64,000 nucleotides of DNA, from assembly GCA_041674105.1 (NCBI GenBank), contig JBAYWK010000003.1:11971-75970 (forward strand), given 5' to 3'. The position numbers were made by a program, and so were the translations under genes. Below the pieces are notes generated by a model. The model was not told where the DNA came from and ran no database searches. It saw nothing but the letters and a program-made list of their open reading frames with translations. The DNA is from Minisyncoccota bacterium. Lineage in GTDB: Bacteria > Patescibacteriota > Minisyncoccia > Phycocordibacterales > DATDWN01. Below, in pieces: positions 1-64,000 of this stretch; position 1 is the stretch's first letter, and the number at the start of each line of letters is the position of its first letter.

Positions 1-1
1 T

Positions 2-2113
2 GAAGCTAGAGAAATAATGGCCGCTGATAAAAATATACTAAAACCAGGATCTGGAGATCCCACGGTTTCAGCCAAGATGCTTGATATTGTATTGGGTTGT
101 TTCTGGATGACCAAAGAGATCTCAGGTGAAAAAGGTGAAGGTAAGATATTTTCTTCTCCAAATAACGCTATTACCGCTCATGATTTTGAAGAAGTATCTT
201 TCCGTTCAAAGGTAAAAGTTTTGCCTACAGACTCTCCAAAATACGCAGAATATCAAGGTAAATTATTTGAAACTACCGTAGGAAGACTTTTGTTCAACAG
301 TATATTGCCTAAAGATTATCCTTTCTTAAATTACACTATAGATAGAAAAAAGGTTACTTCTTTGATTGATGATTTGATAGAAAGATATGGTATAGAAAAA
401 GTTCCAAATATTATAGACAAAATAAAATCTTTTGGTTTCAAGTATGCTACTTATTCAGGTGTTACTTGGGGGTTAGATGATATAAATGTCCCAGAAGGTA
501 AGGATGCTATAGTTTTAGGAGCAAAAGAAAAAGTAAATATTATTGCTGATCACTTTAATTCAGGTCTTATTTCAAAAGATGAAAGGCTACGTCAAACAAC
601 AGAGATTTGGCACAAAGCTAAAGCTGAAGTAGAAAGTATTATGCCCCAGACATTACCTAAAGATGGTCCAGTGGCAGATATGGTTCTTTCTGGAGCCAGA
701 GGATCTATGGGAAACATTACCGCTATGGGAGGCATGAAAGGTCTGATTACAAATACGGCGGGAGAGACAATTGAGTTTCCTATTATCTCAAGTTCAAAAG
801 AAGGTTTAACTCCTCTAGAATATTTTATTACCACTCATGGAAGCCGTAAAGGTCTTACAGATACAGCTCTTAATACAGCTAAAGCTGGTTATTTGACTAG
901 AAAACTTTTCGTTGTTGCTCAAGATACTATTATTACAGAAGAAGATTGTGGAACAAAGGATGGTATTGTTATAAACAAAAAAGAGAAGGGTGGTATGGAA
1001 ATATCATTAGCTAAACATATTAAAGGAAGATTTTTGGCTCATGATGTTGTTTCTCCAAAAGGCGAAGTTTTGTTCAAAAAGGACCACTTTGTAAGTAAAA
1101 AAGATGCTCAAAAAATAGAAGATGAGGGAGTATCATCTGTTCTTGTTAGATCTCCTTTATCATGTAAAACATTAAATGGTATTTGTATTAAATGTTACGG
1201 AGTTGATCTTGGTAAAAATAAAGTAGTTGAATTGGGTGAAGCCGTTGGAACAGTTGCAGGACAAGCTATTGGAGAACCAGGAACTCAGCTCACTATGCGT
1301 ACTTTTCACCAAGGAGGTGCTGCTACAATTGGCGGGGATATTACTGCAGGTCTACCAAGGGTTGAAGAATTGTTTGAAAAAAGAAAACCAAAGAACCCAG
1401 CTGTTGTTTCTTCTGTTTCTGGAGTTGTCACATATATAAAGGTTACTCCAAAAGAAAAACTTATAACTGTTACTCCAAATCTTGAAGATAGAACAAAGAC
1501 AAAACAAACGGTTGAGTATAATGTTTCTCTAAATCGTATGATTCTTGTTAGAGTTGGTGATGAAGTTGAGAAGGGGGATATTATAACCGATGGATCGGCT
1601 GATATTGATGAATTGTTTAAATATGCAGGAAAAGATAAAACAATTGATTATGTTATTAGAGAAATAAATAAACCTTACGAATTACAAGGAGAAACTGTTT
1701 CTAGAAAACATATTGAAACTATTGTCAGACAAATGTTTGCAAGAAGAAGGATAAAGGAATCTGGCGATACCGTATTTTCTCCAGGCGATGTTGTTGAAAG
1801 CTCATTTTTGGCTGAAGAAAATGCTCGAATCAAAGAAACGGGAGGATTAGAGGCAAAATCTGATAGTGTTGTTATGGGTATTACAGAAGTCTCTCTTTCT
1901 AGGAAGAGTTTCCTTGCGTCTGCTTCTTTCCAACATACAACCAGAATGCTTATATCAAGTGCTATTAGAGGTAATCACGATGAATTAACGGGACTTATGG
2001 AAAATGTTATTTTAGGAAGACTTATCCCTGCAGGTACAGGTTTTAAAGGAAGTCCAAAATCAAAAATGATAGAAGATCTTAGACAGAATACTCAGTTTGA
2101 AAATCTAGACTAG
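2..2113 (+). CDS. rpoC: DNA-directed RNA polymerase subunit beta' C-terminal part (partial; the ORF runs off the 5' window edge)
   Basis: ORF 17..2113 has no in-frame stop upstream back to position 2. Beta' motifs are present: GEAVGTVAGQAIGEPGTQLTMRTFHQGG (trigger-loop region) and the C-terminal clamp. Confidence 0.9.
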   Translation, partial: EAREIMAADKNILKPGSGDPTVSAKMLDIVLGCFWMTKEISGEKGEGKIFSSPNNAITAHDFEEVSFRSKVKVLPTDSPKYAEYQGKLFETTVGRLLFNSILPKDYPFLNYTIDRKKVTSLIDDLIERYGIEKVPNIIDKIKSFGFKYATYSGVTWGLDDINVPEGKDAIVLGAKEKVNIIADHFNSGLISKDERLRQTTEIWHKAKAEVESIMPQTLPKDGPVADMVLSGARGSMGNITAMGGMKGLITNTAGETIEFPIISSSKEGLTPLEYFITTHGSRKGLTDTALNTAKAGYLTRKLFVVAQDTIITEEDCGTKDGIVINKKEKGGMEISLAKHIKGRFLAHDVVSPKGEVLFKKDHFVSKKDAQKIEDEGVSSVLVRSPLSCKTLNGICIKCYGVDLGKNKVVELGEAVGTVAGQAIGEPGTQLTMRTFHQGGAATIGGDITAGLPRVEELFEKRKPKNPAVVSSVSGVVTYIKVTPKEKLITVTPNLEDRTKTKQTVEYNVSLNRMILVRVGDEVEKGDIITDGSADIDELFKYAGKDKTIDYVIREINKPYELQGETVSRKHIETIVRQMFARRRIKESGDTVFSPGDVVESSFLAEENARIKETGGLEAKSDSVVMGITEVSLSRKSFLASASFQHTTRMLISSAIRGNHDELTGLMENVILGRLIPAGTGFKGSPKSKMIEDLRQNTQFENLD

Positions 2114-2175
2114 ATTAGACCAGATAAGGTAAGTGTTCGTCGGGACTTTATTCAGTGAATTAAAACACATGGTAT

Positions 2176-3897
2176 ATGTCATCATCAGTCGAACAAATAA
2201 AATCAAAAATAGATATAGGCTCACTTATCGGTTCCTATATAAAACTAGAGAAAGCAGGGTCTAATTTTAAAGGCAGGTGTCCTTTTCATAATGAGAAGAC
2301 GCCTTCCTTTTTCGTATCTCCAGATAGAGGGACTTATTATTGTTTCGGCTGTCATGCAAAAGGAGATATTTTTAGTTTCATCCAAGAGTTTGAAGGACTT
2401 GATTTTGTTGGAGCCTTAAAAAATTTAGCTGAGAGAGCTGGTGTTAAATTGGAGAAATATGAGTCTGGCCTTAAATCAGATAGAGACAAGTATTATTCAA
2501 TAATAGAACAGGCTGTCTTGTTTTATCAAAAAATATTTGGAGAATCTCTAGAGGCTAAAAAGTATATGGAAGAAAGAGGGGTTTTAGATAGTACTATAGA
2601 TAGTTTCCGTATAGGTTATGTGCCACTAGATTGGAGACAGCTCTTTGATCATTTAAGTTCAAAAAATGTTTCTGCTGATGATATGCTTAAAGTCGGTCTC
2701 ATAAAAAAGAAAGAAGGTTCTGAAAGTATGTATTATGATACCTTTAGAGGAAGAATAATGTTTCCTATAATGGATTCATCTGGCAGAGCGGTTGGTTTCT
2801 CAGGTAGGATTTTAGTTTCAGATCCAAAATCTCCAAAGTATTTAAATAGTCCTGATACTATTCTATTTAATAAGTCAGAGGTTCTTTTTGGTTTGGATAA
2901 AGCCAAGAGTGAAATAAAAATAAAAGATTATTCAATATTGGTTGAAGGACAGATGGATTTAATAATGCTTCATCAATCAGGTATAAAAAATACAGTAGCT
3001 TCGTCAGGGACAGCTTTATCTTCTGGACACCTTGTAACACTTAGGAGGTTCTCAAATAGAATAGTTATGTGTTATGACGGTGATGAAGCAGGGTTTTTGG
3101 CATCAAACAGGAGCGCTCATTTAGCCTTATCTTTGGATATGGAATTAAAAATAGCTGAAATGCCAAAAGGGAAAGACCCGGCTGATCTGAGTAAAGAAGA
3201 TAAAAATGAACTCATCTCTCGTCTAAAAAATTCTAAACATATTATAGATTTCTATGTAGATCATTTATTATCAAAAGATTTAGACCCAATAGCCTTAGGA
3301 AAAGAAATAAATCGCAGTATATTGCCATACGTTTCTTTACTTAAAAGTACAATAGATAAATCCAATTTTATAAAAAATATAGCCAAGAAGACTTTTATAA
3401 AAGAGGATGCCTTGTGGGAAGATTTAAAAAATATAAATATTCCTAATGTTCCATCTGACAAAGCAGTTTTGTCTAGAGAGAGAAAATCAGGTGGAACAGA
3501 GAGGAGGATTGTCGGAATTATTTTATGGCAAGAGACTCTAAAACCTTCTAGTTTAAAAGTAGAGGAAATCCGAGAAAAATTTATTTCTATTTTAGGAGAT
3601 GAAGAAGCTAAAAAAATATTTGAATTTCTAGAAAAAGATAAGGAAATGTTGCTTTTTGAAACGGAGAGTTTTTATAATGGGGTTGATTATTTAGAAAAAG
3701 ATGTGGGAGAATTGTTGATAGGATTGGAAGAGGATCTTTTAAAGAAAAAATTTACTGAGACAATGATTTTATTACAAAAGGCAGAGCAAAATAAAAATAA
3801 ACCAGAAATATTAAAATATTTGGAAGAATGTCAGATTATTTCCCAAAAAATCAATAATTTAAAATACAAATATGAAAACAAATATGAAAACAAATAA
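2176..3897 (+). CDS. dnaG: DNA primase
   Basis: CHC2 zinc finger [11 protein letters not shown]...[11 protein letters not shown] and a Toprim region ([18 protein letters not shown]). Conserved rpoC..dnaG-rpoD context. Confidence 0.9.
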
Positions 3898-5146
3898 AAA
3901 AATATCCCCGAAAAAAATTGTAAAGAGTAAACCAAAGGCCCAGAAGAAACCCCTAAAGAAGAAAATAAAGAAAGTTTCTGCTCTTAAAACTAAAACAAAA
4001 AAGAAACCTAAAAAACTTCTAGCTATTTCAACTAGAAAAATAACAGTTGAAAAGAAGTTAAAGAAAGAAGACCGACATAAAGAAAGTTTAGAAAAGTTGG
4101 TAACTAAAGGAAAAGAGAGAGGGTATGTAACTTACGATGAAATTTTGAAAGAATTTCCTCATGTTGAGGAAGACATTATGTTTTTAGATGAATTGTATGA
4201 GAGATTGAGTTCTTCTGGTGTAGATATTTTAGAAGGAGGAGGACTTTTAGAAGTTCCATTAGATGATTTGATTAGTAAAAAATATCCTTATTCTCCTAGA
4301 GGAGATTCTTCTTATGATTCAATACAGATGTATCTGAAAGAAATTGGTCAGTATCCTCTAATATCTGGTAGTATGGAAAAAGATTTGGCTAAGAGGATAG
4401 AACAAGGAGATGAGGAGGCTAAAAACCTATTAGCTAGAGCAAACTTAAGGCTTGTTGTCTCTATTGCCAAAAAATATGTAGGAAGGTCTGCGGATCTGAC
4501 TTTGTTAGACCTTATTCAAGAAGGTAACTTGGGTTTGTTTAAAGCTGTAGACAAATTTGATTGGACAAAGGGTTATAAGTTTTCAACTTATGCAACTTGG
4601 TGGATAAGACAGGCAATAACCAGAGCTCTGGCTGACCAATCTCGTACTATTAGGGTGCCAGTTCATATGGTGGAAACTATAGCTAAATATAAACAAGTTG
4701 TCAGAAGACTTTCACAAGATCTCGGAAGAGATCCTTTACCAGAGGAAATTGCCACAGAAATGAATCTGCCTGTTGATAAAGTTTATACGATAGAAAAAAT
4801 AGATCAGAGTACTGTTTCGCTAGAAGCTCCAATCGGTGAAGAAGGAGATGAAAGCAAGTCTAAACTTGGAGACTTTCTCGCTGATGAAAAAATTCTCTCT
4901 CCTGAGCAAGAATCTGCAAGAAGAATTATCTCCGATCAAGTCAAAGAAATACTAAATGATTTACCTGAAAAAGAAAGAAGGATATTGGAAATGCGTCATG
5001 GACTTCTTGACGGAGTTCAGCATACACTAGAGGAAGTAGGTAAAGAGTTTGGTGTCACCAGAGAGCGTATTCGTCAGATAGAGGCAAAGGCTCACGAGAA
5101 AATCCGTCAGCACGATAAAATAAACCGTTTAAAGAATTACTATTAA
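3872..5146 (+). CDS. rpoD: RNA polymerase sigma-70 factor with a lysine-rich N-terminal extension
   Basis: Sigma region 2 ([39 protein letters not shown]) and region 4 HTH ([19 protein letters not shown]). Immediately follows dnaG. Confidence 0.9.
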
Positions 5147-5164
5147 ATTTCATAGATTATTTTT

Positions 5165-5194
5165 AAAACCCAGCTAAATTATTAGCTGGGTTTT
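5165..5194. terminator. Rho-independent terminator (bidirectional palindrome) after rpoD
   Basis: CCCAGCTAA-atta-TTAGCTGGG stem flanked by AAAA and TTTT. Confidence 0.7.
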
Positions 5195-5223
5195 AAAAAT
5201 ATTATTCGTGTTATTCTATACTT

Positions 5224-8166
5224 ATGCTTAAAAACGAATTGGATCTCATTTTTGAGAAAAAATATAAAAGCTTAAATAATAAGCAAAAAATGGCGGTTGA
5301 TGCTATAGAGGGGCCTGTAATGGTCATAGCAGGTCCTGGTACGGGCAAGACGACCATTTTAACTCTTAGGATAGGAAATATACTTAAAAAAACAGATAAC
5401 CCTGCTTCGGGCATTTTAACACTTACTTTTACTGATGCTGGAGTAAAAGCTATAAAAATGAAACTTCGTGAGATAATAGGAAGTAGGGCAGATGATGTTA
5501 GAATTCATACTTTCCATAGCTTTGCTTCAAGTATTATTTCAGAATTTCCTGAACATTTTCCTCATCTATCAAAATCAAAACAAATTACTGATGTAGAAGC
5601 TGAGTCAATGATTAGGGATATTTTGAAAAATAAAAAATTTGCAAAACTTAGACCTTTGGGCGATACGGATTTTTATATACATAAAATATTGAGTGCCATA
5701 GGAGATTCTAAAAAAGAGGATTGGGATCCAGAAATTATAAGAAAATTTGCAAAAGAAGAAATTGATAGAATAGAAAATGATCCAAGTTCTTTATCTAGTA
5801 GAGGTGCTAGTAAAGGTAGTTTAAAAGCAGATAGCTTGAAGAGAATAGAAAGGTGTCAGAGGACTATTTTGTTTGCTGATGTTTTTGAAGAATATGAATT
5901 GAGTAAGATAAGTAATAAAAAGATAGATTATGATGACCTGCTAGTTGAACTGAATAAATCACTTAAAAATGACGAGTTACTTTTGAGATTGCTCCAAGAA
6001 AAATTTTTATATATTCTTGTAGACGAACATCAGGATACAAATGACTCGCAAAATTTAATTGTCTCTATGCTCTCTAATTTTTTTGAAACTCCAAATATTT
6101 TTGTAGTCGGTGATGAGAAACAAGCTATATATCGTTTCCAAGGAGCTTCGGTCGCGAACTTTCTTAGATTTCAAAATATATGGAAAGATATGAAGGTTAT
6201 TTCGCTAGAGGAAAATTATCGTAGTCATCAAGATATTTTGGATGCTACTTTTAAGATGATTGAACAAAATTATGAAGAAGGAGATTTAGAAGATCTAAGA
6301 GTAGAATTGAAATCAGGATTAAAAAAAGAAAAAAGACCAATAGATGTTATCTTTTCAGGCGATACTGATTCGGCAGATGCTTATCTCATAGAGGAACTCC
6401 AAAATATTTCTAAAAATGAACCTGAGGCAACCGTAGCTGTAATATTGAGGTGGAACAGAGATGTAGACCATATTTTGTCTTTATGTGAGTCACATGGAGT
6501 ATTTGTTTCGGCCGAGCGTGGCGCAGATATATTTTCTCATCCTTTGGGCAGTTTGTATTTTAAGATATTAGAATACTTAAGTGACCCATCAAAAACAGAT
6601 AGTCTAACTGAAACTATTGCACTAAATCTTTGGGGTCTAGATTTTGAAAAATCAAATAATCTAATTAAAAGAATCAGGAGTGGAAATATAAAAGATATTG
6701 AAAAAGAGATAGAAGTCCTTTCTGTCTTGCATAAAGAAATAAATATACTGAGCCCGATTGCTTATTTGATCTTTGTAGGTGAAGTTTCAGGGCTCATCTC
6801 TCCTGACAAAATGACCGACCCTCTGTCTGTAGAAGTTTGGAGGGGAATTATAGATTTAGCCAGAAATATCGCCGGGAACTCTAAAATAGAAAATTCTTTT
6901 GATTTAATAAAGGAGTTATTAGATTACAAAAAAACTTCTGAAAATAAAGTCATAAAAATAGGTAGTGGATCAGTAGATGCAAAAATACAAATAATGACAG
7001 CTCACTCTTCCAAAGGTTTAGAATTTGACTATGTTTTCGTTCCTTATGCTTTAGAAGAATATTGGATAAGGCGACCTCAGTCTGGAGCCTTTGTTCTTCC
7101 TAGAGAGGAAGATAATAGTGACGATATAAAAGATTCAAGGAGGCTTTTTTATGTAGCTTTGACTAGAGCCAAAAAACATCTTGTTATAATTGTCCCAACA
7201 AATGATAATCTAGGTAAAGATTTTACTCCACTCAGATTTGTGGAAGAGTTGCATCCGGGTAGTGTTAATAAGATAGAAGCTCCGCAAATAAAGAGTCTAC
7301 CAAAAATACTAAAAGGCGAAAGCTTGAATTCCCACAGAAAGTCGGAATTGGTTGAATATTCAAAAAGAGTTTTAATTGAGAACGGTTTATCTGTCACAGC
7401 TTTAAACCATTTTATGAAATGTCCGAGCGAGTTTCTTTATAAAAGTATATTAAAAGTTCCGGAAGCACCAAATGCGAGTTCTGAAAAAGGTACGGCTATG
7501 CATAAAGCTATGTCTTCTGTCTGGGCGAATGAAGACAAGAGAGTTTCTTCTATAACGAAAACAATAGAAGATTCTGTTAAATCTTATTTTGAAACGTCTC
7601 TCTTGCCAAAAGCAGAAAAGGAAATCATATTAGAAGAATTGATTTTATCTGCCGGAAGTATTGCAAAATCTTTGGAGAATCATTTTTCTATGAAAGGCAC
7701 TGTGCAAACTGATAAATGGATGGATTTTATATTTAAAACAAAATATAAAAATAAACAAATAGAATTAAAATTACATGGACAGTTAGATGTTTTAGTTTTT
7801 GAAGGTGAAAATAGTTTTGTTTTTGATTATAAAACAAGACAAGTTATGTCAGAGAATGCTATAAAAGGAGAAACTAAAAATACAGACGGTAATTATTTTA
7901 GACAACTTATTTTTTATAAAATTTTGGTAGAAGGTAACAGTCAGTTTGCTGGTAAAAATATGGAACTAGCTTTAGTTTTTATCAAGCCAGATGAAAAAGG
8001 ACGTTGTCCTGTAGTATCTATTTCTGTATCAAAAGAAGATGCAGATAAAGTAAAAGACGAAGTTTCTTATCTTTTGGAAAATGTCTATTCTGGAGAGTTT
8101 TTGGACAGAGTTTGTGATGATCCAGATTGTAAATGGTGTCCTCTTAAAAAGTATTCAATAAAATAA
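5224..8166 (+). CDS. UvrD/PcrA-family SF1 helicase fused to a C-terminal RecB/AddB-like nuclease domain with a Cys cluster
   Basis: Walker A AGPGTGKTT and DExQ-like VDEHQDT. C-terminal PD-(D/E)xK-like FVFDYKT and CDDPDCKWCP. Confidence 0.8.
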   Translation: MLKNELDLIFEKKYKSLNNKQKMAVDAIEGPVMVIAGPGTGKTTILTLRIGNILKKTDNPASGILTLTFTDAGVKAIKMKLREIIGSRADDVRIHTFHSFASSIISEFPEHFPHLSKSKQITDVEAESMIRDILKNKKFAKLRPLGDTDFYIHKILSAIGDSKKEDWDPEIIRKFAKEEIDRIENDPSSLSSRGASKGSLKADSLKRIERCQRTILFADVFEEYELSKISNKKIDYDDLLVELNKSLKNDELLLRLLQEKFLYILVDEHQDTNDSQNLIVSMLSNFFETPNIFVVGDEKQAIYRFQGASVANFLRFQNIWKDMKVISLEENYRSHQDILDATFKMIEQNYEEGDLEDLRVELKSGLKKEKRPIDVIFSGDTDSADAYLIEELQNISKNEPEATVAVILRWNRDVDHILSLCESHGVFVSAERGADIFSHPLGSLYFKILEYLSDPSKTDSLTETIALNLWGLDFEKSNNLIKRIRSGNIKDIEKEIEVLSVLHKEINILSPIAYLIFVGEVSGLISPDKMTDPLSVEVWRGIIDLARNIAGNSKIENSFDLIKELLDYKKTSENKVIKIGSGSVDAKIQIMTAHSSKGLEFDYVFVPYALEEYWIRRPQSGAFVLPREEDNSDDIKDSRRLFYVALTRAKKHLVIIVPTNDNLGKDFTPLRFVEELHPGSVNKIEAPQIKSLPKILKGESLNSHRKSELVEYSKRVLIENGLSVTALNHFMKCPSEFLYKSILKVPEAPNASSEKGTAMHKAMSSVWANEDKRVSSITKTIEDSVKSYFETSLLPKAEKEIILEELILSAGSIAKSLENHFSMKGTVQTDKWMDFIFKTKYKNKQIELKLHGQLDVLVFEGENSFVFDYKTRQVMSENAIKGETKNTDGNYFRQLIFYKILVEGNSQFAGKNMELALVFIKPDEKGRCPVVSISVSKEDADKVKDEVSYLLENVYSGEFLDRVCDDPDCKWCPLKKYSIK

Positions 8167-8862
8167 TTATTGAGCCAATAGAGAATCTATTGCTTGTTTT
8201 AGATTTGTATAAGGAAGGGCTCCTTCTACAGGTATCTTTTCTCCTGTACTTTTAATGATTACTATCGAGTGAGGAGTGCCTTGTCCACCTGTTCGGACTG
8301 CCTCTTGATAGTCTGCTTCTATTTTATCTGCAAATTTACCACTTTGGAGGCATTGATTAAATGTATCTAGGGGTAAACCTATATCACTAGCTATTTTAGG
8401 TAATTCTTCTACCGGTAGACCATTATTTGATGGTGTTCTGTCATATATAGCATTTGTATATTCCCAAAATTTATTATTTCCACCTATTTCCCTAGCACAT
8501 TCTGTAGCCTCGGCTTCTTTTCTGGCTTTAGGATGGAGCCCGTCTATAGGGAAGTGTCTGTAAACCCAAGCAACTTTACCAGAAGGTCCATATTCTGCTA
8601 CTAACTGGTTTAATGTTTTATGGAAATCTTTACAATAAGGACACTCTGTATCTGAATATTCTACTATAACTATGTCAGCATTTGGGTTTCCAAGGATGTG
8701 GTCATCTGAAGTAACAGGTCTGCTTGCTTCTGGCCCTGTGGCTAGAAGCAGGTTATTTCCTGGAGCTTCTGAGGGTTTTTTACCAGATAGATATATGGAT
8801 CCGCCTATTATTAATCCTGCGATTATTATTGCGATTGGTACTGTAAATTTATTTGTATCCAT
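8167..8862 (-). CDS. DsbA-like thiol:disulfide oxidoreductase, membrane anchored
   Basis: N-terminal TM segment and thioredoxin-fold CPYC active site (SDTECPYCKDFH). Confidence 0.75.
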   Translation of the reverse strand: MDTNKFTVPIAIIIAGLIIGGSIYLSGKKPSEAPGNNLLLATGPEASRPVTSDDHILGNPNADIVIVEYSDTECPYCKDFHKTLNQLVAEYGPSGKVAWVYRHFPIDGLHPKARKEAEATECAREIGGNNKFWEYTNAIYDRTPSNNGLPVEELPKIASDIGLPLDTFNQCLQSGKFADKIEADYQEAVRTGGQGTPHSIVIIKSTGEKIPVEGALPYTNLKQAIDSLLAQ

Positions 8863-8886
8863 ATTTTTTCTATTTATTTTTAATGT

Positions 8887-9693
8887 GTGCTAGAATTATA
8901 TCTCATGACACCTTTTGAGGCAATCATACTTGGAATAGTTCAAGGAGCGACAGAATTTTTGCCCATTTCATCTTCTGGTCATCTAATTATAGCCAGATCA
9001 TTTTTGCACCTACCATTGGAACACACTTTAACTTTTGACGCCATACTTCAGTTTGCTACGGTCATAGCTTTAGTAATATATTTTTGGAAAGATATTTGGA
9101 ATGTTTTTGTATCTATCCTAAGAAGTCTGTCAGGATTTTATGTTAGTAAAAATGAAAAGATTTTGTCTTGGTCTATTGTTATAGGAACAATACCAGCTGT
9201 AATACTAGGTCTTCTTTTGGAATCTTATATGGAAACTATTTTTAGAGATATTTTTCTTGTATCTATTACTTTAATTGCTGGAAGTATTTTAATGTATGTT
9301 GCTCAATATTTTGGCAAACAAGACAAAGAGATTTCTTTAGGTAGGGGACTTATCATAGGTCTTTTTCAAAGTCTAGCTCTTGTTCCGGGCATTTCCCGTT
9401 CTGGTTCAACAATATCTGGGGGACTTTTTTCCGGGCTTCCAAGAAATGAAGCCGTTAGGTATAGTTTTGTTCTTTCTATTCCTATTTTACTAGGTTCTGG
9501 AGCAAAAAAACTTTTGGAAGTTGATTTTGTCGGCTCCTTATTTGATCTAAATCTTTTACTTGGTTCTATCACAGCATTTCTCGTAGGATTTTTAGTCATC
9601 CATTATTTTATAAAATATATGAAGCATCACAATCTAAATATTTTTATAATATATAGAATTGTTCTAGCAATCTTAATTCTACTTGTATTTTAG
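8887..9693 (+). CDS. uppP: Undecaprenyl-diphosphatase (UppP/BacA)
   Basis: IVQGATEFLPISSSGHL and PGISRSGSTISGG motifs, polytopic membrane protein. The true start may be the second Met (about 8905). Confidence 0.85.
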   Translation: MLELYLMTPFEAIILGIVQGATEFLPISSSGHLIIARSFLHLPLEHTLTFDAILQFATVIALVIYFWKDIWNVFVSILRSLSGFYVSKNEKILSWSIVIGTIPAVILGLLLESYMETIFRDIFLVSITLIAGSILMYVAQYFGKQDKEISLGRGLIIGLFQSLALVPGISRSGSTISGGLFSGLPRNEAVRYSFVLSIPILLGSGAKKLLEVDFVGSLFDLNLLLGSITAFLVGFLVIHYFIKYMKHHNLNIFIIYRIVLAILILLVF

Positions 9694-9769
9694 TCTTATT
9701 TTAAGCCATATTTTATATAACATAAAATATATTGATTTCTTAATTACAAAATAATAGACTGAGTTATCT

Positions 9770-11539
9770 ATGAAAAAACATAAAACAGAATGGGACCTAA
9801 GCCTTCTATATAGAAACAATAAAGATCCTAAGATAGAAAAAGATATTAAGGAGATAGAAGGACTGTGTAATAATTTTGAGATTAAATATAGAAATAAGGA
9901 TTTTACATCTTCACCTAAAAAACTTCTGATAACTTTAGTTGATTTTAATAAACTTCTTGAAAAATTAGAAAGAAACAAATCTTGGTGGTATTTTGCTCTT
10001 AAGGTTAGGTTGAATTCCTCTGACCAGTTTTCAAGTGCTTCTTCTACAAAATTAAGCGCACGTATTACTGAAGCTTTCAATAAGATAATGTTTTTTAATC
10101 TAGAAATAGGAAAAATAAACAAGAAAGATCAAAATAAATTTTTAAATAACCCGATGCTTACTGAGTTTAGGTATGTTCTACAGGTTATTTTTAAAAAATC
10201 AGAATTCAAATTGTCAGAAAAAGAAGAGCAAGTGATAGACCTTCTTTCCGAGACAAGTTATGGTATGTGGGTAAAAGGCTCAAGTAAGTTAGTTAACGAA
10301 CAACAGGTAATTTATAAAAATAAAAAGATTCCACTTTCTGAAGCTATATCTATTATGTCTGATTTAGAAACAAGAGATAGAAGGATTCTTGGACAAAAAA
10401 TAAATCAGTCATTAAAATCAGTTTCTCATTTTGCAGAAGCTGAAATAAATGCTGTTTACAATTACAAAAATATTTTAGACAAGCGCAGAGGTTATAAAAA
10501 ACCTTATAGCAATACAATACTGAATTATAAAAATAACGAGGAGACAATAGAAAAACTGGTTAAATTGGTTACAAAGTATTTTTCTTTAAGTAAAAGATTT
10601 TATAGTATACAAGCAAAAATTTTAAAGAAGAAAAAGTTAACTTATTCTGATAGGGTGGCAAGTATAGGTAAAATAAATAAAAAATTTGACCTAAAATCAT
10701 CAATAGAAATCGTTATGGAATCTTTCAATAAGATTGATCCAAAATACGGTAGAATAGTTTCTATGTTTTTTGAAAATGGGCAGGTTGATGTTTACCCAAA
10801 AAAAGGAAAATCTGGTGGAGCATTTTGTTGGGGAATGGGTGATTTGCCTGTTTTTGTTTTTTTAAATCATACAGACGACATAAGATCTGTTGAAACTTTA
10901 GCTCATGAAATGGGTCATGCCATACATACTGAACTATCCAAATCTCAACCTGTTCAGTATAGGGATTACTCTATGGCTGTTGCCGAAGTGGCTAGCACAT
11001 TTTTTGAACAGGTTGTCATAGACGAACTTGAAAAATATTTATCTGATGATGATAAAATAATATTACTTCATAATAAAATTAAGGGTGATATTTCAACTAT
11101 ATTTAGACAAATTGCTTGTTTCAATTTTGAACTTGAACTTCATAATAAAATAAGAGAAAAAGGTGAACTTTCAAAGGAAGAAATGGCAAGTCTTCTTGCT
11201 AAACACATGAGGGCTTATTTAGGAGATATTGTAGAAGTTACAGAAGATGATGGTTATCAGTTTGTAAGCTGGTCTCATATCAGAAGGTTTTTTTATGTAT
11301 ATTCATATGCTTACGGACAACTTATAAGTCGGTCATTGTTTGAAAATTGGAAGAAAGACAAATCTTATGCGATAAAGATTGAGAAATTTTTAAGTAGTGG
11401 TGGTTCAATGAGTCCTGAGGATATATTTAACAAAGCTGGTATAGATACTACTGATATGAAATTTTTTGAATCAGGTATAAAAAGTATAAAGAAAGATATA
11501 GATAAGTTGGAGAAAATATCTTTAGGAAAAAGTCTTTAG
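9770..11539 (+). CDS. pepF: Oligoendopeptidase F (M3B family)
   Basis: HEMGH zinc-binding motif (LAHEMGHAIH), about 590 aa, M3-like architecture. Confidence 0.8.
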   Translation: MKKHKTEWDLSLLYRNNKDPKIEKDIKEIEGLCNNFEIKYRNKDFTSSPKKLLITLVDFNKLLEKLERNKSWWYFALKVRLNSSDQFSSASSTKLSARITEAFNKIMFFNLEIGKINKKDQNKFLNNPMLTEFRYVLQVIFKKSEFKLSEKEEQVIDLLSETSYGMWVKGSSKLVNEQQVIYKNKKIPLSEAISIMSDLETRDRRILGQKINQSLKSVSHFAEAEINAVYNYKNILDKRRGYKKPYSNTILNYKNNEETIEKLVKLVTKYFSLSKRFYSIQAKILKKKKLTYSDRVASIGKINKKFDLKSSIEIVMESFNKIDPKYGRIVSMFFENGQVDVYPKKGKSGGAFCWGMGDLPVFVFLNHTDDIRSVETLAHEMGHAIHTELSKSQPVQYRDYSMAVAEVASTFFEQVVIDELEKYLSDDDKIILLHNKIKGDISTIFRQIACFNFELELHNKIREKGELSKEEMASLLAKHMRAYLGDIVEVTEDDGYQFVSWSHIRRFFYVYSYAYGQLISRSLFENWKKDKSYAIKIEKFLSSGGSMSPEDIFNKAGIDTTDMKFFESGIKSIKKDIDKLEKISLGKSL

Positions 11540-11544
11540 CAGTT

Positions 11545-12126
11545 CTAAAACAGACTTTGAGTCTTTACTTCCAAAACAGGTTCCCAGTGTTTTGTATCTA
11601 GTTTTATTTCTTTTGTGAAAGGTCCTTCTTTGAAAATGAGTTTTTTGTTTTTCATTGCATACTCGTAGACATCTTTGGTAATTTTTACATCATCTAGACA
11701 ATATTTTCTTATCTTATCTATCTCACCCTTTTTCCACCAAACCACAGCTTCTAGGCCGTTTGCACTTTTATGTGATCCAAAAGTTCCTTCGGCAATTTGA
11801 TCCAGCTTCATTCTGCGACCATAAGTGTTTTTTATTTCTTTCAAGATATCCAACGATCTTATCTGGTTTAAATCTCCTAAACCAGCTTTCTTGTAGTATT
11901 TATTTAAAAGAGGAATGTCAAAGTGATCTCCATTGTAAGTAATAAATAAATCTGCTTTTCCGATTATTTCCCACATTCCCCCAAACTCCTCTTGTGTAAA
12001 ACTTGCATAAGAATTTGTTTCGTAATCATAAAGTCCGACAATAGATATGTCCAAATCTACAGGATCATTTGAACCAACATCTTGAAATATATTTTTAGTT
12101 TCTATATCAAATACAATCTTACGCAT
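11545..12126 (-). CDS. RNase H-like fold 3'-5' exonuclease domain protein (PolB-exo/YprB-like)
   Basis: Exo I-like FDIET, then YNGDHFDIP and a downstream acidic motif. Size about 190 aa. Confidence 0.5.
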   Translation of the reverse strand: MRKIVFDIETKNIFQDVGSNDPVDLDISIVGLYDYETNSYASFTQEEFGGMWEIIGKADLFITYNGDHFDIPLLNKYYKKAGLGDLNQIRSLDILKEIKNTYGRRMKLDQIAEGTFGSHKSANGLEAVVWWKKGEIDKIRKYCLDDVKITKDVYEYAMKNKKLIFKEGPFTKEIKLDTKHWEPVLEVKTQSLF

Positions 12127-13412
12127 TATTGTGTTTTTTTAATTATTTCTACGATTTCAGAAACAGTAACTTTATTTTCATTTTCAGACTCTAGATGCTT
12201 TAATGTGTACTTGTCACTTTTTATTTCATAATCTCCGATAGCCAAGAAGTAGGGAACTTTTTGTTTCAGAGCCAACTTAACTTGGTCACCAATTTTTTTA
12301 TTTGTTAGGTTCACTGTTACATTTATTCCTTCCGATCTAAGAGCGTTTGCTAAATACTGCGCATTTTGGATAAATTCTTCTTTAACAGTACCAATAAATA
12401 GTCTTGATGATGAAGTATAATGAGGTAACAAGTTGTGTGTTTCTAGAAAATCTCTAGCGGTTACATCACCGGCACCAAATCCTATTGCTGGTACTTTTTG
12501 ACTACCAAAAATATCTAAAAGATCATCATACCTGCCACCTCCAAATATAGATCGGTTATTTTCTGGTGATGTATCAAAAACCTCGAAAACAGTTCCGGTA
12601 TAATAGTCAAAACCTCTCATAAGAGTTGGGTCAAATTTAATATTTTTTATACCATTTGCTTCTAAAGTTTCTATGAGAACAACCAGATCTTCCACATTCT
12701 TATTTTCACTTCCAAGTGTATTTAGTAGTATTTCGTTTGAAGATATCATCCTTATAAAATCTTTAGTTTTTTCTCCTAAAACTTCCTCAACACTAGTTTT
12801 GAAAATATCTTCACTTATTTTATCTTTCTTATCTATTATTTTTGAAAGTTTGTGACTGTTATCTTCTGGAATAGAAAAATGTTTATAAAGGTCTTTTAGT
12901 ATCTTTCTACTGTTTAGTCTTATTATGAAATCTTCATCTTTTGCCCCATAATTTTTCATTATAGTATAGGCGATTTTTATTACTTCACTGTCGGCATTCT
13001 TTGATTCAATACCAAAAAGGTCAACATTCAACTGCCAGTGTTCACGGAGCCTTCCTCTTTGTGGTTTCTCATATCTGAAAAGATTTGGAATTGAAAACCA
13101 TCTTAGGGGAAAGGGAAGTTCTTTTTCTCTGGCTGCGACCATTCTAGCTACAGTGGGAGTCATTTCTGGTCTCAAAGTGACTTCTCTTTCGCCTCTATCT
13201 ATAAAAGTATAAGTTTGTTCATTTACAATTTCTTCTCCAGATTTTGCTTTGTAAAGTTCGGCAGATTCTAAAATAGACGCATCGTATTGTGTGTATCCAA
13301 AAGACTCTACCGTTTTTTTCCATATATCAAATATGTAGTTTAGGACAAACATATCTTCTGGGTAAAAATCCCTTACTCCTTTGTAACTTTCTGTGCTGAT
13401 TTTTTGTGACAT
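12126..13412 (-). CDS. hisS: Histidyl-tRNA synthetase
   Basis: Class II motifs (RYEKPQRGRLREHWQ, GGGRYDDL, RGFDYYTGTVFE) and a C-terminal anticodon-binding domain. Confidence 0.85.
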   Translation of the reverse strand: MSQKISTESYKGVRDFYPEDMFVLNYIFDIWKKTVESFGYTQYDASILESAELYKAKSGEEIVNEQTYTFIDRGEREVTLRPEMTPTVARMVAAREKELPFPLRWFSIPNLFRYEKPQRGRLREHWQLNVDLFGIESKNADSEVIKIAYTIMKNYGAKDEDFIIRLNSRKILKDLYKHFSIPEDNSHKLSKIIDKKDKISEDIFKTSVEEVLGEKTKDFIRMISSNEILLNTLGSENKNVEDLVVLIETLEANGIKNIKFDPTLMRGFDYYTGTVFEVFDTSPENNRSIFGGGRYDDLLDIFGSQKVPAIGFGAGDVTARDFLETHNLLPHYTSSSRLFIGTVKEEFIQNAQYLANALRSEGINVTVNLTNKKIGDQVKLALKQKVPYFLAIGDYEIKSDKYTLKHLESENENKVTVSEIVEIIKKTQ

Positions 13413-13477
13413 AGTGTATATATAAATAAAATGATAGAATCTCTTTTTAAGTTTATCTTTTATAGTTTATATAAAAA

Positions 13478-14236
13478 ATGACCAATATACAAGAAGATAA
13501 TATCCATTTGGCCTATAAAAATACCGGAGAAACACCAAAAGAGTGCTTAGAAAGGTATAAATCCGAAAATCCTAATCTAGAGAGCGTTCCTATGACATAC
13601 GCTGGCAGGCTAGATCCAATGGCCGAAGGGGTTTTAATTTTACTTTCAGGAGAAGCCATAGAAAAAAAAGAAGATTTTTTAGATCTTCCCAAAACTTATG
13701 TGTTTGAAATATTGTGGGGAGTAAAAACTGATACAGGAGATGTTCTTGGTCTTATCGATAAAGAAGAAGAAAAAATTCCAAAAGAAGAAGATGTTAGAGG
13801 TGTCTTGGAAAAAAGTTTAGGCGATTTTATTCAAAAATATCCAGCTTATTCTTCAAAACCAGTAAATGGAAAACCTCTTTTTCTTTGGGCTAGAGAAGGG
13901 AAGCTTGAGGAAATAGAAATTCCAGAACATGAAGTCTCTCTGTATAGAGCAAGGTTTTTAGAAAGAAAAGAAATTGATTCCATTCTTTTATTAAAAGAAA
14001 TAAAAGAAAAGATAGGTAAAGTTAAAGGTGATTTTAGACAAGAAGAAATAATTTCAAAGTGGAGTGATTTATTTGAAGATAAGAAAAGTAGATTTACTAT
14101 TGATAAAATTGAAGTTGAGGTTTCTTCTGGTTTCTACATAAGACAGTTTACAGAAGATTTAGCAGAAAAACTTAGTACAGTTGCCTTGACAAGTCATATA
14201 TTACGAACAAAAGTTGGGAATTACGAAGCCTTGTAA
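13478..14236 (+). CDS. truB: tRNA pseudouridine synthase (TruB family)
   Basis: Catalytic Asp motif YAGRLDPMAEGVLILL (GTLDPxAxG-like). Confidence 0.75.
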   Translation: MTNIQEDNIHLAYKNTGETPKECLERYKSENPNLESVPMTYAGRLDPMAEGVLILLSGEAIEKKEDFLDLPKTYVFEILWGVKTDTGDVLGLIDKEEEKIPKEEDVRGVLEKSLGDFIQKYPAYSSKPVNGKPLFLWAREGKLEEIEIPEHEVSLYRARFLERKEIDSILLLKEIKEKIGKVKGDFRQEEIISKWSDLFEDKKSRFTIDKIEVEVSSGFYIRQFTEDLAEKLSTVALTSHILRTKVGNYEAL

Positions 14237-14299
14237 TTATTTCTATAAGATGGTTTAATACAAAGTAGAAAGGGATTCATGGCCAGTTTCAACCCGGAT

Positions 14300-14482
14300 A
14301 TCGAATATTTCGTGAGGGAACTCTTTAACTTTGACGGAGAGAGGAAGGAGGAAAAAAAAGTTCGTCCGTTGAAAAGGCCTAGTAGAAATCACAGGGGCAC
14401 AGAGATGAAGCCTCCAAGGAGTCGTCCGTGCGCCTGCTATCGCGCACGGTAAACCCAAGCCCCCACAATTGTGGGGGCTTTT
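14300..14482 (+). ncRNA. GC-rich, hairpin-dense intergenic segment. Candidate structured RNA of unknown family, ending in a terminator.
   Basis: About 50% GC in a ~33% GC genome. Hairpins CCGTGCGC-ctgctat-GCGCACGG and GCCCCCACAATTGTGGGGGC + TTTT. No convincing ORF. Confidence 0.25.
14459..14482. terminator. Perfect 20-bp palindrome GCCCCCACAATTGTGGGGGC followed by a T-run
   Basis: Seen directly. Likely a terminator between convergent truB (+) and typA (-). Confidence 0.5.
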
Positions 14483-14572
14483 AAATTTAGGAAAATTTAG
14501 AATCATTCCAGGTTATTTTGGTAGGTTTAGTTTTCTGATGAAATTTTTATTTAAGTAGGCAAGGCTTTTGAA

Positions 14573-14704
14573 GCAACACATCTCTGGAGCCTCTGCAGGC
14601 CTTGAGCAGGGTTTCGTCAAGGCACCTCGTTCTTGACGAATCAAGGCCGAGGACAGTTCTTCAAACTCGCTGGAGTTTGTGAGGGTGCGATAGAAGTGTG
14701 TTGC
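14573..14704 (+). repeat. 132-nt structured repeat element, copy 1 (ncRNA or MITE-like)
   Basis: About 88% identical to 22920..23051. Terminal stem GCAACACA/TGTGTTGC. Internal stems GGCCTTGA/TCAAGGCC and TTCGTCAAG/CTTGACGAA. Confidence 0.6.
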
Positions 14705-14746
14705 GGAAAAAACCGAGAATGGTTTTTATTTTATGTGTTTGTGGAT

Positions 14747-16501
14747 TTACTTCTTAAAAACCTTTTTTCTCAATCTGACGGATTTTGGAGTTATCTCTAT
14801 AAACTCATCTTCAGCCATTATTTCCATAGCTTTTTCTATATCTAGTTTGTAAGCTGGAGCAAGAAAGATGCCGTCATCAGAGCCAGAAGCACGCATATTT
14901 GTAAGTTGTTTTCCTTTTATAGGGTTTACTTGCAGGTCGTCTCCTTTTGAAACATTTCCAATAACCATCCCTTCGTAGACTTCCATTCCGGGTTCTACAT
15001 ATAGAGTTCCTCTTTGTTGTAGGTTATCCAAAGCAAAAGCTAAAACTTTTCCTTTCATCATAGAAACCATAGATCCTAAATGAGTCTTTTTTATTTCTCC
15101 AACATAAGCTCTAAATTCTACAAATCTGCTAGAAAGTATCCCTTGACCTTTTGTATCTACTACAAATTGTCCTCTATAACCCAAAAGTCCTCTAGTTGGT
15201 ATTTCAAAAGTTAGTCTTTGGGTGGTATCTTCTTGTTTTATATTCGTTATTATTCCTTTTCTACTTGTCAGTGTACTTATCACAGTACTTGCAGATTCAT
15301 TTGGAACATCAATAATTACTTCTTCAAAGGGTTCTACTTGGACACCGTCTACTTCTTTCAAAATAACTTGAGGCTGTGATACTTGAACTTCATATCCTTC
15401 TCTTCTCATATTTTCCAAAAGTACAGCGATGTGTAGTTCACCCCTACCATATACTGTGTAATATTCATTGTTATTCCAATCAACTTTTAGCCCGACATTA
15501 ACTTCGAGTTCTTTTTCCAATCTTTCTCTTATTTGTCTTCCTGTAACAAATTTTCCTTCAAGTCCGGCAAAAGGAGAGTTGTTTACTAGAAAGTTTAAAG
15601 ATATTGTTGGTTCATCTATTTTAATTGTAGGAAGTGGTTCTGCATTTTCATCTTTGCAAATTGTATCTCCAATATAAATAGTCGGAAGACCAGCGATCAT
15701 TACAATATCTCCTGAAAAGGCTTCGTTGGCTTCTACTCTTTCTGTTCCTTTAAATGTAAAGAGTTTTGTTATTTTTCCAGAAACTGTTTCAGTATTATGT
15801 TGTTTAAAAAAAATTTGTTCTCCGGTTTTTATGACGCCATCGTAGACTCTACATATAGCTAGTCTGCCCATAAAGTTATCATAAGCTAAATTGAAAGTCT
15901 GAAGTTTGGCTGGGGCATTTAAGTCGCCGTTTGCTATGGGTACTATTTCTAGTATCGTATCTAAAAGAGGAGTCAGGTCTTTTGAACCATCACTAAGTTT
16001 TCTTTTAGCAATACCTTCTCTACCAATAGCATATATGGTAGTGAAATCCAGTTGCTCATCGTTTGCCCCAAGTTCCATAAATAATTCCAAAATCATCTCG
16101 TGAACTTCATCTGGTCTAGCTGCTGGTTTGTCTATTTTATTTATAACTACAATCGGTTTTAATCCAAGTTCTAGAGATTTTTTAAGCACAAATCTGGTCT
16201 GGGGCATAGGACCTTCTTGAGCATCTACAAGTAGCAAAACACAGTCAATAGACCTGAGAACTCTTTCTACCTCAGAACCAAAGTCAGCGTGGCCTGGTGT
16301 ATCTACGATGTTTATCTTTGTACCTTTGTAGTCTATAGATGTGTTTTTTGAATATATAGTAATACCTCTCTCAAGCTCTAAAGCATTGGAGTCCATAGTA
16401 GCTCCTTCAAGAGACATACCTGTCTGGCGCATCAAAGCATCGGTCAGAGTTGTCTTACCGTGGTCTACGTGAGCTATTATTGCGATATTTCTTATTTCCA
16501 T
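14747..16501 (-). CDS. typA: Translational GTPase TypA/BipA
   Basis: G-domain AIIAHVDHGKTT, DTPGHADF, NKID. Start re-set to MEIRNIAIIAHVDHGK (ATG at 16501). Confidence 0.9.
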   Translation of the reverse strand: MEIRNIAIIAHVDHGKTTLTDALMRQTGMSLEGATMDSNALELERGITIYSKNTSIDYKGTKINIVDTPGHADFGSEVERVLRSIDCVLLLVDAQEGPMPQTRFVLKKSLELGLKPIVVINKIDKPAARPDEVHEMILELFMELGANDEQLDFTTIYAIGREGIAKRKLSDGSKDLTPLLDTILEIVPIANGDLNAPAKLQTFNLAYDNFMGRLAICRVYDGVIKTGEQIFFKQHNTETVSGKITKLFTFKGTERVEANEAFSGDIVMIAGLPTIYIGDTICKDENAEPLPTIKIDEPTISLNFLVNNSPFAGLEGKFVTGRQIRERLEKELEVNVGLKVDWNNNEYYTVYGRGELHIAVLLENMRREGYEVQVSQPQVILKEVDGVQVEPFEEVIIDVPNESASTVISTLTSRKGIITNIKQEDTTQRLTFEIPTRGLLGYRGQFVVDTKGQGILSSRFVEFRAYVGEIKKTHLGSMVSMMKGKVLAFALDNLQQRGTLYVEPGMEVYEGMVIGNVSKGDDLQVNPIKGKQLTNMRASGSDDGIFLAPAYKLDIEKAMEIMAEDEFIEITPKSVRLRKKVFKK

Positions 16502-16651
16502 AATAAAAATTAGTGTTTTTAAAAATCGTTTCCAGAGAAAGCCAAACGAAATCCTATTAAAGCATAAAATAGGGCTTTTGGTCAATGATTTGTTGTTATG
16601 TCCCATAATAACTTAATTGTTTATAACAATATTTTGTATCAAAATATGGGA

Positions 16652-16681
16652 TTGACAAAATGATGCTAAATATGCTATAAT
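16652..16681 (+). promoter_or_regulatory. Canonical sigma70 promoter (TTGACA-18-TATAAT) for the 16750 gene
   Basis: TTGACA at 16652-16657 and TATAAT at 16676-16681. Confidence 0.55.
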
Positions 16682-16749
16682 ATAAGGTAGAAATCAGGTA
16701 GGGCGAAAGTCCAAAATAAAGCCTGTTTTGACAGAAAGGAAAACTGACC

Positions 16750-17424
16750 ATGATGGAAAACAACACCATGCTCGGAAAGACCGTCGTTTTGCTTTGCAAA
16801 ATGACCGAGGGGCTCGGACTCGTGTTCGACCTCCTAGAGAAGATGAATTCCGTAGAAGGGGAAAGGTGGCGAGAAAATCTGGCAAAGTTCCTCCGCAAGG
16901 AACCCTGCTGGGGTAGTGGCCAAGTCACGCAAGTGACCCAACCGAAACCCACGCCCTCGATCCTCGAGCTCGTCGGGACGACCACAATCTCCGCAACTAC
17001 GGGCAAGTTCGTAGCCAAAGAGAAGTTTATGGTCGGTACCAAGCATAACGCTCCGGTAAAGATTAGTTATCTCAATGATGACTTCATCACATCGTTTCTA
17101 CAATGTGACAGCAAGATTGAAAACCCGGTGGGTGAACATATTTTAGGTCACTATAAGTTGAGACGATCATCACCGGATGATCTAATCATCGCCGAACTTG
17201 GCGGTCTCGAGAAGGTGGAAACAACACTCTCTGAGATATTTTTTGTAATGAAAGATAAAAAGAAAAGAGATATATTAAGAAGATGTCGCAATATTTTTTA
17301 TATTAAAGACATCTCTGGAGCACTTCGCGTCATTGATGTTGAGGTGTACGAGGATAGGTTGTGTATTTATGCCTATCCTATAGGAAATTCAATTTGGCAT
17401 AGCGGAGATTGTGTTTTTTGTTAA
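16750..17424 (+). CDS. Hypothetical protein, GC-rich solitary gene (224 aa)
   Basis: RBS AAGGAAA. GC about 50% vs genome 33%. Own promoter and terminator. No recognisable motifs. Confidence 0.5.
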   Translation: MMENNTMLGKTVVLLCKMTEGLGLVFDLLEKMNSVEGERWRENLAKFLRKEPCWGSGQVTQVTQPKPTPSILELVGTTTISATTGKFVAKEKFMVGTKHNAPVKISYLNDDFITSFLQCDSKIENPVGEHILGHYKLRRSSPDDLIIAELGGLEKVETTLSEIFFVMKDKKKRDILRRCRNIFYIKDISGALRVIDVEVYEDRLCIYAYPIGNSIWHSGDCVFC

Positions 17425-17439
17425 GTAGTTAACATTTTA

Positions 17440-17481
17440 AGACCCTCGGTCTGCTTTGGCAGACAGAGGGTCTTTTTTTGT
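17440..17481 (+). terminator. Rho-independent terminator
   Basis: AGACCCTCGGTCTGC-tttg-GCAGACAGAGGGTCT followed by TTTTTTT. Confidence 0.7.
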
Positions 17482-17526
17482 GTATTTCTTTTCACTATTT
17501 TATTTTTCTTTTGGTATAATAATTGA

Positions 17527-17781
17527 ATGGAAAATATTACTCCTCCAAATTTTATAAAAAACATTCCAGAGGTAGGTTCGTTTCTTGTTTTGCATTCTTC
17601 AATACTTTATATAATCTTGGGAATATTTTTTTTGGGCTATTTGGTAGTTTCTACAATACTTATTTATCATTGGAATACTTATGGTATGAGGGCTCAAGGT
17701 GTCATAGTAGCTGAGATATTGTATTTATTTGTTTCTCTTTCTTTATTCTCCATTGCAGTATTATCTTTATATTATTTTTAA
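17527..17781 (+). CDS. Small membrane protein (2 TM), hypothetical
   Basis: Hydrophobic segments. Directly precedes the bPH gene. Confidence 0.4.
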   Translation: MENITPPNFIKNIPEVGSFLVLHSSILYIILGIFFLGYLVVSTILIYHWNTYGMRAQGVIVAEILYLFVSLSLFSIAVLSLYYF

Positions 17782-17786
17782 ACTAT

Positions 17787-18326
17787 ATGGTACATAAAGC
17801 TTTAAATTTGGATCCGGATGAAAATGTTTTAATAGAAGTCAGAAGGCATTGGATAATTTTTCTAGGTCATGCTGTCGCTTTGCTATTTTCAGCTGTTTTA
17901 CCTTTTATTATATTTACTATGTTAAAGATGTTTGCTCCTTCTTTTTTGGATTTAGTAACAATACAAGGAAACAACTATGCTTTATTTACTTTTCTTTATT
18001 CACTTTGGCTTTTATTTTTATGGGTTTCTTTCTTTGTGGAGTGGACAAAATATTATTTGGATGTTTGGTATGTCACAGAGAAAAGAATAATAGATATAGA
18101 CCAAAGAAGTCTTTTTTCGCGAGAAGTATCAAATCTACGGTTTGACAGAATACAAGATGTCACTGTAGATACTCATGGTTTTTGGGCAACACTTTTTGGT
18201 TTTGGAAATATAAGAGTTCAAACAGCAGCAGAGGATTCTACCAGTTTTTATATGTCTACTGTAGCAAATCCTGAGGCTTTGAGAAGAGTTATTTTTAACC
18301 AACAAAATCTATCTTTGAGAAACTAG
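17787..18326 (+). CDS. Bacterial PH-domain (bPH_2/YdbT-like) membrane protein
   Basis: N-terminal TM hairpin, then VLIEVRRHWIIFL ... FGFGNIRVQT, typical of the bPH_2 family. Confidence 0.6.
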   Translation: MVHKALNLDPDENVLIEVRRHWIIFLGHAVALLFSAVLPFIIFTMLKMFAPSFLDLVTIQGNNYALFTFLYSLWLLFLWVSFFVEWTKYYLDVWYVTEKRIIDIDQRSLFSREVSNLRFDRIQDVTVDTHGFWATLFGFGNIRVQTAAEDSTSFYMSTVANPEALRRVIFNQQNLSLRN

Positions 18327-18379
18327 TTTTTGTTTTCTGTTGTTGCGTGTTAAAATGTCTTCCGTTAATCATTTAATAA

Positions 18380-19699
<1,320 letters not shown>

Positions 19700-19736
19700 C
19701 TGATATTAAGTAAATTGTAGTATAATTTTAAGTGCT

Positions 19737-21245
19737 ATGAATAAACACAAACAAGTGGTTTTAATTATTTTGGATGGTTGGGGGTACAGACAAGAAGAGA
19801 AGGACAACGCCATAGCTGAGGCAAACACTCCTATCTTTGATAACTTGTGGAAAAATTATCCTCATTCACTTTTAGAAGCTTCTGGTGAAGCTGTCGGGTT
19901 ACCTGTTGGACAAATGGGAAATAGTGAAGTCGGACATATGACTATTGGCGCGGGTAGACCACTTGATCAAGATTTGGTTCGTATAAAAAAAGCTATAGAT
20001 TCTGGAGAATATGCAAAAAATCCAGCATTTTTGGCTTTGTTTGATCATGTAAAAAAGAATAATTCTACTTTACATGTCCAAGGACTTCTTTCTGATGGGG
20101 GTGTGCATAGTCATATGGAACATCTTTTTGCTTTTTTAAAAGCGGCTAGAGAGAATGGTGTAAAAAGAGTGGCTATTCATGTCTTTACAGACGGTCGTGA
20201 TACTGCTCCACAAAGTGGTGCTGGTTATATTAAGAAATTGGAAGAGATTTTAGAGCAGGTTGGTATCGGTTTTATTGCTTCTATATCTGGACGCTTTTAT
20301 GCTATGGATAGGGATAATAACTGGGACAGGTTGGATAAAGTAGAAAAAGCTCTTTTTGAGTGTAAAGGAAATGTTTGTACTTTAAAACCTTCTGAATATG
20401 TTGAAAGTTTATATAAAGAAAATAAAATAGACGAAACTCTGGAGCCTATAGTCTGCCTTGGCCCAGATGGAAAAGGTTGTGCTATAGAAGCACATGACGG
20501 TGTTTTCTTTTTCAACTTTAGGTCTGATAGAGCTAGGATGATTTCTTCAAAAATATTGGAAAAGACAGACAAAGAAGATATTTGTTTTGTCACTCTTACA
20601 GAATATGAAATAGAGTTTAAATGTTTGGTGGCTTTTCCTCCAGAAATTATTTGTTCTACTTTAGCAAAGGAGATTTCAGTTGCTGGAATGACACAGGCCC
20701 ACATTGCTGAAACAGAAAAATTCCCACACGCCACATATTTTCTAAATGGTGGTGTAGAAAAACCTTATCCAGGCGAGGAACACATTCTTATTCCTAGTCA
20801 GAAGGAATTTTCAACACACGACTTGGCTCCAAAAATGCAAGCAGAAGGGATTGCAAACAAAGCCATTGAACAAATAGGAAAAGGCACACAGTTTATTTTT
20901 ATAAATATCGCTAATGCGGATATGGTTGGGCATACTGCAAATGTACCAGCCATAATAGAATCTGTAGAGGAAGCAGATAGGCAACTCGGTAGGATACTAG
21001 AGGCTTTGGACAAAACCGATGGAGTAGCACTTATAACAGCAGATCATGGTAATGCGGAAATAAACATAGACCCTGTGACAAGCAACAAACATACTTCACA
21101 CACAATAAACCCTGTGCCGGCAATTATTACAGATAAAAACTATAAACTAAATACAGGAAATTTGGCGGATATTGCTCCCACAATTTTAACTATTTTGAGT
21201 TTACCTGTACCAGACTGTATGACTGGAAAAGTGTTGGTTTCTTAG
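19737..21245 (+). CDS. gpmI: 2,3-bisphosphoglycerate-independent phosphoglycerate mutase
   Basis: LDGWGY and GNSEVGH N-terminal motifs, TADHGN C-terminal metal site. About 500 aa. Confidence 0.9.
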   Translation: MNKHKQVVLIILDGWGYRQEEKDNAIAEANTPIFDNLWKNYPHSLLEASGEAVGLPVGQMGNSEVGHMTIGAGRPLDQDLVRIKKAIDSGEYAKNPAFLALFDHVKKNNSTLHVQGLLSDGGVHSHMEHLFAFLKAARENGVKRVAIHVFTDGRDTAPQSGAGYIKKLEEILEQVGIGFIASISGRFYAMDRDNNWDRLDKVEKALFECKGNVCTLKPSEYVESLYKENKIDETLEPIVCLGPDGKGCAIEAHDGVFFFNFRSDRARMISSKILEKTDKEDICFVTLTEYEIEFKCLVAFPPEIICSTLAKEISVAGMTQAHIAETEKFPHATYFLNGGVEKPYPGEEHILIPSQKEFSTHDLAPKMQAEGIANKAIEQIGKGTQFIFINIANADMVGHTANVPAIIESVEEADRQLGRILEALDKTDGVALITADHGNAEINIDPVTSNKHTSHTINPVPAIITDKNYKLNTGNLADIAPTILTILSLPVPDCMTGKVLVS

Positions 21246-21311
21246 TTTGACTTAAATGTCTTTTTGCATTATAATTCTTGACTGATTTCAGTTCTTTGAA
21301 GGAGAGTTATT

Positions 21312-21857
21312 TTGCCGTTTGAAAAGCGAGCTTTCGTTTTCATTGGGTTTCCCGGATCTGGCAAAGGCGAACACTGTTCGTACTTACAACGATATCACGG
21401 GCTACATCATGTGCCCGTTGGAGACATCCTAAAAGAGGATCCAGAATTATCACCGTATACAAGCGAGGGTATACTGTGTCCATTTGAGAAGGTAAAGAGT
21501 GTTTTAGAAAGAGAGGTCAGAAAAGCCGATTCTAAAGACATTGTTTTAGATGGCGCTCCGAGAAATAGAGATCAGGTTAGTCTTGTTATGAATATTTTGG
21601 AAGGGTGTCTTGTAACATACATCCTTCTGCATTGTGAATGGATAACAGCCTTCAATCGGGCTATTTCTAGACCCAGGTCTGACAGCAAGCCCGAAATAAT
21701 ATCCAGAAGGTTGAATGAGTATATGCTAAATATAGATCATATCATACAAGAATTAAAGGAGAGGCATCAGACTGTGGTGAAGATTAGTTCTGAACCTCCT
21801 ATTGAAGAGGTTAGGGTGGAGTTGTTGGAGAAGGTTATTTCTCCTGTCTTTGTTTGA
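21312..21857 (+). CDS. Adenylate-kinase-family NMP kinase, GC-rich (TTG start)
   Basis: P-loop GFPGSGKG, VPVGDILKE (NMP-binding-like), DGAPRNRDQ. RBS GAAGGAGAG. GC about 48%. Confidence 0.6.
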   Translation: MPFEKRAFVFIGFPGSGKGEHCSYLQRYHGLHHVPVGDILKEDPELSPYTSEGILCPFEKVKSVLEREVRKADSKDIVLDGAPRNRDQVSLVMNILEGCLVTYILLHCEWITAFNRAISRPRSDSKPEIISRRLNEYMLNIDHIIQELKERHQTVVKISSEPPIEEVRVELLEKVISPVFV

Positions 21858-21866
21858 ACCACTTTG

Positions 21867-21893
21867 GCGGGCCGGAAACGGCCTGCTTTTTTT
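21867..21893 (+). terminator. Rho-independent terminator
   Basis: GCGGGCCG-gaaa-CGGCCTGC followed by TTTTTTT. Confidence 0.7.
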
Positions 21894-21992
21894 ATGAAAA
21901 AATTAGACCGAAGGGTTGACAAATAAGCTGATTTTGTGTAGGTTTATGGCGCTGCCCAAGAGGGCACTAGTTCAGTTCTTTGAGAGGTGCTT

Positions 21993-22787
21993 ATGCGAAA
22001 TGTCGCACTTTTGCTCGTCCTTTTCTGCCTTGTCCTTTCGGGCAATGCTACACCAATCATGCCTTCGTTTGACGGTGCACCGGTGGGAGGGTGGACAACT
22101 GACCGTTATCAACCCAATACATTTGCCGACATCGGCACATTTCAGGGACGTAACGATGTTCTTCGGATCGGCATTGATGCCGCCCAAGGACTCGGCAACC
22201 GTGGCGGTCAGAACAGTCAATTCTACAACACGCAGGGTATGCAATACCTTGTGTCAGGTGGAGCTGGATCTGTATTGTCGGCTGACCTCTGGATACCAGA
22301 GGAATGGGCCATAGAGTCAAATGGCTCGCGTCGTACGGATATGTGGGGCATCATGCAAGACGGTGCAGCAAATGTATCCGGCTATCCCATTTTGGGATTC
22401 ACCAATTACGGAGGAGTTGGGATGTTCCGAGCATGGAACGACTCTGGCTCTGGAAGTTGGCAAATTTTGTCCGACAATGTCCAGTACGGAGCCTGGAACT
22501 CATTGGCAATTGTCTTTACCGGGACAGACTACGAGTACCATGTGAATGGTACGAATAGCTGGAGCAACACTGTTCCTGCTGGGACTGTTGGTTTTAAAGG
22601 CCTGATCATGCAGGCCTACAACTTCAACGGGGATACTTCAATCCCTAACTCTGTAACAGCGGGTGGTGTCGGAAATTACGACGCTAATTGGGCGAATGCA
22701 TCCCAGGTTCCGGAACCTGGGACTTGGCTTCTGTCCGGACTGGGACTTCTTGGTCTCGGTCTCTGGCGTCGTCGCCAGATCTCATAA
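21993..22787 (+). CDS. Secreted PEP-CTERM sorting-signal protein (GC-rich, about 55% GC)
   Basis: Signal peptide MRNVALLLVLFCLVLSGNA. C-terminal VPEPGTWLLSGLGLLGLGLWRRRQ (PEP motif + TM + basic tail). Start could also be GTG at 21987. Confidence 0.7.
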   Translation: MRNVALLLVLFCLVLSGNATPIMPSFDGAPVGGWTTDRYQPNTFADIGTFQGRNDVLRIGIDAAQGLGNRGGQNSQFYNTQGMQYLVSGGAGSVLSADLWIPEEWAIESNGSRRTDMWGIMQDGAANVSGYPILGFTNYGGVGMFRAWNDSGSGSWQILSDNVQYGAWNSLAIVFTGTDYEYHVNGTNSWSNTVPAGTVGFKGLIMQAYNFNGDTSIPNSVTAGGVGNYDANWANASQVPEPGTWLLSGLGLLGLGLWRRRQIS

Positions 22788-22919
22788 GGGAGAGTACCTT
22801 TCAACCAAAAGCCGTGGGTTTACACCTACGGCTTTTTTATTATTCCAAAAAAGTTTTTTAGATTCTTATACAAATTAAGAACTAAAACAATTAAGAGTTA
22901 ATATTTAATAACCACTACA

Positions 22920-23051
22920 ACAACACATTTCTGGAGCCTCCGCAGGCCTTGAGCATGGTTTCGTCAAGACACCCCGTTCTTGACGAATCAAGGCCGAGGA
23001 CAGCCAAACAAACTCGCTGGAGTTTGTGAGGGTGCGACAGAAGTGTGTTGT
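22920..23051 (+). repeat. 132-nt structured repeat element, copy 2
   Basis: Same length and orientation as 14573..14704. Terminal stem ACAACACA/TGTGTTGT (compensatory change vs copy 1). Differences cluster in loops. Confidence 0.6.
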
Positions 23052-23057
23052 AGTGGT

Positions 23058-23222
23058 CTAGCTGGTCAAACTAAAAAATACTCCCAAGTAGTATGGCCAC
23101 AAAACTATAGCCAAAACACCTTGCCAAAAAGCAAGTTTAAGGTATCCCAGTGTGAATAGCCACCCGACTATCCAAAGACCACCAAGACAACCGCTATCAT
23201 TTTTTATTTTTATTTTTTCCAT
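23058..23222 (-). CDS. Possible 54-aa small membrane protein (not in the supplied ORF track)
   Basis: ATG...TAG on the minus strand: MEKIKIKNDSGCLGGLWIVGWLFTLGYLKLAFWQGVLAIVLWPYYLGVFFSLTS. No clear SD. Confidence 0.25.
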   Translation of the reverse strand: MEKIKIKNDSGCLGGLWIVGWLFTLGYLKLAFWQGVLAIVLWPYYLGVFFSLTS

Positions 23223-23276
23223 GACTTTATTATAAAATTTTTTAATAAAAAAAGTCCAATCGCATAGGAAAGGACT

Positions 23277-23480
23277 TTATTCTTTATTGAAACCTCCACA
23301 TTTCAATATCGCTTCTTTGACTGTTATGATAGATTCCACTACATTGATTTGCCATTCTATAAAAGAGTTTCCAAACCTACCCAAATGGTTTCCTTTATGT
23401 CCTCTTGGTAATATACAAGAGGTTTTTTCATCTTCAAATGGGTAAAATATAAAACGCATTTTACATTCACGCATTTTCAA
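23277..23480 (-). CDS. Hypothetical protein (67 aa)
   Basis: ORF only. Bidirectional hairpin AAAGTCC...GGACTTT downstream. Confidence 0.3.
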   Translation of the reverse strand: MKMRECKMRFIFYPFEDEKTSCILPRGHKGNHLGRFGNSFIEWQINVVESIITVKEAILKCGGFNKE

Positions 23481-23567
23481 AACCTCCTCTACAAATAATT
23501 ATATAGTATTCTGCCACTTTGCATATAATTTGTTTTGTTATAGGATTGAAATGGGGAGGAGAGAAGT

Positions 23568-24068
23568 ATGTCTGAATTTCAAGAAATGTTGAAAGTTGAT
23601 TCTGAAGACACCCTTAGATTCTTTTTTAGTTCTTTACTCCAGGTGTTAGTAAATAATAAGAAACCATATAAAGAATCTCAGCTTCTTTATGTCTCAAGTG
23701 TCTTGGCTCATTACGCCCAAGTGACAAGAGGTGGTGATGAGTCAAAACCAGTTTTGGCTGGTCTTACGGACATTTTTGACCTCTTTATTATAAACAGAGA
23801 AGTGCCGACTGATGCTGATATTTTAGAGTGGGGGGGATCCCAGATAATATTATTTGCTGGGTTTTTCCGAGATCAAATGAGAAGAAGACACAATCCTGCT
23901 TTTTATGACAGGATAGGACAAGCTCTATACCTCAGGGCTAGTCGAGAAAAAAGTTATAAACAAAGAGGCTTTTTTGAAGAGCTATCTTCGAATGTTCCTT
24001 TTTGGACAAGTAGTTGTTGTCGTCTAAGCAGGTATCTTAGGCACCAAAGATATTTATTAAATAATTGA
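23568..24068 (+). CDS. Hypothetical protein (166 aa)
   Basis: RBS GGGGAGGAG upstream of the ATG. No recognisable motifs. Confidence 0.45.
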   Translation: MSEFQEMLKVDSEDTLRFFFSSLLQVLVNNKKPYKESQLLYVSSVLAHYAQVTRGGDESKPVLAGLTDIFDLFIINREVPTDADILEWGGSQIILFAGFFRDQMRRRHNPAFYDRIGQALYLRASREKSYKQRGFFEELSSNVPFWTSSCCRLSRYLRHQRYLLNN

Positions 24069-24073
24069 TGAAT

Positions 24074-24100
24074 AAAAAAACTGCGGACATATGTCCGCAG
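24074..24100 (-). terminator. Palindromic terminator CTGCGGACATATGTCCGCAG between convergent genes
   Basis: 20-bp perfect palindrome. T-run on the minus strand (A-run 24074-24080 on plus). Confidence 0.65.
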
Positions 24101-24110
24101 TTCCTCTATA

Positions 24111-25289
24111 TTACTCTACAAATGTTAGAGCTTTTCCAGTTTTACCTGCACGGCCAGTACGGCCTATTCGGTGAATGTAATCTTCATAAGTAGATGGTAG
24201 TTCATAGTTTATAACATGACTCACATTTGGGATATCTAGTCCTCTGGCAGCCACATCTGTAGCAACTAAAATTTGACTTCGGTTATCTTTAAATTGACTA
24301 AGAGCCCTTTGTCTTTGACTATGGTTTTTGTCTCCATGTATAGATTCAGCTTTGAAACCACGGTCTGAGAGCATAACAGATAGTTTTTCTACTCCGTGTT
24401 TTGTTCTACCAAAGATCAAGACCTTATTAAATTCTGGTTTGATCAAAAGATTGTGAAGTATTTCTAATTTTGGACCATTTTTAACATAGATGACATCTTG
24501 GTCTACACTGTGAGCTGTGTCTCTGGTTTTGACAGATATGCTGACAGGATCATTTAAGAATTCATTTATTATTTTCTTTATTTCAGGCGATAGGGTGGCT
24601 GAGAAAAACAAAGTGTGTCTTTCTTTCGGCATTCCTTTCATTAGAAATCTCATATCATTTATAAATCCCATATCAAGCATTCTGTCTGCTTCATCTAAAA
24701 CTATTGTTTGAAATTGATTTAGATCTATCGATTTTCTTTCTACCAAGTCTTTTATTCTTCCTGGTGTACCAATAACAAAGTGGAAACCTCTACGGAGTTC
24801 ATTTATTTGTTTGTATATAGGCATTCCTCCGACGACACAAACAGAAAAGATAGATAGTCCGTAGGCAAATTTTGTCAGCTCTTGGTTTATTTGTATAGCC
24901 AGTTCTCTTGTTGGAGCCATGATCAAAACTTTTTGACTTTTATCTTCAAAAATTTTGTTCAAAAGTGGTATGACAAAAGCTGCTGTCTTTCCAGTTCCTG
25001 TGTTGGCTATTCCAACAATATCTTTACCTTTTAGTATGTGTGGTATAGATTCATCTTGTATTGGGGTAGGTTGGTTATAACCGTATCTCAAAACATTTTT
25101 TTTCAATCTGTCATTTATAACAAAATCTGCAAACGAGTTTGTTGGTATATACGGTTTTTCTTCTACGACAATATCAGCTTTTTTTATAAACTTTGATATA
25201 TCACTGAAGTATTTTTTATTTGGGCTAGTTTTTCTAAACACCCTATGACTGCCGAAGCTTTGTGCTCGGCCATTTCTTTTTTTAAACAT
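24111..25289 (-). CDS. DEAD-box ATP-dependent RNA helicase
   Basis: Q motif, AxTGTGKT, DEAD, SAT, HRIGRTGRAG. Confidence 0.9.
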   Translation of the reverse strand: MFKKRNGRAQSFGSHRVFRKTSPNKKYFSDISKFIKKADIVVEEKPYIPTNSFADFVINDRLKKNVLRYGYNQPTPIQDESIPHILKGKDIVGIANTGTGKTAAFVIPLLNKIFEDKSQKVLIMAPTRELAIQINQELTKFAYGLSIFSVCVVGGMPIYKQINELRRGFHFVIGTPGRIKDLVERKSIDLNQFQTIVLDEADRMLDMGFINDMRFLMKGMPKERHTLFFSATLSPEIKKIINEFLNDPVSISVKTRDTAHSVDQDVIYVKNGPKLEILHNLLIKPEFNKVLIFGRTKHGVEKLSVMLSDRGFKAESIHGDKNHSQRQRALSQFKDNRSQILVATDVAARGLDIPNVSHVINYELPSTYEDYIHRIGRTGRAGKTGKALTFVE

Positions 25290-25514
25290 ATTATTCTTCT
25301 AGTCTTTAGATTAAACGTAAGACGACTAGGTCTCTCGTAAATTCCAAGAAGAATATATTGATTTGAGAGATATTAACTTACCCTGTAAGTATAGTATATT
25401 AGGCAATGCTTGTCAAGCTTTTTTATAAGAATTATTTAAAATAGAAAAGGACTCCGCAAAAAAAGCTAAAAGTCCTCTGATTTTTTTGAGCATCTTCCGA
25501 AAAAAGTTTTCCTC

Positions 25515-25847
25515 TCATTCTTCTTTTTTGAAAGATACTTGAACGTTATTTTTTATGAGCTCATGTGCGATTTGAACCTCAGTTCCATTCAGATTGCTTG
25601 TATAGATATAAACGATTTGAATAGAACTGTTGTCTCTGACAGAAAGTATAAAGGATCCTTTCCCTCCCTCAGATATTTTTACTTTTCTATTACCGTTTGC
25701 GGATTTCAAACCTGCCTTGATCAAACCAGGGCTAATTTTATTAACCCCCTTTATTTTTACCAAAAGGTCGCAGACTTGGGCAGCAAATGGGGTTAAGGTC
25801 GTGTGGTTGCCCGTATATTTTCCACCCGACCTTGAATATTTTGACAT
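25515..25847 (-). CDS. Hypothetical protein (110 aa)
   Basis: ORF with a downstream minus-strand terminator (AGGACT...AGTCCT + T-run at about 25450-25495). Confidence 0.4.
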   Translation of the reverse strand: MSKYSRSGGKYTGNHTTLTPFAAQVCDLLVKIKGVNKISPGLIKAGLKSANGNRKVKISEGGKGSFILSVRDNSSIQIVYIYTSNLNGTEVQIAHELIKNNVQVSFKKEE

Positions 25848-25966
25848 AAATTTTTTCCTCCTTCTGTATTATAACAAATTATTTTATTTTTGTAAATAGG
25901 TGTTATTTGATAAAGAGTGAGTATTAGAAGAGTTAGAATGATTTAATAAAACTATTTTGATATAAT

Positions 25967-26419
25967 TTGTGTATGAATAAAAATATAATTATAGGTGTAG
26001 CAGCACTCGGAGGTATTTTATTAGTTGGAGCTTTATTTTCCAAAACTTCTCAAGATTCCAAAGAAAATATTAAAATTGAAAAGGGAAGTGATGTGGTGAC
26101 TTTATCGGAAAAGATTCCAGCTCAAATACCGATATATCCTTATACAAAAGTGAGAAATTCTACTGAATCTAGCCAAAATGGAAAAGACTATTTTTCTTTT
26201 AGTATTTCAGCAAAGGCTACAATAGCAGAAGTAAATGATTGGTATCGTGAGGCACTTGGTCAAAATGGATGGAGGATTACAGGTGATGAAAATATCGCTG
26301 GTTACCAGATTATTAAAGGAGAGAATCAAAATCTTTATACATCAATGCAAGTAGCAAATGGCGATGAATCTGGAACTGTAATAATAAGCCAACAGGTTCA
26401 GATAAGACCAACCAATTAG
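25967..26419 (+). CDS. Hypothetical membrane-anchored/secreted protein (150 aa)
   Basis: N-terminal TM/signal-anchor IIIGVAALGGILLVGALF. Confidence 0.45.
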   Translation: MCMNKNIIIGVAALGGILLVGALFSKTSQDSKENIKIEKGSDVVTLSEKIPAQIPIYPYTKVRNSTESSQNGKDYFSFSISAKATIAEVNDWYREALGQNGWRITGDENIAGYQIIKGENQNLYTSMQVANGDESGTVIISQQVQIRPTN

Positions 26420-26446
26420 GTTGGTTATACTTATATAAATAGTTTT

Positions 26447-26477
26447 GTCCGCTCCCTGCGACCAGGGATCTCGAATC
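26447..26477 (-). repeat. Degenerate copy of the tRNA-Asn 3' end (T-arm plus acceptor 3' strand)
   Basis: Minus strand reads GATTCGAGATCCCTGGTCGCAGGGAGCGG, vs tRNA GGTTCGAGCCCTGGTCGCGGAGC. Same orientation, about 145 bp beyond the tRNA 3' end. Confidence 0.4.
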
Positions 26478-26588
26478 TTACAGATTCTGTACACCTGTTC
26501 TGTTTTTTGTTTCGTAAACTTACAAAAAACTATCACAAGTTTTCGAGCCCTGACGAAATCAGATAACATCTGATTTCTTTCGCGAAGC

Positions 26589-26610
26589 AAAACAAAAACC
26601 CCATAAGGGG
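26589..26610 (-). terminator. Terminator downstream of tRNA-Asn
   Basis: Minus strand: CCCC-TTAT-GGGG followed by TTTTTGTT. Confidence 0.6.
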
Positions 26611-26621
26611 TTTGTTGTTTG

Positions 26622-26694
26622 CTCCGCGACCAGGGCTCGAACCTGGGACCCTCCCGTTAACAGCGGGGCGCTCTACCGGCTGAGCTATCGCGGA
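26622..26694 (-). tRNA. tRNA-Asn (anticodon GTT)
   Basis: Cloverleaf: acceptor TCCGCGA/TCGCGGA, D-arm GCTC/GAGC, anticodon loop CTGTTAA, T-arm CCAGG-TTCGAGC-CCTGG. CCA not encoded. Confidence 0.85.
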
Positions 26695-26844
26695 ATGTTA
26701 TAGAATTTATCTGATTATTATTATCTATCTAATAACCAGAATGAATTTTACAACTTATCAGCTTAACCAAAGGCCTGTCCAAAACAAATATTATCAGAAT
26801 TATAACATAATGCAACCTTAAAAAATGTGGTCTATAATTAGTAT

Positions 26845-27057
26845 ATGTACATAAAAGTGAAAGTCACTGCAGATTCTAAAAAAGAGGAAGTTGTTCAAAA
26901 AAATGATGACACGTGGTTAGTTTCTGTGAAGGAGCCTGCTTCTGAAAATAGAGCTAACAATAGAGTTAGAGAAATCTTAAAATTTTATTTTCAGACCAAT
27001 AATATAAGACTCATAAACGGACATAAATCCCCAAATAAACTCTTTTTAATAAATTGA
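26845..27057 (+). CDS. DUF167 (YggU-like) small protein
   Basis: 70 aa with the VKV...ANNRVREIL...G pattern typical of the UPF0235/DUF167 family. Confidence 0.6.
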   Translation: MYIKVKVTADSKKEEVVQKNDDTWLVSVKEPASENRANNRVREILKFYFQTNNIRLINGHKSPNKLFLIN

Positions 27058-27119
27058 TTAAGTCTACTTCGGTGGTATAATTAGTTTGTAGACATTTAGT
27101 AATTTAAATACTAAAAAAT

Positions 27120-27494
27120 ATGAATATAAAAATTACTTCAACAAACTTTGATTTAACTCCAGCAATAGAAGAATACATAACAAAAAAAATGTTAATGATA
27201 GATAAATTTTTTAAAGAAAATGAAGAGGTTTTGTGTGAAGTAGAAATAGGTAAGACCACAAATAGACACAAGTCAGGAGATATTTTCAAAGCCGAAGTCA
27301 ATATGTCATGTGAAGGTAGTCAATTTTACTGCGTTGTAGAGAAAGATGATCTGTATGCATCCATTGATGAAGTCAAAGATGGGGTAGAAAGGTCTGTCGT
27401 TTCAGATAAGACTAAAAAAATAACACTATTTAGAAAAGGTTCAGGTAAAATAAAAGCATTATTAAAAAGATTATATAATAGAAAAAATGATTAA
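27120..27494 (+). CDS. hpf: Ribosome hibernation promoting factor (HPF/RaiA)
   Basis: MNIKITSTNFDLTPAIEEYITKK N-terminus, typical of the sigma-54 modulation protein / S30EA family. 124 aa. Confidence 0.8.
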   Translation: MNIKITSTNFDLTPAIEEYITKKMLMIDKFFKENEEVLCEVEIGKTTNRHKSGDIFKAEVNMSCEGSQFYCVVEKDDLYASIDEVKDGVERSVVSDKTKKITLFRKGSGKIKALLKRLYNRKND

Positions 27495-27644
27495 AACAGG
27501 AAAATTTAATGATAGAGCTGGTCATGCATTGTCTGCTTTTGTAATACTGTGTATATGTATTACTGTCGGATTACTTTATATTTTACAAAAAGCAGAGCAA
27601 ACAGCTTCAAATATGTATCCTGTCGCGTATTACGGTGGCAATAT

Positions 27645-28511
27645 CTAGTGTAACCCTCTCTCAAATTCTTTAAAATTCATCTCTCTTTTTCCTTCCGGCA
27701 CCACTCTATCTAAGATGAGTTTACCTTCTTCTATATGAGCGGTTTTTATGACTAGTCTTATAGTTTTTTCTTTATGTTTAAAAAAAGTAAAAGCACCTGG
27801 CCAAAGGTGATAAGCTCTTATTTTCCTCAGATTTAGATCTGGGTCTCCATCAAGACTTATCTCTCCATCTTGTTTCTGTATTTTTCTACAAAAAGTAGCT
27901 TCTTCATCTTGTTGAGGAGTTTCTTTTATTTCATCACTAATCCACTTGGGTAAGATCTCAGATAGCATCTGACCACCTTTTTCAGCTAGGATATTTTCTA
28001 AATCCATTGCGTATGGTGGCCAATTTTCTATTTTTATTTTTTGTTGAGAGACTATTGGACCATGATCCATTTCTTTATCTAATTTAATTATAGTTACTCC
28101 AGTTTCATTTTCCTCCAAGATAGAGCTTTGGATAGGAGAAGCTCCTCTTAATTTTGGTAGTAAAGAAGGGTGAACATTTAAGGTTTTATGTTTTGGTATG
28201 TTTAAAATATCTTCGGGAATTATCTTTCCGTAAGAGGCCACAATAAAAACATCTGGATTTTTTATTGTTTCTCCAATCATTTTTTCAACTGAACTGTCTT
28301 TTAGAGTTTTTGGCTGTATAAAAGGGATATTTTCTTTCAAGGTCCAGTCTTTTACTTCTGGAGGAGTCAGTATTAATTTTCTACCTTTAGGTTTATCTTC
28401 TGTCGTAATTATTAAGCTAGGTAAAAAACCATTTTTTTTTAACTCATCTAAAACAATTACTGAAAATCTAGATGTCCCAAAAAAAGCAAAATTTATATTA
28501 TTTTTTTCCAT
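27645..28511 (-). CDS. fmt: Methionyl-tRNA formyltransferase
   Basis: N-terminal formyltransferase domain (NVHPSLLPKLRGASPIQ) plus a C-terminal domain. Overlaps def in the conserved def-fmt order. Confidence 0.85.
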   Translation of the reverse strand: MEKNNINFAFFGTSRFSVIVLDELKKNGFLPSLIITTEDKPKGRKLILTPPEVKDWTLKENIPFIQPKTLKDSSVEKMIGETIKNPDVFIVASYGKIIPEDILNIPKHKTLNVHPSLLPKLRGASPIQSSILEENETGVTIIKLDKEMDHGPIVSQQKIKIENWPPYAMDLENILAEKGGQMLSEILPKWISDEIKETPQQDEEATFCRKIQKQDGEISLDGDPDLNLRKIRAYHLWPGAFTFFKHKEKTIRLVIKTAHIEEGKLILDRVVPEGKREMNFKEFERGLH

Positions 28512-29028
28512 TTGATACTTCAGGAGTTATTTCTTCTAAATTTTTGGCTTTATCTATAAAAAGGGTTCCTATTAGGTGATCCGTCTCATGTTGGAAAGCT
28601 TGTGCTAAAAGTCCAGATCCTCCCCTTACAAATTTAACTCCGTTTTCATCGTAAGCTTCTACAGATGCCTTAACAAATCTTTTCACTTTTCCATAAAGAT
28701 ATCTGACAGAAAGACATCCTTCTTCCATCATTTTCTTTTCTTTTGAAACTTTAATTATTTTGGGATTTATATAGACAGTATCTTCTAGTGTTCTCTCTGG
28801 GTCTGTCTTTTTATTTGAAAATTGTGATATTTTTCCAGATATAACAAAAATCTTTAGGGAATATCCTATCTGAGGTGCGGCTATAGCTACGCCATCATCT
28901 TGGGACGCTAAAGCTTCTTTCATCTCTCTTATTATTTTCTGTATTTTAGATGTTTTTATTTTCTCAACCGGTACTTCTTTTGCTATTTCTCGGAGTACGG
29001 GAGCCTCTTTTTGTAGGATAACTTTCAT
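28498..29028 (-). CDS. def: Peptide deformylase
   Basis: GVAIAAPQIG, EGCLS, QHETDHLIG (HExxH) motifs. Confidence 0.9.
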   Translation of the reverse strand: MKVILQKEAPVLREIAKEVPVEKIKTSKIQKIIREMKEALASQDDGVAIAAPQIGYSLKIFVISGKISQFSNKKTDPERTLEDTVYINPKIIKVSKEKKMMEEGCLSVRYLYGKVKRFVKASVEAYDENGVKFVRGGSGLLAQAFQHETDHLIGTLFIDKAKNLEEITPEVSNGKK

Positions 29029-29044
29029 AGTTGTTTCTAGGATA

Positions 29045-30949
29045 TCATAAAAGAGTATCAGGGTCTATTTTGACCATTACATATGGAGGTAGACTTTTTA
29101 GTTTGATCAAAAGATTGTTATCAACCCAAGAACCTTTCGGTAAAGATATTAGTCCATGTATTGTATACTTTTTCAGAGTTCCAGGGTTGAATGCATCAAA
29201 AGATGATACTTCATATGGTTTTAACTGTTCAATTATTTCTGTCATATGTTTTTTGATAGTATTCTTTTCACCTTCTAGTGTTATTTTTATGTATGTAGCA
29301 AATGGGGGATAGTTTGTAATCCTTCTCTCTTCTTTTTCGTCTCTATAAAAATCAATCAAGTTTCCTTTTAGTGCATAATCAAATATCTTTGTATTTTTCT
29401 GTCTTGTCTGGACTAGCATATTTTTATCTGATAGAGATCTCATCGTCAGTAGTATGTGAAATATTTTTTCACTGATTCTAAAGTCAGGTATTGAAAAGAA
29501 AGAGTCCATAGAAATAACGGCTGAGTTTTGGATTTTTTGATGGAGATACATTAAAGCCATTTCTGTACCAATCAAAATACTTCCAGGGTCATTATAAAAC
29601 TGATCTCTTATTTTTACAGCTTGTTTGTGTGTAGTGACATGGTCTTTGTCCAATATATATATTGGACTATCTGGAAAAAGATCCGAAACTACTTCTGCTA
29701 TTTTATCTACACCTATACCTAAGGGATTTAGCCTCCATCCGCCACAATGAATACAGAGCTCGTTAGCATCTCTTCTTTCTCCACAATGATGGCAAACAAA
29801 TAGGTTTTTATTTTCACCTTTTAAATTTTTTTTAGCGTACAAAACCACTGGGGCATTACAGTTTTTACAGGTCACTGTCGTTCCGCAGTCACTACAGACA
29901 GTAGAAGGGTATAGACCTTTTCTTCCACAAAACAGAAAAGTTAGTTCGGAATTTTCTCGCGCTTTATATAGCATCTTTTTCAATTCATCACTTAATAAAG
30001 GAAACTCTTTGCTTTTTTGATCTTGAGGTACACGCATATCAACTAGTTTACACTCAGCACTAGTCAGAGCTCTGTATTTTAGAGGGGATAGCTCATTATA
30101 CATACCGGTCTGCTCTTCTGATAGAGTTTCTATTCTGAGTAAGATGTCTCCCAAAATCAGTCTTTTATTTGATTTTTTGGCAATTATTTCTACAACATTT
30201 CGCATATCTAGAAATGGTCTAGATTGCATTTTGTAGGCCCTAGAAGTCTCTTTTTCAAAAATAATAGTTTGAATATTGTCTTTTGGTATAGATAAAAATG
30301 ATGCTGTGCTAATTATTAAAACGGGGTGTTTTTCTTTTATTATTTTATTCCATGTCTCTATGATTTCTTTTTTTGATAAGTAACTATGGAGAATATAAGT
30401 GTAGGTTTCTATACCTTTTTCTAGAGATTTCTGTGCGTATTTCAGGTCTTCTATTGTTGGAACACAAAAAAATAAACTATTATTTCTGGCAAATTCTTCT
30501 CTTATAAGACTTTTATACACCGTATATCTTTCTTCTGTGTCGGCTTGCAGGAGTGATGTCTCATAGAAAGAATTTTTATTTTCTTTATGTTCTTTTATTT
30601 CTTCTATACTTTTATTTTCTTCTAATATTATTTTTGGAACTAATGCATTTAAAACTGAACCTATACTACAAGCATTGTAATCTGCTATATGTTCAACACT
30701 TTTTATAAAATTGGATGAAAGTATTTTCTTGTTATAATTGCTTTCTATTTTTTTTATATTATAGGAAAGAGATTTGATTTCAGATTTTGCCACCAAAGCA
30801 CTTTTGGTGCCAACAACTAATCCATATATATTTTTTTTACGGACAGATATTTTTACTAGAGAACCCTCAAAGATTTTATCACGAGAAAAATAGGTAAGCG
30901 TATCTTTACCGATTCCACGAGATATAGGAATTACTGTAACTATATGCAT
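29045..30949 (-). CDS. priA: Primosomal protein N' (PriA helicase)
   Basis: PriA-type N-terminus, Cys-rich zinc-binding insertion (CSDCGTTVTCKNC...CHHCG...CIHCGG), helicase C-terminal domain. priA-def-fmt synteny. Confidence 0.75.
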   Translation of the reverse strand: MHIVTVIPISRGIGKDTLTYFSRDKIFEGSLVKISVRKKNIYGLVVGTKSALVAKSEIKSLSYNIKKIESNYNKKILSSNFIKSVEHIADYNACSIGSVLNALVPKIILEENKSIEEIKEHKENKNSFYETSLLQADTEERYTVYKSLIREEFARNNSLFFCVPTIEDLKYAQKSLEKGIETYTYILHSYLSKKEIIETWNKIIKEKHPVLIISTASFLSIPKDNIQTIIFEKETSRAYKMQSRPFLDMRNVVEIIAKKSNKRLILGDILLRIETLSEEQTGMYNELSPLKYRALTSAECKLVDMRVPQDQKSKEFPLLSDELKKMLYKARENSELTFLFCGRKGLYPSTVCSDCGTTVTCKNCNAPVVLYAKKNLKGENKNLFVCHHCGERRDANELCIHCGGWRLNPLGIGVDKIAEVVSDLFPDSPIYILDKDHVTTHKQAVKIRDQFYNDPGSILIGTEMALMYLHQKIQNSAVISMDSFFSIPDFRISEKIFHILLTMRSLSDKNMLVQTRQKNTKIFDYALKGNLIDFYRDEKEERRITNYPPFATYIKITLEGEKNTIKKHMTEIIEQLKPYEVSSFDAFNPGTLKKYTIHGLISLPKGSWVDNNLLIKLKSLPPYVMVKIDPDTLL

Positions 30950-30957
30950 AGAGCATA

Positions 30958-31674
30958 TTATATCATGACTATCATCAAGGAGTTTGTGTCTTTGACATAG
31001 ATAAAATTTGGGTCATCTCCGGTTATAAAATCTGGATCTGTTCCAGTGTATACAGGCATAAAATTTCTTATATTGTATGAATCATATATATCCATAGCGT
31101 AGACATTTTTTTCTGTAGAGAAAATGATAACATCATTTCTGTCTTTATAAAATTCTACATTTTTTATAGGTGTGTCAGATTTTATTATAAGGCCACTTCC
31201 CGAATCTGTTTTGAAAGATATTTCATCTTTGTTTGAAACCCAAATCTTTGTGGAATTGTCTTTTGAAATCTTAGGGTTATCTAAGGTAGGGATTTTTTCG
31301 GTTGATATTTTATTTTTTATATCAAAGTATTCAGGATCATTCTCGTTTATTATTTGACCCGACGGATATTGGCTGACCATAAAAGGCTCTAAAGTAACAT
31401 CTTTATCTTCTAACTCAATCTTTTTTGTCCAAGGAAAATATCCTTCTTTTGCTACTATGATTTCGTAATCTCCTTTTTTTAATGAAGTTGTTATTATTTT
31501 ATTTTCTTCTGAATTATATATACTCTTTTCTCGATTTATGATTACTTGGGTGTTTGGTAAGTATGTAACAATATTTAGATTGAGCTTTCTATTGAAAACA
31601 AAAAAGTAGAGAGAAAAAACAATTATCACTAAAACAAGTGCGATAAAAGTGTATTGTTTTGCTTTATTCTTCAT
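30958..31674 (-). CDS. PEGA-domain membrane protein
   Basis: N-terminal TM, then GDYEIIVAKEGYFPWTKKIEL (PEGA-like). Start re-set to MKNKAKQ; the longer ORF overlaps the mreB start. Confidence 0.5.
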   Translation of the reverse strand: MKNKAKQYTFIALVLVIIVFSLYFFVFNRKLNLNIVTYLPNTQVIINREKSIYNSEENKIITTSLKKGDYEIIVAKEGYFPWTKKIELEDKDVTLEPFMVSQYPSGQIINENDPEYFDIKNKISTEKIPTLDNPKISKDNSTKIWVSNKDEISFKTDSGSGLIIKSDTPIKNVEFYKDRNDVIIFSTEKNVYAMDIYDSYNIRNFMPVYTGTDPDFITGDDPNFIYVKDTNSLMIVMI

Positions 31675-31696
31675 ATTGGATATTATATTACTACAT

Positions 31697-32710
31697 ATGG
31701 GTATTTTTTCCAAAAAATTGGGGATTGATTTGGGTACAGCAAATACATTGGTGTTTGTTCCTGGTAGAGGAGTTGTCCTAAATGAACCTTCGGTCGTGGC
31801 TGTTTCAGAAGAAGACAACAGAATAATGGCTATTGGAATAGAGGCAAAGAATATGATAGGTAGAACCCCCGAAAGTATCATTGCTTATAGACCAATGAAA
31901 GACGGAGTAATAGCTGACTATAGAGTTACAGAAGCAATGCTTAGATATTACATAGACAAAGCTATGGGTAAATGGAATTTCATAAAACCTGAAGTTTTGG
32001 TATCAGTACCAGCAGGAGTAACCTCCACTGAAAGAAGGGCTGTCATAGAAGCTGCCATAAGAGCTGGTGCAAAAAATGCTTATGTGGTCAAGGAACCAAT
32101 ACTTGCCGCCATAGGTGCAGGAATTCCAATCCATGAACCTGTCGGTCATATGATAGTTGATATAGGTGGAGGAACTACAGATGTTGCTGTTATTTCTTTA
32201 GGGGGAATAGTTGCTTCTATGTCTGTAAAATGGGCCGGTAACAAGATAGACTCTGCTATTACAGATTATATTAAAAAGACTTTTAATCTCGGAATCGGTG
32301 ATAAAACAGCTGAAGATATAAAAATAAAAATAGGATCGGCTATACCTTTGGATGAAGAATTATCTACTACAATAAAAGGAAGAGATTTTATAACGGGGTT
32401 ACCTAGAAGTGTAGAGATGAAAACAAATGAAGTTGTAAAAGCCATTAGTAAGGATTTGAGAGAAATGATAAAAGCTATAAAAGATGTGCTTCAAGAAACT
32501 CCACCAGAGCTTGCTTCAGATATTATAGACAAAGGTATTATTATGACAGGAGGATCATCACAATTGAGAAATTTTCCAGAACTGGTTTTTAGGAGAACAG
32601 GTGTAAAGGCCGTCTTGGCTAAGGATTCTTTATATTGTGTGGTCAAAGGGACAGGTATTGCTTTAGATCATTTAGATACATATAAGAAAAGTATAATATC
32701 TAAAAGATAA
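31697..32710 (+). CDS. mreB: Rod-shape protein MreB paralog 1
   Basis: Actin-fold motifs LGIDLGTANT, VDIGGGTTDVA, MTGGSSQL. Start re-set to MGIFSKK. Confidence 0.85.
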   Translation: MGIFSKKLGIDLGTANTLVFVPGRGVVLNEPSVVAVSEEDNRIMAIGIEAKNMIGRTPESIIAYRPMKDGVIADYRVTEAMLRYYIDKAMGKWNFIKPEVLVSVPAGVTSTERRAVIEAAIRAGAKNAYVVKEPILAAIGAGIPIHEPVGHMIVDIGGGTTDVAVISLGGIVASMSVKWAGNKIDSAITDYIKKTFNLGIGDKTAEDIKIKIGSAIPLDEELSTTIKGRDFITGLPRSVEMKTNEVVKAISKDLREMIKAIKDVLQETPPELASDIIDKGIIMTGGSSQLRNFPELVFRRTGVKAVLAKDSLYCVVKGTGIALDHLDTYKKSIISKR

Positions 32711-32719
32711 TATTCTTTT

Positions 32720-33376
32720 ATGAATAATATTTCGCTAGAACCATCTTTTTTACATCACGCTTATCTTTTAGTGGGAGACAGAAGCTCCTCAAAATCTTTT
32801 TTGGTGGATTTTTTAGGTAATCAATTAAATATTTCAATATCAGGGAACTCTGATGTCAGAGTTATTTCAGTCGATAGTCTTTCTGTTGATTTTGTTAGAA
32901 GTATAAAAGTATCAGAAGAGTTTAAAGCTTTTGGCGATAAAAAAAAGATATTTATTATAGAGACAGATTTTATTACTGAAGAAGCTCAAAATGCCTTACT
33001 CAAGATTTTTGAAGAGCCAACTAAAGGAACTCATTTTTTTGTTAACATATCTCAAGACATTATATTACCAACTCTTAGATCTAGGATGCATATAATAAAT
33101 ATAAAAGATCTAAATGAAAAGAACACAAAAGCATTACCTGTGTCAGTTCTAGATAGAATGAAGAAAGTAAAGAGTATAGTAGATGATATATCTGATGAAA
33201 ATCAAACTAAACAAAGTGCTGTTGATTTTTTAAATAATATAGAAATGGAGTTGTATAAAAGTGGAGTAGAAAAAAACCATAAAGCATTAGTTTTATGCGA
33301 GCAAGCTAGAAAATCTTTATACGATAGGGGAGCTCCTATAAAAATAATATTAGAATCGTTGATTTTGTCTCTCTAG
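32720..33376 (+). CDS. holB: DNA polymerase III delta'-like clamp-loader subunit
   Basis: HHAYLLVGD, then EEAQNALLKIFEEPTKGTHFFV...LPTLRSRMHII (sensor-1/SRC-like). No intact Walker A, as in delta'. Confidence 0.7.
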   Translation: MNNISLEPSFLHHAYLLVGDRSSSKSFLVDFLGNQLNISISGNSDVRVISVDSLSVDFVRSIKVSEEFKAFGDKKKIFIIETDFITEEAQNALLKIFEEPTKGTHFFVNISQDIILPTLRSRMHIINIKDLNEKNTKALPVSVLDRMKKVKSIVDDISDENQTKQSAVDFLNNIEMELYKSGVEKNHKALVLCEQARKSLYDRGAPIKIILESLILSL

Positions 33377-33415
33377 GCTAGCTTTTTAGACTTTTCTGTT
33401 ATAATATGTTGGTAT

Positions 33416-33967
33416 ATGGCTTATAATTTTTCTTCATTTAAACAAAGCACTTCTGAATTAGAAGACTGGCTTAAGAAAGAATTTTCTACGATAAGAACGG
33501 GCAGGGCTAACTCAGCTGTTTTAGACGGTGTCTTGGTTGAGATGTATGGCTCTAAAATGCCGATAAATCAATTGGCCACAATATCTACTGAAGATGTTAG
33601 GATTATAAGAATATCTCCTTGGGACAAATCTTCTTCAAAAGAAATAGAGAGAGCTGTTACGGCTGCAAATTTAGGTCTTTCTATTACTGTTGATGATAAA
33701 GGTCTTAGGATAATATTTCCAGAATTAACTTCAGAAAGAAGAGTTGGGTTAATTAAATTAGCAAAACAAAAACTAGAAGATGCCAAAATCACACTAAGGA
33801 ATGAAAGAGAAAAAATAGTAAAAGATATTGATGTCAGACAAAAATCTGGAGAATTGTCTGAAGATGACAAGTTTAGAATAAAAAATGAACTCCAAAAATT
33901 AGTCGATGAATTGGGAGAAAAACTGGATTCTATTTTTGAGAAAAAAGAGAAGGAAATCACTGAATAA
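33416..33967 (+). CDS. frr: Ribosome recycling factor
   Basis: LKKEFSTIRTGRANSAVLDGVLVEMYGSKMPINQLA is the hallmark RRF N-terminus. 183 aa. Confidence 0.9.
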   Translation: MAYNFSSFKQSTSELEDWLKKEFSTIRTGRANSAVLDGVLVEMYGSKMPINQLATISTEDVRIIRISPWDKSSSKEIERAVTAANLGLSITVDDKGLRIIFPELTSERRVGLIKLAKQKLEDAKITLRNEREKIVKDIDVRQKSGELSEDDKFRIKNELQKLVDELGEKLDSIFEKKEKEITE

Positions 33968-33978
33968 TCTAATAAAAT

Positions 33979-35079
33979 ATGACAGTTTTAATTTTCATAC
34001 TGGTACTGGCTGTTTTAATCTTTGTCCATGAACTTGGCCATTTTTCTGTCGCCAAAAAATTTGGCATCAAGGTAGATGAGTTTGGTATGGGCATACCCCC
34101 TCGTGTCTGGAGTAAAAAAATAGGAGAGACCCTTTATTCAATAAATCTGATACCTTTTGGAGGATTCGTAAAAATTTTTGGTGAAGATCCTCATATGGAA
34201 GAAATAAAACCTGAAGATAAAAAGAGGAGTTTTTTTTATAAATCAAAATGGGTTCAAGCTGCTGTCTTATCTGCTGGGGTTATTTTTAATGTTATATTTG
34301 CTTGGCTACTTTTGTCTCTTGGTTTTATGTTGGGTTTTACTGCACCAGCAAATTATATATCTTATGCTGAAATTCAAAACCCTCAGGTGGTTATACTTCA
34401 GACACTAGATGGTTCTCCCGCGAAAGAGTCAGGACTTAAGACTGGAGATGTGTTGCTTTTTGTTGGCACAGGCAAACTTTCACTACAAGATGAAAGTTTG
34501 ACTCCAGAAAATATTTCAGATCTTATTTCAAAATCTGGACCTTCTGAAAACATAGAGGTCTTATATAAGAGAGGAGAAGAAACTCCAAGGAGTGCTATCA
34601 TAGAACCTGTTTTAAATTCACAAGGAAAAAGAACGATAGGTATATCCATGGATATAGTAGGTAAAATAAAACTACCTTTCTACCTGGCTTTTTACGAAGG
34701 AGCTAGGGCTACAGTTCTTTTAACTTCTCAAACGGTTATCGGCCTTGGGACATTCCTTTGGAACATAGTTTCTTTTCACTCTGATTTCTCACAGGTTTCC
34801 GGTCCAGTTGGTGTTGCTACAATGGTTGGTGAAGCATCTCATTTGGGTTTTGTTTTTCTTCTTTCTTTTGTAGCTTTGATATCTATAAACTTAGCAGTTA
34901 TAAATCTTGTACCTTTTCCGGCTTTGGATGGGGGAAGACTTTTGTTTGTACTTATAGAGACGATAATACGAAGACCTTTACCATCGTCTGCTGTTAGATG
35001 GACAAACGCTATCGGTTTTATATTGCTCATCTTGCTTATGTTTACAGTTACAATTAAAGATGTCATAAAACTTTTCTAG
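33979..35079 (+). CDS. rseP: RIP metalloprotease RseP (site-2 protease)
   Basis: HELGHF zinc motif in TM1, PDZ domain, C-terminal LDGG motif. Confidence 0.8.
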   Translation: MTVLIFILVLAVLIFVHELGHFSVAKKFGIKVDEFGMGIPPRVWSKKIGETLYSINLIPFGGFVKIFGEDPHMEEIKPEDKKRSFFYKSKWVQAAVLSAGVIFNVIFAWLLLSLGFMLGFTAPANYISYAEIQNPQVVILQTLDGSPAKESGLKTGDVLLFVGTGKLSLQDESLTPENISDLISKSGPSENIEVLYKRGEETPRSAIIEPVLNSQGKRTIGISMDIVGKIKLPFYLAFYEGARATVLLTSQTVIGLGTFLWNIVSFHSDFSQVSGPVGVATMVGEASHLGFVFLLSFVALISINLAVINLVPFPALDGGRLLFVLIETIIRRPLPSSAVRWTNAIGFILLILLMFTVTIKDVIKLF

Positions 35080-35227
35080 AACCTTTTTTGACCAGTATAT
35101 TTTTTTGAGATACTATGTATCTACATGTCCCGTTAGATATTTAAAAATTTGAAAACTAATGGGACGTAATTAAGTATCATTATCATTTAAATTTTATTAG
35201 CCCTAGGGTGCTAATATCACTAATGGG

Positions 35228-36475
35228 ATGCGACAATCACAACTATTTACAAAAACACGAAAAGAAGTCCCCGCGGATGAAGTATCAAAAAATGCTGAGC
35301 TTTTAATAAGAGCTGGTTTTATAAACAAAGAAATGTCTGGAGTTTACAGCTATCTTCCTTTGGGTCTTTTGGTTCTAAAAAAAATAGAAAATATTATTAG
35401 AGAAGAAATGAATATTATCGGTGGACAAGAAATATTGATGACTTCTCTTCAAGATAAAGAGGTCTGGGAAAAAACTGGTAGATGGGATGATGATGTTGTT
35501 GATGTTTGGTTTAAGACTAAGCTAAAAAATGAGACAGAAGTTGGCTTGGCTAATACACACGAAGAAGCTGTTTCTAAAATAGTAAAAAACTATGTTCAGT
35601 CTTATAAAGACTTACCTTTTTATACTTATCAATTTCAGACAAAATTTAGGAATGAAACAAGGGCTAAAAGTGGAGTAATGAGGACAAGAGAGTTTATTAT
35701 GAAAGATCTTTATTCTTTTCATATAGACAATCAGGACCTGGATGATTTTTATGAAAAATGTGCAGATGCGTACAGTCATATATTTGATAGAGTTGGTTTG
35801 GGAGAATATACCTATAAGACTTTCGCTTCAGGTGGTATATTTTCTAAATATAGCCACGAATTTCAAACAGTTTGTGAAGCTGGTGAAGACATAATATATA
35901 TAGATGAAAAGAAAAAAATAGCTGTAAATAAAGAGGTTTATAATGATGAGGTCTTGGCTGATCTAGGTCTGGATAAGAGTGGCCTTGTAGAAAAAAAAGC
36001 GATAGAAGTTGGTAATATTTTTAAGCTAGGAACTAAATTCTCAGATCCTTTGGAGTTAAATTATGTAACTTTAGATGGAGATAAAAAACCAGTTATTATG
36101 GGAAGTTATGGTATAGGTCCAGCTAGAGTTATGGGTGCCATAGTTGAATCTTTTGCTGATGAAAAAGGAATAGTTTGGCCTAAAGAAGTTTCTCCTTTTT
36201 TTGTTCATCTAGTTTTACTTGGTGAAAATAAAGATACAAAATATTTTGCTGATAATATTTATACAGATTTGAGAAAAGCTTCTGTGGAGGTTTTGTACGA
36301 TGATAGAGATTTGAGAGCCGGAGAGAAATTTGCTGATTCAGATTTGATTGGTATTCCCATAAGACTTGTTGTTTCAGATAAAACTGTAGGAGAGGGTAAG
36401 GTGGAAATGAAATACAGGACAAGTGCAGAAGTAGAACTTCTTACTTTAGAGGATGTATTGAAAAAAGTTATTTAA
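35228..36475 (+). CDS. proS: Prolyl-tRNA synthetase (short archaeal/eukaryote-like type)
   Basis: Class II motifs (FRNETRAKSGVMRTREF, GSYGIGPARV) and a C-terminal anticodon-binding domain. Confidence 0.8.
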   Translation: MRQSQLFTKTRKEVPADEVSKNAELLIRAGFINKEMSGVYSYLPLGLLVLKKIENIIREEMNIIGGQEILMTSLQDKEVWEKTGRWDDDVVDVWFKTKLKNETEVGLANTHEEAVSKIVKNYVQSYKDLPFYTYQFQTKFRNETRAKSGVMRTREFIMKDLYSFHIDNQDLDDFYEKCADAYSHIFDRVGLGEYTYKTFASGGIFSKYSHEFQTVCEAGEDIIYIDEKKKIAVNKEVYNDEVLADLGLDKSGLVEKKAIEVGNIFKLGTKFSDPLELNYVTLDGDKKPVIMGSYGIGPARVMGAIVESFADEKGIVWPKEVSPFFVHLVLLGENKDTKYFADNIYTDLRKASVEVLYDDRDLRAGEKFADSDLIGIPIRLVVSDKTVGEGKVEMKYRTSAEVELLTLEDVLKKVI

Positions 36476-36533
36476 TAAATTTGTTTTATAGGAGAACAAA
36501 GTATAAGCTAAAGCAGTTTTAGTATATTAATTT

Positions 36534-37595
36534 ATGATCAAAAATTTAGAACAATTCAAGAGATTTCTTTCAAATGATATTGGCATAGACCTTGGTACAG
36601 CAAATACCCTGGTCTATCTTCGTGGTAAGGGAATTATTCTAAATGAGCCTTCAGTCGTAGCTATAAATCAAAAAACAGGCCAGGTTGTTGCAGTAGGAAC
36701 AGATGCAAAAAATATGCTCGGTAGAACTCCGGGGCATATTGTAGCGGTCAGACCTCTAGTAGATGGAGTTATTTCAGATTTTGAAGTGACAGAGGAAATG
36801 ATAACTTATCTTTTACGAAAAGCTGAAAAAGATAATAAAAAACTCATAGGTCCTAGGGTTGTGGTCGGAGTCCCTTCTGGAATCACAAATGTTGAAATAA
36901 GGGCGGTAAGAGACGCCACAAAAAATGCAGGAGCTTCTGAGGTTTATATTGTAGAGGAACCTATGGCTGCGGCTATAGGAATAAGACTTCCAGTTCTCGA
37001 TCCAGTTGGTAATATGATTATTGATATTGGTGGAGGAACTTCGGATATAGCTGTTATTTCCTTAGGAGGTTTAGTAAGGTCAAAGAATTTACGAGTTGCA
37101 GGAGATAAATTAAATCAAGATATAATTTCTTATATAAGAAGTGAATTTAAAATTCTCATTGGCGAAAAGACAGCTGAAAATATTAAAATAACTATAGGAG
37201 CCATAATAGCTGGAAACATACCTCTTGAAGCTCCTATAAAAGGACGGGACTTAATATCTGGTTTACCAAGAGAAGTTATCGTAACTGACTCTGATATTAG
37301 AGAAGCAATTTCTCAATCGATAGATACCTTAATAGAAGCAACCAAAGAAGTGTTGGAAACGACGCCTCCCGAAATTTTATCAGATGTTATGCAAAGAGGA
37401 ATCTATCTGACTGGTGGAGGAGCTTTGATAAAAGGTTTATCCGAATTAATATCTGAATATACAAAAGTTCCTGTGCATATTGCTCAAGATCCTTTGACTG
37501 CTGTGTGTAGAGGAACAGGAATTATACTTGAGAAACTTGATACGTATAAAGACGTCTTAATTGCAAAAGAAGATGAATTACCACCTAAAAAGTAA
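36534..37595 (+). CDS. mreB: Rod-shape protein MreB paralog 2 (heads the mreBCD-mrdA group)
   Basis: IGIDLGTANT, IDIGGGTSDIA, LTGGGALI motifs. Confidence 0.9.
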   Translation: MIKNLEQFKRFLSNDIGIDLGTANTLVYLRGKGIILNEPSVVAINQKTGQVVAVGTDAKNMLGRTPGHIVAVRPLVDGVISDFEVTEEMITYLLRKAEKDNKKLIGPRVVVGVPSGITNVEIRAVRDATKNAGASEVYIVEEPMAAAIGIRLPVLDPVGNMIIDIGGGTSDIAVISLGGLVRSKNLRVAGDKLNQDIISYIRSEFKILIGEKTAENIKITIGAIIAGNIPLEAPIKGRDLISGLPREVIVTDSDIREAISQSIDTLIEATKEVLETTPPEILSDVMQRGIYLTGGGALIKGLSELISEYTKVPVHIAQDPLTAVCRGTGIILEKLDTYKDVLIAKEDELPPKK

Positions 37596-38367
37596 GTCAA
37601 AATCAAATAGTAAAAAAATACTAGGTCTTATTGTACTAATAATTACTGTACTTTTTTTAGCGACTTATTTATTTTTACCGACAATACAGTCTTTTTCACA
37701 TACGACAGCTTTGCCCGTTTGGACATTTAGAAATTATACAACTAGTAGTGTAGCATCATTATTTGGCTCTTTTAGGACAAAACTCTCTCTAGTAGAAGAA
37801 AATAAATCATTAAAAGAACAATTAGAAAGTTTAAATTTAAAACAGCTTGATTATGATGTTTTGATGAAAGAAAATCAGGATTTAAAAGATCTTTTGGGAA
37901 GGCCATATGTTCAAAATAAAATAATAACCAGAATAGTTTCTAAACCCCCCAGGTCTCCTTATGATACTTTCATAATAGATGCAGGATTAGATAATGATAT
38001 TTTGGAAGATAGTTTGGTTTATATTTCTGGAAATATAATAGTTGGAAAAGTTTCTAGTGTGATGAGTCATTCTTCTATTGTTACTCTTTTTTCTACTAAT
38101 GATGTAAAACAACAAGCTATTTTAGAAAGAACGGGGGCTATGTATGAATTGATTGGCAAAGGAGGAGCAAATTTTTCTATTGAATTACCAAAAGATGCTG
38201 ATATTTTATGGGGAGATGTTTTTCTTTATCCAACTATAAATTCGTCTATTATGGGTAATGTCTATTACATTGATACAAATTCCCAAAGTGCATTTAAAAC
38301 CGTTTTTGTGAGAGTCCCTGGAAATGTTTTTGAATCAAAATGGTTGTTTGTAGAAAAGGACAAATGA
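37561..38367 (+). CDS. mreC: Rod-shape protein MreC
   Basis: N-terminal TM, coiled-coil, beta-rich C-terminal domain, position after mreB. The start may be a few codons downstream. Confidence 0.6.
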   Translation: MQKKMNYHLKSKSKSNSKKILGLIVLIITVLFLATYLFLPTIQSFSHTTALPVWTFRNYTTSSVASLFGSFRTKLSLVEENKSLKEQLESLNLKQLDYDVLMKENQDLKDLLGRPYVQNKIITRIVSKPPRSPYDTFIIDAGLDNDILEDSLVYISGNIIVGKVSSVMSHSSIVTLFSTNDVKQQAILERTGAMYELIGKGGANFSIELPKDADILWGDVFLYPTINSSIMGNVYYIDTNSQSAFKTVFVRVPGNVFESKWLFVEKDK

Positions 38368-38621
38368 TTAGAAATCCATATATAAGAATATTTTTGTTTT
38401 TCGTTGCTTGGTTTTTGCTCCTAGTTTTACCTTGGTGGCTGACTTTGGTTGTTTTAGTAGGCCTGGCTGTTTATGTACCTTTTTATTTAGAAATAATATT
38501 TTTTGGCTTAGTTTTTGATATAATCTATGCAAGTCCAAATATTTTTTCTCATTATGGTTTTATTATAGGGACAGCTTTATTTTTTACTGTTTTCTATGGC
38601 AGAAATTATTTTAGGACTTAA
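38340..38621 (+). CDS. mreD: Rod-shape protein MreD-like small polytopic membrane protein
   Basis: Hydrophobic 93-aa protein between mreC and mrdA. Confidence 0.45.
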   Translation: MVVCRKGQMIRNPYIRIFLFFVAWFLLLVLPWWLTLVVLVGLAVYVPFYLEIIFFGLVFDIIYASPNIFSHYGFIIGTALFFTVFYGRNYFRT

Positions 38622-38630
38622 ATTTTATTT

Positions 38631-40328
38631 ATGTTAAACAAATTATTTTCTTTTATAAAAAGAAGAAAAACTACCTATAAGACTATTGATCCTGATGAAA
38701 TATTTTTGGATTCTCAAAATCTACCAGAGTTTAATGTCCATCAATTTGAAGGAAAAATAGAAAAACCAATTGGTAAAAGCGTGTTTGCTATATTTTATGG
38801 TGCACTTTTTTTGGTTTGCTTAGCGTTTGTTTTCAAGTTGTGGAATTTACAGATAGTCCAAGGAGAAACTTTTAGAGAGAGGAGTGAAAATAATCGTCTT
38901 CACAATACAATTATATTTGCAGATAGAGGAAATATTTTAGACAGAAAAGGTAAGCCAATTGTTTGGAATACATTAAATCCAGAAACACCTGATTTCTCCC
39001 TTCGTGTATATGCTACTTCCACTGGTCTATCTACAACTTTAGGTTATTTAAAATACCCTGCGAAAGATTCATCAGGTTTTTATTATCAGTATAATTTTGA
39101 CGCTAAAGATGGCATAGAAAAAATTTATGATGACCAGCTTAGGGGCATAAACGGTAAAAAAATACTAGAGACAAATGTTTCTGGGTATACGATTTCTGAA
39201 AGTGTTATAGAACCTCCAAAAAATGGTAATGATCTGACATTATCTATTGATACTGATGTGCAGAAAAAGCTTTATGAAGCAATGATTGATCTATCTAATA
39301 AAGCCGGTTTTAAAGGTGGTTCAGGTATAATTATGGATGTTAGAACAGGAGAAATAATAGCCCTAGCCAATTTTCCAGAATATGAATCTCAAATAATTAC
39401 AGATGGAACAGATAAAGATAAAATAAATAAATGGTTAAACGATTCAAACAATCCTTTCTTAAATAGAGCTATTCAAGGTTTATATACTCCAGGATCTATA
39501 ATGAAAATATTTGTTGGTCTTGGGGTTTTAGAAGAGGGGGTTATAGACCCGAGTAAGAAAATTATTAGTACAGGTTCTATTTCTATTCCAAACCCATATG
39601 TTCCAGACAAACCTTCTGTTTTTAATGACTGGAAAGCTCATGGTGCTGTAGATTTTAGACAAGCTTTGGCTGTTTCTTCAAACATATATTTTTATAGTGT
39701 CACTGGTGGTTATAAGGATCAAAAGGGGATAGGTATAGCAAATATACAAAAATATGTAGAGATGTTTGGATTTGGCACAAGTACAGAGATAAATTTTCCT
39801 GGAGAAAAGTTTGGAATAGTTCCAAATCCTGAGTGGAAAAAGAAAGTCTTTGATGGAGAAATTTGGAGACTTGGTGACACTTACAACACTGCCATAGGCC
39901 AATATGGTTTCCAGGTCACACCTATTCAATCTGTCGTGGCTGTTTCTGCTGTTGCAAATGGAGGAAATCTTCTTATTCCCACTTTAATTAAAGACTCTAC
40001 TCCGGTTATTATTAAAAATGTGGTTCTAGATAAAGCAAGTTATAGGATAGTAAAAGAAGGAATGCGTTTAGGCGTGACAAATGGAACCTCTGCTTCCTTA
40101 AATGTTCCATACGTTAAAGTTGCTTCAAAAACAGGTACTGCTCAAATAGGTTTGTTAAAGAATCAAGTCAACTCTTGGGTTGTTGGTTTTTTTCCTTATG
40201 AAAATCCAAAGTATGCCTATGCTGTTATAATGGAAAGGGGGAGTAGCACAAATCAGTTTGGAGCGGTGGGAGTTATGAGAGAAGTTTTTGATTGGATGAA
40301 TTTATACGCAAATGAATATTTACAATAG
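38631..40328 (+). CDS. mrdA: Penicillin-binding protein 2 (elongasome transpeptidase)
   Basis: N-terminal TM, SxxK (TPGSIMK), SxN (SSN), KTG (KTGTAQ) transpeptidase motifs. Confidence 0.85.
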   Translation: MLNKLFSFIKRRKTTYKTIDPDEIFLDSQNLPEFNVHQFEGKIEKPIGKSVFAIFYGALFLVCLAFVFKLWNLQIVQGETFRERSENNRLHNTIIFADRGNILDRKGKPIVWNTLNPETPDFSLRVYATSTGLSTTLGYLKYPAKDSSGFYYQYNFDAKDGIEKIYDDQLRGINGKKILETNVSGYTISESVIEPPKNGNDLTLSIDTDVQKKLYEAMIDLSNKAGFKGGSGIIMDVRTGEIIALANFPEYESQIITDGTDKDKINKWLNDSNNPFLNRAIQGLYTPGSIMKIFVGLGVLEEGVIDPSKKIISTGSISIPNPYVPDKPSVFNDWKAHGAVDFRQALAVSSNIYFYSVTGGYKDQKGIGIANIQKYVEMFGFGTSTEINFPGEKFGIVPNPEWKKKVFDGEIWRLGDTYNTAIGQYGFQVTPIQSVVAVSAVANGGNLLIPTLIKDSTPVIIKNVVLDKASYRIVKEGMRLGVTNGTSASLNVPYVKVASKTGTAQIGLLKNQVNSWVVGFFPYENPKYAYAVIMERGSSTNQFGAVGVMREVFDWMNLYANEYLQ

Positions 40329-40405
40329 ATTTGACCAAAGAGGTTTTTTGATATAAAATAATTTCGCGTTATATTTACATTAATTTTTATATAAAAATAC
40401 TTTCT

Positions 40406-40864
40406 ATGAATGAAAAAGAATATCTTACTAAAGAGAAGTTTGATGAATTTACAAAAGAATTAAGCTATTTAAAAGACACAAAAAGAAAAGAAGTAGCAGA
40501 AAGTCTAGAGTATGCTAAAGCTCTGGGAGATCTATCTGAAAATGCTGAATATCACGATGCCAGAGATATGCAGGCAGTTACAGAAGATCGTATAATAAAA
40601 CTGGAGAATCTATTGAAAAATGCAATGATAGTTTCATCAACAGATACAGGTACAGTAAATGTTGGTTCAATAGTTACAGTAGAAAAAGATAGTAAAAAAA
40701 TAATTTATACAATTGTGGGGTCTGAAGAAGCAGATGTAGTTTCAAATAAAATTTCTATAAAATCTCCATTCGGCCAGGCTATTATTGGAAAAAAGAAGGG
40801 TGAGAAATTTGATTTTTTGACTCCAAATGGTCAAATGTCTTATGTTGTTATAGATATAAAATAA
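40406..40864 (+). CDS. greA: Transcription elongation factor GreA
   Basis: Coiled-coil with acidic tip (LGDLSENAEYHDARD) and an FKBP-like C-terminus. Confidence 0.9.
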   Translation: MNEKEYLTKEKFDEFTKELSYLKDTKRKEVAESLEYAKALGDLSENAEYHDARDMQAVTEDRIIKLENLLKNAMIVSSTDTGTVNVGSIVTVEKDSKKIIYTIVGSEEADVVSNKISIKSPFGQAIIGKKKGEKFDFLTPNGQMSYVVIDIK

Positions 40865-40914
40865 GTTTTTGGATTTATATGTAATTATCTGCTACCATAG
40901 ATAATATACACACT

Positions 40915-42366
40915 ATGGCATCTCTTTCTGAAATAAGAATTGCAAGATTAAATAAATTGGAACTTTTGAAGTCAAAAGGTATAAATCCTTACCCTTCAAA
41001 AGTTCCAAGAGATTTTTCTTTGTCTAAAGTAAAAGAAGATTTTAAAGAATTTGAAATCTCCTCAAAAGATTTTTCAGTGGCTGGTAGAGTTATGACTCTT
41101 CGTGGTCAAGGTTCTATTTTATTTGCGGTAATTTTTGATGGTACAGAAAAACTACAGGTCATTTTGAAAAAAGATGAACTTCTAGAAGATGATTTTATTT
41201 TATTTACTGACACGGTTGATGTTGGTGATTTTATTTCTGTTACGGGGAAAGCCTTAACCTCTCAAAGAGGTGAAGAAAGTATTTTAGCAAAAAGTTGGCT
41301 GATGGCAGTCAAAACACTCCTTCCATTACCTGAAAAGTGGCATGGACTTCAAGATACAGAAGAAAGATATAGGAAAAGGTATTTAGATTTTCTAATGAGT
41401 GATGAGTCTAGAGATTTGATTGTTAAAAAAAGTAAGTTTTGGGATGTCACTCGAGAGTTTTTGAAATCAGAAGGATTTTTAGAAATAGAAACTCCTACTT
41501 TGGAGCTAACCACTGGCGGTGCCGAAGCTGAACCATTTAGAACACACCACAATGATTATGATTTGGATGTGTATTTACGAATATCTGTTGGTGAATTGTG
41601 GCAAAAAAGATTGATGGCGGGTAGTTTTCCAAAAACTTTTGAAATAGGTAGAGTCTATAGAAACGAAGGTGGAAGTCCTGAACATCTGCAAGAATTTACA
41701 AATATGGAGTTTTATTGGGGTTATGCTGACTACAAAGATGGTATGGAGTTGGTTAAAAAAATGTACAACAAGATTGCCAAAGATGTTTTTGGTACAACAA
41801 AATTTACAACCAGAGGACACACATTTGATCTGAGTGATGATTGGAAGGAAATCGGTTATGCAGATGAAATAGAAAGACAGATAGGTCTAGATATAACCTC
41901 TGCAGAAACATCCGAAATGGAAGATAAACTAAAAGAGCTTGATGTAAAATATGAAGGTAATAATAAAGAGCGTTTGATAGATTCTCTTTGGAAATATTGT
42001 CGTAAAAACATAACTGGTCCAGCTTTTCTGGTAAACCATCCTACTTTAGTTGGACCATTGGCCAAATTAAATCCTGATGGCAAGACAGTCCAAATGTTTC
42101 AACCGATAATTGCTGGCAGTGAGGTGGGCAGAGGTTATTCTGAGTTAAACGATCCAATAGATCAAAAAGATAGATTTGATATACAGCAAAGTCTGATAGA
42201 TTCTGGAGACAAAGAAGCCATGATGGCTGATTTTGAGTTTGTAGAAATGCTAGAGTACGGTATGCCTCCTACCTGTGGTTTTGGTTTTGGTGAAAGACTT
42301 TTTGCTTTTCTAGCTGACAAGCCTCTTCGTGAAGTTCAAACTTTTCCACTGATGCGTCCAAGGTAG
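40915..42366 (+). CDS. lysS: Lysyl-tRNA synthetase (class II)
   Basis: OB-fold N-terminus, class II motifs (FLEIETPTL, FEIGRVYRNEG, GFGFGERL). Confidence 0.9.
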   Translation: MASLSEIRIARLNKLELLKSKGINPYPSKVPRDFSLSKVKEDFKEFEISSKDFSVAGRVMTLRGQGSILFAVIFDGTEKLQVILKKDELLEDDFILFTDTVDVGDFISVTGKALTSQRGEESILAKSWLMAVKTLLPLPEKWHGLQDTEERYRKRYLDFLMSDESRDLIVKKSKFWDVTREFLKSEGFLEIETPTLELTTGGAEAEPFRTHHNDYDLDVYLRISVGELWQKRLMAGSFPKTFEIGRVYRNEGGSPEHLQEFTNMEFYWGYADYKDGMELVKKMYNKIAKDVFGTTKFTTRGHTFDLSDDWKEIGYADEIERQIGLDITSAETSEMEDKLKELDVKYEGNNKERLIDSLWKYCRKNITGPAFLVNHPTLVGPLAKLNPDGKTVQMFQPIIAGSEVGRGYSELNDPIDQKDRFDIQQSLIDSGDKEAMMADFEFVEMLEYGMPPTCGFGFGERLFAFLADKPLREVQTFPLMRPR

Positions 42367-42431
42367 TATTTACAGTAGTATTTACATCTTTTTTAAAGAG
42401 GAGTAGGATTTATAAAGGAAAGGAGATTTTA

Positions 42432-42569
42432 GTGTCGGAAGATACTAAAACCATTCTTAAAATCAGGAGGAAGTCCTTTTGTCCTCCAAAAAATAGTTCC
42501 CTAGAGCGTCTATACAGAAGACGCCGATGGGCTCGAGAGGAACTCTCTCGAAAAACAAATCGTTTCTAA
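42432..42569 (+). CDS. Possible small basic protein (45 aa, GTG start)
   Basis: Strong SD AGGAGA 7 nt before GTG. Product (M)SEDTKTILKIRRKSFCPPKNSSLERLYRRRRWAREELSRKTNRF. Terminator immediately after. Confidence 0.3.
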   Translation: MSEDTKTILKIRRKSFCPPKNSSLERLYRRRRWAREELSRKTNRF

Positions 42570-42580
42570 ATCGTTTTTAA

Positions 42581-42621
42581 ACCCTTGATTGTAACGGAAG
42601 ACAATCGAGGGTTTTCTTTTT
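42581..42621 (+). terminator. Rho-independent terminator
   Basis: CCCTTGATTGT-aacggaaga-ACAATCGAGGG followed by TTTTCTTTTT. Confidence 0.7.
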
Positions 42622-42689
42622 GAAAAAATCCTATTTTATATAGGGTTTTTTCTTATCCACAGGTTAGAGTGGTAAGGGGTGTTTTTCTG

Positions 42690-42734
42690 TGGGATGAAGT
42701 GGTATATAATGTAAGCTAAGTGGGATGAAGTGGG
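42690..42734 (+). promoter_or_regulatory. Direct repeats GTGGGATGAAGTGG x2 bracketing a TATAAT box upstream of mraZ (candidate MraZ operator / Pmra)
   Basis: 14-mer repeated at 42690 and 42720, giving four GTGG motifs at about 10-bp phasing. TATAAT at 42706-42711. Confidence 0.5.
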
Positions 42735-42766
42735 AAACCATAAAGTTTCTATAATTTTTATAAAAG

Positions 42767-43201
42767 ATGCTTATCGGTGAATATACACACAGCATAGATG
42801 ACAAGAACAGAGTTTCGTTACCAGCGAAGTTTCGTTCTGAAATGGGGAAAAAAATGGTCGTAACTCCAGGATTGGATGCTTGTTTATTCGTCTTCACTCA
42901 CAAGGAATGGCAAAAGATAGAAGAGAAATTAAACCAATCTTCTCTTTTGCAGGCTGACAACAGAAGTTTTAACCGTCGTATGTTTGCCGGTGCGGTTGAA
43001 GTAGAAGTTGATTCAGTCGGACGTATTCTCATCCCAGATTTCCTTAGAGACATGGCTAACTTGAAAAGTAAGATTGTTTTCATAGGAGTTTCAAGTCGTT
43101 TGGAAATTTGGAATGAGAAAACCTGGACAGAATACAAGAGAGTTGTAGAAAAACAAGCTGATACTTTGGCGGAGAAACTTGGTCAGGTTGGAGTTCTATA
43201 A
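42767..43201 (+). CDS. mraZ: Division/cell-wall cluster transcriptional regulator MraZ
   Basis: Duplicated SpoVT/AbrB-like halves with DDKNRVSLP and DSVGRILIP motifs. Confidence 0.9.
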   Translation: MLIGEYTHSIDDKNRVSLPAKFRSEMGKKMVVTPGLDACLFVFTHKEWQKIEEKLNQSSLLQADNRSFNRRMFAGAVEVEVDSVGRILIPDFLRDMANLKSKIVFIGVSSRLEIWNEKTWTEYKRVVEKQADTLAEKLGQVGVL

Positions 43202-43210
43202 CTTATCTTT

Positions 43211-44101
43211 ATGCAGCACAAGACAGTACTTTTACATGAATCAATAGATGGTTTAAATCTATCGAAAGGTAATATTTTTGTAGATGGCACACTTGGAAAT
43301 GGTGGTCATACAGAGGAAGTTTGCAAGCGTTTTGGCAAAGAAGTTTCTATATTCGCTATAGACGAGGACGCAGAAGCAATAGAAAGAGCTAAAAAAAGAC
43401 TTTCTTCTTATGAAAACATTACTTATTTGAAAGGTAATTTTAGGAATATCTCGGAGTTAATAAAATCTGCTGGCGTGGATAAAGTAAACTCCATCCTGTT
43501 AGACATTGGGCTGTCTTCAAATCAGCTTGAAGAGTCTGGCAGAGGCTTTTCTTTTCAAAAAGATGAGCCACTTATAATGTCTTTCAAAAAAGATTTAACT
43601 GAAGAAGATTTAACAGCAAAAGAAGTTGTAAATACTTGGGATTTACAAAATCTGACTGATATCATTTCTGGCTATGGTGAGGAGAGATTCGCTTGGCGAA
43701 TTGCTAAAGCCATAGTCAGGTCTAGACAGATAAAAAGTATAGAAACTACAAATGAGTTGGCCGATATAATCATCTCAGCAACACCATTTTTTTATCACCG
43801 CCGTAAAATCCATCCGGCTACAAAAACTTTTCAAGCTTTGAGGATAGTGGTAAACGATGAGATTGAAAGCCTAAAAGAAGGTATTATAAAAAGTTTTGAT
43901 TTATTAGAAAAAGAAGGAAGACTCGGAATAATTTCTTTTCATAGTTTAGAGGATAGGGTGGTCAAAAATTATTTCAGAGATTTTGAAAAAGATGAAAAAG
44001 GAGAGAGGTTGACTAAAAAACCAATAATCCCAGAAGAAGCAGAAATAGAAGAAAACCCTCGTTCTAGAAGTGCAAAATTAAGAATCATTAAAAAATTATA
44101 A
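43211..44101 (+). CDS. rsmH: 16S rRNA (cytosine1402-N4)-methyltransferase RsmH
   Basis: SAM-binding DGTLGNGGH and DIGLSSNQL motifs. Confidence 0.9.
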   Translation: MQHKTVLLHESIDGLNLSKGNIFVDGTLGNGGHTEEVCKRFGKEVSIFAIDEDAEAIERAKKRLSSYENITYLKGNFRNISELIKSAGVDKVNSILLDIGLSSNQLEESGRGFSFQKDEPLIMSFKKDLTEEDLTAKEVVNTWDLQNLTDIISGYGEERFAWRIAKAIVRSRQIKSIETTNELADIIISATPFFYHRRKIHPATKTFQALRIVVNDEIESLKEGIIKSFDLLEKEGRLGIISFHSLEDRVVKNYFRDFEKDEKGERLTKKPIIPEEAEIEENPRSRSAKLRIIKKL

Positions 44102-44120
44102 GTTTAACAAAATAATAAAT

Positions 44121-44438
44121 ATGAAAACATACGTATCACAAATAGATAAGGAAAAAATAATATTCTGGGTTTTGTCTTCTGTTTTTGTATTGTGTATTGG
44201 TTTTTATATGTTCTGTATACATGCTACAATTCAGAATGTAGTCCTGCGAGAAAACTTAGAAGATAAAGCCACTGCTTTGTCTTTGGATATAGGAAATAAA
44301 GAATTTCAATATATCACGATGAAAAATAGAGTGAATCTGGCTATGGCATATTCTTTGGGGTTTTCACCTGTTTCAAATAAAACTTTTATATCTAAAAAAT
44401 CTGTAGGCTACGTATCTTATCGTTCAAATGAAATTTAG
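44121..44438 (+). CDS. FtsL-like small bitopic membrane protein
   Basis: Single TM, sits between rsmH and ftsI. Confidence 0.35.
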   Translation: MKTYVSQIDKEKIIFWVLSSVFVLCIGFYMFCIHATIQNVVLRENLEDKATALSLDIGNKEFQYITMKNRVNLAMAYSLGFSPVSNKTFISKKSVGYVSYRSNEI

Positions 44439-46128
44439 TCACATTGGTAGAATCAGAGCAGTATCAATAATAATAATTATTTTTGCCTTTTTCATAATAG
44501 GTAAATTATATGTTGTTCAGATAGTAGAAGGAGATACTTATTCTGAAAAAGCAGACAGACAATATTCTTCATCTGGAGGGAGTTTATTTACTCGTGCCAG
44601 TATTTTTTTTCAGAGTAAAGACGGAGAGCTTGTTTCTGCTGCAACATTGAAATCTGGATATATCATAGCTGTAAATCCACAAATAATAAAAAACCCAGAG
44701 GAGGCTTATAATAAGCTAAATGAAATTTTTCCTATAAACAAGGAGGATTTTTTAGCTAAAGCTACAAAAGTGGATGATCCTTATGAGGAGATAGCCAAAC
44801 GTGTAGATGAGGAAGTTGGTCTAAAAGTAGCCGATTTAAAAATATCAGGATTAAATATATATAAAGACAGGTGGAGGTTTTACCCAGGAGGAAATATAGC
44901 AGCTCATACTTTAGGATTTATGGGTTATTCCGGCAACGATTTTGCCGGTAGATATGGTTTAGAGAGATTTTATGAAAATAATTTAGAGAGAAAACCGACT
45001 TCTTATATAAATTTTTTCGCTCAAGTTTTTGCAAATATTTCAGATGACAAAATAAACTCAAATAGTGGGGACATTGTTACTTCTATAGAGCCAACTTTAC
45101 AACTTTATTTGCAAGAAGAGTTGGCTAGTACGACAGAAAAGTGGAATTCAGAATATACTGGAGGTATAATAATGAATCCAAAGACAGGTGAAATATATGC
45201 CATGTCTATAGATCCTTCATTTGACCCAAACGATCCTCAGTCACAGAAAAGTTCTGTCATCTTTTCAAATAAATTAGTAGAAGACGTGTACGAGATGGGA
45301 TCTATTATAAAACCTCTAACTGTCGCTATGGGTATCGATATGGGACTCATTTTACCCTCAAGTACTTATTACGATTCTGGATCAGTCATGGTGTCTGGTA
45401 AAAAGATATCCAACTTTGACGGCAAAGAAAGAGGAGTGGTGACAATACAAGAGGCTCTTTCAGAGTCTTTGAATGTGGGAATGGTTCATATAGCCAAGCT
45501 TGTTGGTAATGATAAACAAAGAGAGTATTTTTACAACTTTGGCTTAAACCAAAAAACCAACATAGATTTACCAAACGAATCCGCAAATCTTGTTAAAAAT
45601 CTTGAATCACCTAGAGATATAGAACATGCTACAGCTTCTTTTGGGCAAGGTATCGCTATGACACCCATATCTACCATTAGAGCTTTGGCCACCATTGCTA
45701 ATGGCGGGGTTTTGGTAGAACCTCATCTTGTAAAGACTATAAATTACAAAACAGGTCTTTCTAAAAATTATGTTGCACCACCTGTAACCAGGGTTATAAA
45801 ACCAGAAACAGCTGAAGAAGTAACTCGAATGATGGTTTATAGTGTAGATAATGTTTTACTCGGCGGTAAGGCCAAAATAGAGAATTACAGCGTAGCTGTA
45901 AAGACTGGTACAGCACAGATTGCAAAACCAGGAGGAGGGGGTTATAGTGAGACAGATGTCCTACATTCATTTGTTGGCTTTGTTCCAGCTTATGATCCAC
46001 AGTTTTTTATTTTCCTTTATACAGTAAAGCCAAAAGGTATTAGATTTAGTTCCGAGACGTTGACTTTACCATTTTTCGATATTGTAAAGTTTGTAATAAA
46101 TTATTATGAGCTTACTCCGGACAGGTAG
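44428..46128 (+). CDS. ftsI: Penicillin-binding protein (FtsI/PBP3-like divisome transpeptidase)
   Basis: N-terminal TM, SxxK (MGSIIKP), SxN (SESLN), KTG (KTGTAQ). Confidence 0.8.
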   Translation: MKFSHIGRIRAVSIIIIIFAFFIIGKLYVVQIVEGDTYSEKADRQYSSSGGSLFTRASIFFQSKDGELVSAATLKSGYIIAVNPQIIKNPEEAYNKLNEIFPINKEDFLAKATKVDDPYEEIAKRVDEEVGLKVADLKISGLNIYKDRWRFYPGGNIAAHTLGFMGYSGNDFAGRYGLERFYENNLERKPTSYINFFAQVFANISDDKINSNSGDIVTSIEPTLQLYLQEELASTTEKWNSEYTGGIIMNPKTGEIYAMSIDPSFDPNDPQSQKSSVIFSNKLVEDVYEMGSIIKPLTVAMGIDMGLILPSSTYYDSGSVMVSGKKISNFDGKERGVVTIQEALSESLNVGMVHIAKLVGNDKQREYFYNFGLNQKTNIDLPNESANLVKNLESPRDIEHATASFGQGIAMTPISTIRALATIANGGVLVEPHLVKTINYKTGLSKNYVAPPVTRVIKPETAEEVTRMMVYSVDNVLLGGKAKIENYSVAVKTGTAQIAKPGGGGYSETDVLHSFVGFVPAYDPQFFIFLYTVKPKGIRFSSETLTLPFFDIVKFVINYYELTPDR

Positions 46129-46160
46129 GCATTTGAGAAATTAGCATTTAAATTTTTTCA

Positions 46161-47450
46161 ATGAAGAAATATATTAAAAGATTATTCCGATACGAGGCTT
46201 CTTTAGTGCTTAAAAAATATAAACCAAAAATAATCGTCATTATTGGTAGTGTTGGGAAGACTAGTACAAAGGAGATGGTTTACAGTGCCTTGTCTCAAAA
46301 ATATTTTATTAGAAAGAATGAAAAAAGTTTTACAGCCAGTCTTGGTATACCTTTGGTTATTATAGGTGGTGTATTTGGTAGAGGTTCTTTATTTGATTGG
46401 TTAAAAAATTTATTTAGAGGTTTTATCTTAATTATTAAGAAAGTTAAATATCCAGAGTATTTAATACTTGAAGTAGATAACGATAAGCCGGGTGATTTAA
46501 AAACTGTAAGTGAGATGCTTTCTCCTGATCTGGTGGTTATGACAAGCATAGGTGATATGCCAACTCATGTAGAGGTTTTTGGCTCTAAAGAAAAGGTTTT
46601 GAAAGAGTATGATGATTATTTAAAATCTCTAAAACCAGAATGTAAGATTATTTACAATAAAGACGGTGAAGTTGTACGCTCCCTAATAGAAAATAAAGAT
46701 TTTGAAAAAATATCTATTACTATAGATGGTGAAGGTAATATAAACGCAGATAATAGAAAATTTTTGTATGGTAAAAATGACGGAATGAATATCTTGACCG
46801 GAGTGTCTTATGACATCGGCAGAGGAGATGAAAAACAAAATATAATTATTTTTGATTCTATTGGTATACATAGTAAGTATGCGACACTGCTTGCTTGTGG
46901 GGTCGGGATTTTTTTAGGTATACCTTTTCTAAAGAGTGTTTCTTTGCTCTCAAAATATAAAGTCTTACCCGGAAGGATGAAAATTATTTCTGGAATAAAA
47001 AATACTACTATAATAGATGATTCTTACAATTCTTCTCCTGTGGCTATGAACGAAAGTCTAAATACATTTAGTAGACTAGATATTTCAGGTAAAAAGATTG
47101 TGGTTATTGGAGATATGTTGGAGTTAGGAAAATATTCTGGAGAAGAGCACAAAAAACTTGCTCATAAAATAAAAGACATAGCGGATGTTGTCATTTTTGT
47201 TGGCATAAGGACTAGACTGACAGGTGAAGAGCTTCTAAATCTGGAATATCCAAAAGAAAATATTTTCTATTTTGACGATTCAGAAAATGCTGGTAAATTT
47301 TTACAAAATTATATTCAAAAAGGGGATTGTATTCTAGTAAAAGGTTCTCAGGCTATGAGAATGGAAAAAACTGTAGAAGAAATAATGCGTCATCCCGAAG
47401 ACAAAAAAACCCTGTTAGTTCGCCAAGAGCAAGAGTGGCGGAGGAGATAA
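46161..47450 (+). CDS. murF: Mur ligase family protein, probable UDP-MurNAc-pentapeptide synthetase MurF. The last ~20 codons are GC-rich foreign sequence.
   Basis: GSVGKTSTKE P-loop, Mur ligase middle and C-terminal domains. GC jumps at about 47395. Confidence 0.7.
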   Translation: MKKYIKRLFRYEASLVLKKYKPKIIVIIGSVGKTSTKEMVYSALSQKYFIRKNEKSFTASLGIPLVIIGGVFGRGSLFDWLKNLFRGFILIIKKVKYPEYLILEVDNDKPGDLKTVSEMLSPDLVVMTSIGDMPTHVEVFGSKEKVLKEYDDYLKSLKPECKIIYNKDGEVVRSLIENKDFEKISITIDGEGNINADNRKFLYGKNDGMNILTGVSYDIGRGDEKQNIIIFDSIGIHSKYATLLACGVGIFLGIPFLKSVSLLSKYKVLPGRMKIISGIKNTTIIDDSYNSSPVAMNESLNTFSRLDISGKKIVVIGDMLELGKYSGEEHKKLAHKIKDIADVVIFVGIRTRLTGEELLNLEYPKENIFYFDDSENAGKFLQNYIQKGDCILVKGSQAMRMEKTVEEIMRHPEDKKTLLVRQEQEWRRR

Positions 47451-47508
47451 AGAAAAACCGCCCGAGTTCTCTGCACAACTTGGTGCGGAGATCTCAGACG
47501 GTTTAGAG

Positions 47509-48357
47509 CTAATTGCGATCGGCGTTGACAGTCAGGTTTCCCTGCTCGTCCTCATCTACCCGAAGGTTTTTGTATCCCTCCATTTTGGCGAAGACGTTAC
47601 CGTCTTTGCCAATGGTTAGTCGGAACCTTCTGGTCCGAGTTGGCGGCTGTTTCTCCGGCTCCTCGTTTTGAGGAGGAGTTACTGGAGGAGTCTGTGGTTG
47701 TACAGGTGCAACCAGTGGCATCAGTTGGACTGGAGTTGGTCGCGGTGTTAGCGGTGCCGGAGTCGGAGCAGGAGTTGGTGGAGTCGGCCTAAGAGGACGT
47801 CTACCTTCTCTCCGGTTCTGGATTACTCGGTAGACTGCGTATCCAAGCAAGGCCAGAAGAGCCATAAACAGAAGTAAGGGGATCAGAGATCCCAAAATTT
47901 CTGCAAGTCCTCCCCAGGAACGTCCCATGGCATTTTTGAAACGCCCCCATGCAGATAGTGGAGCGTGTTCATTACCAGATATATTGGAATACGTTACCGT
48001 GCTGGCGACTTCTTCCACAGGCTTTGGGACCTCCACCAACCTGTTTCCGCAGTCCGCTTTGTAGCGGATTGTGCCAGTGGTGTCCACGAGGACTATTGTG
48101 TTTGCTGGAAGTGTCTCCAGGACAAACCGTCCTTTGTTGTCGCGAAGCCCGCGGAAGTGGTTTTGAACCACAATTGCCTTCCGTAGGAAATGAGGCGCGA
48201 GCCGCATTTCGGCCTGCTGTCGTGTCGACAGCGGACCGGAAACGACGGGGAACTTGTCCATTTCAGCATCCGCTGGAATGGTGAACTCTCCACGTTGTGC
48301 GAATACTGGCAAAGCCAGCATCGCAAAAAAGATTGCAAAAAACCAAACTTTCTTCAT
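47509..48357 (-). CDS. GC-rich secreted/membrane proline-rich protein (282 aa)
   Basis: Signal peptide, a second TM, and a PTPPTPAPTPAPLTPRPTP low-complexity region. About 55% GC. Confidence 0.5.
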   Translation of the reverse strand: MKKVWFFAIFFAMLALPVFAQRGEFTIPADAEMDKFPVVSGPLSTRQQAEMRLAPHFLRKAIVVQNHFRGLRDNKGRFVLETLPANTIVLVDTTGTIRYKADCGNRLVEVPKPVEEVASTVTYSNISGNEHAPLSAWGRFKNAMGRSWGGLAEILGSLIPLLLFMALLALLGYAVYRVIQNRREGRRPLRPTPPTPAPTPAPLTPRPTPVQLMPLVAPVQPQTPPVTPPQNEEPEKQPPTRTRRFRLTIGKDGNVFAKMEGYKNLRVDEDEQGNLTVNADRN

Positions 48358-48493
48358 TCTATCTCACTTTCTGTCAAACTAACTATCTAAACGCTATTAT
48401 AACATATTCCTCTAAAAAAGCAAGTATTTTGTAGGATTACTATGCACTAAATCCTTGTATAAAACACAAAAAAATGGTTAATATATGTGTATT

Positions 48494-48565
48494 GGCCTTA
48501 TCGTCTAACGGTTAGGACGAAGCCTTCTCAAGGCTTAAATCGGGGTTCGATTCCCCGTAAGGTCA
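48494..48565 (+). tRNA. tRNA-Glu (anticodon CTC)
   Basis: Acceptor GGCCTTA/TAAGGTC, D-arm GTCT/GGAC, anticodon stem AAGCC/GGCTT with loop TTCTCAA, T-arm CGGGG-TTCGATT-CCCCG. Confidence 0.85.
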
Positions 48566-48670
48566 CAAGTAGACCCATCTTCTGATAGCTTTTGAATAAA
48601 TTCATGCAGTTGCTTGTTTTATTGTATTTTTTAAAGAAATATGACATATTTTGTGAGGAAGGAGGTTCTC

Positions 48671-49090
48671 ATGGGCGAACAATTTTGGAATTTTAATTGC
48701 AGGTATTGTGGTCGGCACTTGAAACTGACTGTACAAGAAAATAACCTTGGAAACAAAGTCGAAGTTCTTTGCCAGGGTTGTGGTCAACAGACATCTACAA
48801 TCATAGGCACAATAGAAAAGAGGGAAAATGTGGATCTACCTCTAGAAGTAAAACAAAAAATAGAAAAATTAACTAAAGAGATTCAAGAAAATTCAGATAT
48901 TCTTAATCTTGTTGAATCAATCTGGCAAGACGGATTTAGTTTAATGCTTGCCGTTGGGGTGTATGAAAATAGATTCAATAATGAAACTATTTTTATTCCG
49001 AAAGTTGATAGTGATGGAAAAATCACTGATGGAACTTTCACTGAAACAGATGAAGAAGCTTTTCGCAAAGCGTTCAGGATCAAACTCTGA
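48671..49090 (+). CDS. Zn-ribbon (CxxC x2) protein, hypothetical (starts MGEQ)
   Basis: CRYCGRH...CQGCGQ. Strong SD AGGAGGT 5 nt upstream. GC-rich. Confidence 0.45.
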   Translation: MGEQFWNFNCRYCGRHLKLTVQENNLGNKVEVLCQGCGQQTSTIIGTIEKRENVDLPLEVKQKIEKLTKEIQENSDILNLVESIWQDGFSLMLAVGVYENRFNNETIFIPKVDSDGKITDGTFTETDEEAFRKAFRIKL

Positions 49091-49191
49091 TACGCTGCTC
49101 TCAAAGCCGACAATTAGAGCAATCCATTCCGGATTGCTCTTTCTTTTTAATGCAAAAAGTGTAATATTGGGGACGGAAAGGGTACATAGAT

Positions 49192-49446
49192 ATGATCTGG
49201 CAAGATGTTGTAATGATGATCGGGCAATTTGTGTTTTTCGTTGCCATGATACCGACAGTCAAAGCTGTCGAAAAACCGGCGTTCTCAACTTCTCTGGTGA
49301 CCTCAGCGGTCATCACTCTTTATATTCCAACTCTCTGGACACTTCACCTCTATGTGTCAGTTGTTTCTACCATCCTACTCGCTTTCGCTTGGTGGACGGT
49401 GACCTACCAGAGTTGGAAGAGAAGTCAGCTGGCCGCCAACTCCTAA
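49192..49446 (+). CDS. Small membrane protein (84 aa, 2-3 TM)
   Basis: Hydrophobic, RBS GAAAGGG, GC-rich. Confidence 0.4.
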   Translation: MIWQDVVMMIGQFVFFVAMIPTVKAVEKPAFSTSLVTSAVITLYIPTLWTLHLYVSVVSTILLAFAWWTVTYQSWKRSQLAANS

Positions 49447-49477
49447 TAAAGATTCGCCAAAAACGGCAAAACTAAAT

Positions 49478-49512
49478 ACTCGTCACTACCTTCAGCGACG
49501 AGTTTTCTTTTT
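49478..49512 (+). terminator. Rho-independent terminator
   Basis: ACTCGTC...GACGAGT followed by TTTCTTTTT. Confidence 0.55.
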
Positions 49513-49552
49513 AAAACATCGAGGATTTTGACAGTGGGGAAATTAGGGGTAC

Positions 49553-49582
49553 TTGACTTTTGTATACAAAGTGTGCTATAAT
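49553..49582 (+). promoter_or_regulatory. Promoter module A: TTGACT-18-TATAAT with the palindrome TTGTATACAA in the spacer
   Basis: ACTTGACTTTTGTATACAAAGTGTGCTATAAT, near-identical to 50859-50890 and to the minus strand at 61339-61372. Confidence 0.6.
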
Positions 49583-49600
49583 TAAGGGTAGGAGGTGTTC

Positions 49601-49897
49601 ATGGGACAAGCAGAAGTTGATTTAAATGGTGGAGTCACCATTGTTAAAATCGGAGGGAAGCCATTCGAAACTGTCATCGATAAGCAAGGAATTCAGAGGT
49701 TTAAGACCGACAGACTGATAAACTCTTTGTATGAAATCGGTAGTATTGACCTCAATCAACTTGCGGTTCAATACCAGCGCGGGGCATTCACTCAGGAGGA
49801 ATATCTAAGGTTTTATACCGGTATCGGGTGTTCCGTGACCGGCTTATATGACCTTCCTTTTTTTCTCGATTTGGAGATCGAGAATCCGCTATGGTAA
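49601..49897 (+). CDS. Small hypothetical protein beginning MGQAEVDLNGG (98 aa)
   Basis: Strong SD GGTAGGAGGT. GC-rich. Start re-set to ATG 49601. Confidence 0.5.
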   Translation: MGQAEVDLNGGVTIVKIGGKPFETVIDKQGIQRFKTDRLINSLYEIGSIDLNQLAVQYQRGAFTQEEYLRFYTGIGCSVTGLYDLPFFLDLEIENPLW

Positions 49898-49905
49898 CCA
49901 ACCGT

Positions 49906-49942
49906 AAAACCGCTCGCGCCAAGAGGTGTCGAGCGGTTTTTT
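49906..49942 (+). terminator. Terminator module T1
   Basis: AAAACCGCTCGCGCC-aaga-GGTGTCGAGCGGTTTTTT. Near-identical to 50805..50842. Confidence 0.7.
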
Positions 49943-49990
49943 ACAAACCTAAATTTTTTTATCTTCCCTCAAATTTCACCAAAAAACCCT
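49943..49990 (+). repeat. About 45-nt cassette-junction motif, copy 1 (ACAAACCTAAATTTTTTTATCTTCCCTCAAATTTCACC...)
   Basis: Recurs at 51371..51417 with about 90% identity, each time between a terminator and the next gene's promoter. Confidence 0.45.
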
Positions 49991-50056
49991 TTACTTATTG
50001 ACTTTTATATTGTTTAAATATAGGATGTTTTACGGAGTTTTTGAAAGGAGAGCGCG

Positions 50057-50782
50057 ATGTCGCCTGAAGAAAAACAACAAGGAGATTGGTGGGGTAAGTT
50101 TTTTGGTAAAATCATCACGAGTATTATCGTCTTGCCTATCATCATGTGGATCTGGCCGGATGTAGTGCCTTTCGGATTCTTCCAGCTCTGGAAAGTCGAG
50201 GGTACAATGAGCCAGTGGCTCATTTCTTCATGGCCTATATTTGTGTGGGGAGCCGGAGTTACTCTCGTGCATGGTTTCTTCACTCGTAATGAGAGGCACA
50301 TAAATCGTAATGCAGAGCTTATAATCAAAGAAGGTGCTATTGTCAGCATCATTGCAGGGGTTGGAGAGGAGATCACTTTTAGGTGGCTATTCTTCCTTGA
50401 CAATATTGTTTCTGTAAAGATTGCAAACTGGTTCTTTTTTGGTTTTATTGGGTTTGGAATCCCAGCGTGGTTCCATATGTATATTGTTGGACCCATTGCT
50501 AACTGGTTCACTCTTGGGGAACTCGAATCTTTTATTTTCCACTCGACTGGATGGGCCGTAGGGGCAGCGATGCTCACAACGAATGCATTCTTTCGGGACG
50601 GTCATCGATATTTGGGTTTTCTAGGTTTCGTGAATAGCTGGTTTTTGGGAATGTTTCTTTTTTGGATTATGTTCAAGTACGGATTACTTGCAGCGATTCT
50701 TATTCACTTCACTTATGATTTTCTCATCTACCTCGTTCATTATGTAGATTCGGCAATCGAAAGGGCGATGGGATACGCGTAG
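50057..50782 (+). CDS. CPBP-family (CAAX protease / Abi) intramembrane metalloprotease
   Basis: Polytopic membrane protein with GEEITFRWLFF (EExxxR), FHSTGW (FxxxH) and ILIHFTYDF (HxxxD/N) motifs. Confidence 0.7.
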   Translation: MSPEEKQQGDWWGKFFGKIITSIIVLPIIMWIWPDVVPFGFFQLWKVEGTMSQWLISSWPIFVWGAGVTLVHGFFTRNERHINRNAELIIKEGAIVSIIAGVGEEITFRWLFFLDNIVSVKIANWFFFGFIGFGIPAWFHMYIVGPIANWFTLGELESFIFHSTGWAVGAAMLTTNAFFRDGHRYLGFLGFVNSWFLGMFLFWIMFKYGLLAAILIHFTYDFLIYLVHYVDSAIERAMGYA

Positions 50783-50804
50783 TACCGGCTCCTGTCAGTA
50801 ATTC

Positions 50805-50842
50805 AAAAACCGCTCGCACCAAAAGGTGCCGAGCGGTTTTTC
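50805..50842 (+). terminator. Terminator module T2
   Basis: AAAAACCGCTCGCACC-aaaa-GGTGCCGAGCGGTTTTT. Confidence 0.7.
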
Positions 50843-50860
50843 TTATATAAAAATAGACAC

Positions 50861-50890
50861 TTGACTTTCGTATACAAAATGTGCTATAAT
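50861..50890 (+). promoter_or_regulatory. Promoter module B (TTGACT-18-TATAAT, spacer palindrome TTCGTATACAAAA)
   Basis: ACTTGACTTTCGTATACAAAATGTGCTATAAT, then GTAGGAGGT SD and ATG 50911. Confidence 0.6.
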
Positions 50891-50910
50891 CAAGTGTAGG
50901 AGGTTTTTTT

Positions 50911-51318
50911 ATGTCCAACGCTCCCTTATATGAAGGGTTGGAATACAACTTGACGCTCTCTTTCAGCCACCTCTATGGTGACAAGTGGGCCGCTTTCTAT
51001 GGAAAAGAGACCCCTTACCAAAGGCGTCGGATCATCTTTCCTCAGTTCACCCCTGAGGAAGGGAAAGAGTATGCCGTGCGAGTGAAGGTAACAAAGACAG
51101 GAATCTTTACCTATAAAGGTGAAGACTTCCAAGTCTGCAGAGCCGAGCTCGCTGAGGCCGCTACCAAGGGTGAGGTTCTTGTTCATCAGATGTTTAATGG
51201 GCGAGAACCAATGACAGAGATTGGGCTAGCAATGCAAAGAGCGGGAGTTGGGAGTGCAGTCAGTACTGCTCTGGCTGACCAACTCAGGGCTGCCGGTTTC
51301 CGCCAGAGTCGGAAGTAA
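50911..51318 (+). CDS. Hypothetical protein (135 aa), GC-rich
   Basis: Driven by module B, strong SD. No recognisable motifs. Confidence 0.5.
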   Translation: MSNAPLYEGLEYNLTLSFSHLYGDKWAAFYGKETPYQRRRIIFPQFTPEEGKEYAVRVKVTKTGIFTYKGEDFQVCRAELAEAATKGEVLVHQMFNGREPMTEIGLAMQRAGVGSAVSTALADQLRAAGFRQSRK

Positions 51319-51334
51319 CACCGGACAATTTCAT

Positions 51335-51370
51335 AAGGTCGCGCGGATAATCGCGTGACCTTTTCTTTTT
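51335..51370 (+). terminator. Rho-independent terminator T3
   Basis: AAGGTCGCGCG-gataat-CGCGTGACCTT followed by TTCTTTTT. Confidence 0.7.
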
Positions 51371-51417
51371 ACAACCTAAATTTTTTATCATCCCTCAAAT
51401 TTCACCCAAGCTAATTA
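51371..51417 (+). repeat. Cassette-junction motif, copy 2 (ACAACCTAAATTTTTTATCATCCCTCAAATTTCACC...)
   Basis: See 49943..49990. Confidence 0.45.
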
Positions 51418-51429
51418 ATGAATTTCTCA

Positions 51430-51458
51430 TTGAAAAAACCCTAAAAAGGGAGTAGAGT
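51430..51458 (+). promoter_or_regulatory. Putative promoter of the MazG/DUF2075 cluster (TTGAAA-17-TAGAGT). ATG only about 12 nt downstream, so the mRNA may be near-leaderless.
   Basis: TTGAAA 51430-51435 and TAGAGT 51453-51458. No canonical SD before ATG 51470. Confidence 0.35.
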
Positions 51459-51469
51459 TATTGGTAATT

Positions 51470-51817
51470 ATGAGTAATATTAAAGATTTAACAAAAAGGA
51501 TTATAGTTTTTAGAGATGCTAGAGACTGGAAACAATTCCACAATCCAAAAGACCTCGCTTTGTCTTTGGTTTTAGAAGCAACAGAAGTCATGGAACATTT
51601 CCAATGGAAAAATAAAGAGGAGATGGAAGAACATCTAAAGACACACAAAGAAGACGTGGCAGACGAACTTGCTGATACATTATATTGGATTTTATTAATG
51701 GGAAATGATTTTAATATTGATGTTCTAAAAGCCTTAGATAAAAAACTAAAAAAAATTGAAGAAAAATATCCAGTAGAAAAAGCCAAAGGGAGGCATACTA
51801 AGTATAACAAGCTGTAA
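51470..51817 (+). CDS. MazG-like nucleoside-triphosphate pyrophosphohydrolase (small all-alpha NTP-PPase)
   Basis: FRDARDWKQFHNPKDLALSLVLEATEVMEHFQW ... ELADTLYWILLMGNDFNIDV is the MazG/YpjD-like signature. Stop 2 nt before the next gene. Confidence 0.7.
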   Translation: MSNIKDLTKRIIVFRDARDWKQFHNPKDLALSLVLEATEVMEHFQWKNKEEMEEHLKTHKEDVADELADTLYWILLMGNDFNIDVLKALDKKLKKIEEKYPVEKAKGRHTKYNKL

Positions 51818-51818
51818 C

Positions 51819-53858
51819 ATGTCTCAGATCAAATCTTTTAAATTTGATAAAAATAGCTTCAATGAAATCAGAGCCTATCGTTTTGGAAAGAATTGGCCTG
51901 TTGTTTATGTCTTGGAGAATGGTAAAGATGTTTATGTTGGTCAAGCAATAAATGCACATAGGAGACTTAAGCAACATAACGAAAATACAGAAAAACAAAT
52001 ATTGAAATTAAAAACAGCTCATATTTTAAGTGACGATGAATTCAATGTGTCGGCGGCGCTCGATATTGAGTCTTGGCTTATTCAATATATGTCTGCAGAT
52101 CAAGTTTTTACTTTGCATAATAAAAATGGTGGATTAAAAAATCACAACTATTATGATCGACCAAAATATAAAGCAAAATTCGAAGATATCTGGAAGCAAT
52201 TTTTAGAGATGGGGATTGCAAAAAGCACCCTTGAAGATTTAAAGAACACTGACTTATTTAAATATTCACCATACAAATCTCTAACAGAGGATCAGCTTTT
52301 CGTTGCTCGTAAAATTTTTAAAGATCTTAAGTTCGGAAAATCACAATCATATATTGTAAACGGTAGACCAGGAACAGGGAAAACAATTCTTGCCACTTAT
52401 CTTTTTAAATTTTTAAAAGAACAAGATGAGACGAAAAATTTGAAAATGGTACTAGTTGTACCGATGACTTCTCTTAGAACAACAATTAAAAAAGTTTTTG
52501 GGAAAATAAAAGGCCTTAGTAGTTCTATGGTGATTGGCCCAAACGACGTTGCTCGAGGTATCTACGATCTTATAATCGTTGACGAAGCTCACCGGTTACA
52601 GAGAAGAAAAAATATTATGGGTATGGGTGCGTATGATCAAGTTAATACAAGATTAGGTCTTCCAAAAGAAGCGACAAATCTGGATTGGATAATGAAATGT
52701 TCAAAAAATCAAATATTTTTCTATGACGAAAACCAAAGTATAAAACCAGCAGATGTAAGAAAAGAAGATTTTAAGAAACTTAACGCACAGTACTACACAC
52801 TTTCTACTCAAATGCGTGTTGAAGCTGGCGAAGAATATATAGAATTCATTGAAGCATTATTTGATTTGCAAAAGCCAATAAAAACAAATTTTGAAAATTA
52901 TGATTTTAAAATCTACGACAATGTAGAAGAAATGGTTTCTGCTATTAGAGAAAAAGATAAAAAGCACGGGCTTTCTCGTGTTGTTGCTGGATATGCTTGG
53001 CCTTGGCATACAAAGTCCGGATCAAAATCAAAACAAAAATATGATATTGAAATAGGAAATTATAAAGGTATTTGGAATTCTACTGCGACAGACTGGGTTA
53101 ATTCACCAAATGCTATAAATGAAGTTGGTTGCATTCATACAGTCCAAGGTTATGACTTAAATTACATTGGAGTTATTATTGGTCCAGAGTTTGGTTACGA
53201 TATAGAAAATAAAAAATTTTTTGTTGATAGAGAAAAATATCTAGACAGAAACGGCCGAGCGGGAATTCAAGATCCAAAAGAACTTGATGGTTATATAAAA
53301 AATATTTATAAGACTATTCTTACTCGTGGAATAAAAGGAACTTATGTCTATATCGTTGATGAAAATTTAAGAAAATATTTTAAAGAAAAATTGAGAGAGT
53401 CTAAGGAAGACGATATAAAATTAGATTTGAATGAGTTATATGGTGGAAAAGAAGTAGTCTCTCCTTTTACAACAGAAATGATCAGTGTACCTTTGGTAGG
53501 TTCAGCCCCATGTGGGAATCCACTTTTAGGGGAAGAGAATATCGAGGAGTATATTGAAGTTGAAAAAAATAAAATTAAACCAGGAGCAAAATATTTTATA
53601 GTTAGAGCCGAAGGCGATTCTATGAATAAAGCCGGGATTAATGATCAGGATTTAGTATTGTGTCGTTTCTCAGAAAAAGGTGAAACTGGAGATAGAGTTG
53701 TTGCTTTACTTCAGGGTGAGAATGTGACAATAAAATATTATGACAAAAAAGATGGTCGTAGAATATTACTACCAAAAAGTACAAATCCAGAACATCAGCC
53801 GATTATTCCACAAGAAGGAGATGTTGTTCAAGGAATTGTTCAAGAAGTTTTAAAATAA
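51819..53858 (+). CDS. Three-domain fusion: N-terminal GIY-YIG nuclease, central DUF2075-like P-loop ATPase/helicase, C-terminal LexA/UmuD-like S24 self-cleaving peptidase
   Basis: GIY-YIG: VVYVLENGKDVYVGQAINAHRRLKQH. Walker A NGRPGTGKT, Walker B IIVDEAHR, SRVVAGYAWPW. C-terminus PLVGSAPCGNPLL...FIVRAEGDSMNKAGINDQDLVL...VVALLQGENVTIKYY aligns with LexA/UmuD; Ser601 TCT at 53619-53621, Lys639, Cys565-Gly566 at 53511-53516. Confidence 0.75.
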   Translation: MSQIKSFKFDKNSFNEIRAYRFGKNWPVVYVLENGKDVYVGQAINAHRRLKQHNENTEKQILKLKTAHILSDDEFNVSAALDIESWLIQYMSADQVFTLHNKNGGLKNHNYYDRPKYKAKFEDIWKQFLEMGIAKSTLEDLKNTDLFKYSPYKSLTEDQLFVARKIFKDLKFGKSQSYIVNGRPGTGKTILATYLFKFLKEQDETKNLKMVLVVPMTSLRTTIKKVFGKIKGLSSSMVIGPNDVARGIYDLIIVDEAHRLQRRKNIMGMGAYDQVNTRLGLPKEATNLDWIMKCSKNQIFFYDENQSIKPADVRKEDFKKLNAQYYTLSTQMRVEAGEEYIEFIEALFDLQKPIKTNFENYDFKIYDNVEEMVSAIREKDKKHGLSRVVAGYAWPWHTKSGSKSKQKYDIEIGNYKGIWNSTATDWVNSPNAINEVGCIHTVQGYDLNYIGVIIGPEFGYDIENKKFFVDREKYLDRNGRAGIQDPKELDGYIKNIYKTILTRGIKGTYVYIVDENLRKYFKEKLRESKEDDIKLDLNELYGGKEVVSPFTTEMISVPLVGSAPCGNPLLGEENIEEYIEVEKNKIKPGAKYFIVRAEGDSMNKAGINDQDLVLCRFSEKGETGDRVVALLQGENVTIKYYDKKDGRRILLPKSTNPEHQPIIPQEGDVVQGIVQEVLK

Positions 53859-53879
53859 AGTCTGATATATAAGTTAGCC

Positions 53880-54599
53880 ATGGAAGAAAATATAATTAAA
53901 AAAGAATTTCCTGGTAATAGAAAAGATATTTCACCGCGGCATGTAGTAGATGAAAACAAAAAAGATGATTTGCAAACATTTTTTCTGATTCTTGGACTCA
54001 TTTTTAATGATTTAAAAGGGTTAATATTTTTTCAAAAAACTATAGAGGATAATTATAGAAAGCCAAATATTGATGAAACTTCTGTGCATGCCGGAGAATA
54101 TAATGGTTTGATAGCTCAAGCGGATAAATTACTTATTGCAACTGTAGGAGAATTTTTCAAATTTATTGAAAAAAATAAGTTTGTATTGAATAGCATGCCT
54201 TTTAAATTACTTCTTAAGAAAAATAATAATCAGGATTATAAAAATAAGTGGAATGATCTTGTTAGATTAGATGATGGATCTTCTATATTATCAAAAATTT
54301 CACGAGTTAGATCAAATGTAGCTTTTCATTACGATAATTCAATGGAAGAATTAAGAAGAGGTTTTATAAATAGTTTTTATTTGAAAGAAAAAGATTTAGT
54401 CCAACATAAACGAGCTTTTTATTCTTTAGGAAATGATATGGAAAATACTAGAATATATTATTCAGATGCTGCTACACAAAGTTATATAAATTCTCTTATT
54501 GGTATTGATGATAGAGAAAAAATCATGGGAGCTATAAAGAATATGAACTATACAATCCAATGGTTGTTAAAAATATATTTAGATAGTGTTAAAAAATAA
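53880..54599 (+). CDS. Hypothetical protein (239 aa), co-transcribed partner of the fusion protein
   Basis: 22-nt gap after the upstream gene, AT-rich like its neighbours. No recognisable motifs. Confidence 0.5.
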   Translation: MEENIIKKEFPGNRKDISPRHVVDENKKDDLQTFFLILGLIFNDLKGLIFFQKTIEDNYRKPNIDETSVHAGEYNGLIAQADKLLIATVGEFFKFIEKNKFVLNSMPFKLLLKKNNNQDYKNKWNDLVRLDDGSSILSKISRVRSNVAFHYDNSMEELRRGFINSFYLKEKDLVQHKRAFYSLGNDMENTRIYYSDAATQSYINSLIGIDDREKIMGAIKNMNYTIQWLLKIYLDSVKK

Positions 54600-54675
54600 T
54601 TAAGTATATAAACTAAATGTGAATTGATGAAATTCCATTTTTCACTCTTTATAAAAAGTAATGTAAAATAAATTT

Positions 54676-55107
54676 ATGAACAATAAAGATTTATATTTTG
54701 TGGCGGTAAAGGTTTTTATGGAAAAAGATGGAAAACTTTTGATTATGAAAGATAATTTTGGATGTTGGGATTTACCGGGAGGAAGAATTAAATTAGATGA
54801 ATTTGAGACATCTTTGGACGATATTATCAAAAGAAAAATGAAGGAAGAGCTGGGAGAAAATATTGAATACGAAATTGGCAAGCCTGTGATTTTTATGCGC
54901 CATGAAAGAATCGAAAGTTCGCCAGGGAATCCTACTGTTAGGATTTTTGCTGTAGGATATGAAGGAAAATTGTTGGGTGGTGAGATAAAACTTTCGGAAA
55001 GACATACCGAAATGCTTTGGGTAGATCCAGATAATTTCAAACCGGAAGATTATTTCACAGGAGGTTGGCTTAAAGGAGTAAAGGAATATTTAAATTTGAA
55101 AAAATAA
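54676..55107 (+). CDS. NUDIX hydrolase
   Basis: Nudix box GGRIKLDEFETSLDDIIKRKMKEELGENI (Gx5Ex7REUxEExGU). Confidence 0.8.
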   Translation: MNNKDLYFVAVKVFMEKDGKLLIMKDNFGCWDLPGGRIKLDEFETSLDDIIKRKMKEELGENIEYEIGKPVIFMRHERIESSPGNPTVRIFAVGYEGKLLGGEIKLSERHTEMLWVDPDNFKPEDYFTGGWLKGVKEYLNLKK

Positions 55108-55111
55108 ACCT

Positions 55112-55642
55112 ATGGAAAAGCAACCACAACAATTTGATATTGAAAATAGTCCAATGAAGGAAGCTTATAATTTGATTGGTGCAAATAGTCCTAAAGAGTT
55201 AGATAGTCTATATAATAAAGCAGACCAAGAACTGATGAAGTCAAAAGAGTGGGATTATAATAATCCCGATCTAGTTACAAATAGAATAAAAAATATTATT
55301 GAAAATATTGACAAGAATTTACTGACAGAAGAAGAAAAAGACTGGAGGCAAATGATACTTTGGTTTTGGTACCACCACGCTATGAGTGTGGCAATAGGTC
55401 TATTTGGAGATAAAGAAAAAGCAAAAGAATTTGGTGCAAAAGCAATGGAGCTTAACCCTAAAGATAACAGTAATAAAATTACTGAGATTTATTATTTGCT
55501 TTTGAATGATAATCTGGCCAAAGCAGAGGATCTAGTCGGCTCTATCCCAGAAGGACTTCTTGATGATGGAAATCCAAATCCAGAACCACAAACCGCAAGA
55601 GAACTGATTGAAGAATACAAACAAGGTTTGTTTGGGGTTTGA
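55112..55642 (+). CDS. Hypothetical protein (176 aa), 5-nt gap after NUDIX
   Basis: ORF with tight operon spacing. Acidic, predicted helical. Confidence 0.5.
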   Translation: MEKQPQQFDIENSPMKEAYNLIGANSPKELDSLYNKADQELMKSKEWDYNNPDLVTNRIKNIIENIDKNLLTEEEKDWRQMILWFWYHHAMSVAIGLFGDKEKAKEFGAKAMELNPKDNSNKITEIYYLLLNDNLAKAEDLVGSIPEGLLDDGNPNPEPQTARELIEEYKQGLFGV

Positions 55643-55681
55643 ATAAATGGAAAATTATCTAAAAAATGATATTGTGGATTT

Positions 55682-55825
55682 ATGGAAAAGGAATTAAAGA
55701 TTAAAACGCCGGACAAAAAATTGATTTATGGATCTTTTGTTTCTGCTGGTAAAAAGTCTGATAAACTTGTGATTTTTGTTCATGGATTTACTGGTCACAA
55801 AAATGAACACATATTTTTCTCCTGA
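55682..55825 (+). pseudogene. Truncated alpha/beta-hydrolase N-terminal fragment (47 codons)
   Basis: MEKELKIKTPDKKLIYGSFVSAGKKSDKLVIFVHGFTGHKNEHIFFS then stop. HGFTGH is the typical start of an alpha/beta-hydrolase fold. No catalytic core follows. Confidence 0.4.
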
Positions 55826-55980
55826 CAAGCTTTTTTGGTAGATGCTATTTGACTAAACTCTATGGTTTTTCCTTCATCAATTTTGTAATTTCCCAATAAA
55901 TTATTACAGTCAGTTGTTGCTGAAAAATGACCATCTTGTGTAAATGAGAGGACAAAATCTTCTGCTTTATTTGGTGTCAC
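55795..55980 (-). pseudogene. META (HslJ-like) domain fragment, in frame with upstream MliC but separated by two stop codons
   Basis: DCNNLLGNYKIDEGKTIEFSQIASTKKAC matches the META-domain core. GTG start. Stops at 56029-31 and 56017-19 in the shared frame. Confidence 0.4.
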
Positions 55981-56028
55981 TATTTTATTATTTGAATAAA
56001 GAGTTCTTTGGCATTACTACTCTGTATT

Positions 56029-56403
56029 CTATAGAGACATATCTAGTGTTCCTTCACCACCTTTTAAGAGTGGGGCATCTTGAAATACCATTTGACCATC
56101 TATTTCTAAACTAGCTGTTCCTTGATGTTCCCAAAAAATGACTGACTCATTGGGAGAAGTATATCTTGCTCCAGAGCCAGATATAGCTACGTTTAGTTCG
56201 TATTTTTTATTATCAAAGATAACTTCGGCTTTGCTAGAGTCGTTATTATATTGAATAGTAAATTCTTTGCCTGCATCTGCAAAAGTAAAGACATCACTTG
56301 TGTAAGCTATTTTTTCTGCATTGTTTTTTGATGTGAGCCAAAAATAGCCTGCACCTAATAAGATTATAATCACGACTGCAATAAGTAAGTTTTTTGTATT
56401 CAT
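56029..56403 (-). CDS. MliC/PliC-family lysozyme inhibitor, membrane anchored
   Basis: N-terminal TM, then ISGSGARYTSPNESVIFWEHQGTASLEIDG (SGSGARYT...FW...G signature). Confidence 0.6.
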   Translation of the reverse strand: MNTKNLLIAVVIIILLGAGYFWLTSKNNAEKIAYTSDVFTFADAGKEFTIQYNNDSSKAEVIFDNKKYELNVAISGSGARYTSPNESVIFWEHQGTASLEIDGQMVFQDAPLLKGGEGTLDMSL

Positions 56404-56533
56404 ATTTTTTGGGTTACTTATAAAGATAAGGTTAAAACCCTATGTTTCTCATTATAAGAAATATGGTCTACAATAACAAACATTTGACAAAAGCTTTAAA
56501 ATATTTAATTATTCGGTTAGAAGGAGGTGCGAG

Positions 56534-56809
56534 ATGGGACAAAATAATAATGCTTTACCATTCTCTTGGGTAAAGAACAAGTTAAAAGAGAAGAAAAACA
56601 AAGCATTGAGACTTGATAGAAACTCTAAGGAGTATATCGAGGAATGGCTAGAGATTGTTGATTTCATTAGGCGAGTCTTGGAACTTCTACCAGAGGAGAG
56701 CCAAGAGAGACGGGTGATGCTTTATGAACTTGTGACCGCTCTCGTCGAGGGGAACAAGCTAGAGGAAGCTCATGATGCTCTGGATGAGCTAAGGAGGATA
56801 AAAGGTTAG
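56534..56809 (+). CDS. Small hypothetical protein beginning MGQNNN (91 aa)
   Basis: Strong SD GAAGGAGGT. Helical, charged C-terminus. Confidence 0.45.
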   Translation: MGQNNNALPFSWVKNKLKEKKNKALRLDRNSKEYIEEWLEIVDFIRRVLELLPEESQERRVMLYELVTALVEGNKLEEAHDALDELRRIKG

Positions 56810-56849
56810 ACAAGATAGTCGGTTTGGTTTACTCTAAGAAAGGGGGAAC

Positions 56850-56942
56850 ATGAAAGGCTATGGACCGTTTTTTTGTTTCTTTTTTGGTGGCAGTGGTTTA
56901 TTTGCCATCATGATGTTTGTGACGGCTTTCAGCAAGCATTGA
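56850..56942 (+). CDS. Possible 30-aa hydrophobic peptide (not in the ORF track)
   Basis: SD AAAGGGGGA 6 nt before ATG. MKGYGPFFCFFFGGSGLFAIMMFVTAFSKH. Terminator directly downstream. Confidence 0.35.
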   Translation: MKGYGPFFCFFFGGSGLFAIMMFVTAFSKH

Positions 56943-56953
56943 AGGCCAAAACA

Positions 56954-56981
56954 GGTCGGCACGCTTTGTGCCGACCTTTTG
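56954..56981 (+). terminator. Rho-independent terminator
   Basis: GGTCGGCAC-gcttt-GTGCCGACC followed by TTTT. Confidence 0.7.
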
Positions 56982-56994
56982 TTATAATAAAAAT

Positions 56995-57693
56995 ATGAAG
57001 TCAGAAGACATTGTAAGAGATTTAAATAAATTAAAAAATAAAGAAAAAGCTAAAACTTCTTCTGGTTTCTTTAAGACAAAGAAAGGACAGTATGGGTATG
57101 GTGATAAATTTTTGGGAATCACTGTGCCAGAGCAAAGAAAAATTGCTAAAAAATATAAAGAATTAAAACTTTCTGAAATCCAAGAACTTTTAAAATCTCC
57201 TATACACGAAAACCGGTTTACCGCTTTGGAAATTTTGGTTATGAAATATGAGAACTCCCAAAATAAGGAAAAAGAAAAGATAGCTAAATTTTATTTAAAA
57301 AATACAAAAAATATAAATAATTGGGATTTGGTAGACGCATCAGCAAGCTATATTTTGGGAGATTTTTTGTATAAAAAAGACAGAGGAGTGCTTTACAAGC
57401 TAGTAAAGTCTGAAAATCTATGGGAGAGAAGAATTGCTGTAGTTTCTACATATTATTTTATAAAAAGAGGGGATTTTAAAGACATAATAAAATTGTCAGA
57501 AATTCTTTTAAAAGATAAGCACGATCTTATCCAAAAAGCTGTCGGCTGGATGCTACGCGAAGCCGGTAAGAGAGATCAAAAAGTTTTACTTTCTTTTTTA
57601 GACAAAAATCACAAAGAAATGCCTAGAACCATGCTTAGGTATTCTTTAGAAAAACTAAGTACTAAACAGAAAAATTTTTATATGAAAAAATAA
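56995..57693 (+). CDS. AlkD-like HEAT-repeat DNA alkylation-repair glycosylase family protein
   Basis: NWDLVDASASYILG and QKAVGWMLREAGKRD are characteristic of the DNA_alkylation family. Start re-set to MKSEDIV. Confidence 0.7.
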   Translation: MKSEDIVRDLNKLKNKEKAKTSSGFFKTKKGQYGYGDKFLGITVPEQRKIAKKYKELKLSEIQELLKSPIHENRFTALEILVMKYENSQNKEKEKIAKFYLKNTKNINNWDLVDASASYILGDFLYKKDRGVLYKLVKSENLWERRIAVVSTYYFIKRGDFKDIIKLSEILLKDKHDLIQKAVGWMLREAGKRDQKVLLSFLDKNHKEMPRTMLRYSLEKLSTKQKNFYMKK

Positions 57694-57743
57694 TACACAT
57701 CTTTTGTGGATAAGGATATTTAAATCGTATATACTTAAGCTGT

Positions 57744-60461
57744 ATGGAAAAGTACAATCAAAATTCTTTTAATTCTCCAGAAGATGAAATAAATTTTTTG
57801 CGAGAACAAATAGCTCAAAAAGAAAAGGAACTTTCGGAAAAAAACTATTCTGTAGATAAAAAACTTGTAGTCCAAGAACAAATTTCCAAGTACAAAAATA
57901 CTCTGTCAGAGGAGGTTTTAGATAAAGATTATAAGATTTCAGAAGACGACTTGGAGTCTTTTAAGCTCAAACTTTCTCCAGATCATCACGATAAAAAGAT
58001 AAAAGAACTTGTCGGTATTATGAATGAAAAAGGTATACACAATGCCCTTTCTGTTTTGTCTGGGTTGAAAGATCCGCATTTAGAGGACGATTTTCATAGA
58101 TTTTTAGTTCAATATTTTTCAGATGATAGGAAAGTAAAAGGTCTAAAGTCAAAAGAAGGTCTGTCTAGGGGTATAGGAATGAAACTATATGAGTTTGTAT
58201 TGCCGGACGAAGAGGAGGGTGAAAAAACAAAAACTCTAAAAGAAATAATCTCTGGTATGGAGCAGTTTTACTCTGGAATGCTTTCTATTTATTCAAAGAA
58301 ATCACAAAGTCATATCGTTATAGAGATAGCCAATGCAAATGACAGCGACCAGTTTGTTTTTTATGTGGCAGTACCAAAAGAGCACACAGACCTTTTTGAA
58401 AAACAAATAATATCTATTTTCCATAATGCCAGACTTACTGAGGTTGTGGATGATTACAATATTTTCAATGAAGATGGTATTTCTCTGGGCTCATACGCTG
58501 AGCTGAAAGAGAGTCCTGTTTATCCTATTAAAACATACGAGAATTTTGACCATGATCCAATGAATGTTATCTTGAATAGTTTCTCAAAAATAGAAAAAGA
58601 AGGAGAAGGTGCAGCATTACAAATCGTTTTGGCTCCACAAGGTGATTATTTTAATGATAAGTATTCTTTTGCTATAGACCAAATAGAAAAAGGGGCTGAT
58701 GTCAAAAAAGCAGTTTCCATGAAAGAATCTTTTGCAGGAGACCTTGGAAAAGTTTTAAAAGATTTGTTTAAAGCTCCAAAAGAAGAGGAAAAAAAAGAAA
58801 TAGATACTAATGCTATAGAAAAGATAAAAAGAAAAATAAGTGCTCCAATTTTAGCTACAAACATAAGAATCATTGCTTCAAGTAGGAATAGGTTGGGAGC
58901 GGAGAAGATCCTGAAAGAAATAGAATCTAGTTTCAACCAGTTTACTGATACAAACTCCAATGCTATAAAATGGCAAAGGCCAGAAAAAAAACCTTTGCAA
59001 AGGCTTTTTAGAGATTTTTCTTTTAGACTATATAATCCAACTCAGTTGGTTCCTCTAAATATTCACGAAATCAATACTATTTCTCATTTTCACACAACAA
59101 GGCTCTCACCAAACCCTCAACTCAGAAAAACTCAGTACGCCGAGGTTCCACCACCAAGTGAAATATCAAGTGCGGGAACTCTTTTAGGAATTAATTCCTA
59201 TAGAAATACTGACACAAAAATAAATATTTTGGATGAAGATAGGCTGAGACATTTTTATACCATTGGTCAGACGGGTACAGGAAAATCTACCCTACTAAAG
59301 AATATGATTATTCAGGATATAAAAAATGGTCACGGGGTCTGTATGATAGACCCTCATGGTATAGATATGATGGATATTATGGCCAACATTCCGAAAGATA
59401 GGTTTAATGATGTTATTTATTTTGATCCTAGTTATATAGAAAGACCTATGGCTCTAAATATGCTTGAGTACGATCCTCGTTTTCCAGAACAAAAAACTTT
59501 TGTGGTCAATGAGTTATTTAGTATTTTTCAAAAACTATATGGTGGTGCGCCAGAGTCTATGGGACCTATGTTTGAACAATATTTTAGAAACGCTACTATG
59601 CTTGTCATAGAAGATCCAGAAACAGGTTCTACTCTATTAGATGTTTCTAGGGTGATGTCCGATAAAACTTTTAGAGATCTAAAAATTTCTAGATGTAAAA
59701 ATCCTGTGGTAGTTGAGTTTTGGAAAGAAGTAGCAGAGAAAGCTGGTGGGGAAGCGACCTTAGCAAACATCGTACCGTACATCACAAGCAAGTTTGATGT
59801 CTTTTTGGCAAATGAAATAATGCGTCCGATAATTGCCCAAGAAAAGTCTTCTTTCAATTTTCGAGACATAATGGATAATAGAAAAATTCTTTTGGTAAAC
59901 CTTTCCAAAGGAAGACTTGGAGATATAAATGCAAACCTCATAGGACTTATTTTGGTCGGTAAAATACTAATGTCTGCTCTTTCTAGAGCCGATATTATTG
60001 GAAAAGATTTTCCACCGTTTTACCTTTATATAGACGAGTTTCAAAATGTAACTACAAATTCTATTTCTACTATTTTGTCTGAAGCTAGAAAATATAAACT
60101 TTCTCTAAATATTGCTCATCAGTTTATTGCGCAACTTGAAGAAGGTATAAGAGATGCTGTATTTGGGAATGTCGGCTCAATTGTTTCATTTAGGGTAGGT
60201 GCAGAAGATGCAGAGTATTTGGAAAAACAGTTTGCCCCAGTTTTTACAGCTCGCGATATTATGAATATAGACAATAGAAATGCTTATGTAAAAATGCTTA
60301 TTGCAGGTAGGCCGGCCAAAGCTTTCAATATGAAAACACTGCCTCCTCCAGAGGGAAATCCAAGTATAGTAGGTGCTCTAAAACAACTTTCCTACTTTAG
60401 TTATGGTGGAAATAAGGAAGAGATAGAAGCGGATATTTTGAAGAAATATAAGAAAAGGTAA
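57744..60461 (+). CDS. Large P-loop ATPase of the TraG/TraD/VirD4 (type IV coupling protein, TrwB/DUF87-like) type with a ~480-aa unknown N-terminal region
   Basis: Walker A FYTIGQTGTGKST, Walker B YLYIDEFQNV, and a C-terminal ARKYKLSLNIAHQFIAQL motif like TraG-D_C. Confidence 0.55.
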   Translation: MEKYNQNSFNSPEDEINFLREQIAQKEKELSEKNYSVDKKLVVQEQISKYKNTLSEEVLDKDYKISEDDLESFKLKLSPDHHDKKIKELVGIMNEKGIHNALSVLSGLKDPHLEDDFHRFLVQYFSDDRKVKGLKSKEGLSRGIGMKLYEFVLPDEEEGEKTKTLKEIISGMEQFYSGMLSIYSKKSQSHIVIEIANANDSDQFVFYVAVPKEHTDLFEKQIISIFHNARLTEVVDDYNIFNEDGISLGSYAELKESPVYPIKTYENFDHDPMNVILNSFSKIEKEGEGAALQIVLAPQGDYFNDKYSFAIDQIEKGADVKKAVSMKESFAGDLGKVLKDLFKAPKEEEKKEIDTNAIEKIKRKISAPILATNIRIIASSRNRLGAEKILKEIESSFNQFTDTNSNAIKWQRPEKKPLQRLFRDFSFRLYNPTQLVPLNIHEINTISHFHTTRLSPNPQLRKTQYAEVPPPSEISSAGTLLGINSYRNTDTKINILDEDRLRHFYTIGQTGTGKSTLLKNMIIQDIKNGHGVCMIDPHGIDMMDIMANIPKDRFNDVIYFDPSYIERPMALNMLEYDPRFPEQKTFVVNELFSIFQKLYGGAPESMGPMFEQYFRNATMLVIEDPETGSTLLDVSRVMSDKTFRDLKISRCKNPVVVEFWKEVAEKAGGEATLANIVPYITSKFDVFLANEIMRPIIAQEKSSFNFRDIMDNRKILLVNLSKGRLGDINANLIGLILVGKILMSALSRADIIGKDFPPFYLYIDEFQNVTTNSISTILSEARKYKLSLNIAHQFIAQLEEGIRDAVFGNVGSIVSFRVGAEDAEYLEKQFAPVFTARDIMNIDNRNAYVKMLIAGRPAKAFNMKTLPPPEGNPSIVGALKQLSYFSYGGNKEEIEADILKKYKKR

Positions 60462-60539
60462 AAGTGTCAAAGACCGTCTCTGACACTGTACTTGATTTTT
60501 TATGGTTTTTGGTGTTTAATTTGTTTCGGAGGGAAGATC

Positions 60540-60932
60540 ATGAGTCAGTCAGACAGGGAGATTCTAAGGCAATTAAGTCTTAGTCAGGCCAATTTAGCTA
60601 GAATTATTGGCACAAGTAGACAAGCGGTTAATGCTGGTATTAAAAAGGAAACTGATTATATAACGAGTTCAGTCGTTCTGATGATACATAAGGTTTTTGT
60701 ATTAGATGATGATCCAAGAAAATCTGTAGCAGAACAGATATTGCGTGATTTATTTTCTGTAAATGTTGAGTCTAATTTTTTAGTTACAGACCTTTTGGGT
60801 ATTAATTTAGATACAGAAAAAATTCAGTTAATACTAAACAATAAAGCTCTAAGAGATTCTTTGAGAGATAAAATTTCTCAGGTAATAAATAATTATTGCG
60901 ATAATTTCAAGAATTTTTTTGACACGCAATAA
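60540..60932 (+). CDS. XRE-like helix-turn-helix transcriptional regulator
   Basis: LSQANLARIIGTSRQAVNAGIKKE HTH. RBS GGAGGG. Start re-set to MSQSDRE. Confidence 0.6.
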   Translation: MSQSDREILRQLSLSQANLARIIGTSRQAVNAGIKKETDYITSSVVLMIHKVFVLDDDPRKSVAEQILRDLFSVNVESNFLVTDLLGINLDTEKIQLILNNKALRDSLRDKISQVINNYCDNFKNFFDTQ

Positions 60933-60937
60933 TCTTA

Positions 60938-60964
60938 AAACCGTCTTGAAAAAGACGGTTTTTC
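60938..60964 (+). terminator. Rho-independent terminator
   Basis: AAACCGTCTT-gaaa-AAGACGGTTT followed by TTTC. Confidence 0.75.
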
Positions 60965-61008
60965 TATGCAAGAATTTACTACAATATATTGTAGTAAAAA
61001 ATTTAGGT

Positions 61009-61042
61009 ATAAAAAAAGAGGTAACCGAAAACGTTGGTTACC
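61009..61042 (-). terminator. Terminator for the 61049..61321 minus-strand gene
   Basis: Minus strand: GGTAACC-aacgttttc-GGTTACC followed by TCTTTTTTTAT. Confidence 0.65.
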
Positions 61043-61048
61043 CCTGTC

Positions 61049-61321
61049 CTAGTCACGGTCTCCACGGGGGAGTCCGGCGTACATTGGGGTGTTTACATTT
61101 GGTATAACCCCTGTATGGCTTTTCTTTTTCCGTCTCGAGATTTCTCCCAAAACGGACTTTGTGAAAGAGTTGGCTTCATCCTGTCCAACTTCTTGGACGG
61201 AGAAGCTGTATGTCAGTTCCCACATCTCTAGTTTGGTTAGAGGAACACCGATTTCTCGGCACTTTTCCAAAACTTGAGATTTTACAATCTGGACCCTACG
61301 GGCCCATTCGTTTCTGTCCAT
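61049..61321 (-). CDS. Hypothetical protein (90 aa), GC-rich, driven by promoter module D
   Basis: SD AGGAGG before ATG (MDRNEWARR...). No recognisable motifs. Confidence 0.5.
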   Translation of the reverse strand: MDRNEWARRVQIVKSQVLEKCREIGVPLTKLEMWELTYSFSVQEVGQDEANSFTKSVLGEISRRKKKSHTGVIPNVNTPMYAGLPRGDRD

Positions 61322-61338
61322 TTGTCCTCCTATTATAT

Positions 61339-61368
61339 ATTATATCATACTTTGTATATAAAAGTCAA
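61339..61368 (-). promoter_or_regulatory. Promoter module D (minus strand): TTGACT-TTTATATACAAAGTATGA-TATAAT
   Basis: Reverse complement of 61339-61372 is AACTTGACTTTTATATACAAAGTATGATATAAT. Third copy of the island promoter module. Confidence 0.5.
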
Positions 61369-61404
61369 GTTATCCACAATTTTATAGGTAATTTAATCAA
61401 ATTA

Positions 61405-61432
61405 TTGATTTTTACAAAATTAATTGTATTAT
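61405..61432 (+). promoter_or_regulatory. Promoter (TTGATT-16-TATTAT) for the MGQA paralog, divergent from module D
   Basis: Followed by GGCAGGAGGTTTTTATGGGACAAGCAG, which matches module A from the SD through codon 4. Confidence 0.45.
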
Positions 61433-61450
61433 GGGTGGCAGGAGGTTTTT

Positions 61451-61738
61451 ATGGGACAAGCAGGTGTTGAACATGGAGTTACTATGCTATCGAATGCTAT
61501 CTTGTATCAGAGAATTGAAAAAATTATTTCTTTGATTCCAGACGACTTCGGTAATAAGGAGATCATTGTAAAATCTCTTAAAGGAATCCAAGATTCTTTG
61601 CCGTTTACGGCTCCTGGAGCTATAAACACGAGATGGTTTCAGGTATCAGGAGTTTTGGAGGTAAATCTTCCAGATCCAGACACAGCTCCTTGGGCAATGG
61701 AGATTGCAAAGATCTTTGCTGAGGATTTTGAAGAATGA
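61451..61738 (+). CDS. Small hypothetical protein beginning MGQAGVEHG (95 aa)
   Basis: Shares SD + ATGGGACAAGCAG with the 49601 gene but is otherwise dissimilar. GC-rich. Confidence 0.5.
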   Translation: MGQAGVEHGVTMLSNAILYQRIEKIISLIPDDFGNKEIIVKSLKGIQDSLPFTAPGAINTRWFQVSGVLEVNLPDPDTAPWAMEIAKIFAEDFEE

Positions 61739-61750
61739 AGCTAATAAAAA

Positions 61751-61780
61751 AGAGGCGACCTAGGGCGTCTCTTTTATTTT
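61751..61780 (+). terminator. Rho-independent terminator (approximate right edge of the island)
   Basis: AGAGGCG-acctaggg-CGTCTCT followed by TTTATTTT. Confidence 0.6.
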
Positions 61781-61804
61781 GGTTTCGAAAATTTTATTAA
61801 GTCT

Positions 61805-62260
61805 TTAGTTTAGTAGTTCATCTACTACAGACTTTACTACATCACCGTCTACTTTGCCCTTTAAATCCTTCATAATGGCTCCCATGAGCTGTCCAGCCTT
61901 AGTTTTGTCAGTTATACCCATTTCAGCTTTTTTGGCTTCTGCGACCTTCAAAACTTCATTTCTTGGCATTTGGGCGGGCAGAAAAGTCTCTAATATAGAA
62001 AGCTCGGCTTTTTCAGATTCGGCAAGTTCTGGACGACCTCCTTTTTCAAATTGTTCTATAGAATCTTTTCTTTGTTTAACAGCCTTACGGACTACATTTA
62101 AAGCATCTTCGTCTCCTAGTTCTTCTTGAGGAGTTCTCTTTGTGGCCACGAGTTCGTTTGTAAAAGAAGCAAGAAGTCCACGATAAACACCGAGCTCAAC
62201 TGTCTTTTTCTCCTTCATTGCTGTTTTTATTTTTTCTTTTATCTTTAGATGTAGTGACAT
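61805..62260 (-). CDS. yqeY: GatB/YqeY-domain protein
   Basis: 151 aa, YqeY family pattern (VYRGLLASF...AQMPRNEVLKV...GQLMGAIMKDLKGKVDGDVV). Confidence 0.8.
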   Translation of the reverse strand: MSLHLKIKEKIKTAMKEKKTVELGVYRGLLASFTNELVATKRTPQEELGDEDALNVVRKAVKQRKDSIEQFEKGGRPELAESEKAELSILETFLPAQMPRNEVLKVAEAKKAEMGITDKTKAGQLMGAIMKDLKGKVDGDVVKSVVDELLN

Positions 62261-62327
62261 AATAATTTAAAATTAAAATATAAAAAATATAATACCATAT
62301 TCCACTTATATTTGATAGAATACTCTT

Positions 62328-63371
62328 ATGGACACATTTACAATTTTGGCTGTTTTGGGGGGCATTATATTGGGTGTTTTGGTAATGTATTTGTTAAAAC
62401 CAAAAGGAAAAACAGACGATACTGGACTTAAACTTATTTTACAGCAAATAAATGAACTGAATAGAACGGTAGATAATAAAATAGGTGAAAATGCTAGAAA
62501 TATAAATGAGTCTGTTAGAACCCAGCTAGGTGAATCCGCAAACCTGATAAGGGAAGTAACCCAAGGACTTACAAAACTTGATGAGACAAATAAACAAGTT
62601 ATTTCTTTTGCTGATCAACTGAAAAATCTTCAAGATATTTTGAAGAATCCAAAACAAAGAGGAATATTGGGAGAATATTATTTGGAAACATTACTAAAAA
62701 ATGTCTTACCTCCAGGTCAATATCAAATGCAATATGGTTTTTCTAACGGCGAGATAGTAGATGCTGTGGTTTTTGTTAAAGACAAAATAATACCAATAGA
62801 CTCAAAATTTTCTTTGGAAAATTACAATAGACTGATGGAAGCTAAAGATCCTGCAGAAAAAGACAGGTTGGAAAAACTTTTTGTAAATGATTTAAAACTT
62901 AGAATAACTGAGACTTCAAAGTATATAAGACCTTCAGAGGGGACCATGGATTTTGCTTTTATGTTTATTCCTCATGAAGCTATTTATTATGATTTACTTA
63001 TAAACAAAATTGGAGCAGTAACAGAAGATACTGAAAATCTTATCCAGAGAGCAGCAGGAAAACACAAGGTTATTATAGTTTCCCCAACTTCTTTTTTGGC
63101 ATATCTTCAGACTGTTTTACAAGGTCTGAAAGCTATGCAAATAGAAGATCAAGCTAAAGATATTATAAAGAGAGTGGGGGAACTCGGAGAACATTTAAAG
63201 AAATATGAGATTTATCATGGAAAGTTAGGTAATTCTCTGGAGACTGTAGTCAACCATTTTAATGCTGGAAGCAAAGAATTTAAGAAAATAGATAAAGATA
63301 TTTTTAGGATAACAGGCGAATCTCCTGGTGTAGATGTGGTTGCTTTAGACAAGCCGGAAATAGATAATTAG
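62328..63371 (+). CDS. rmuC: DNA recombination protein RmuC
   Basis: N-terminal TM, coiled-coil, RmuC core (GILGEYYLETLLKNVLP..., FMFIPHEAIYYD). Confidence 0.8.
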   Translation: MDTFTILAVLGGIILGVLVMYLLKPKGKTDDTGLKLILQQINELNRTVDNKIGENARNINESVRTQLGESANLIREVTQGLTKLDETNKQVISFADQLKNLQDILKNPKQRGILGEYYLETLLKNVLPPGQYQMQYGFSNGEIVDAVVFVKDKIIPIDSKFSLENYNRLMEAKDPAEKDRLEKLFVNDLKLRITETSKYIRPSEGTMDFAFMFIPHEAIYYDLLINKIGAVTEDTENLIQRAAGKHKVIIVSPTSFLAYLQTVLQGLKAMQIEDQAKDIIKRVGELGEHLKKYEIYHGKLGNSLETVVNHFNAGSKEFKKIDKDIFRITGESPGVDVVALDKPEIDN

Positions 63372-63419
63372 GTCTAGGTATTGCATTTTTCCCTTAGTTT
63401 TTGTATGATTACTTTCGTT

Positions 63420-63740
63420 ATGGAATTTGCTGTAATACACACGGGAGGAAAGCAATACAAAGTCTCAAAAGGGGACACTGTTAAAATTGAGAAGATCAAA
63501 GGCACTTTCAAGGTGGGTGACAAGATAATTTTTGATAAAGTAATGCTTGTTGATGATGGAAAAGACGCAACTACTATAGGAACTCCTTATATTCCAAAAG
63601 CTTCTGTGGAAGCTACTCTAGCTGAAATCGGTAGAAACAAGACTATTGATGTCATAAAATATAAACAAAAAAGTAGGTATTTCAAGAAAAATGGTCACAG
63701 ACAACCTTGGTTTAAAGTAAAAATAGAGGGGATAAAATAA
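63420..63740 (+). CDS. rplU: 50S ribosomal protein L21
   Basis: MEFAVIHTGGKQYKVSKGDTVKIEKI is the L21 N-terminal signature. Start re-set to ATG 63420. Confidence 0.9.
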   Translation: MEFAVIHTGGKQYKVSKGDTVKIEKIKGTFKVGDKIIFDKVMLVDDGKDATTIGTPYIPKASVEATLAEIGRNKTIDVIKYKQKSRYFKKNGHRQPWFKVKIEGIK

Positions 63741-63764
63741 AAGAGCCTTTCGGCTCTTTTTATT
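63741..63764 (+). terminator. Rho-independent terminator after rplU
   Basis: AGAGCC-tttc-GGCTCT followed by TTTTTATT. Confidence 0.75.
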
Positions 63765-64000
63765 AGGGCGAGTCTTGGTTGGCAGAGTTTATTGTTTCGG
63801 CTGCCTATTTTTTTTACGTGTCTTTTTTGGTTTTGACTTTGGCTTTAGTTTTTTCAGTTCAAAGTGTTTAAGTAGGAATAGTAAAAGACTTTGGTGATCT
63901 TCAACTTTTTCTATGTCCTTTTGTATTCTATCAGCCCAATCCAACGCTTCTTTTAGCGCTGGCACAGACCCATTGGCCCTCCGTATCTCTGCTACTTGTG

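Follow-up and report, generated by a model that had tools for sequence, protein, structure and literature searches.

Genes and features at the locus

The locus lies in a 64,000-nucleotide stretch of DNA from a Minisyncoccota bacterium (the window) and comprises five co-directional open reading frames, whose positions in the initial annotation were confirmed, while the gaps of 2, 22, 77 and 5 nt given there proved to be coordinate differences, the true intergenic gaps being 1, 21, 76 and 4 nt. The genes encode, in order, a MazG-like protein, a 679-aa nuclease-helicase (the fusion), a 239-aa protein, a NUDIX protein (Pfam NUDIX, 1.1e-5) and a 176-aa protein; no Pfam family was found for the 239-aa and 176-aa proteins. 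The cluster had been described as part of an AT-rich mosaic island, which its composition does not bear out, as its GC content of 0.27-0.385 is not unusual against a window background of about 0.33; the block just upstream, at 47-51 kb, does stand out (GC 0.41-0.44). An AlkD-like alkylation repair enzyme is encoded in the window at 56968-57693.

Table 1. Features of the two-gene operon and its 5' boundary (window positions).
Feature	Position	Strand	Basis
Intrinsic terminator of upstream gene (50911-51318)	51335..51362	+	12-bp stem, 7 GC pairs, T-run
Promoter-like site TTGAAA-17 nt-TAGAGT	51430..51458	+	~11 nt before ATG
MazG-like all-alpha (d)NTP pyrophosphatase, DCTPP1/RS21-C6 type, 115 aa	51470..51817	+	PF12643, 2e-15
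GIY-YIG nuclease domain, N-terminal (res 1-150)	51819..52268	+	PF01541, 23.6 bits vs cut-off 22.6
SF1B helicase/P-loop ATPase core (DUF2075 = SLFN-g3_helicase; res 151-520)	52269..53378	+	PF09848, 6.7e-70
Flexible linker, helicase to S24 (res 521-555)	53379..53483	+	pLDDT 34-36, res 528-550 disordered
LexA/UmuD-type Peptidase S24 domain (res 556-679) and stop codon	53484..53858	+	PF00717, 3.3e-20
Predicted scissile bond Cys565-Gly566	53511-53516	+	alignment to LexA
Predicted nucleophile Ser601	53619-53621	+	alignment to LexA
Predicted general base Lys639	53733-53735	+	alignment to LexA

The unit of function is not the five genes but an operon of two genes, served by its own promoter (51430-53858), in which a DCTPP1/RS21-C6-type MazG pyrophosphatase gene is followed by the GIY-YIG nuclease-DUF2075 helicase gene, and the terminator of the preceding gene forms its 5' boundary. 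The leader between the promoter-like site and the MazG gene is very short; the start was placed at the ATG at 51470 rather than the TTG at 51461 because homolog alignments start at that residue. Many related loci carry a TTG(T/A)AAAA ... (TG)nGGGA(T/A)A(G/A)T-like pattern at the equivalent site before the MazG gene. Neither there nor here was a palindrome resembling an SOS box seen in this upstream region, which fits control at the protein level.

The MazG-like protein matched PDB entry 4qgp (7e-18) as well as mouse and human dCTP pyrophosphatase 1 (1e-14 to 3e-10); its alignment with the two mammalian enzymes is full-length, and they have the metal-binding motifs in common. Both the ExxE...ExxD metal motifs and an RDWxQFHxPK...ELADV...KYP signature are kept in MazG partners (n=33). 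Unlike DCTPP1, the partner here is a bacterial protein encoded in an operon with a nuclease-helicase. DCTPP1-family enzymes are house-cleaning enzymes, and a preference for 5-modified dCTP is known in mammalian DCTPP1 only.

The three-domain architecture first read from the sequence of the fusion was borne out by Pfam HMMs, which matched GIY-YIG at residues 29-65 (6.2e-5), SLFN-g3_helicase/DUF2075 at residues 177-514 and Peptidase_S24 at residues 558-666. Distant homologs give full-length GIY-YIG matches, and the GIY-YIG residues Y30, Y39, G41, R49, H53, E84 and N101 do not vary among homologs as distant as 36% identity. In one branch (L020-L025) this N-terminus is swapped for a different, PD-(D/E)xK-like domain. 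Walker A (G185-T189) and Walker B (D255-E256) of the helicase core are likewise invariant among homologs, and the core retrieved the SF1B helicases nsp13, Upf1, RecD2, Dda and SLFN11 in a fold search. Catalytic residues are intact in all three domains. In the AlphaFold2 model of the whole protein (pLDDT 77.5), the helicase and S24 parts are joined by a disordered linker whose length and sequence vary among homologs.

A gene pair conserved across phyla

The MazG gene lies directly 5' of the helicase gene in 25 of 27 related Patescibacteria loci, with gaps of 1-6 nt, and the pair is also present in Pseudomonas putida, where the helicase homolog is WP_064301751 and stop and start overlap, in locus L029 and on Bacillus megaplasmids. 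Pairing with MazG persists for helicases down to 25-30% identity and on IMG/VR viral contigs, and is seen also for nuclease-helicase relatives without S24. The link between the fusion and the MazG-like gene that the initial annotation had drawn therefore holds in distant genomes too, and the pairing is conserved across phyla. The pair is a widespread yet undescribed two-gene unit: in line with the earlier remark that no described system has the same domains, no published description of the MazG plus GIY-YIG/DUF2075/S24 combination was found in the literature searched. Using PADLOC, the nuclease-helicase obtained partial matches only, at residues 142-383 (Nhi 2e-17, AbiO 6e-16), and the MazG partner obtained none, so the pair is not a recognised system.

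In contrast, the 239-aa, NUDIX and 176-aa genes, which had been grouped with the first two as a five-gene defence module in which they would act as co-effectors or antitoxins of the fusion, do not recur with it: in none of the 27 related loci, including those at 82-86% identity, does any of them lie within 6 kb of it. The 239-aa family comprises only 38 clusters, and its members at 69-73% identity have unrelated surroundings, from which MazG, fusion, NUDIX and 176-aa gene are all missing. The larger module could draw on the shared direction, the short gaps and the absence of a + strand terminator inside 51363-56200, on a weak PADLOC candidate match of the NUDIX protein (PDC-S07, 9e-7), and on the fact that the closest relative of the fusion (88% identity) and a 93%-identical 239-aa gene are both found on 16,257-bp contigs. 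Without an internal terminator, co-transcription of all five genes is possible in this genome; nevertheless, this is no evidence of functional linkage. The three genes are unrelated local neighbours, and the five-gene module is largely refuted, leaving it barely credible.

The pair is mobile. Its loci mostly lack common flanks, its distribution is patchy and non-syntenic, one copy (L027) is decayed (pseudogenised), and the family is carried on plasmids and viral contigs. In a neighbour census covering 127 ORFs from 29 loci, made without a matched background, toxin-antitoxin and defence genes were enriched, among them Fic/SoFic (2e-112), SocA/Panacea antitoxins, NYN, HNH, DUF2726, a MADS component, a type I specificity subunit and several PADLOC candidate families. 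Counted against a defence reading, many flanking genes are housekeeping genes (prfA, ftsEX, pyrG, uvrA, uvrB, guaB, purA), and the P. putida copy is surrounded by metabolic genes. The protein is also unusually well conserved within Patescibacteria, at least 66% identical over more than 120 clusters, which counts against defence as well, since it is atypical for fast-evolving defence genes.

The LexA-type tail

The nuclease-helicase of this lineage has gained a C-terminal LexA-type S24 autoprotease, attached via the flexible linker. The LexA/UmuD-like C-terminus and the positions of Cys565-Gly566, Ser601 and Lys639 given in the initial annotation stood up to HMM searches, alignment and fold search. 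TIGR00498 (LexA) matched at 1.2e-20, over the C-terminal half only, and in the HMMER alignment to E. coli LexA (7b5g, E 1e-12), Cys565-Gly566 corresponds to Ala84-Gly85, Ser601 to Ser119 and Lys639 to Lys156, with Gly-to-Ser and Ser-to-Lys spacings of 35 and 38 residues versus 34 and 37 in LexA. HMMER matches in the PDB also include entries deposited as LexA repressor and DNA polymerase V subunit UmuD (e.g. 8trg, 8gms, 8gmt). The S24 part of the AlphaFold2 model matched the LexA C-terminal domain (TM 0.71-0.73, 34% identity). LexA, UmuD and lambda CI have the fold, the Ser-Lys dyad, the Ala/Cys-Gly scissile bond and their spacing in common with the tail, and probably also the chemistry of RecA*-stimulated self-cleavage. 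In contrast, the tail falls short of the family cut-offs for LexA and UmuD (74 vs 110.95 bits and 55.9 vs 110 bits, respectively), has no umuC partner nearby, unlike UmuD, and is preceded at the cleavage site by a 565-residue nuclease-helicase instead of the HTH of LexA and CI or the 24-residue arm of UmuD.

Among relatives at 36-71% identity, the Ser is invariant, and both the Lys and the Ala/Cys-Gly are kept in 13 of 14; the sole relative without the Lys (P0173) is also without the Ala/Cys, as would be expected if both were selected together for cleavage. Identity is 75-93% in S24 and 62-79% in MazG versus 32-57% in the helicase, and because synonymous sites are saturated to an equal degree in S24 and helicase, the greater conservation of S24 reflects selection and not recent transfer. 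Purifying selection is stronger on the tail, where present, than on the helicase, and it is strong on MazG too. Of the 150 best-scoring representatives at 50% identity, only about 11% have the tail, and since pairs of MazG and nuclease-DUF2075 are common without it, S24 is not, as had been supposed, the core of the system but a regulator added on in some members.

Probable defence or possible repair, and the direction of the proposed switch

An N-terminal nuclease joined to a DUF2075/SF1 helicase in a single polypeptide is also the plan of Nhi from Staphylococcus epidermidis and of 'Nhi-like' (Millman et al. 2022), both experimentally validated anti-phage proteins, and GIY-YIG/PD-(D/E)xK-DUF2075 fusions were earlier proposed as phage-attenuation factors. 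The Nhi-like N-terminus is PD-(D/E)xK-like, as in the sister branch with the swapped domain. In contrast, the nuclease here is GIY-YIG, full-length HMM matches are absent, with the Nhi/AbiO matches confined to the helicase N-lobe, and Nhi and Nhi-like have been described as systems of one gene, with neither MazG partner nor S24 tail; the anti-phage role of the present branch is a putative one. This precedent, together with the neighbourhoods rich in toxin-antitoxin and defence genes, supports the defence-like reading of the initial annotation, and the unit is most likely a horizontally mobile anti-phage or anti-mobile-element system. A more specific version, to which we give an even chance, is a mobile anti-phage nuclease-helicase of the Nhi-like kind that is controlled post-translationally, through RecA*-stimulated self-cleavage, and works alongside a MazG partner that cleans modified dNTPs; we infer its defence function, that RecA* is the trigger, that cleavage activates rather than inactivates, and what MazG acts on. 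Targets of the helicase-nuclease would be foreign DNA, possibly with modified bases, or the intermediates of its replication; phages escape Nhi-like when they lose a DNA methylase, an indication that modified DNA is what it targets. Non-canonical or modified dNTPs would be hydrolysed by the pyrophosphatase, which would either deprive the invader of them or stop them entering host DNA. Through the tail, the enzyme would respond to the RecA-ssDNA (SOS) signal by self-cleavage at Cys565-Gly566, which would separate the enzyme (1-565), the putative equivalent of natural S24-less relatives, from the S24 dimerisation module (566-679).

The same parts could instead form an SOS-linked repair or fork-processing module, in which the helicase-nuclease acts on replication intermediates that are damaged or stalled, MazG clears damaged dNTPs from the pool, and cleavage induced by RecA* turns the enzyme on (or off) in the SOS response, a Schlafen-11-like guardian role for small Patescibacteria genomes. 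The high conservation and strong purifying selection would suit such a module, as would uvrB and uvrA nearby in locus L002, the AlkD-like enzyme in the window, the partner's homology to house-cleaning DCTPP1 enzymes, the S24 domain as an SOS-type sensor by definition, and the fold similarity to SLFN11, which works at stressed forks. The helicase is indeed homologous to that of Schlafen group 3 (PF09848; SLFN11 structural matches), and killing or arrest on replication stress by SLFN11 is a conceptual link, but a Schlafen core (tRNA nuclease) domain is absent here, and nuclease, regulation and partner differ. We consider the repair module rather unlikely, given the patchy, non-syntenic distribution, the pseudogenised copy, the carriage on plasmids and viral contigs, the swapping of the N-terminal nuclease, the toxin-antitoxin and defence-type neighbours, and the anti-phage function of the closest architecture studied by experiment.

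Within a defence function, cleavage might also work in the opposite direction, the uncleaved, S24-dimerised enzyme being active and RecA*-induced cleavage dismantling it, perhaps by exposing a degradation signal, so that host ssDNA and repair intermediates are spared during genuine DNA damage. Cleavage of LexA, lambda CI and related repressors inactivates them by severing the functional domain from the dimerisation domain, and the model, with its disordered linker, gives no sign of S24 inhibiting the enzyme. The N-terminal product of non-Patescibacteria relatives would end in -AAA or -VAA, and the LexA fragment ends in -VAA, an end that may act as a ClpXP signal. However, S24 cleavage sites generally have an Ala-Ala-Gly context, which is not necessarily a degron, and in Patescibacteria the product would have -APC at its end. 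Product 1-565 also matches many natural S24-less relatives, presumably active, in length and domains; inactivation by cleavage thus seems to us improbable, to about the same degree as repair. S24 domains form dimers and bind to the groove of the RecA filament, and a non-cleaving tail that only dimerises, or that docks on RecA filaments and brings the nuclease-helicase to RecA-coated ssDNA, would agree with the LexA and UmuD entries among its PDB matches and with high conservation across the whole domain rather than the active site alone. Nevertheless, the retention of the cleavage residues down to 36% identity and the joint loss of Lys and Ala/Cys in P0173 make a tail of this kind very unlikely. 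The system as we read it would resemble CapH/CapP, which ties immunity to a DNA-damage signal through proteolysis, at the level of concept only. CapP is a separate metallopeptidase that cuts a transcriptional repressor, whereas the present effector enzyme carries its own, directly fused serine autoprotease, so that control would be post-translational and in cis.

The operon and the domains of its products

The initial annotation had grouped five co-directional ORFs into one defence module, headed by a MazG-like gene and a gene for a 679-aa fusion of a GIY-YIG nuclease, a DUF2075/SLFN-g3 helicase, and a Peptidase_S24 tail. Its reading of the ORFs, the domains, and the LexA-like residues proved correct by Pfam searches, alignment to LexA, and fold matches (see table). 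The five-gene module was not supported: in 27 related loci, tblastn with the five proteins recovered the MazG-like and fusion genes only, and the 239-aa, NUDIX, and 176-aa genes, put forward as partners of the fusion, are carried by none of those loci (0/27). The 239-aa family is an orphan of 38 clusters found in Patescibacteria only, and its 69-73% members lie in unrelated neighbourhoods, unlinked to the fusion. The NUDIX box read from the translation, GRIKLDE-x10-RKMKEELG, is atypical, i.e., its spacer is three residues longer than in the canonical GX5EX7REUXEEXGU and RK stands in place of RE.

A strong terminator forms the upstream limit of the two-gene operon, and the promoter-like site that follows belongs to the operon itself. 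The pattern TTG(T/A)AAAA-N-(TG)TGGGA(T/A)A(G/A)T is common to the region upstream of the MazG-like gene in the window and in other loci. It stops about 10 nt short of the ATG, which suggests near-leaderless transcripts, and its recurrence suggests that the gene pair carries its promoter along when it moves. An SOS box was also sought upstream of the operon, where the aligned regions hold this shared pattern only and no palindrome; the lack of an SOS-box-like element there is consistent with post-translational control.

The MazG-like protein belongs to the MazG-like/DCTPP1 all-alpha NTP pyrophosphatases, as supported by PF12643 and by ExxE...ExxD metal-binding motifs that are intact in 33/33 partner copies examined. 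It is of the DCTPP1/RS21-C6 type, with matches to PDB 4qgp (7e-18) and to mouse and human dCTP pyrophosphatase 1 (1e-14). In the fusion, the GIY-YIG assignment is supported by the motifs and the catalytic Arg, Glu, and Asn, and homologs match the family at full length with 26-31 bits. The helicase is placed in the DUF2075/SLFN-g3 SF1B group by PF09848, the Walker motifs, and its fold, and its model structurally matches the SF1B proteins nsp13, Upf1, RecD2, Dda, and SLFN11.

The AlphaFold2 model of the fusion (pLDDT 77.5, with a disordered linker at residues 528-550) has the S24 beta-barrel fold, which Foldseek superposes on the E. coli LexA C-terminal domain with a TM-score of 0.71-0.73 and 34% identity. 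The HMMER alignment to E. coli LexA places Cys565-Gly566 on Ala84-Gly85, Ser601 on Ser119, and Lys639 on Lys156; the predicted scissile bond precedes the Ser by about 35 residues. The protein is not itself a LexA: the winged-helix N-terminus is replaced by the nuclease-helicase, and the LexA equivalog TIGR00498 (NCBIfam) gives 74 bits, below its cut-off of 110.95, over profile positions 77-198 only. Nor is it a UmuD (NF007621, 55.9 bits vs a cut-off of 110), and no Y-family polymerase that could be a umuC-like partner was identified among the genes examined in the surrounding ~6 kb. No further S24/LexA gene, MazG copy, or DUF2075 copy was found elsewhere in the 64-kb window. In L004, from a Patescibacteria genome, a further Peptidase_S24 gene stands apart from the fusion at a distance of about 6 kb; its product (188 aa) is truncated by the end of the locus and may be the organism's own LexA-like protein.

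Features of the window and of related loci (L-handles are loci fetched around homologs in other genomes; coordinates without a handle refer to the window)
Feature	Location	Evidence or remark
GC-richer block	47000-51320	GC 0.41-0.44 vs ~0.33
tRNA-Glu(ctc)	48494-48566	
Strong terminator	51335-51362	
Promoter-like site	51430-51458	
Promoter-like pattern upstream of MazG	51430-51469; L002, L005, L006, L008, L010, L012, L020, L022, L024	
MazG-like gene	51470-51817	PF12643, 2e-15, 57.2 bits vs cut-off 27
Fusion gene (679 aa)	51819-53858	
GIY-YIG of 679-aa protein	residues 29-65	PF01541, 23.6 bits vs cut-off 22.6 (marginal)
SLFN-g3_helicase/DUF2075 of 679-aa protein	residues 177-514	PF09848, 6.7e-70, 236.6 bits
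Peptidase_S24 of 679-aa protein	residues 558-666	PF00717, 3.3e-20, 72.4 bits vs cut-off 23.3
239-aa gene	53880-54599	no Pfam family matched
Putative NUDIX gene (fourth)	54676-55107	PF00293, 1.1e-5, 25.9 bits vs cut-off 21.1
176-aa gene	55112-55642	no Pfam family matched
MliC-type lysozyme inhibitor lipoprotein	56029-56403 (-)	
AlkD-like DNA alkylation repair enzyme	56968-57693	PF08713, 2e-65
VirD4/TraG-like coupling ATPase (905 aa)	57744-60461	T4SS-DNA_transf, TraG-D_C
Coupling-ATPase homolog	L025 9748-12522	54% identical
Separate Peptidase_S24 gene	L004 13816-14022	
Decayed fusion remnant	L027 ~6001-6606	last ~200 codons, in-frame stop
Fusion with swapped N-terminus (example)	L022 5434-7758	
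Extra ORF and MazG fragment	L052 1955-6581	Bacillus sp. PGP15 plasmid NZ_CP095875
Second and third DUF2075 ORFs	L033 4001-7631	
TspO/MBR gene (131 aa)	L002 4808-5203, L005 3623-4021, L007 5168-5563, L013 5235-5639, L022 8010-8408	plus ~7 loci
SocA/Panacea and ~130-aa genes	L021 5574-6642; L011 6122-7213; L008 8361-9446; L006 9222-10313; L029 8112-9000	

Distribution and conservation of the pair

The fusion forms more than 120 clusters (66-100% identity, all ~670-700 aa) and was found in Paceibacteria, Nomurabacteria, Roizmanbacteria, and other Patescibacteria. Among 1.84 billion 50%-identity representatives, 8379 relatives had E <= 0.001. Of the 150 that scored best, most have lengths of 520-600 aa and match only residues 1-525 or ~200-525; these are nuclease-DUF2075 proteins that lack S24. 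About 17 of the best 150 (of 8379) reach into S24; ten of these longer relatives, with 36-48% identity and Pseudomonas putida WP_064301751 among them, all have GIY-YIG, DUF2075, and S24 by Pfam. A phage origin was considered and set aside, as annotated phage genomes gave only 4 weak matches, alongside 15 IMG/VR contigs that may be prophage or host regions.

The MazG-like gene lies directly upstream of the fusion in 25/27 related loci. One exception (L004) has an intact fusion with a glyoxalase gene upstream instead, and the other (L027) holds only a decayed fusion remnant and no MazG, which shows that loss of the pair occurs. In P. putida the MazG-like gene overlaps the start of the fusion homolog, and it precedes or adjoins the homolog in L029 too. 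A partner specific to S24 can be ruled out, since S24-less relatives also have the MazG-like gene next to them, as do helicases of only 25-30% identity, IMG/VR contigs included. On Bacillus cereus-group megaplasmids, it adjoins the DUF2075 gene and is annotated as a nucleotide pyrophosphohydrolase; one Bacillus plasmid pair is H175_RS30570/30565 on NC_020394. The pair is far more ancient and more widespread than the S24 fusion. Two loci hold local duplications: a Bacillus plasmid in which the MazG and DUF2075 genes are separated by an additional 686-aa "GIY-YIG nuclease family protein" and a fragment of MazG, and L033, where two more DUF2075 ORFs come right after the first.

Across 34 close homologs, none of the three domains varies in its catalytic residues, and down to 36% identity these are invariant or kept in 13/14 sequences. 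Invariant residues include Y30, Y39, R49, H53, E84, and N101 of GIY-YIG as well as Walker A (GTGKT) and Walker B (DE). In S24 the Ser is invariant and the Lys is kept in 13/14 relatives; the predicted scissile bond is Ala-Gly or Cys-Gly in 13/14, and the sole sequence without the Lys is also the one without the scissile Ala/Cys. In a sister branch (L020-L025, 768-774 aa), GIY-YIG is swapped for an unrelated N-terminal domain of ~260 aa, which has no Pfam match and is called PD-(D/E)xK-like from its IDFV...ELKQW motif only.

This sister branch shares only 32-40% identity with the window in the helicase, vs 80-93% in the S24 tail and 64-79% in MazG. Recent recombination can be ruled out as the reason why S24 is so extremely conserved, because four-fold synonymous sites are saturated equally in S24 (33-50% identity) and in the helicase, which points to strong purifying selection on the tail rather than recent copying. 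L002 shows the opposite mosaic (helicase 79%, S24 46%), so modules have been exchanged too, in an older shuffling. A variable DNA-handling body between two constrained parts would fit a body that co-evolves with its targets, a tail that contacts a conserved factor of the host (RecA, for instance), and a MazG protein that contacts a small-molecule substrate. The flanks are largely unrelated from locus to locus, which indicates that the two genes and their promoter move together.

Candidate function and relation to known systems

Nhi and Nhi-like proteins join an N-terminal nuclease to a DUF2075 helicase in one protein, a plan that the 679-aa protein shares. Such proteins are validated anti-phage effectors (Nhi; Nhi-like, Millman et al. 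2022), phages evade Nhi-like through loss of a DNA methylase (Stokar-Avihail et al. 2022), which implies that modified DNA sensitises them, and fusions of GIY-YIG or PD-(D/E)xK to DUF2075 have been noted as likely phage-attenuation factors (Lutz et al. 2019). The locus was not an already recognised system: PADLOC gave partial or candidate-family matches only, the Nhi profile reached 60.8 bits over residues 142-383 (profile positions 171-377 of 470), and PADLOC 2.0 does not model the pair as a system. Automated annotations already list the domains of the fusion. Literature searches for DUF2075 or Nhi together with MazG found no paper, and those that combined an S24 fusion with helicase, nuclease, or defence terms gave nothing relevant. 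Each part is known; no description of the S24 fusion or of the MazG pairing was found in the literature searched.

On the strength of these nuclease-DUF2075 precedents, we favour by analogy a mobile defence pair. The helicase-nuclease would attack DNA of foreign origin, and the DCTPP1-like enzyme would clear non-canonical dNTPs. The main non-defence rival is a role in repair only. In a census of 127 nearest-neighbour ORFs from 29 independent loci, the leading Pfam families were Fic (5), SocA/Panacea antitoxins (5), XRE-type HTH (4), TspO (4), NYN (3), HNH (2), and DUF2726 (2). PADLOC matches included SoFic (2e-112), a MADS component, a type I specificity subunit, and several candidate families. 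The census has no matched background, and near the pair there are housekeeping and repair genes as well, so that it is supportive of defence, not decisive.

Within the defence reading, the S24 tail would give self-cleavage at Cys565-Gly566 that depends on RecA-ssDNA filaments (RecA*). Cleavage could inactivate the protein, as it does LexA, and so spare host repair intermediates. We lean towards activation, with the fusion as a pro-enzyme, because the product of cleavage would be an enzyme of 565 residues that corresponds to the natural relatives without S24. A fuller version of the activation reading is possible but doubtful. The pair would be an unrecognised two-gene immune system across bacterial phyla, and its S24 variant the first in which LexA-type self-cleavage, stimulated by RecA*, acts directly on an effector enzyme, a cleavable pro-nuclease-helicase, and not on a transcription factor or polymerase subunit. 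The nuclease would be sensitive to modification, and the pyrophosphatase would work together with it by hydrolysing modified dNTPs of the phage type.

If the proposed model is right, the universal RecA-ssDNA alarm would be read by the effector itself, through an autoprotease fused to it and with no transcriptional step, which would be a new logic of immunity. The very common and unexplained pairing of DCTPP1-like pyrophosphatases with Schlafen-type helicases would gain a role, and may illuminate why DCTPP1 and Schlafen proteins alike act on nucleotide and replication stress in eukaryotes. The pair is among the most conserved accessory gene pairs of Patescibacteria (CPR), which are hard to culture; Pseudomonas putida and Bacillus plasmids provide cultivable proxies, and the mutation targets are defined (C565/G566, S601, K639, K188, D255/E256, and R49/E84).

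Genomic surroundings

The cluster had been described as AT-rich within a mosaic accessory island. Its composition is not unusual; it is instead the upstream block at 47-51 kb (GC 0.41-0.44) that departs from the 0.33 background. This block, around and downstream of a tRNA-Glu(ctc) gene, holds mostly orphan ORFs, with a proline-rich 282-aa protein (-) and an Rce1-like CAAX protease, and stops at the terminator right before the operon. The block may be a foreign segment that has integrated. Immediately past the downstream end of the cluster lie the MliC-type lipoprotein and AlkD-like genes. The window also encodes a type IV coupling ATPase; L025 has a homolog of it ~2 kb downstream of its own MazG-fusion pair.

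Several loci, one of them distant, have an HTH_3-SocA/Panacea antitoxin gene and then a ~130-aa gene without assigned function just downstream of the fusion, likely a PanA-type toxin-antitoxin pair. A TspO/MBR gene (60-80% identity) is another recurrent neighbour, a few kb at most from the MazG-fusion pair, on either side and at variable positions, and DoxX and cupin genes recur in a few loci too.
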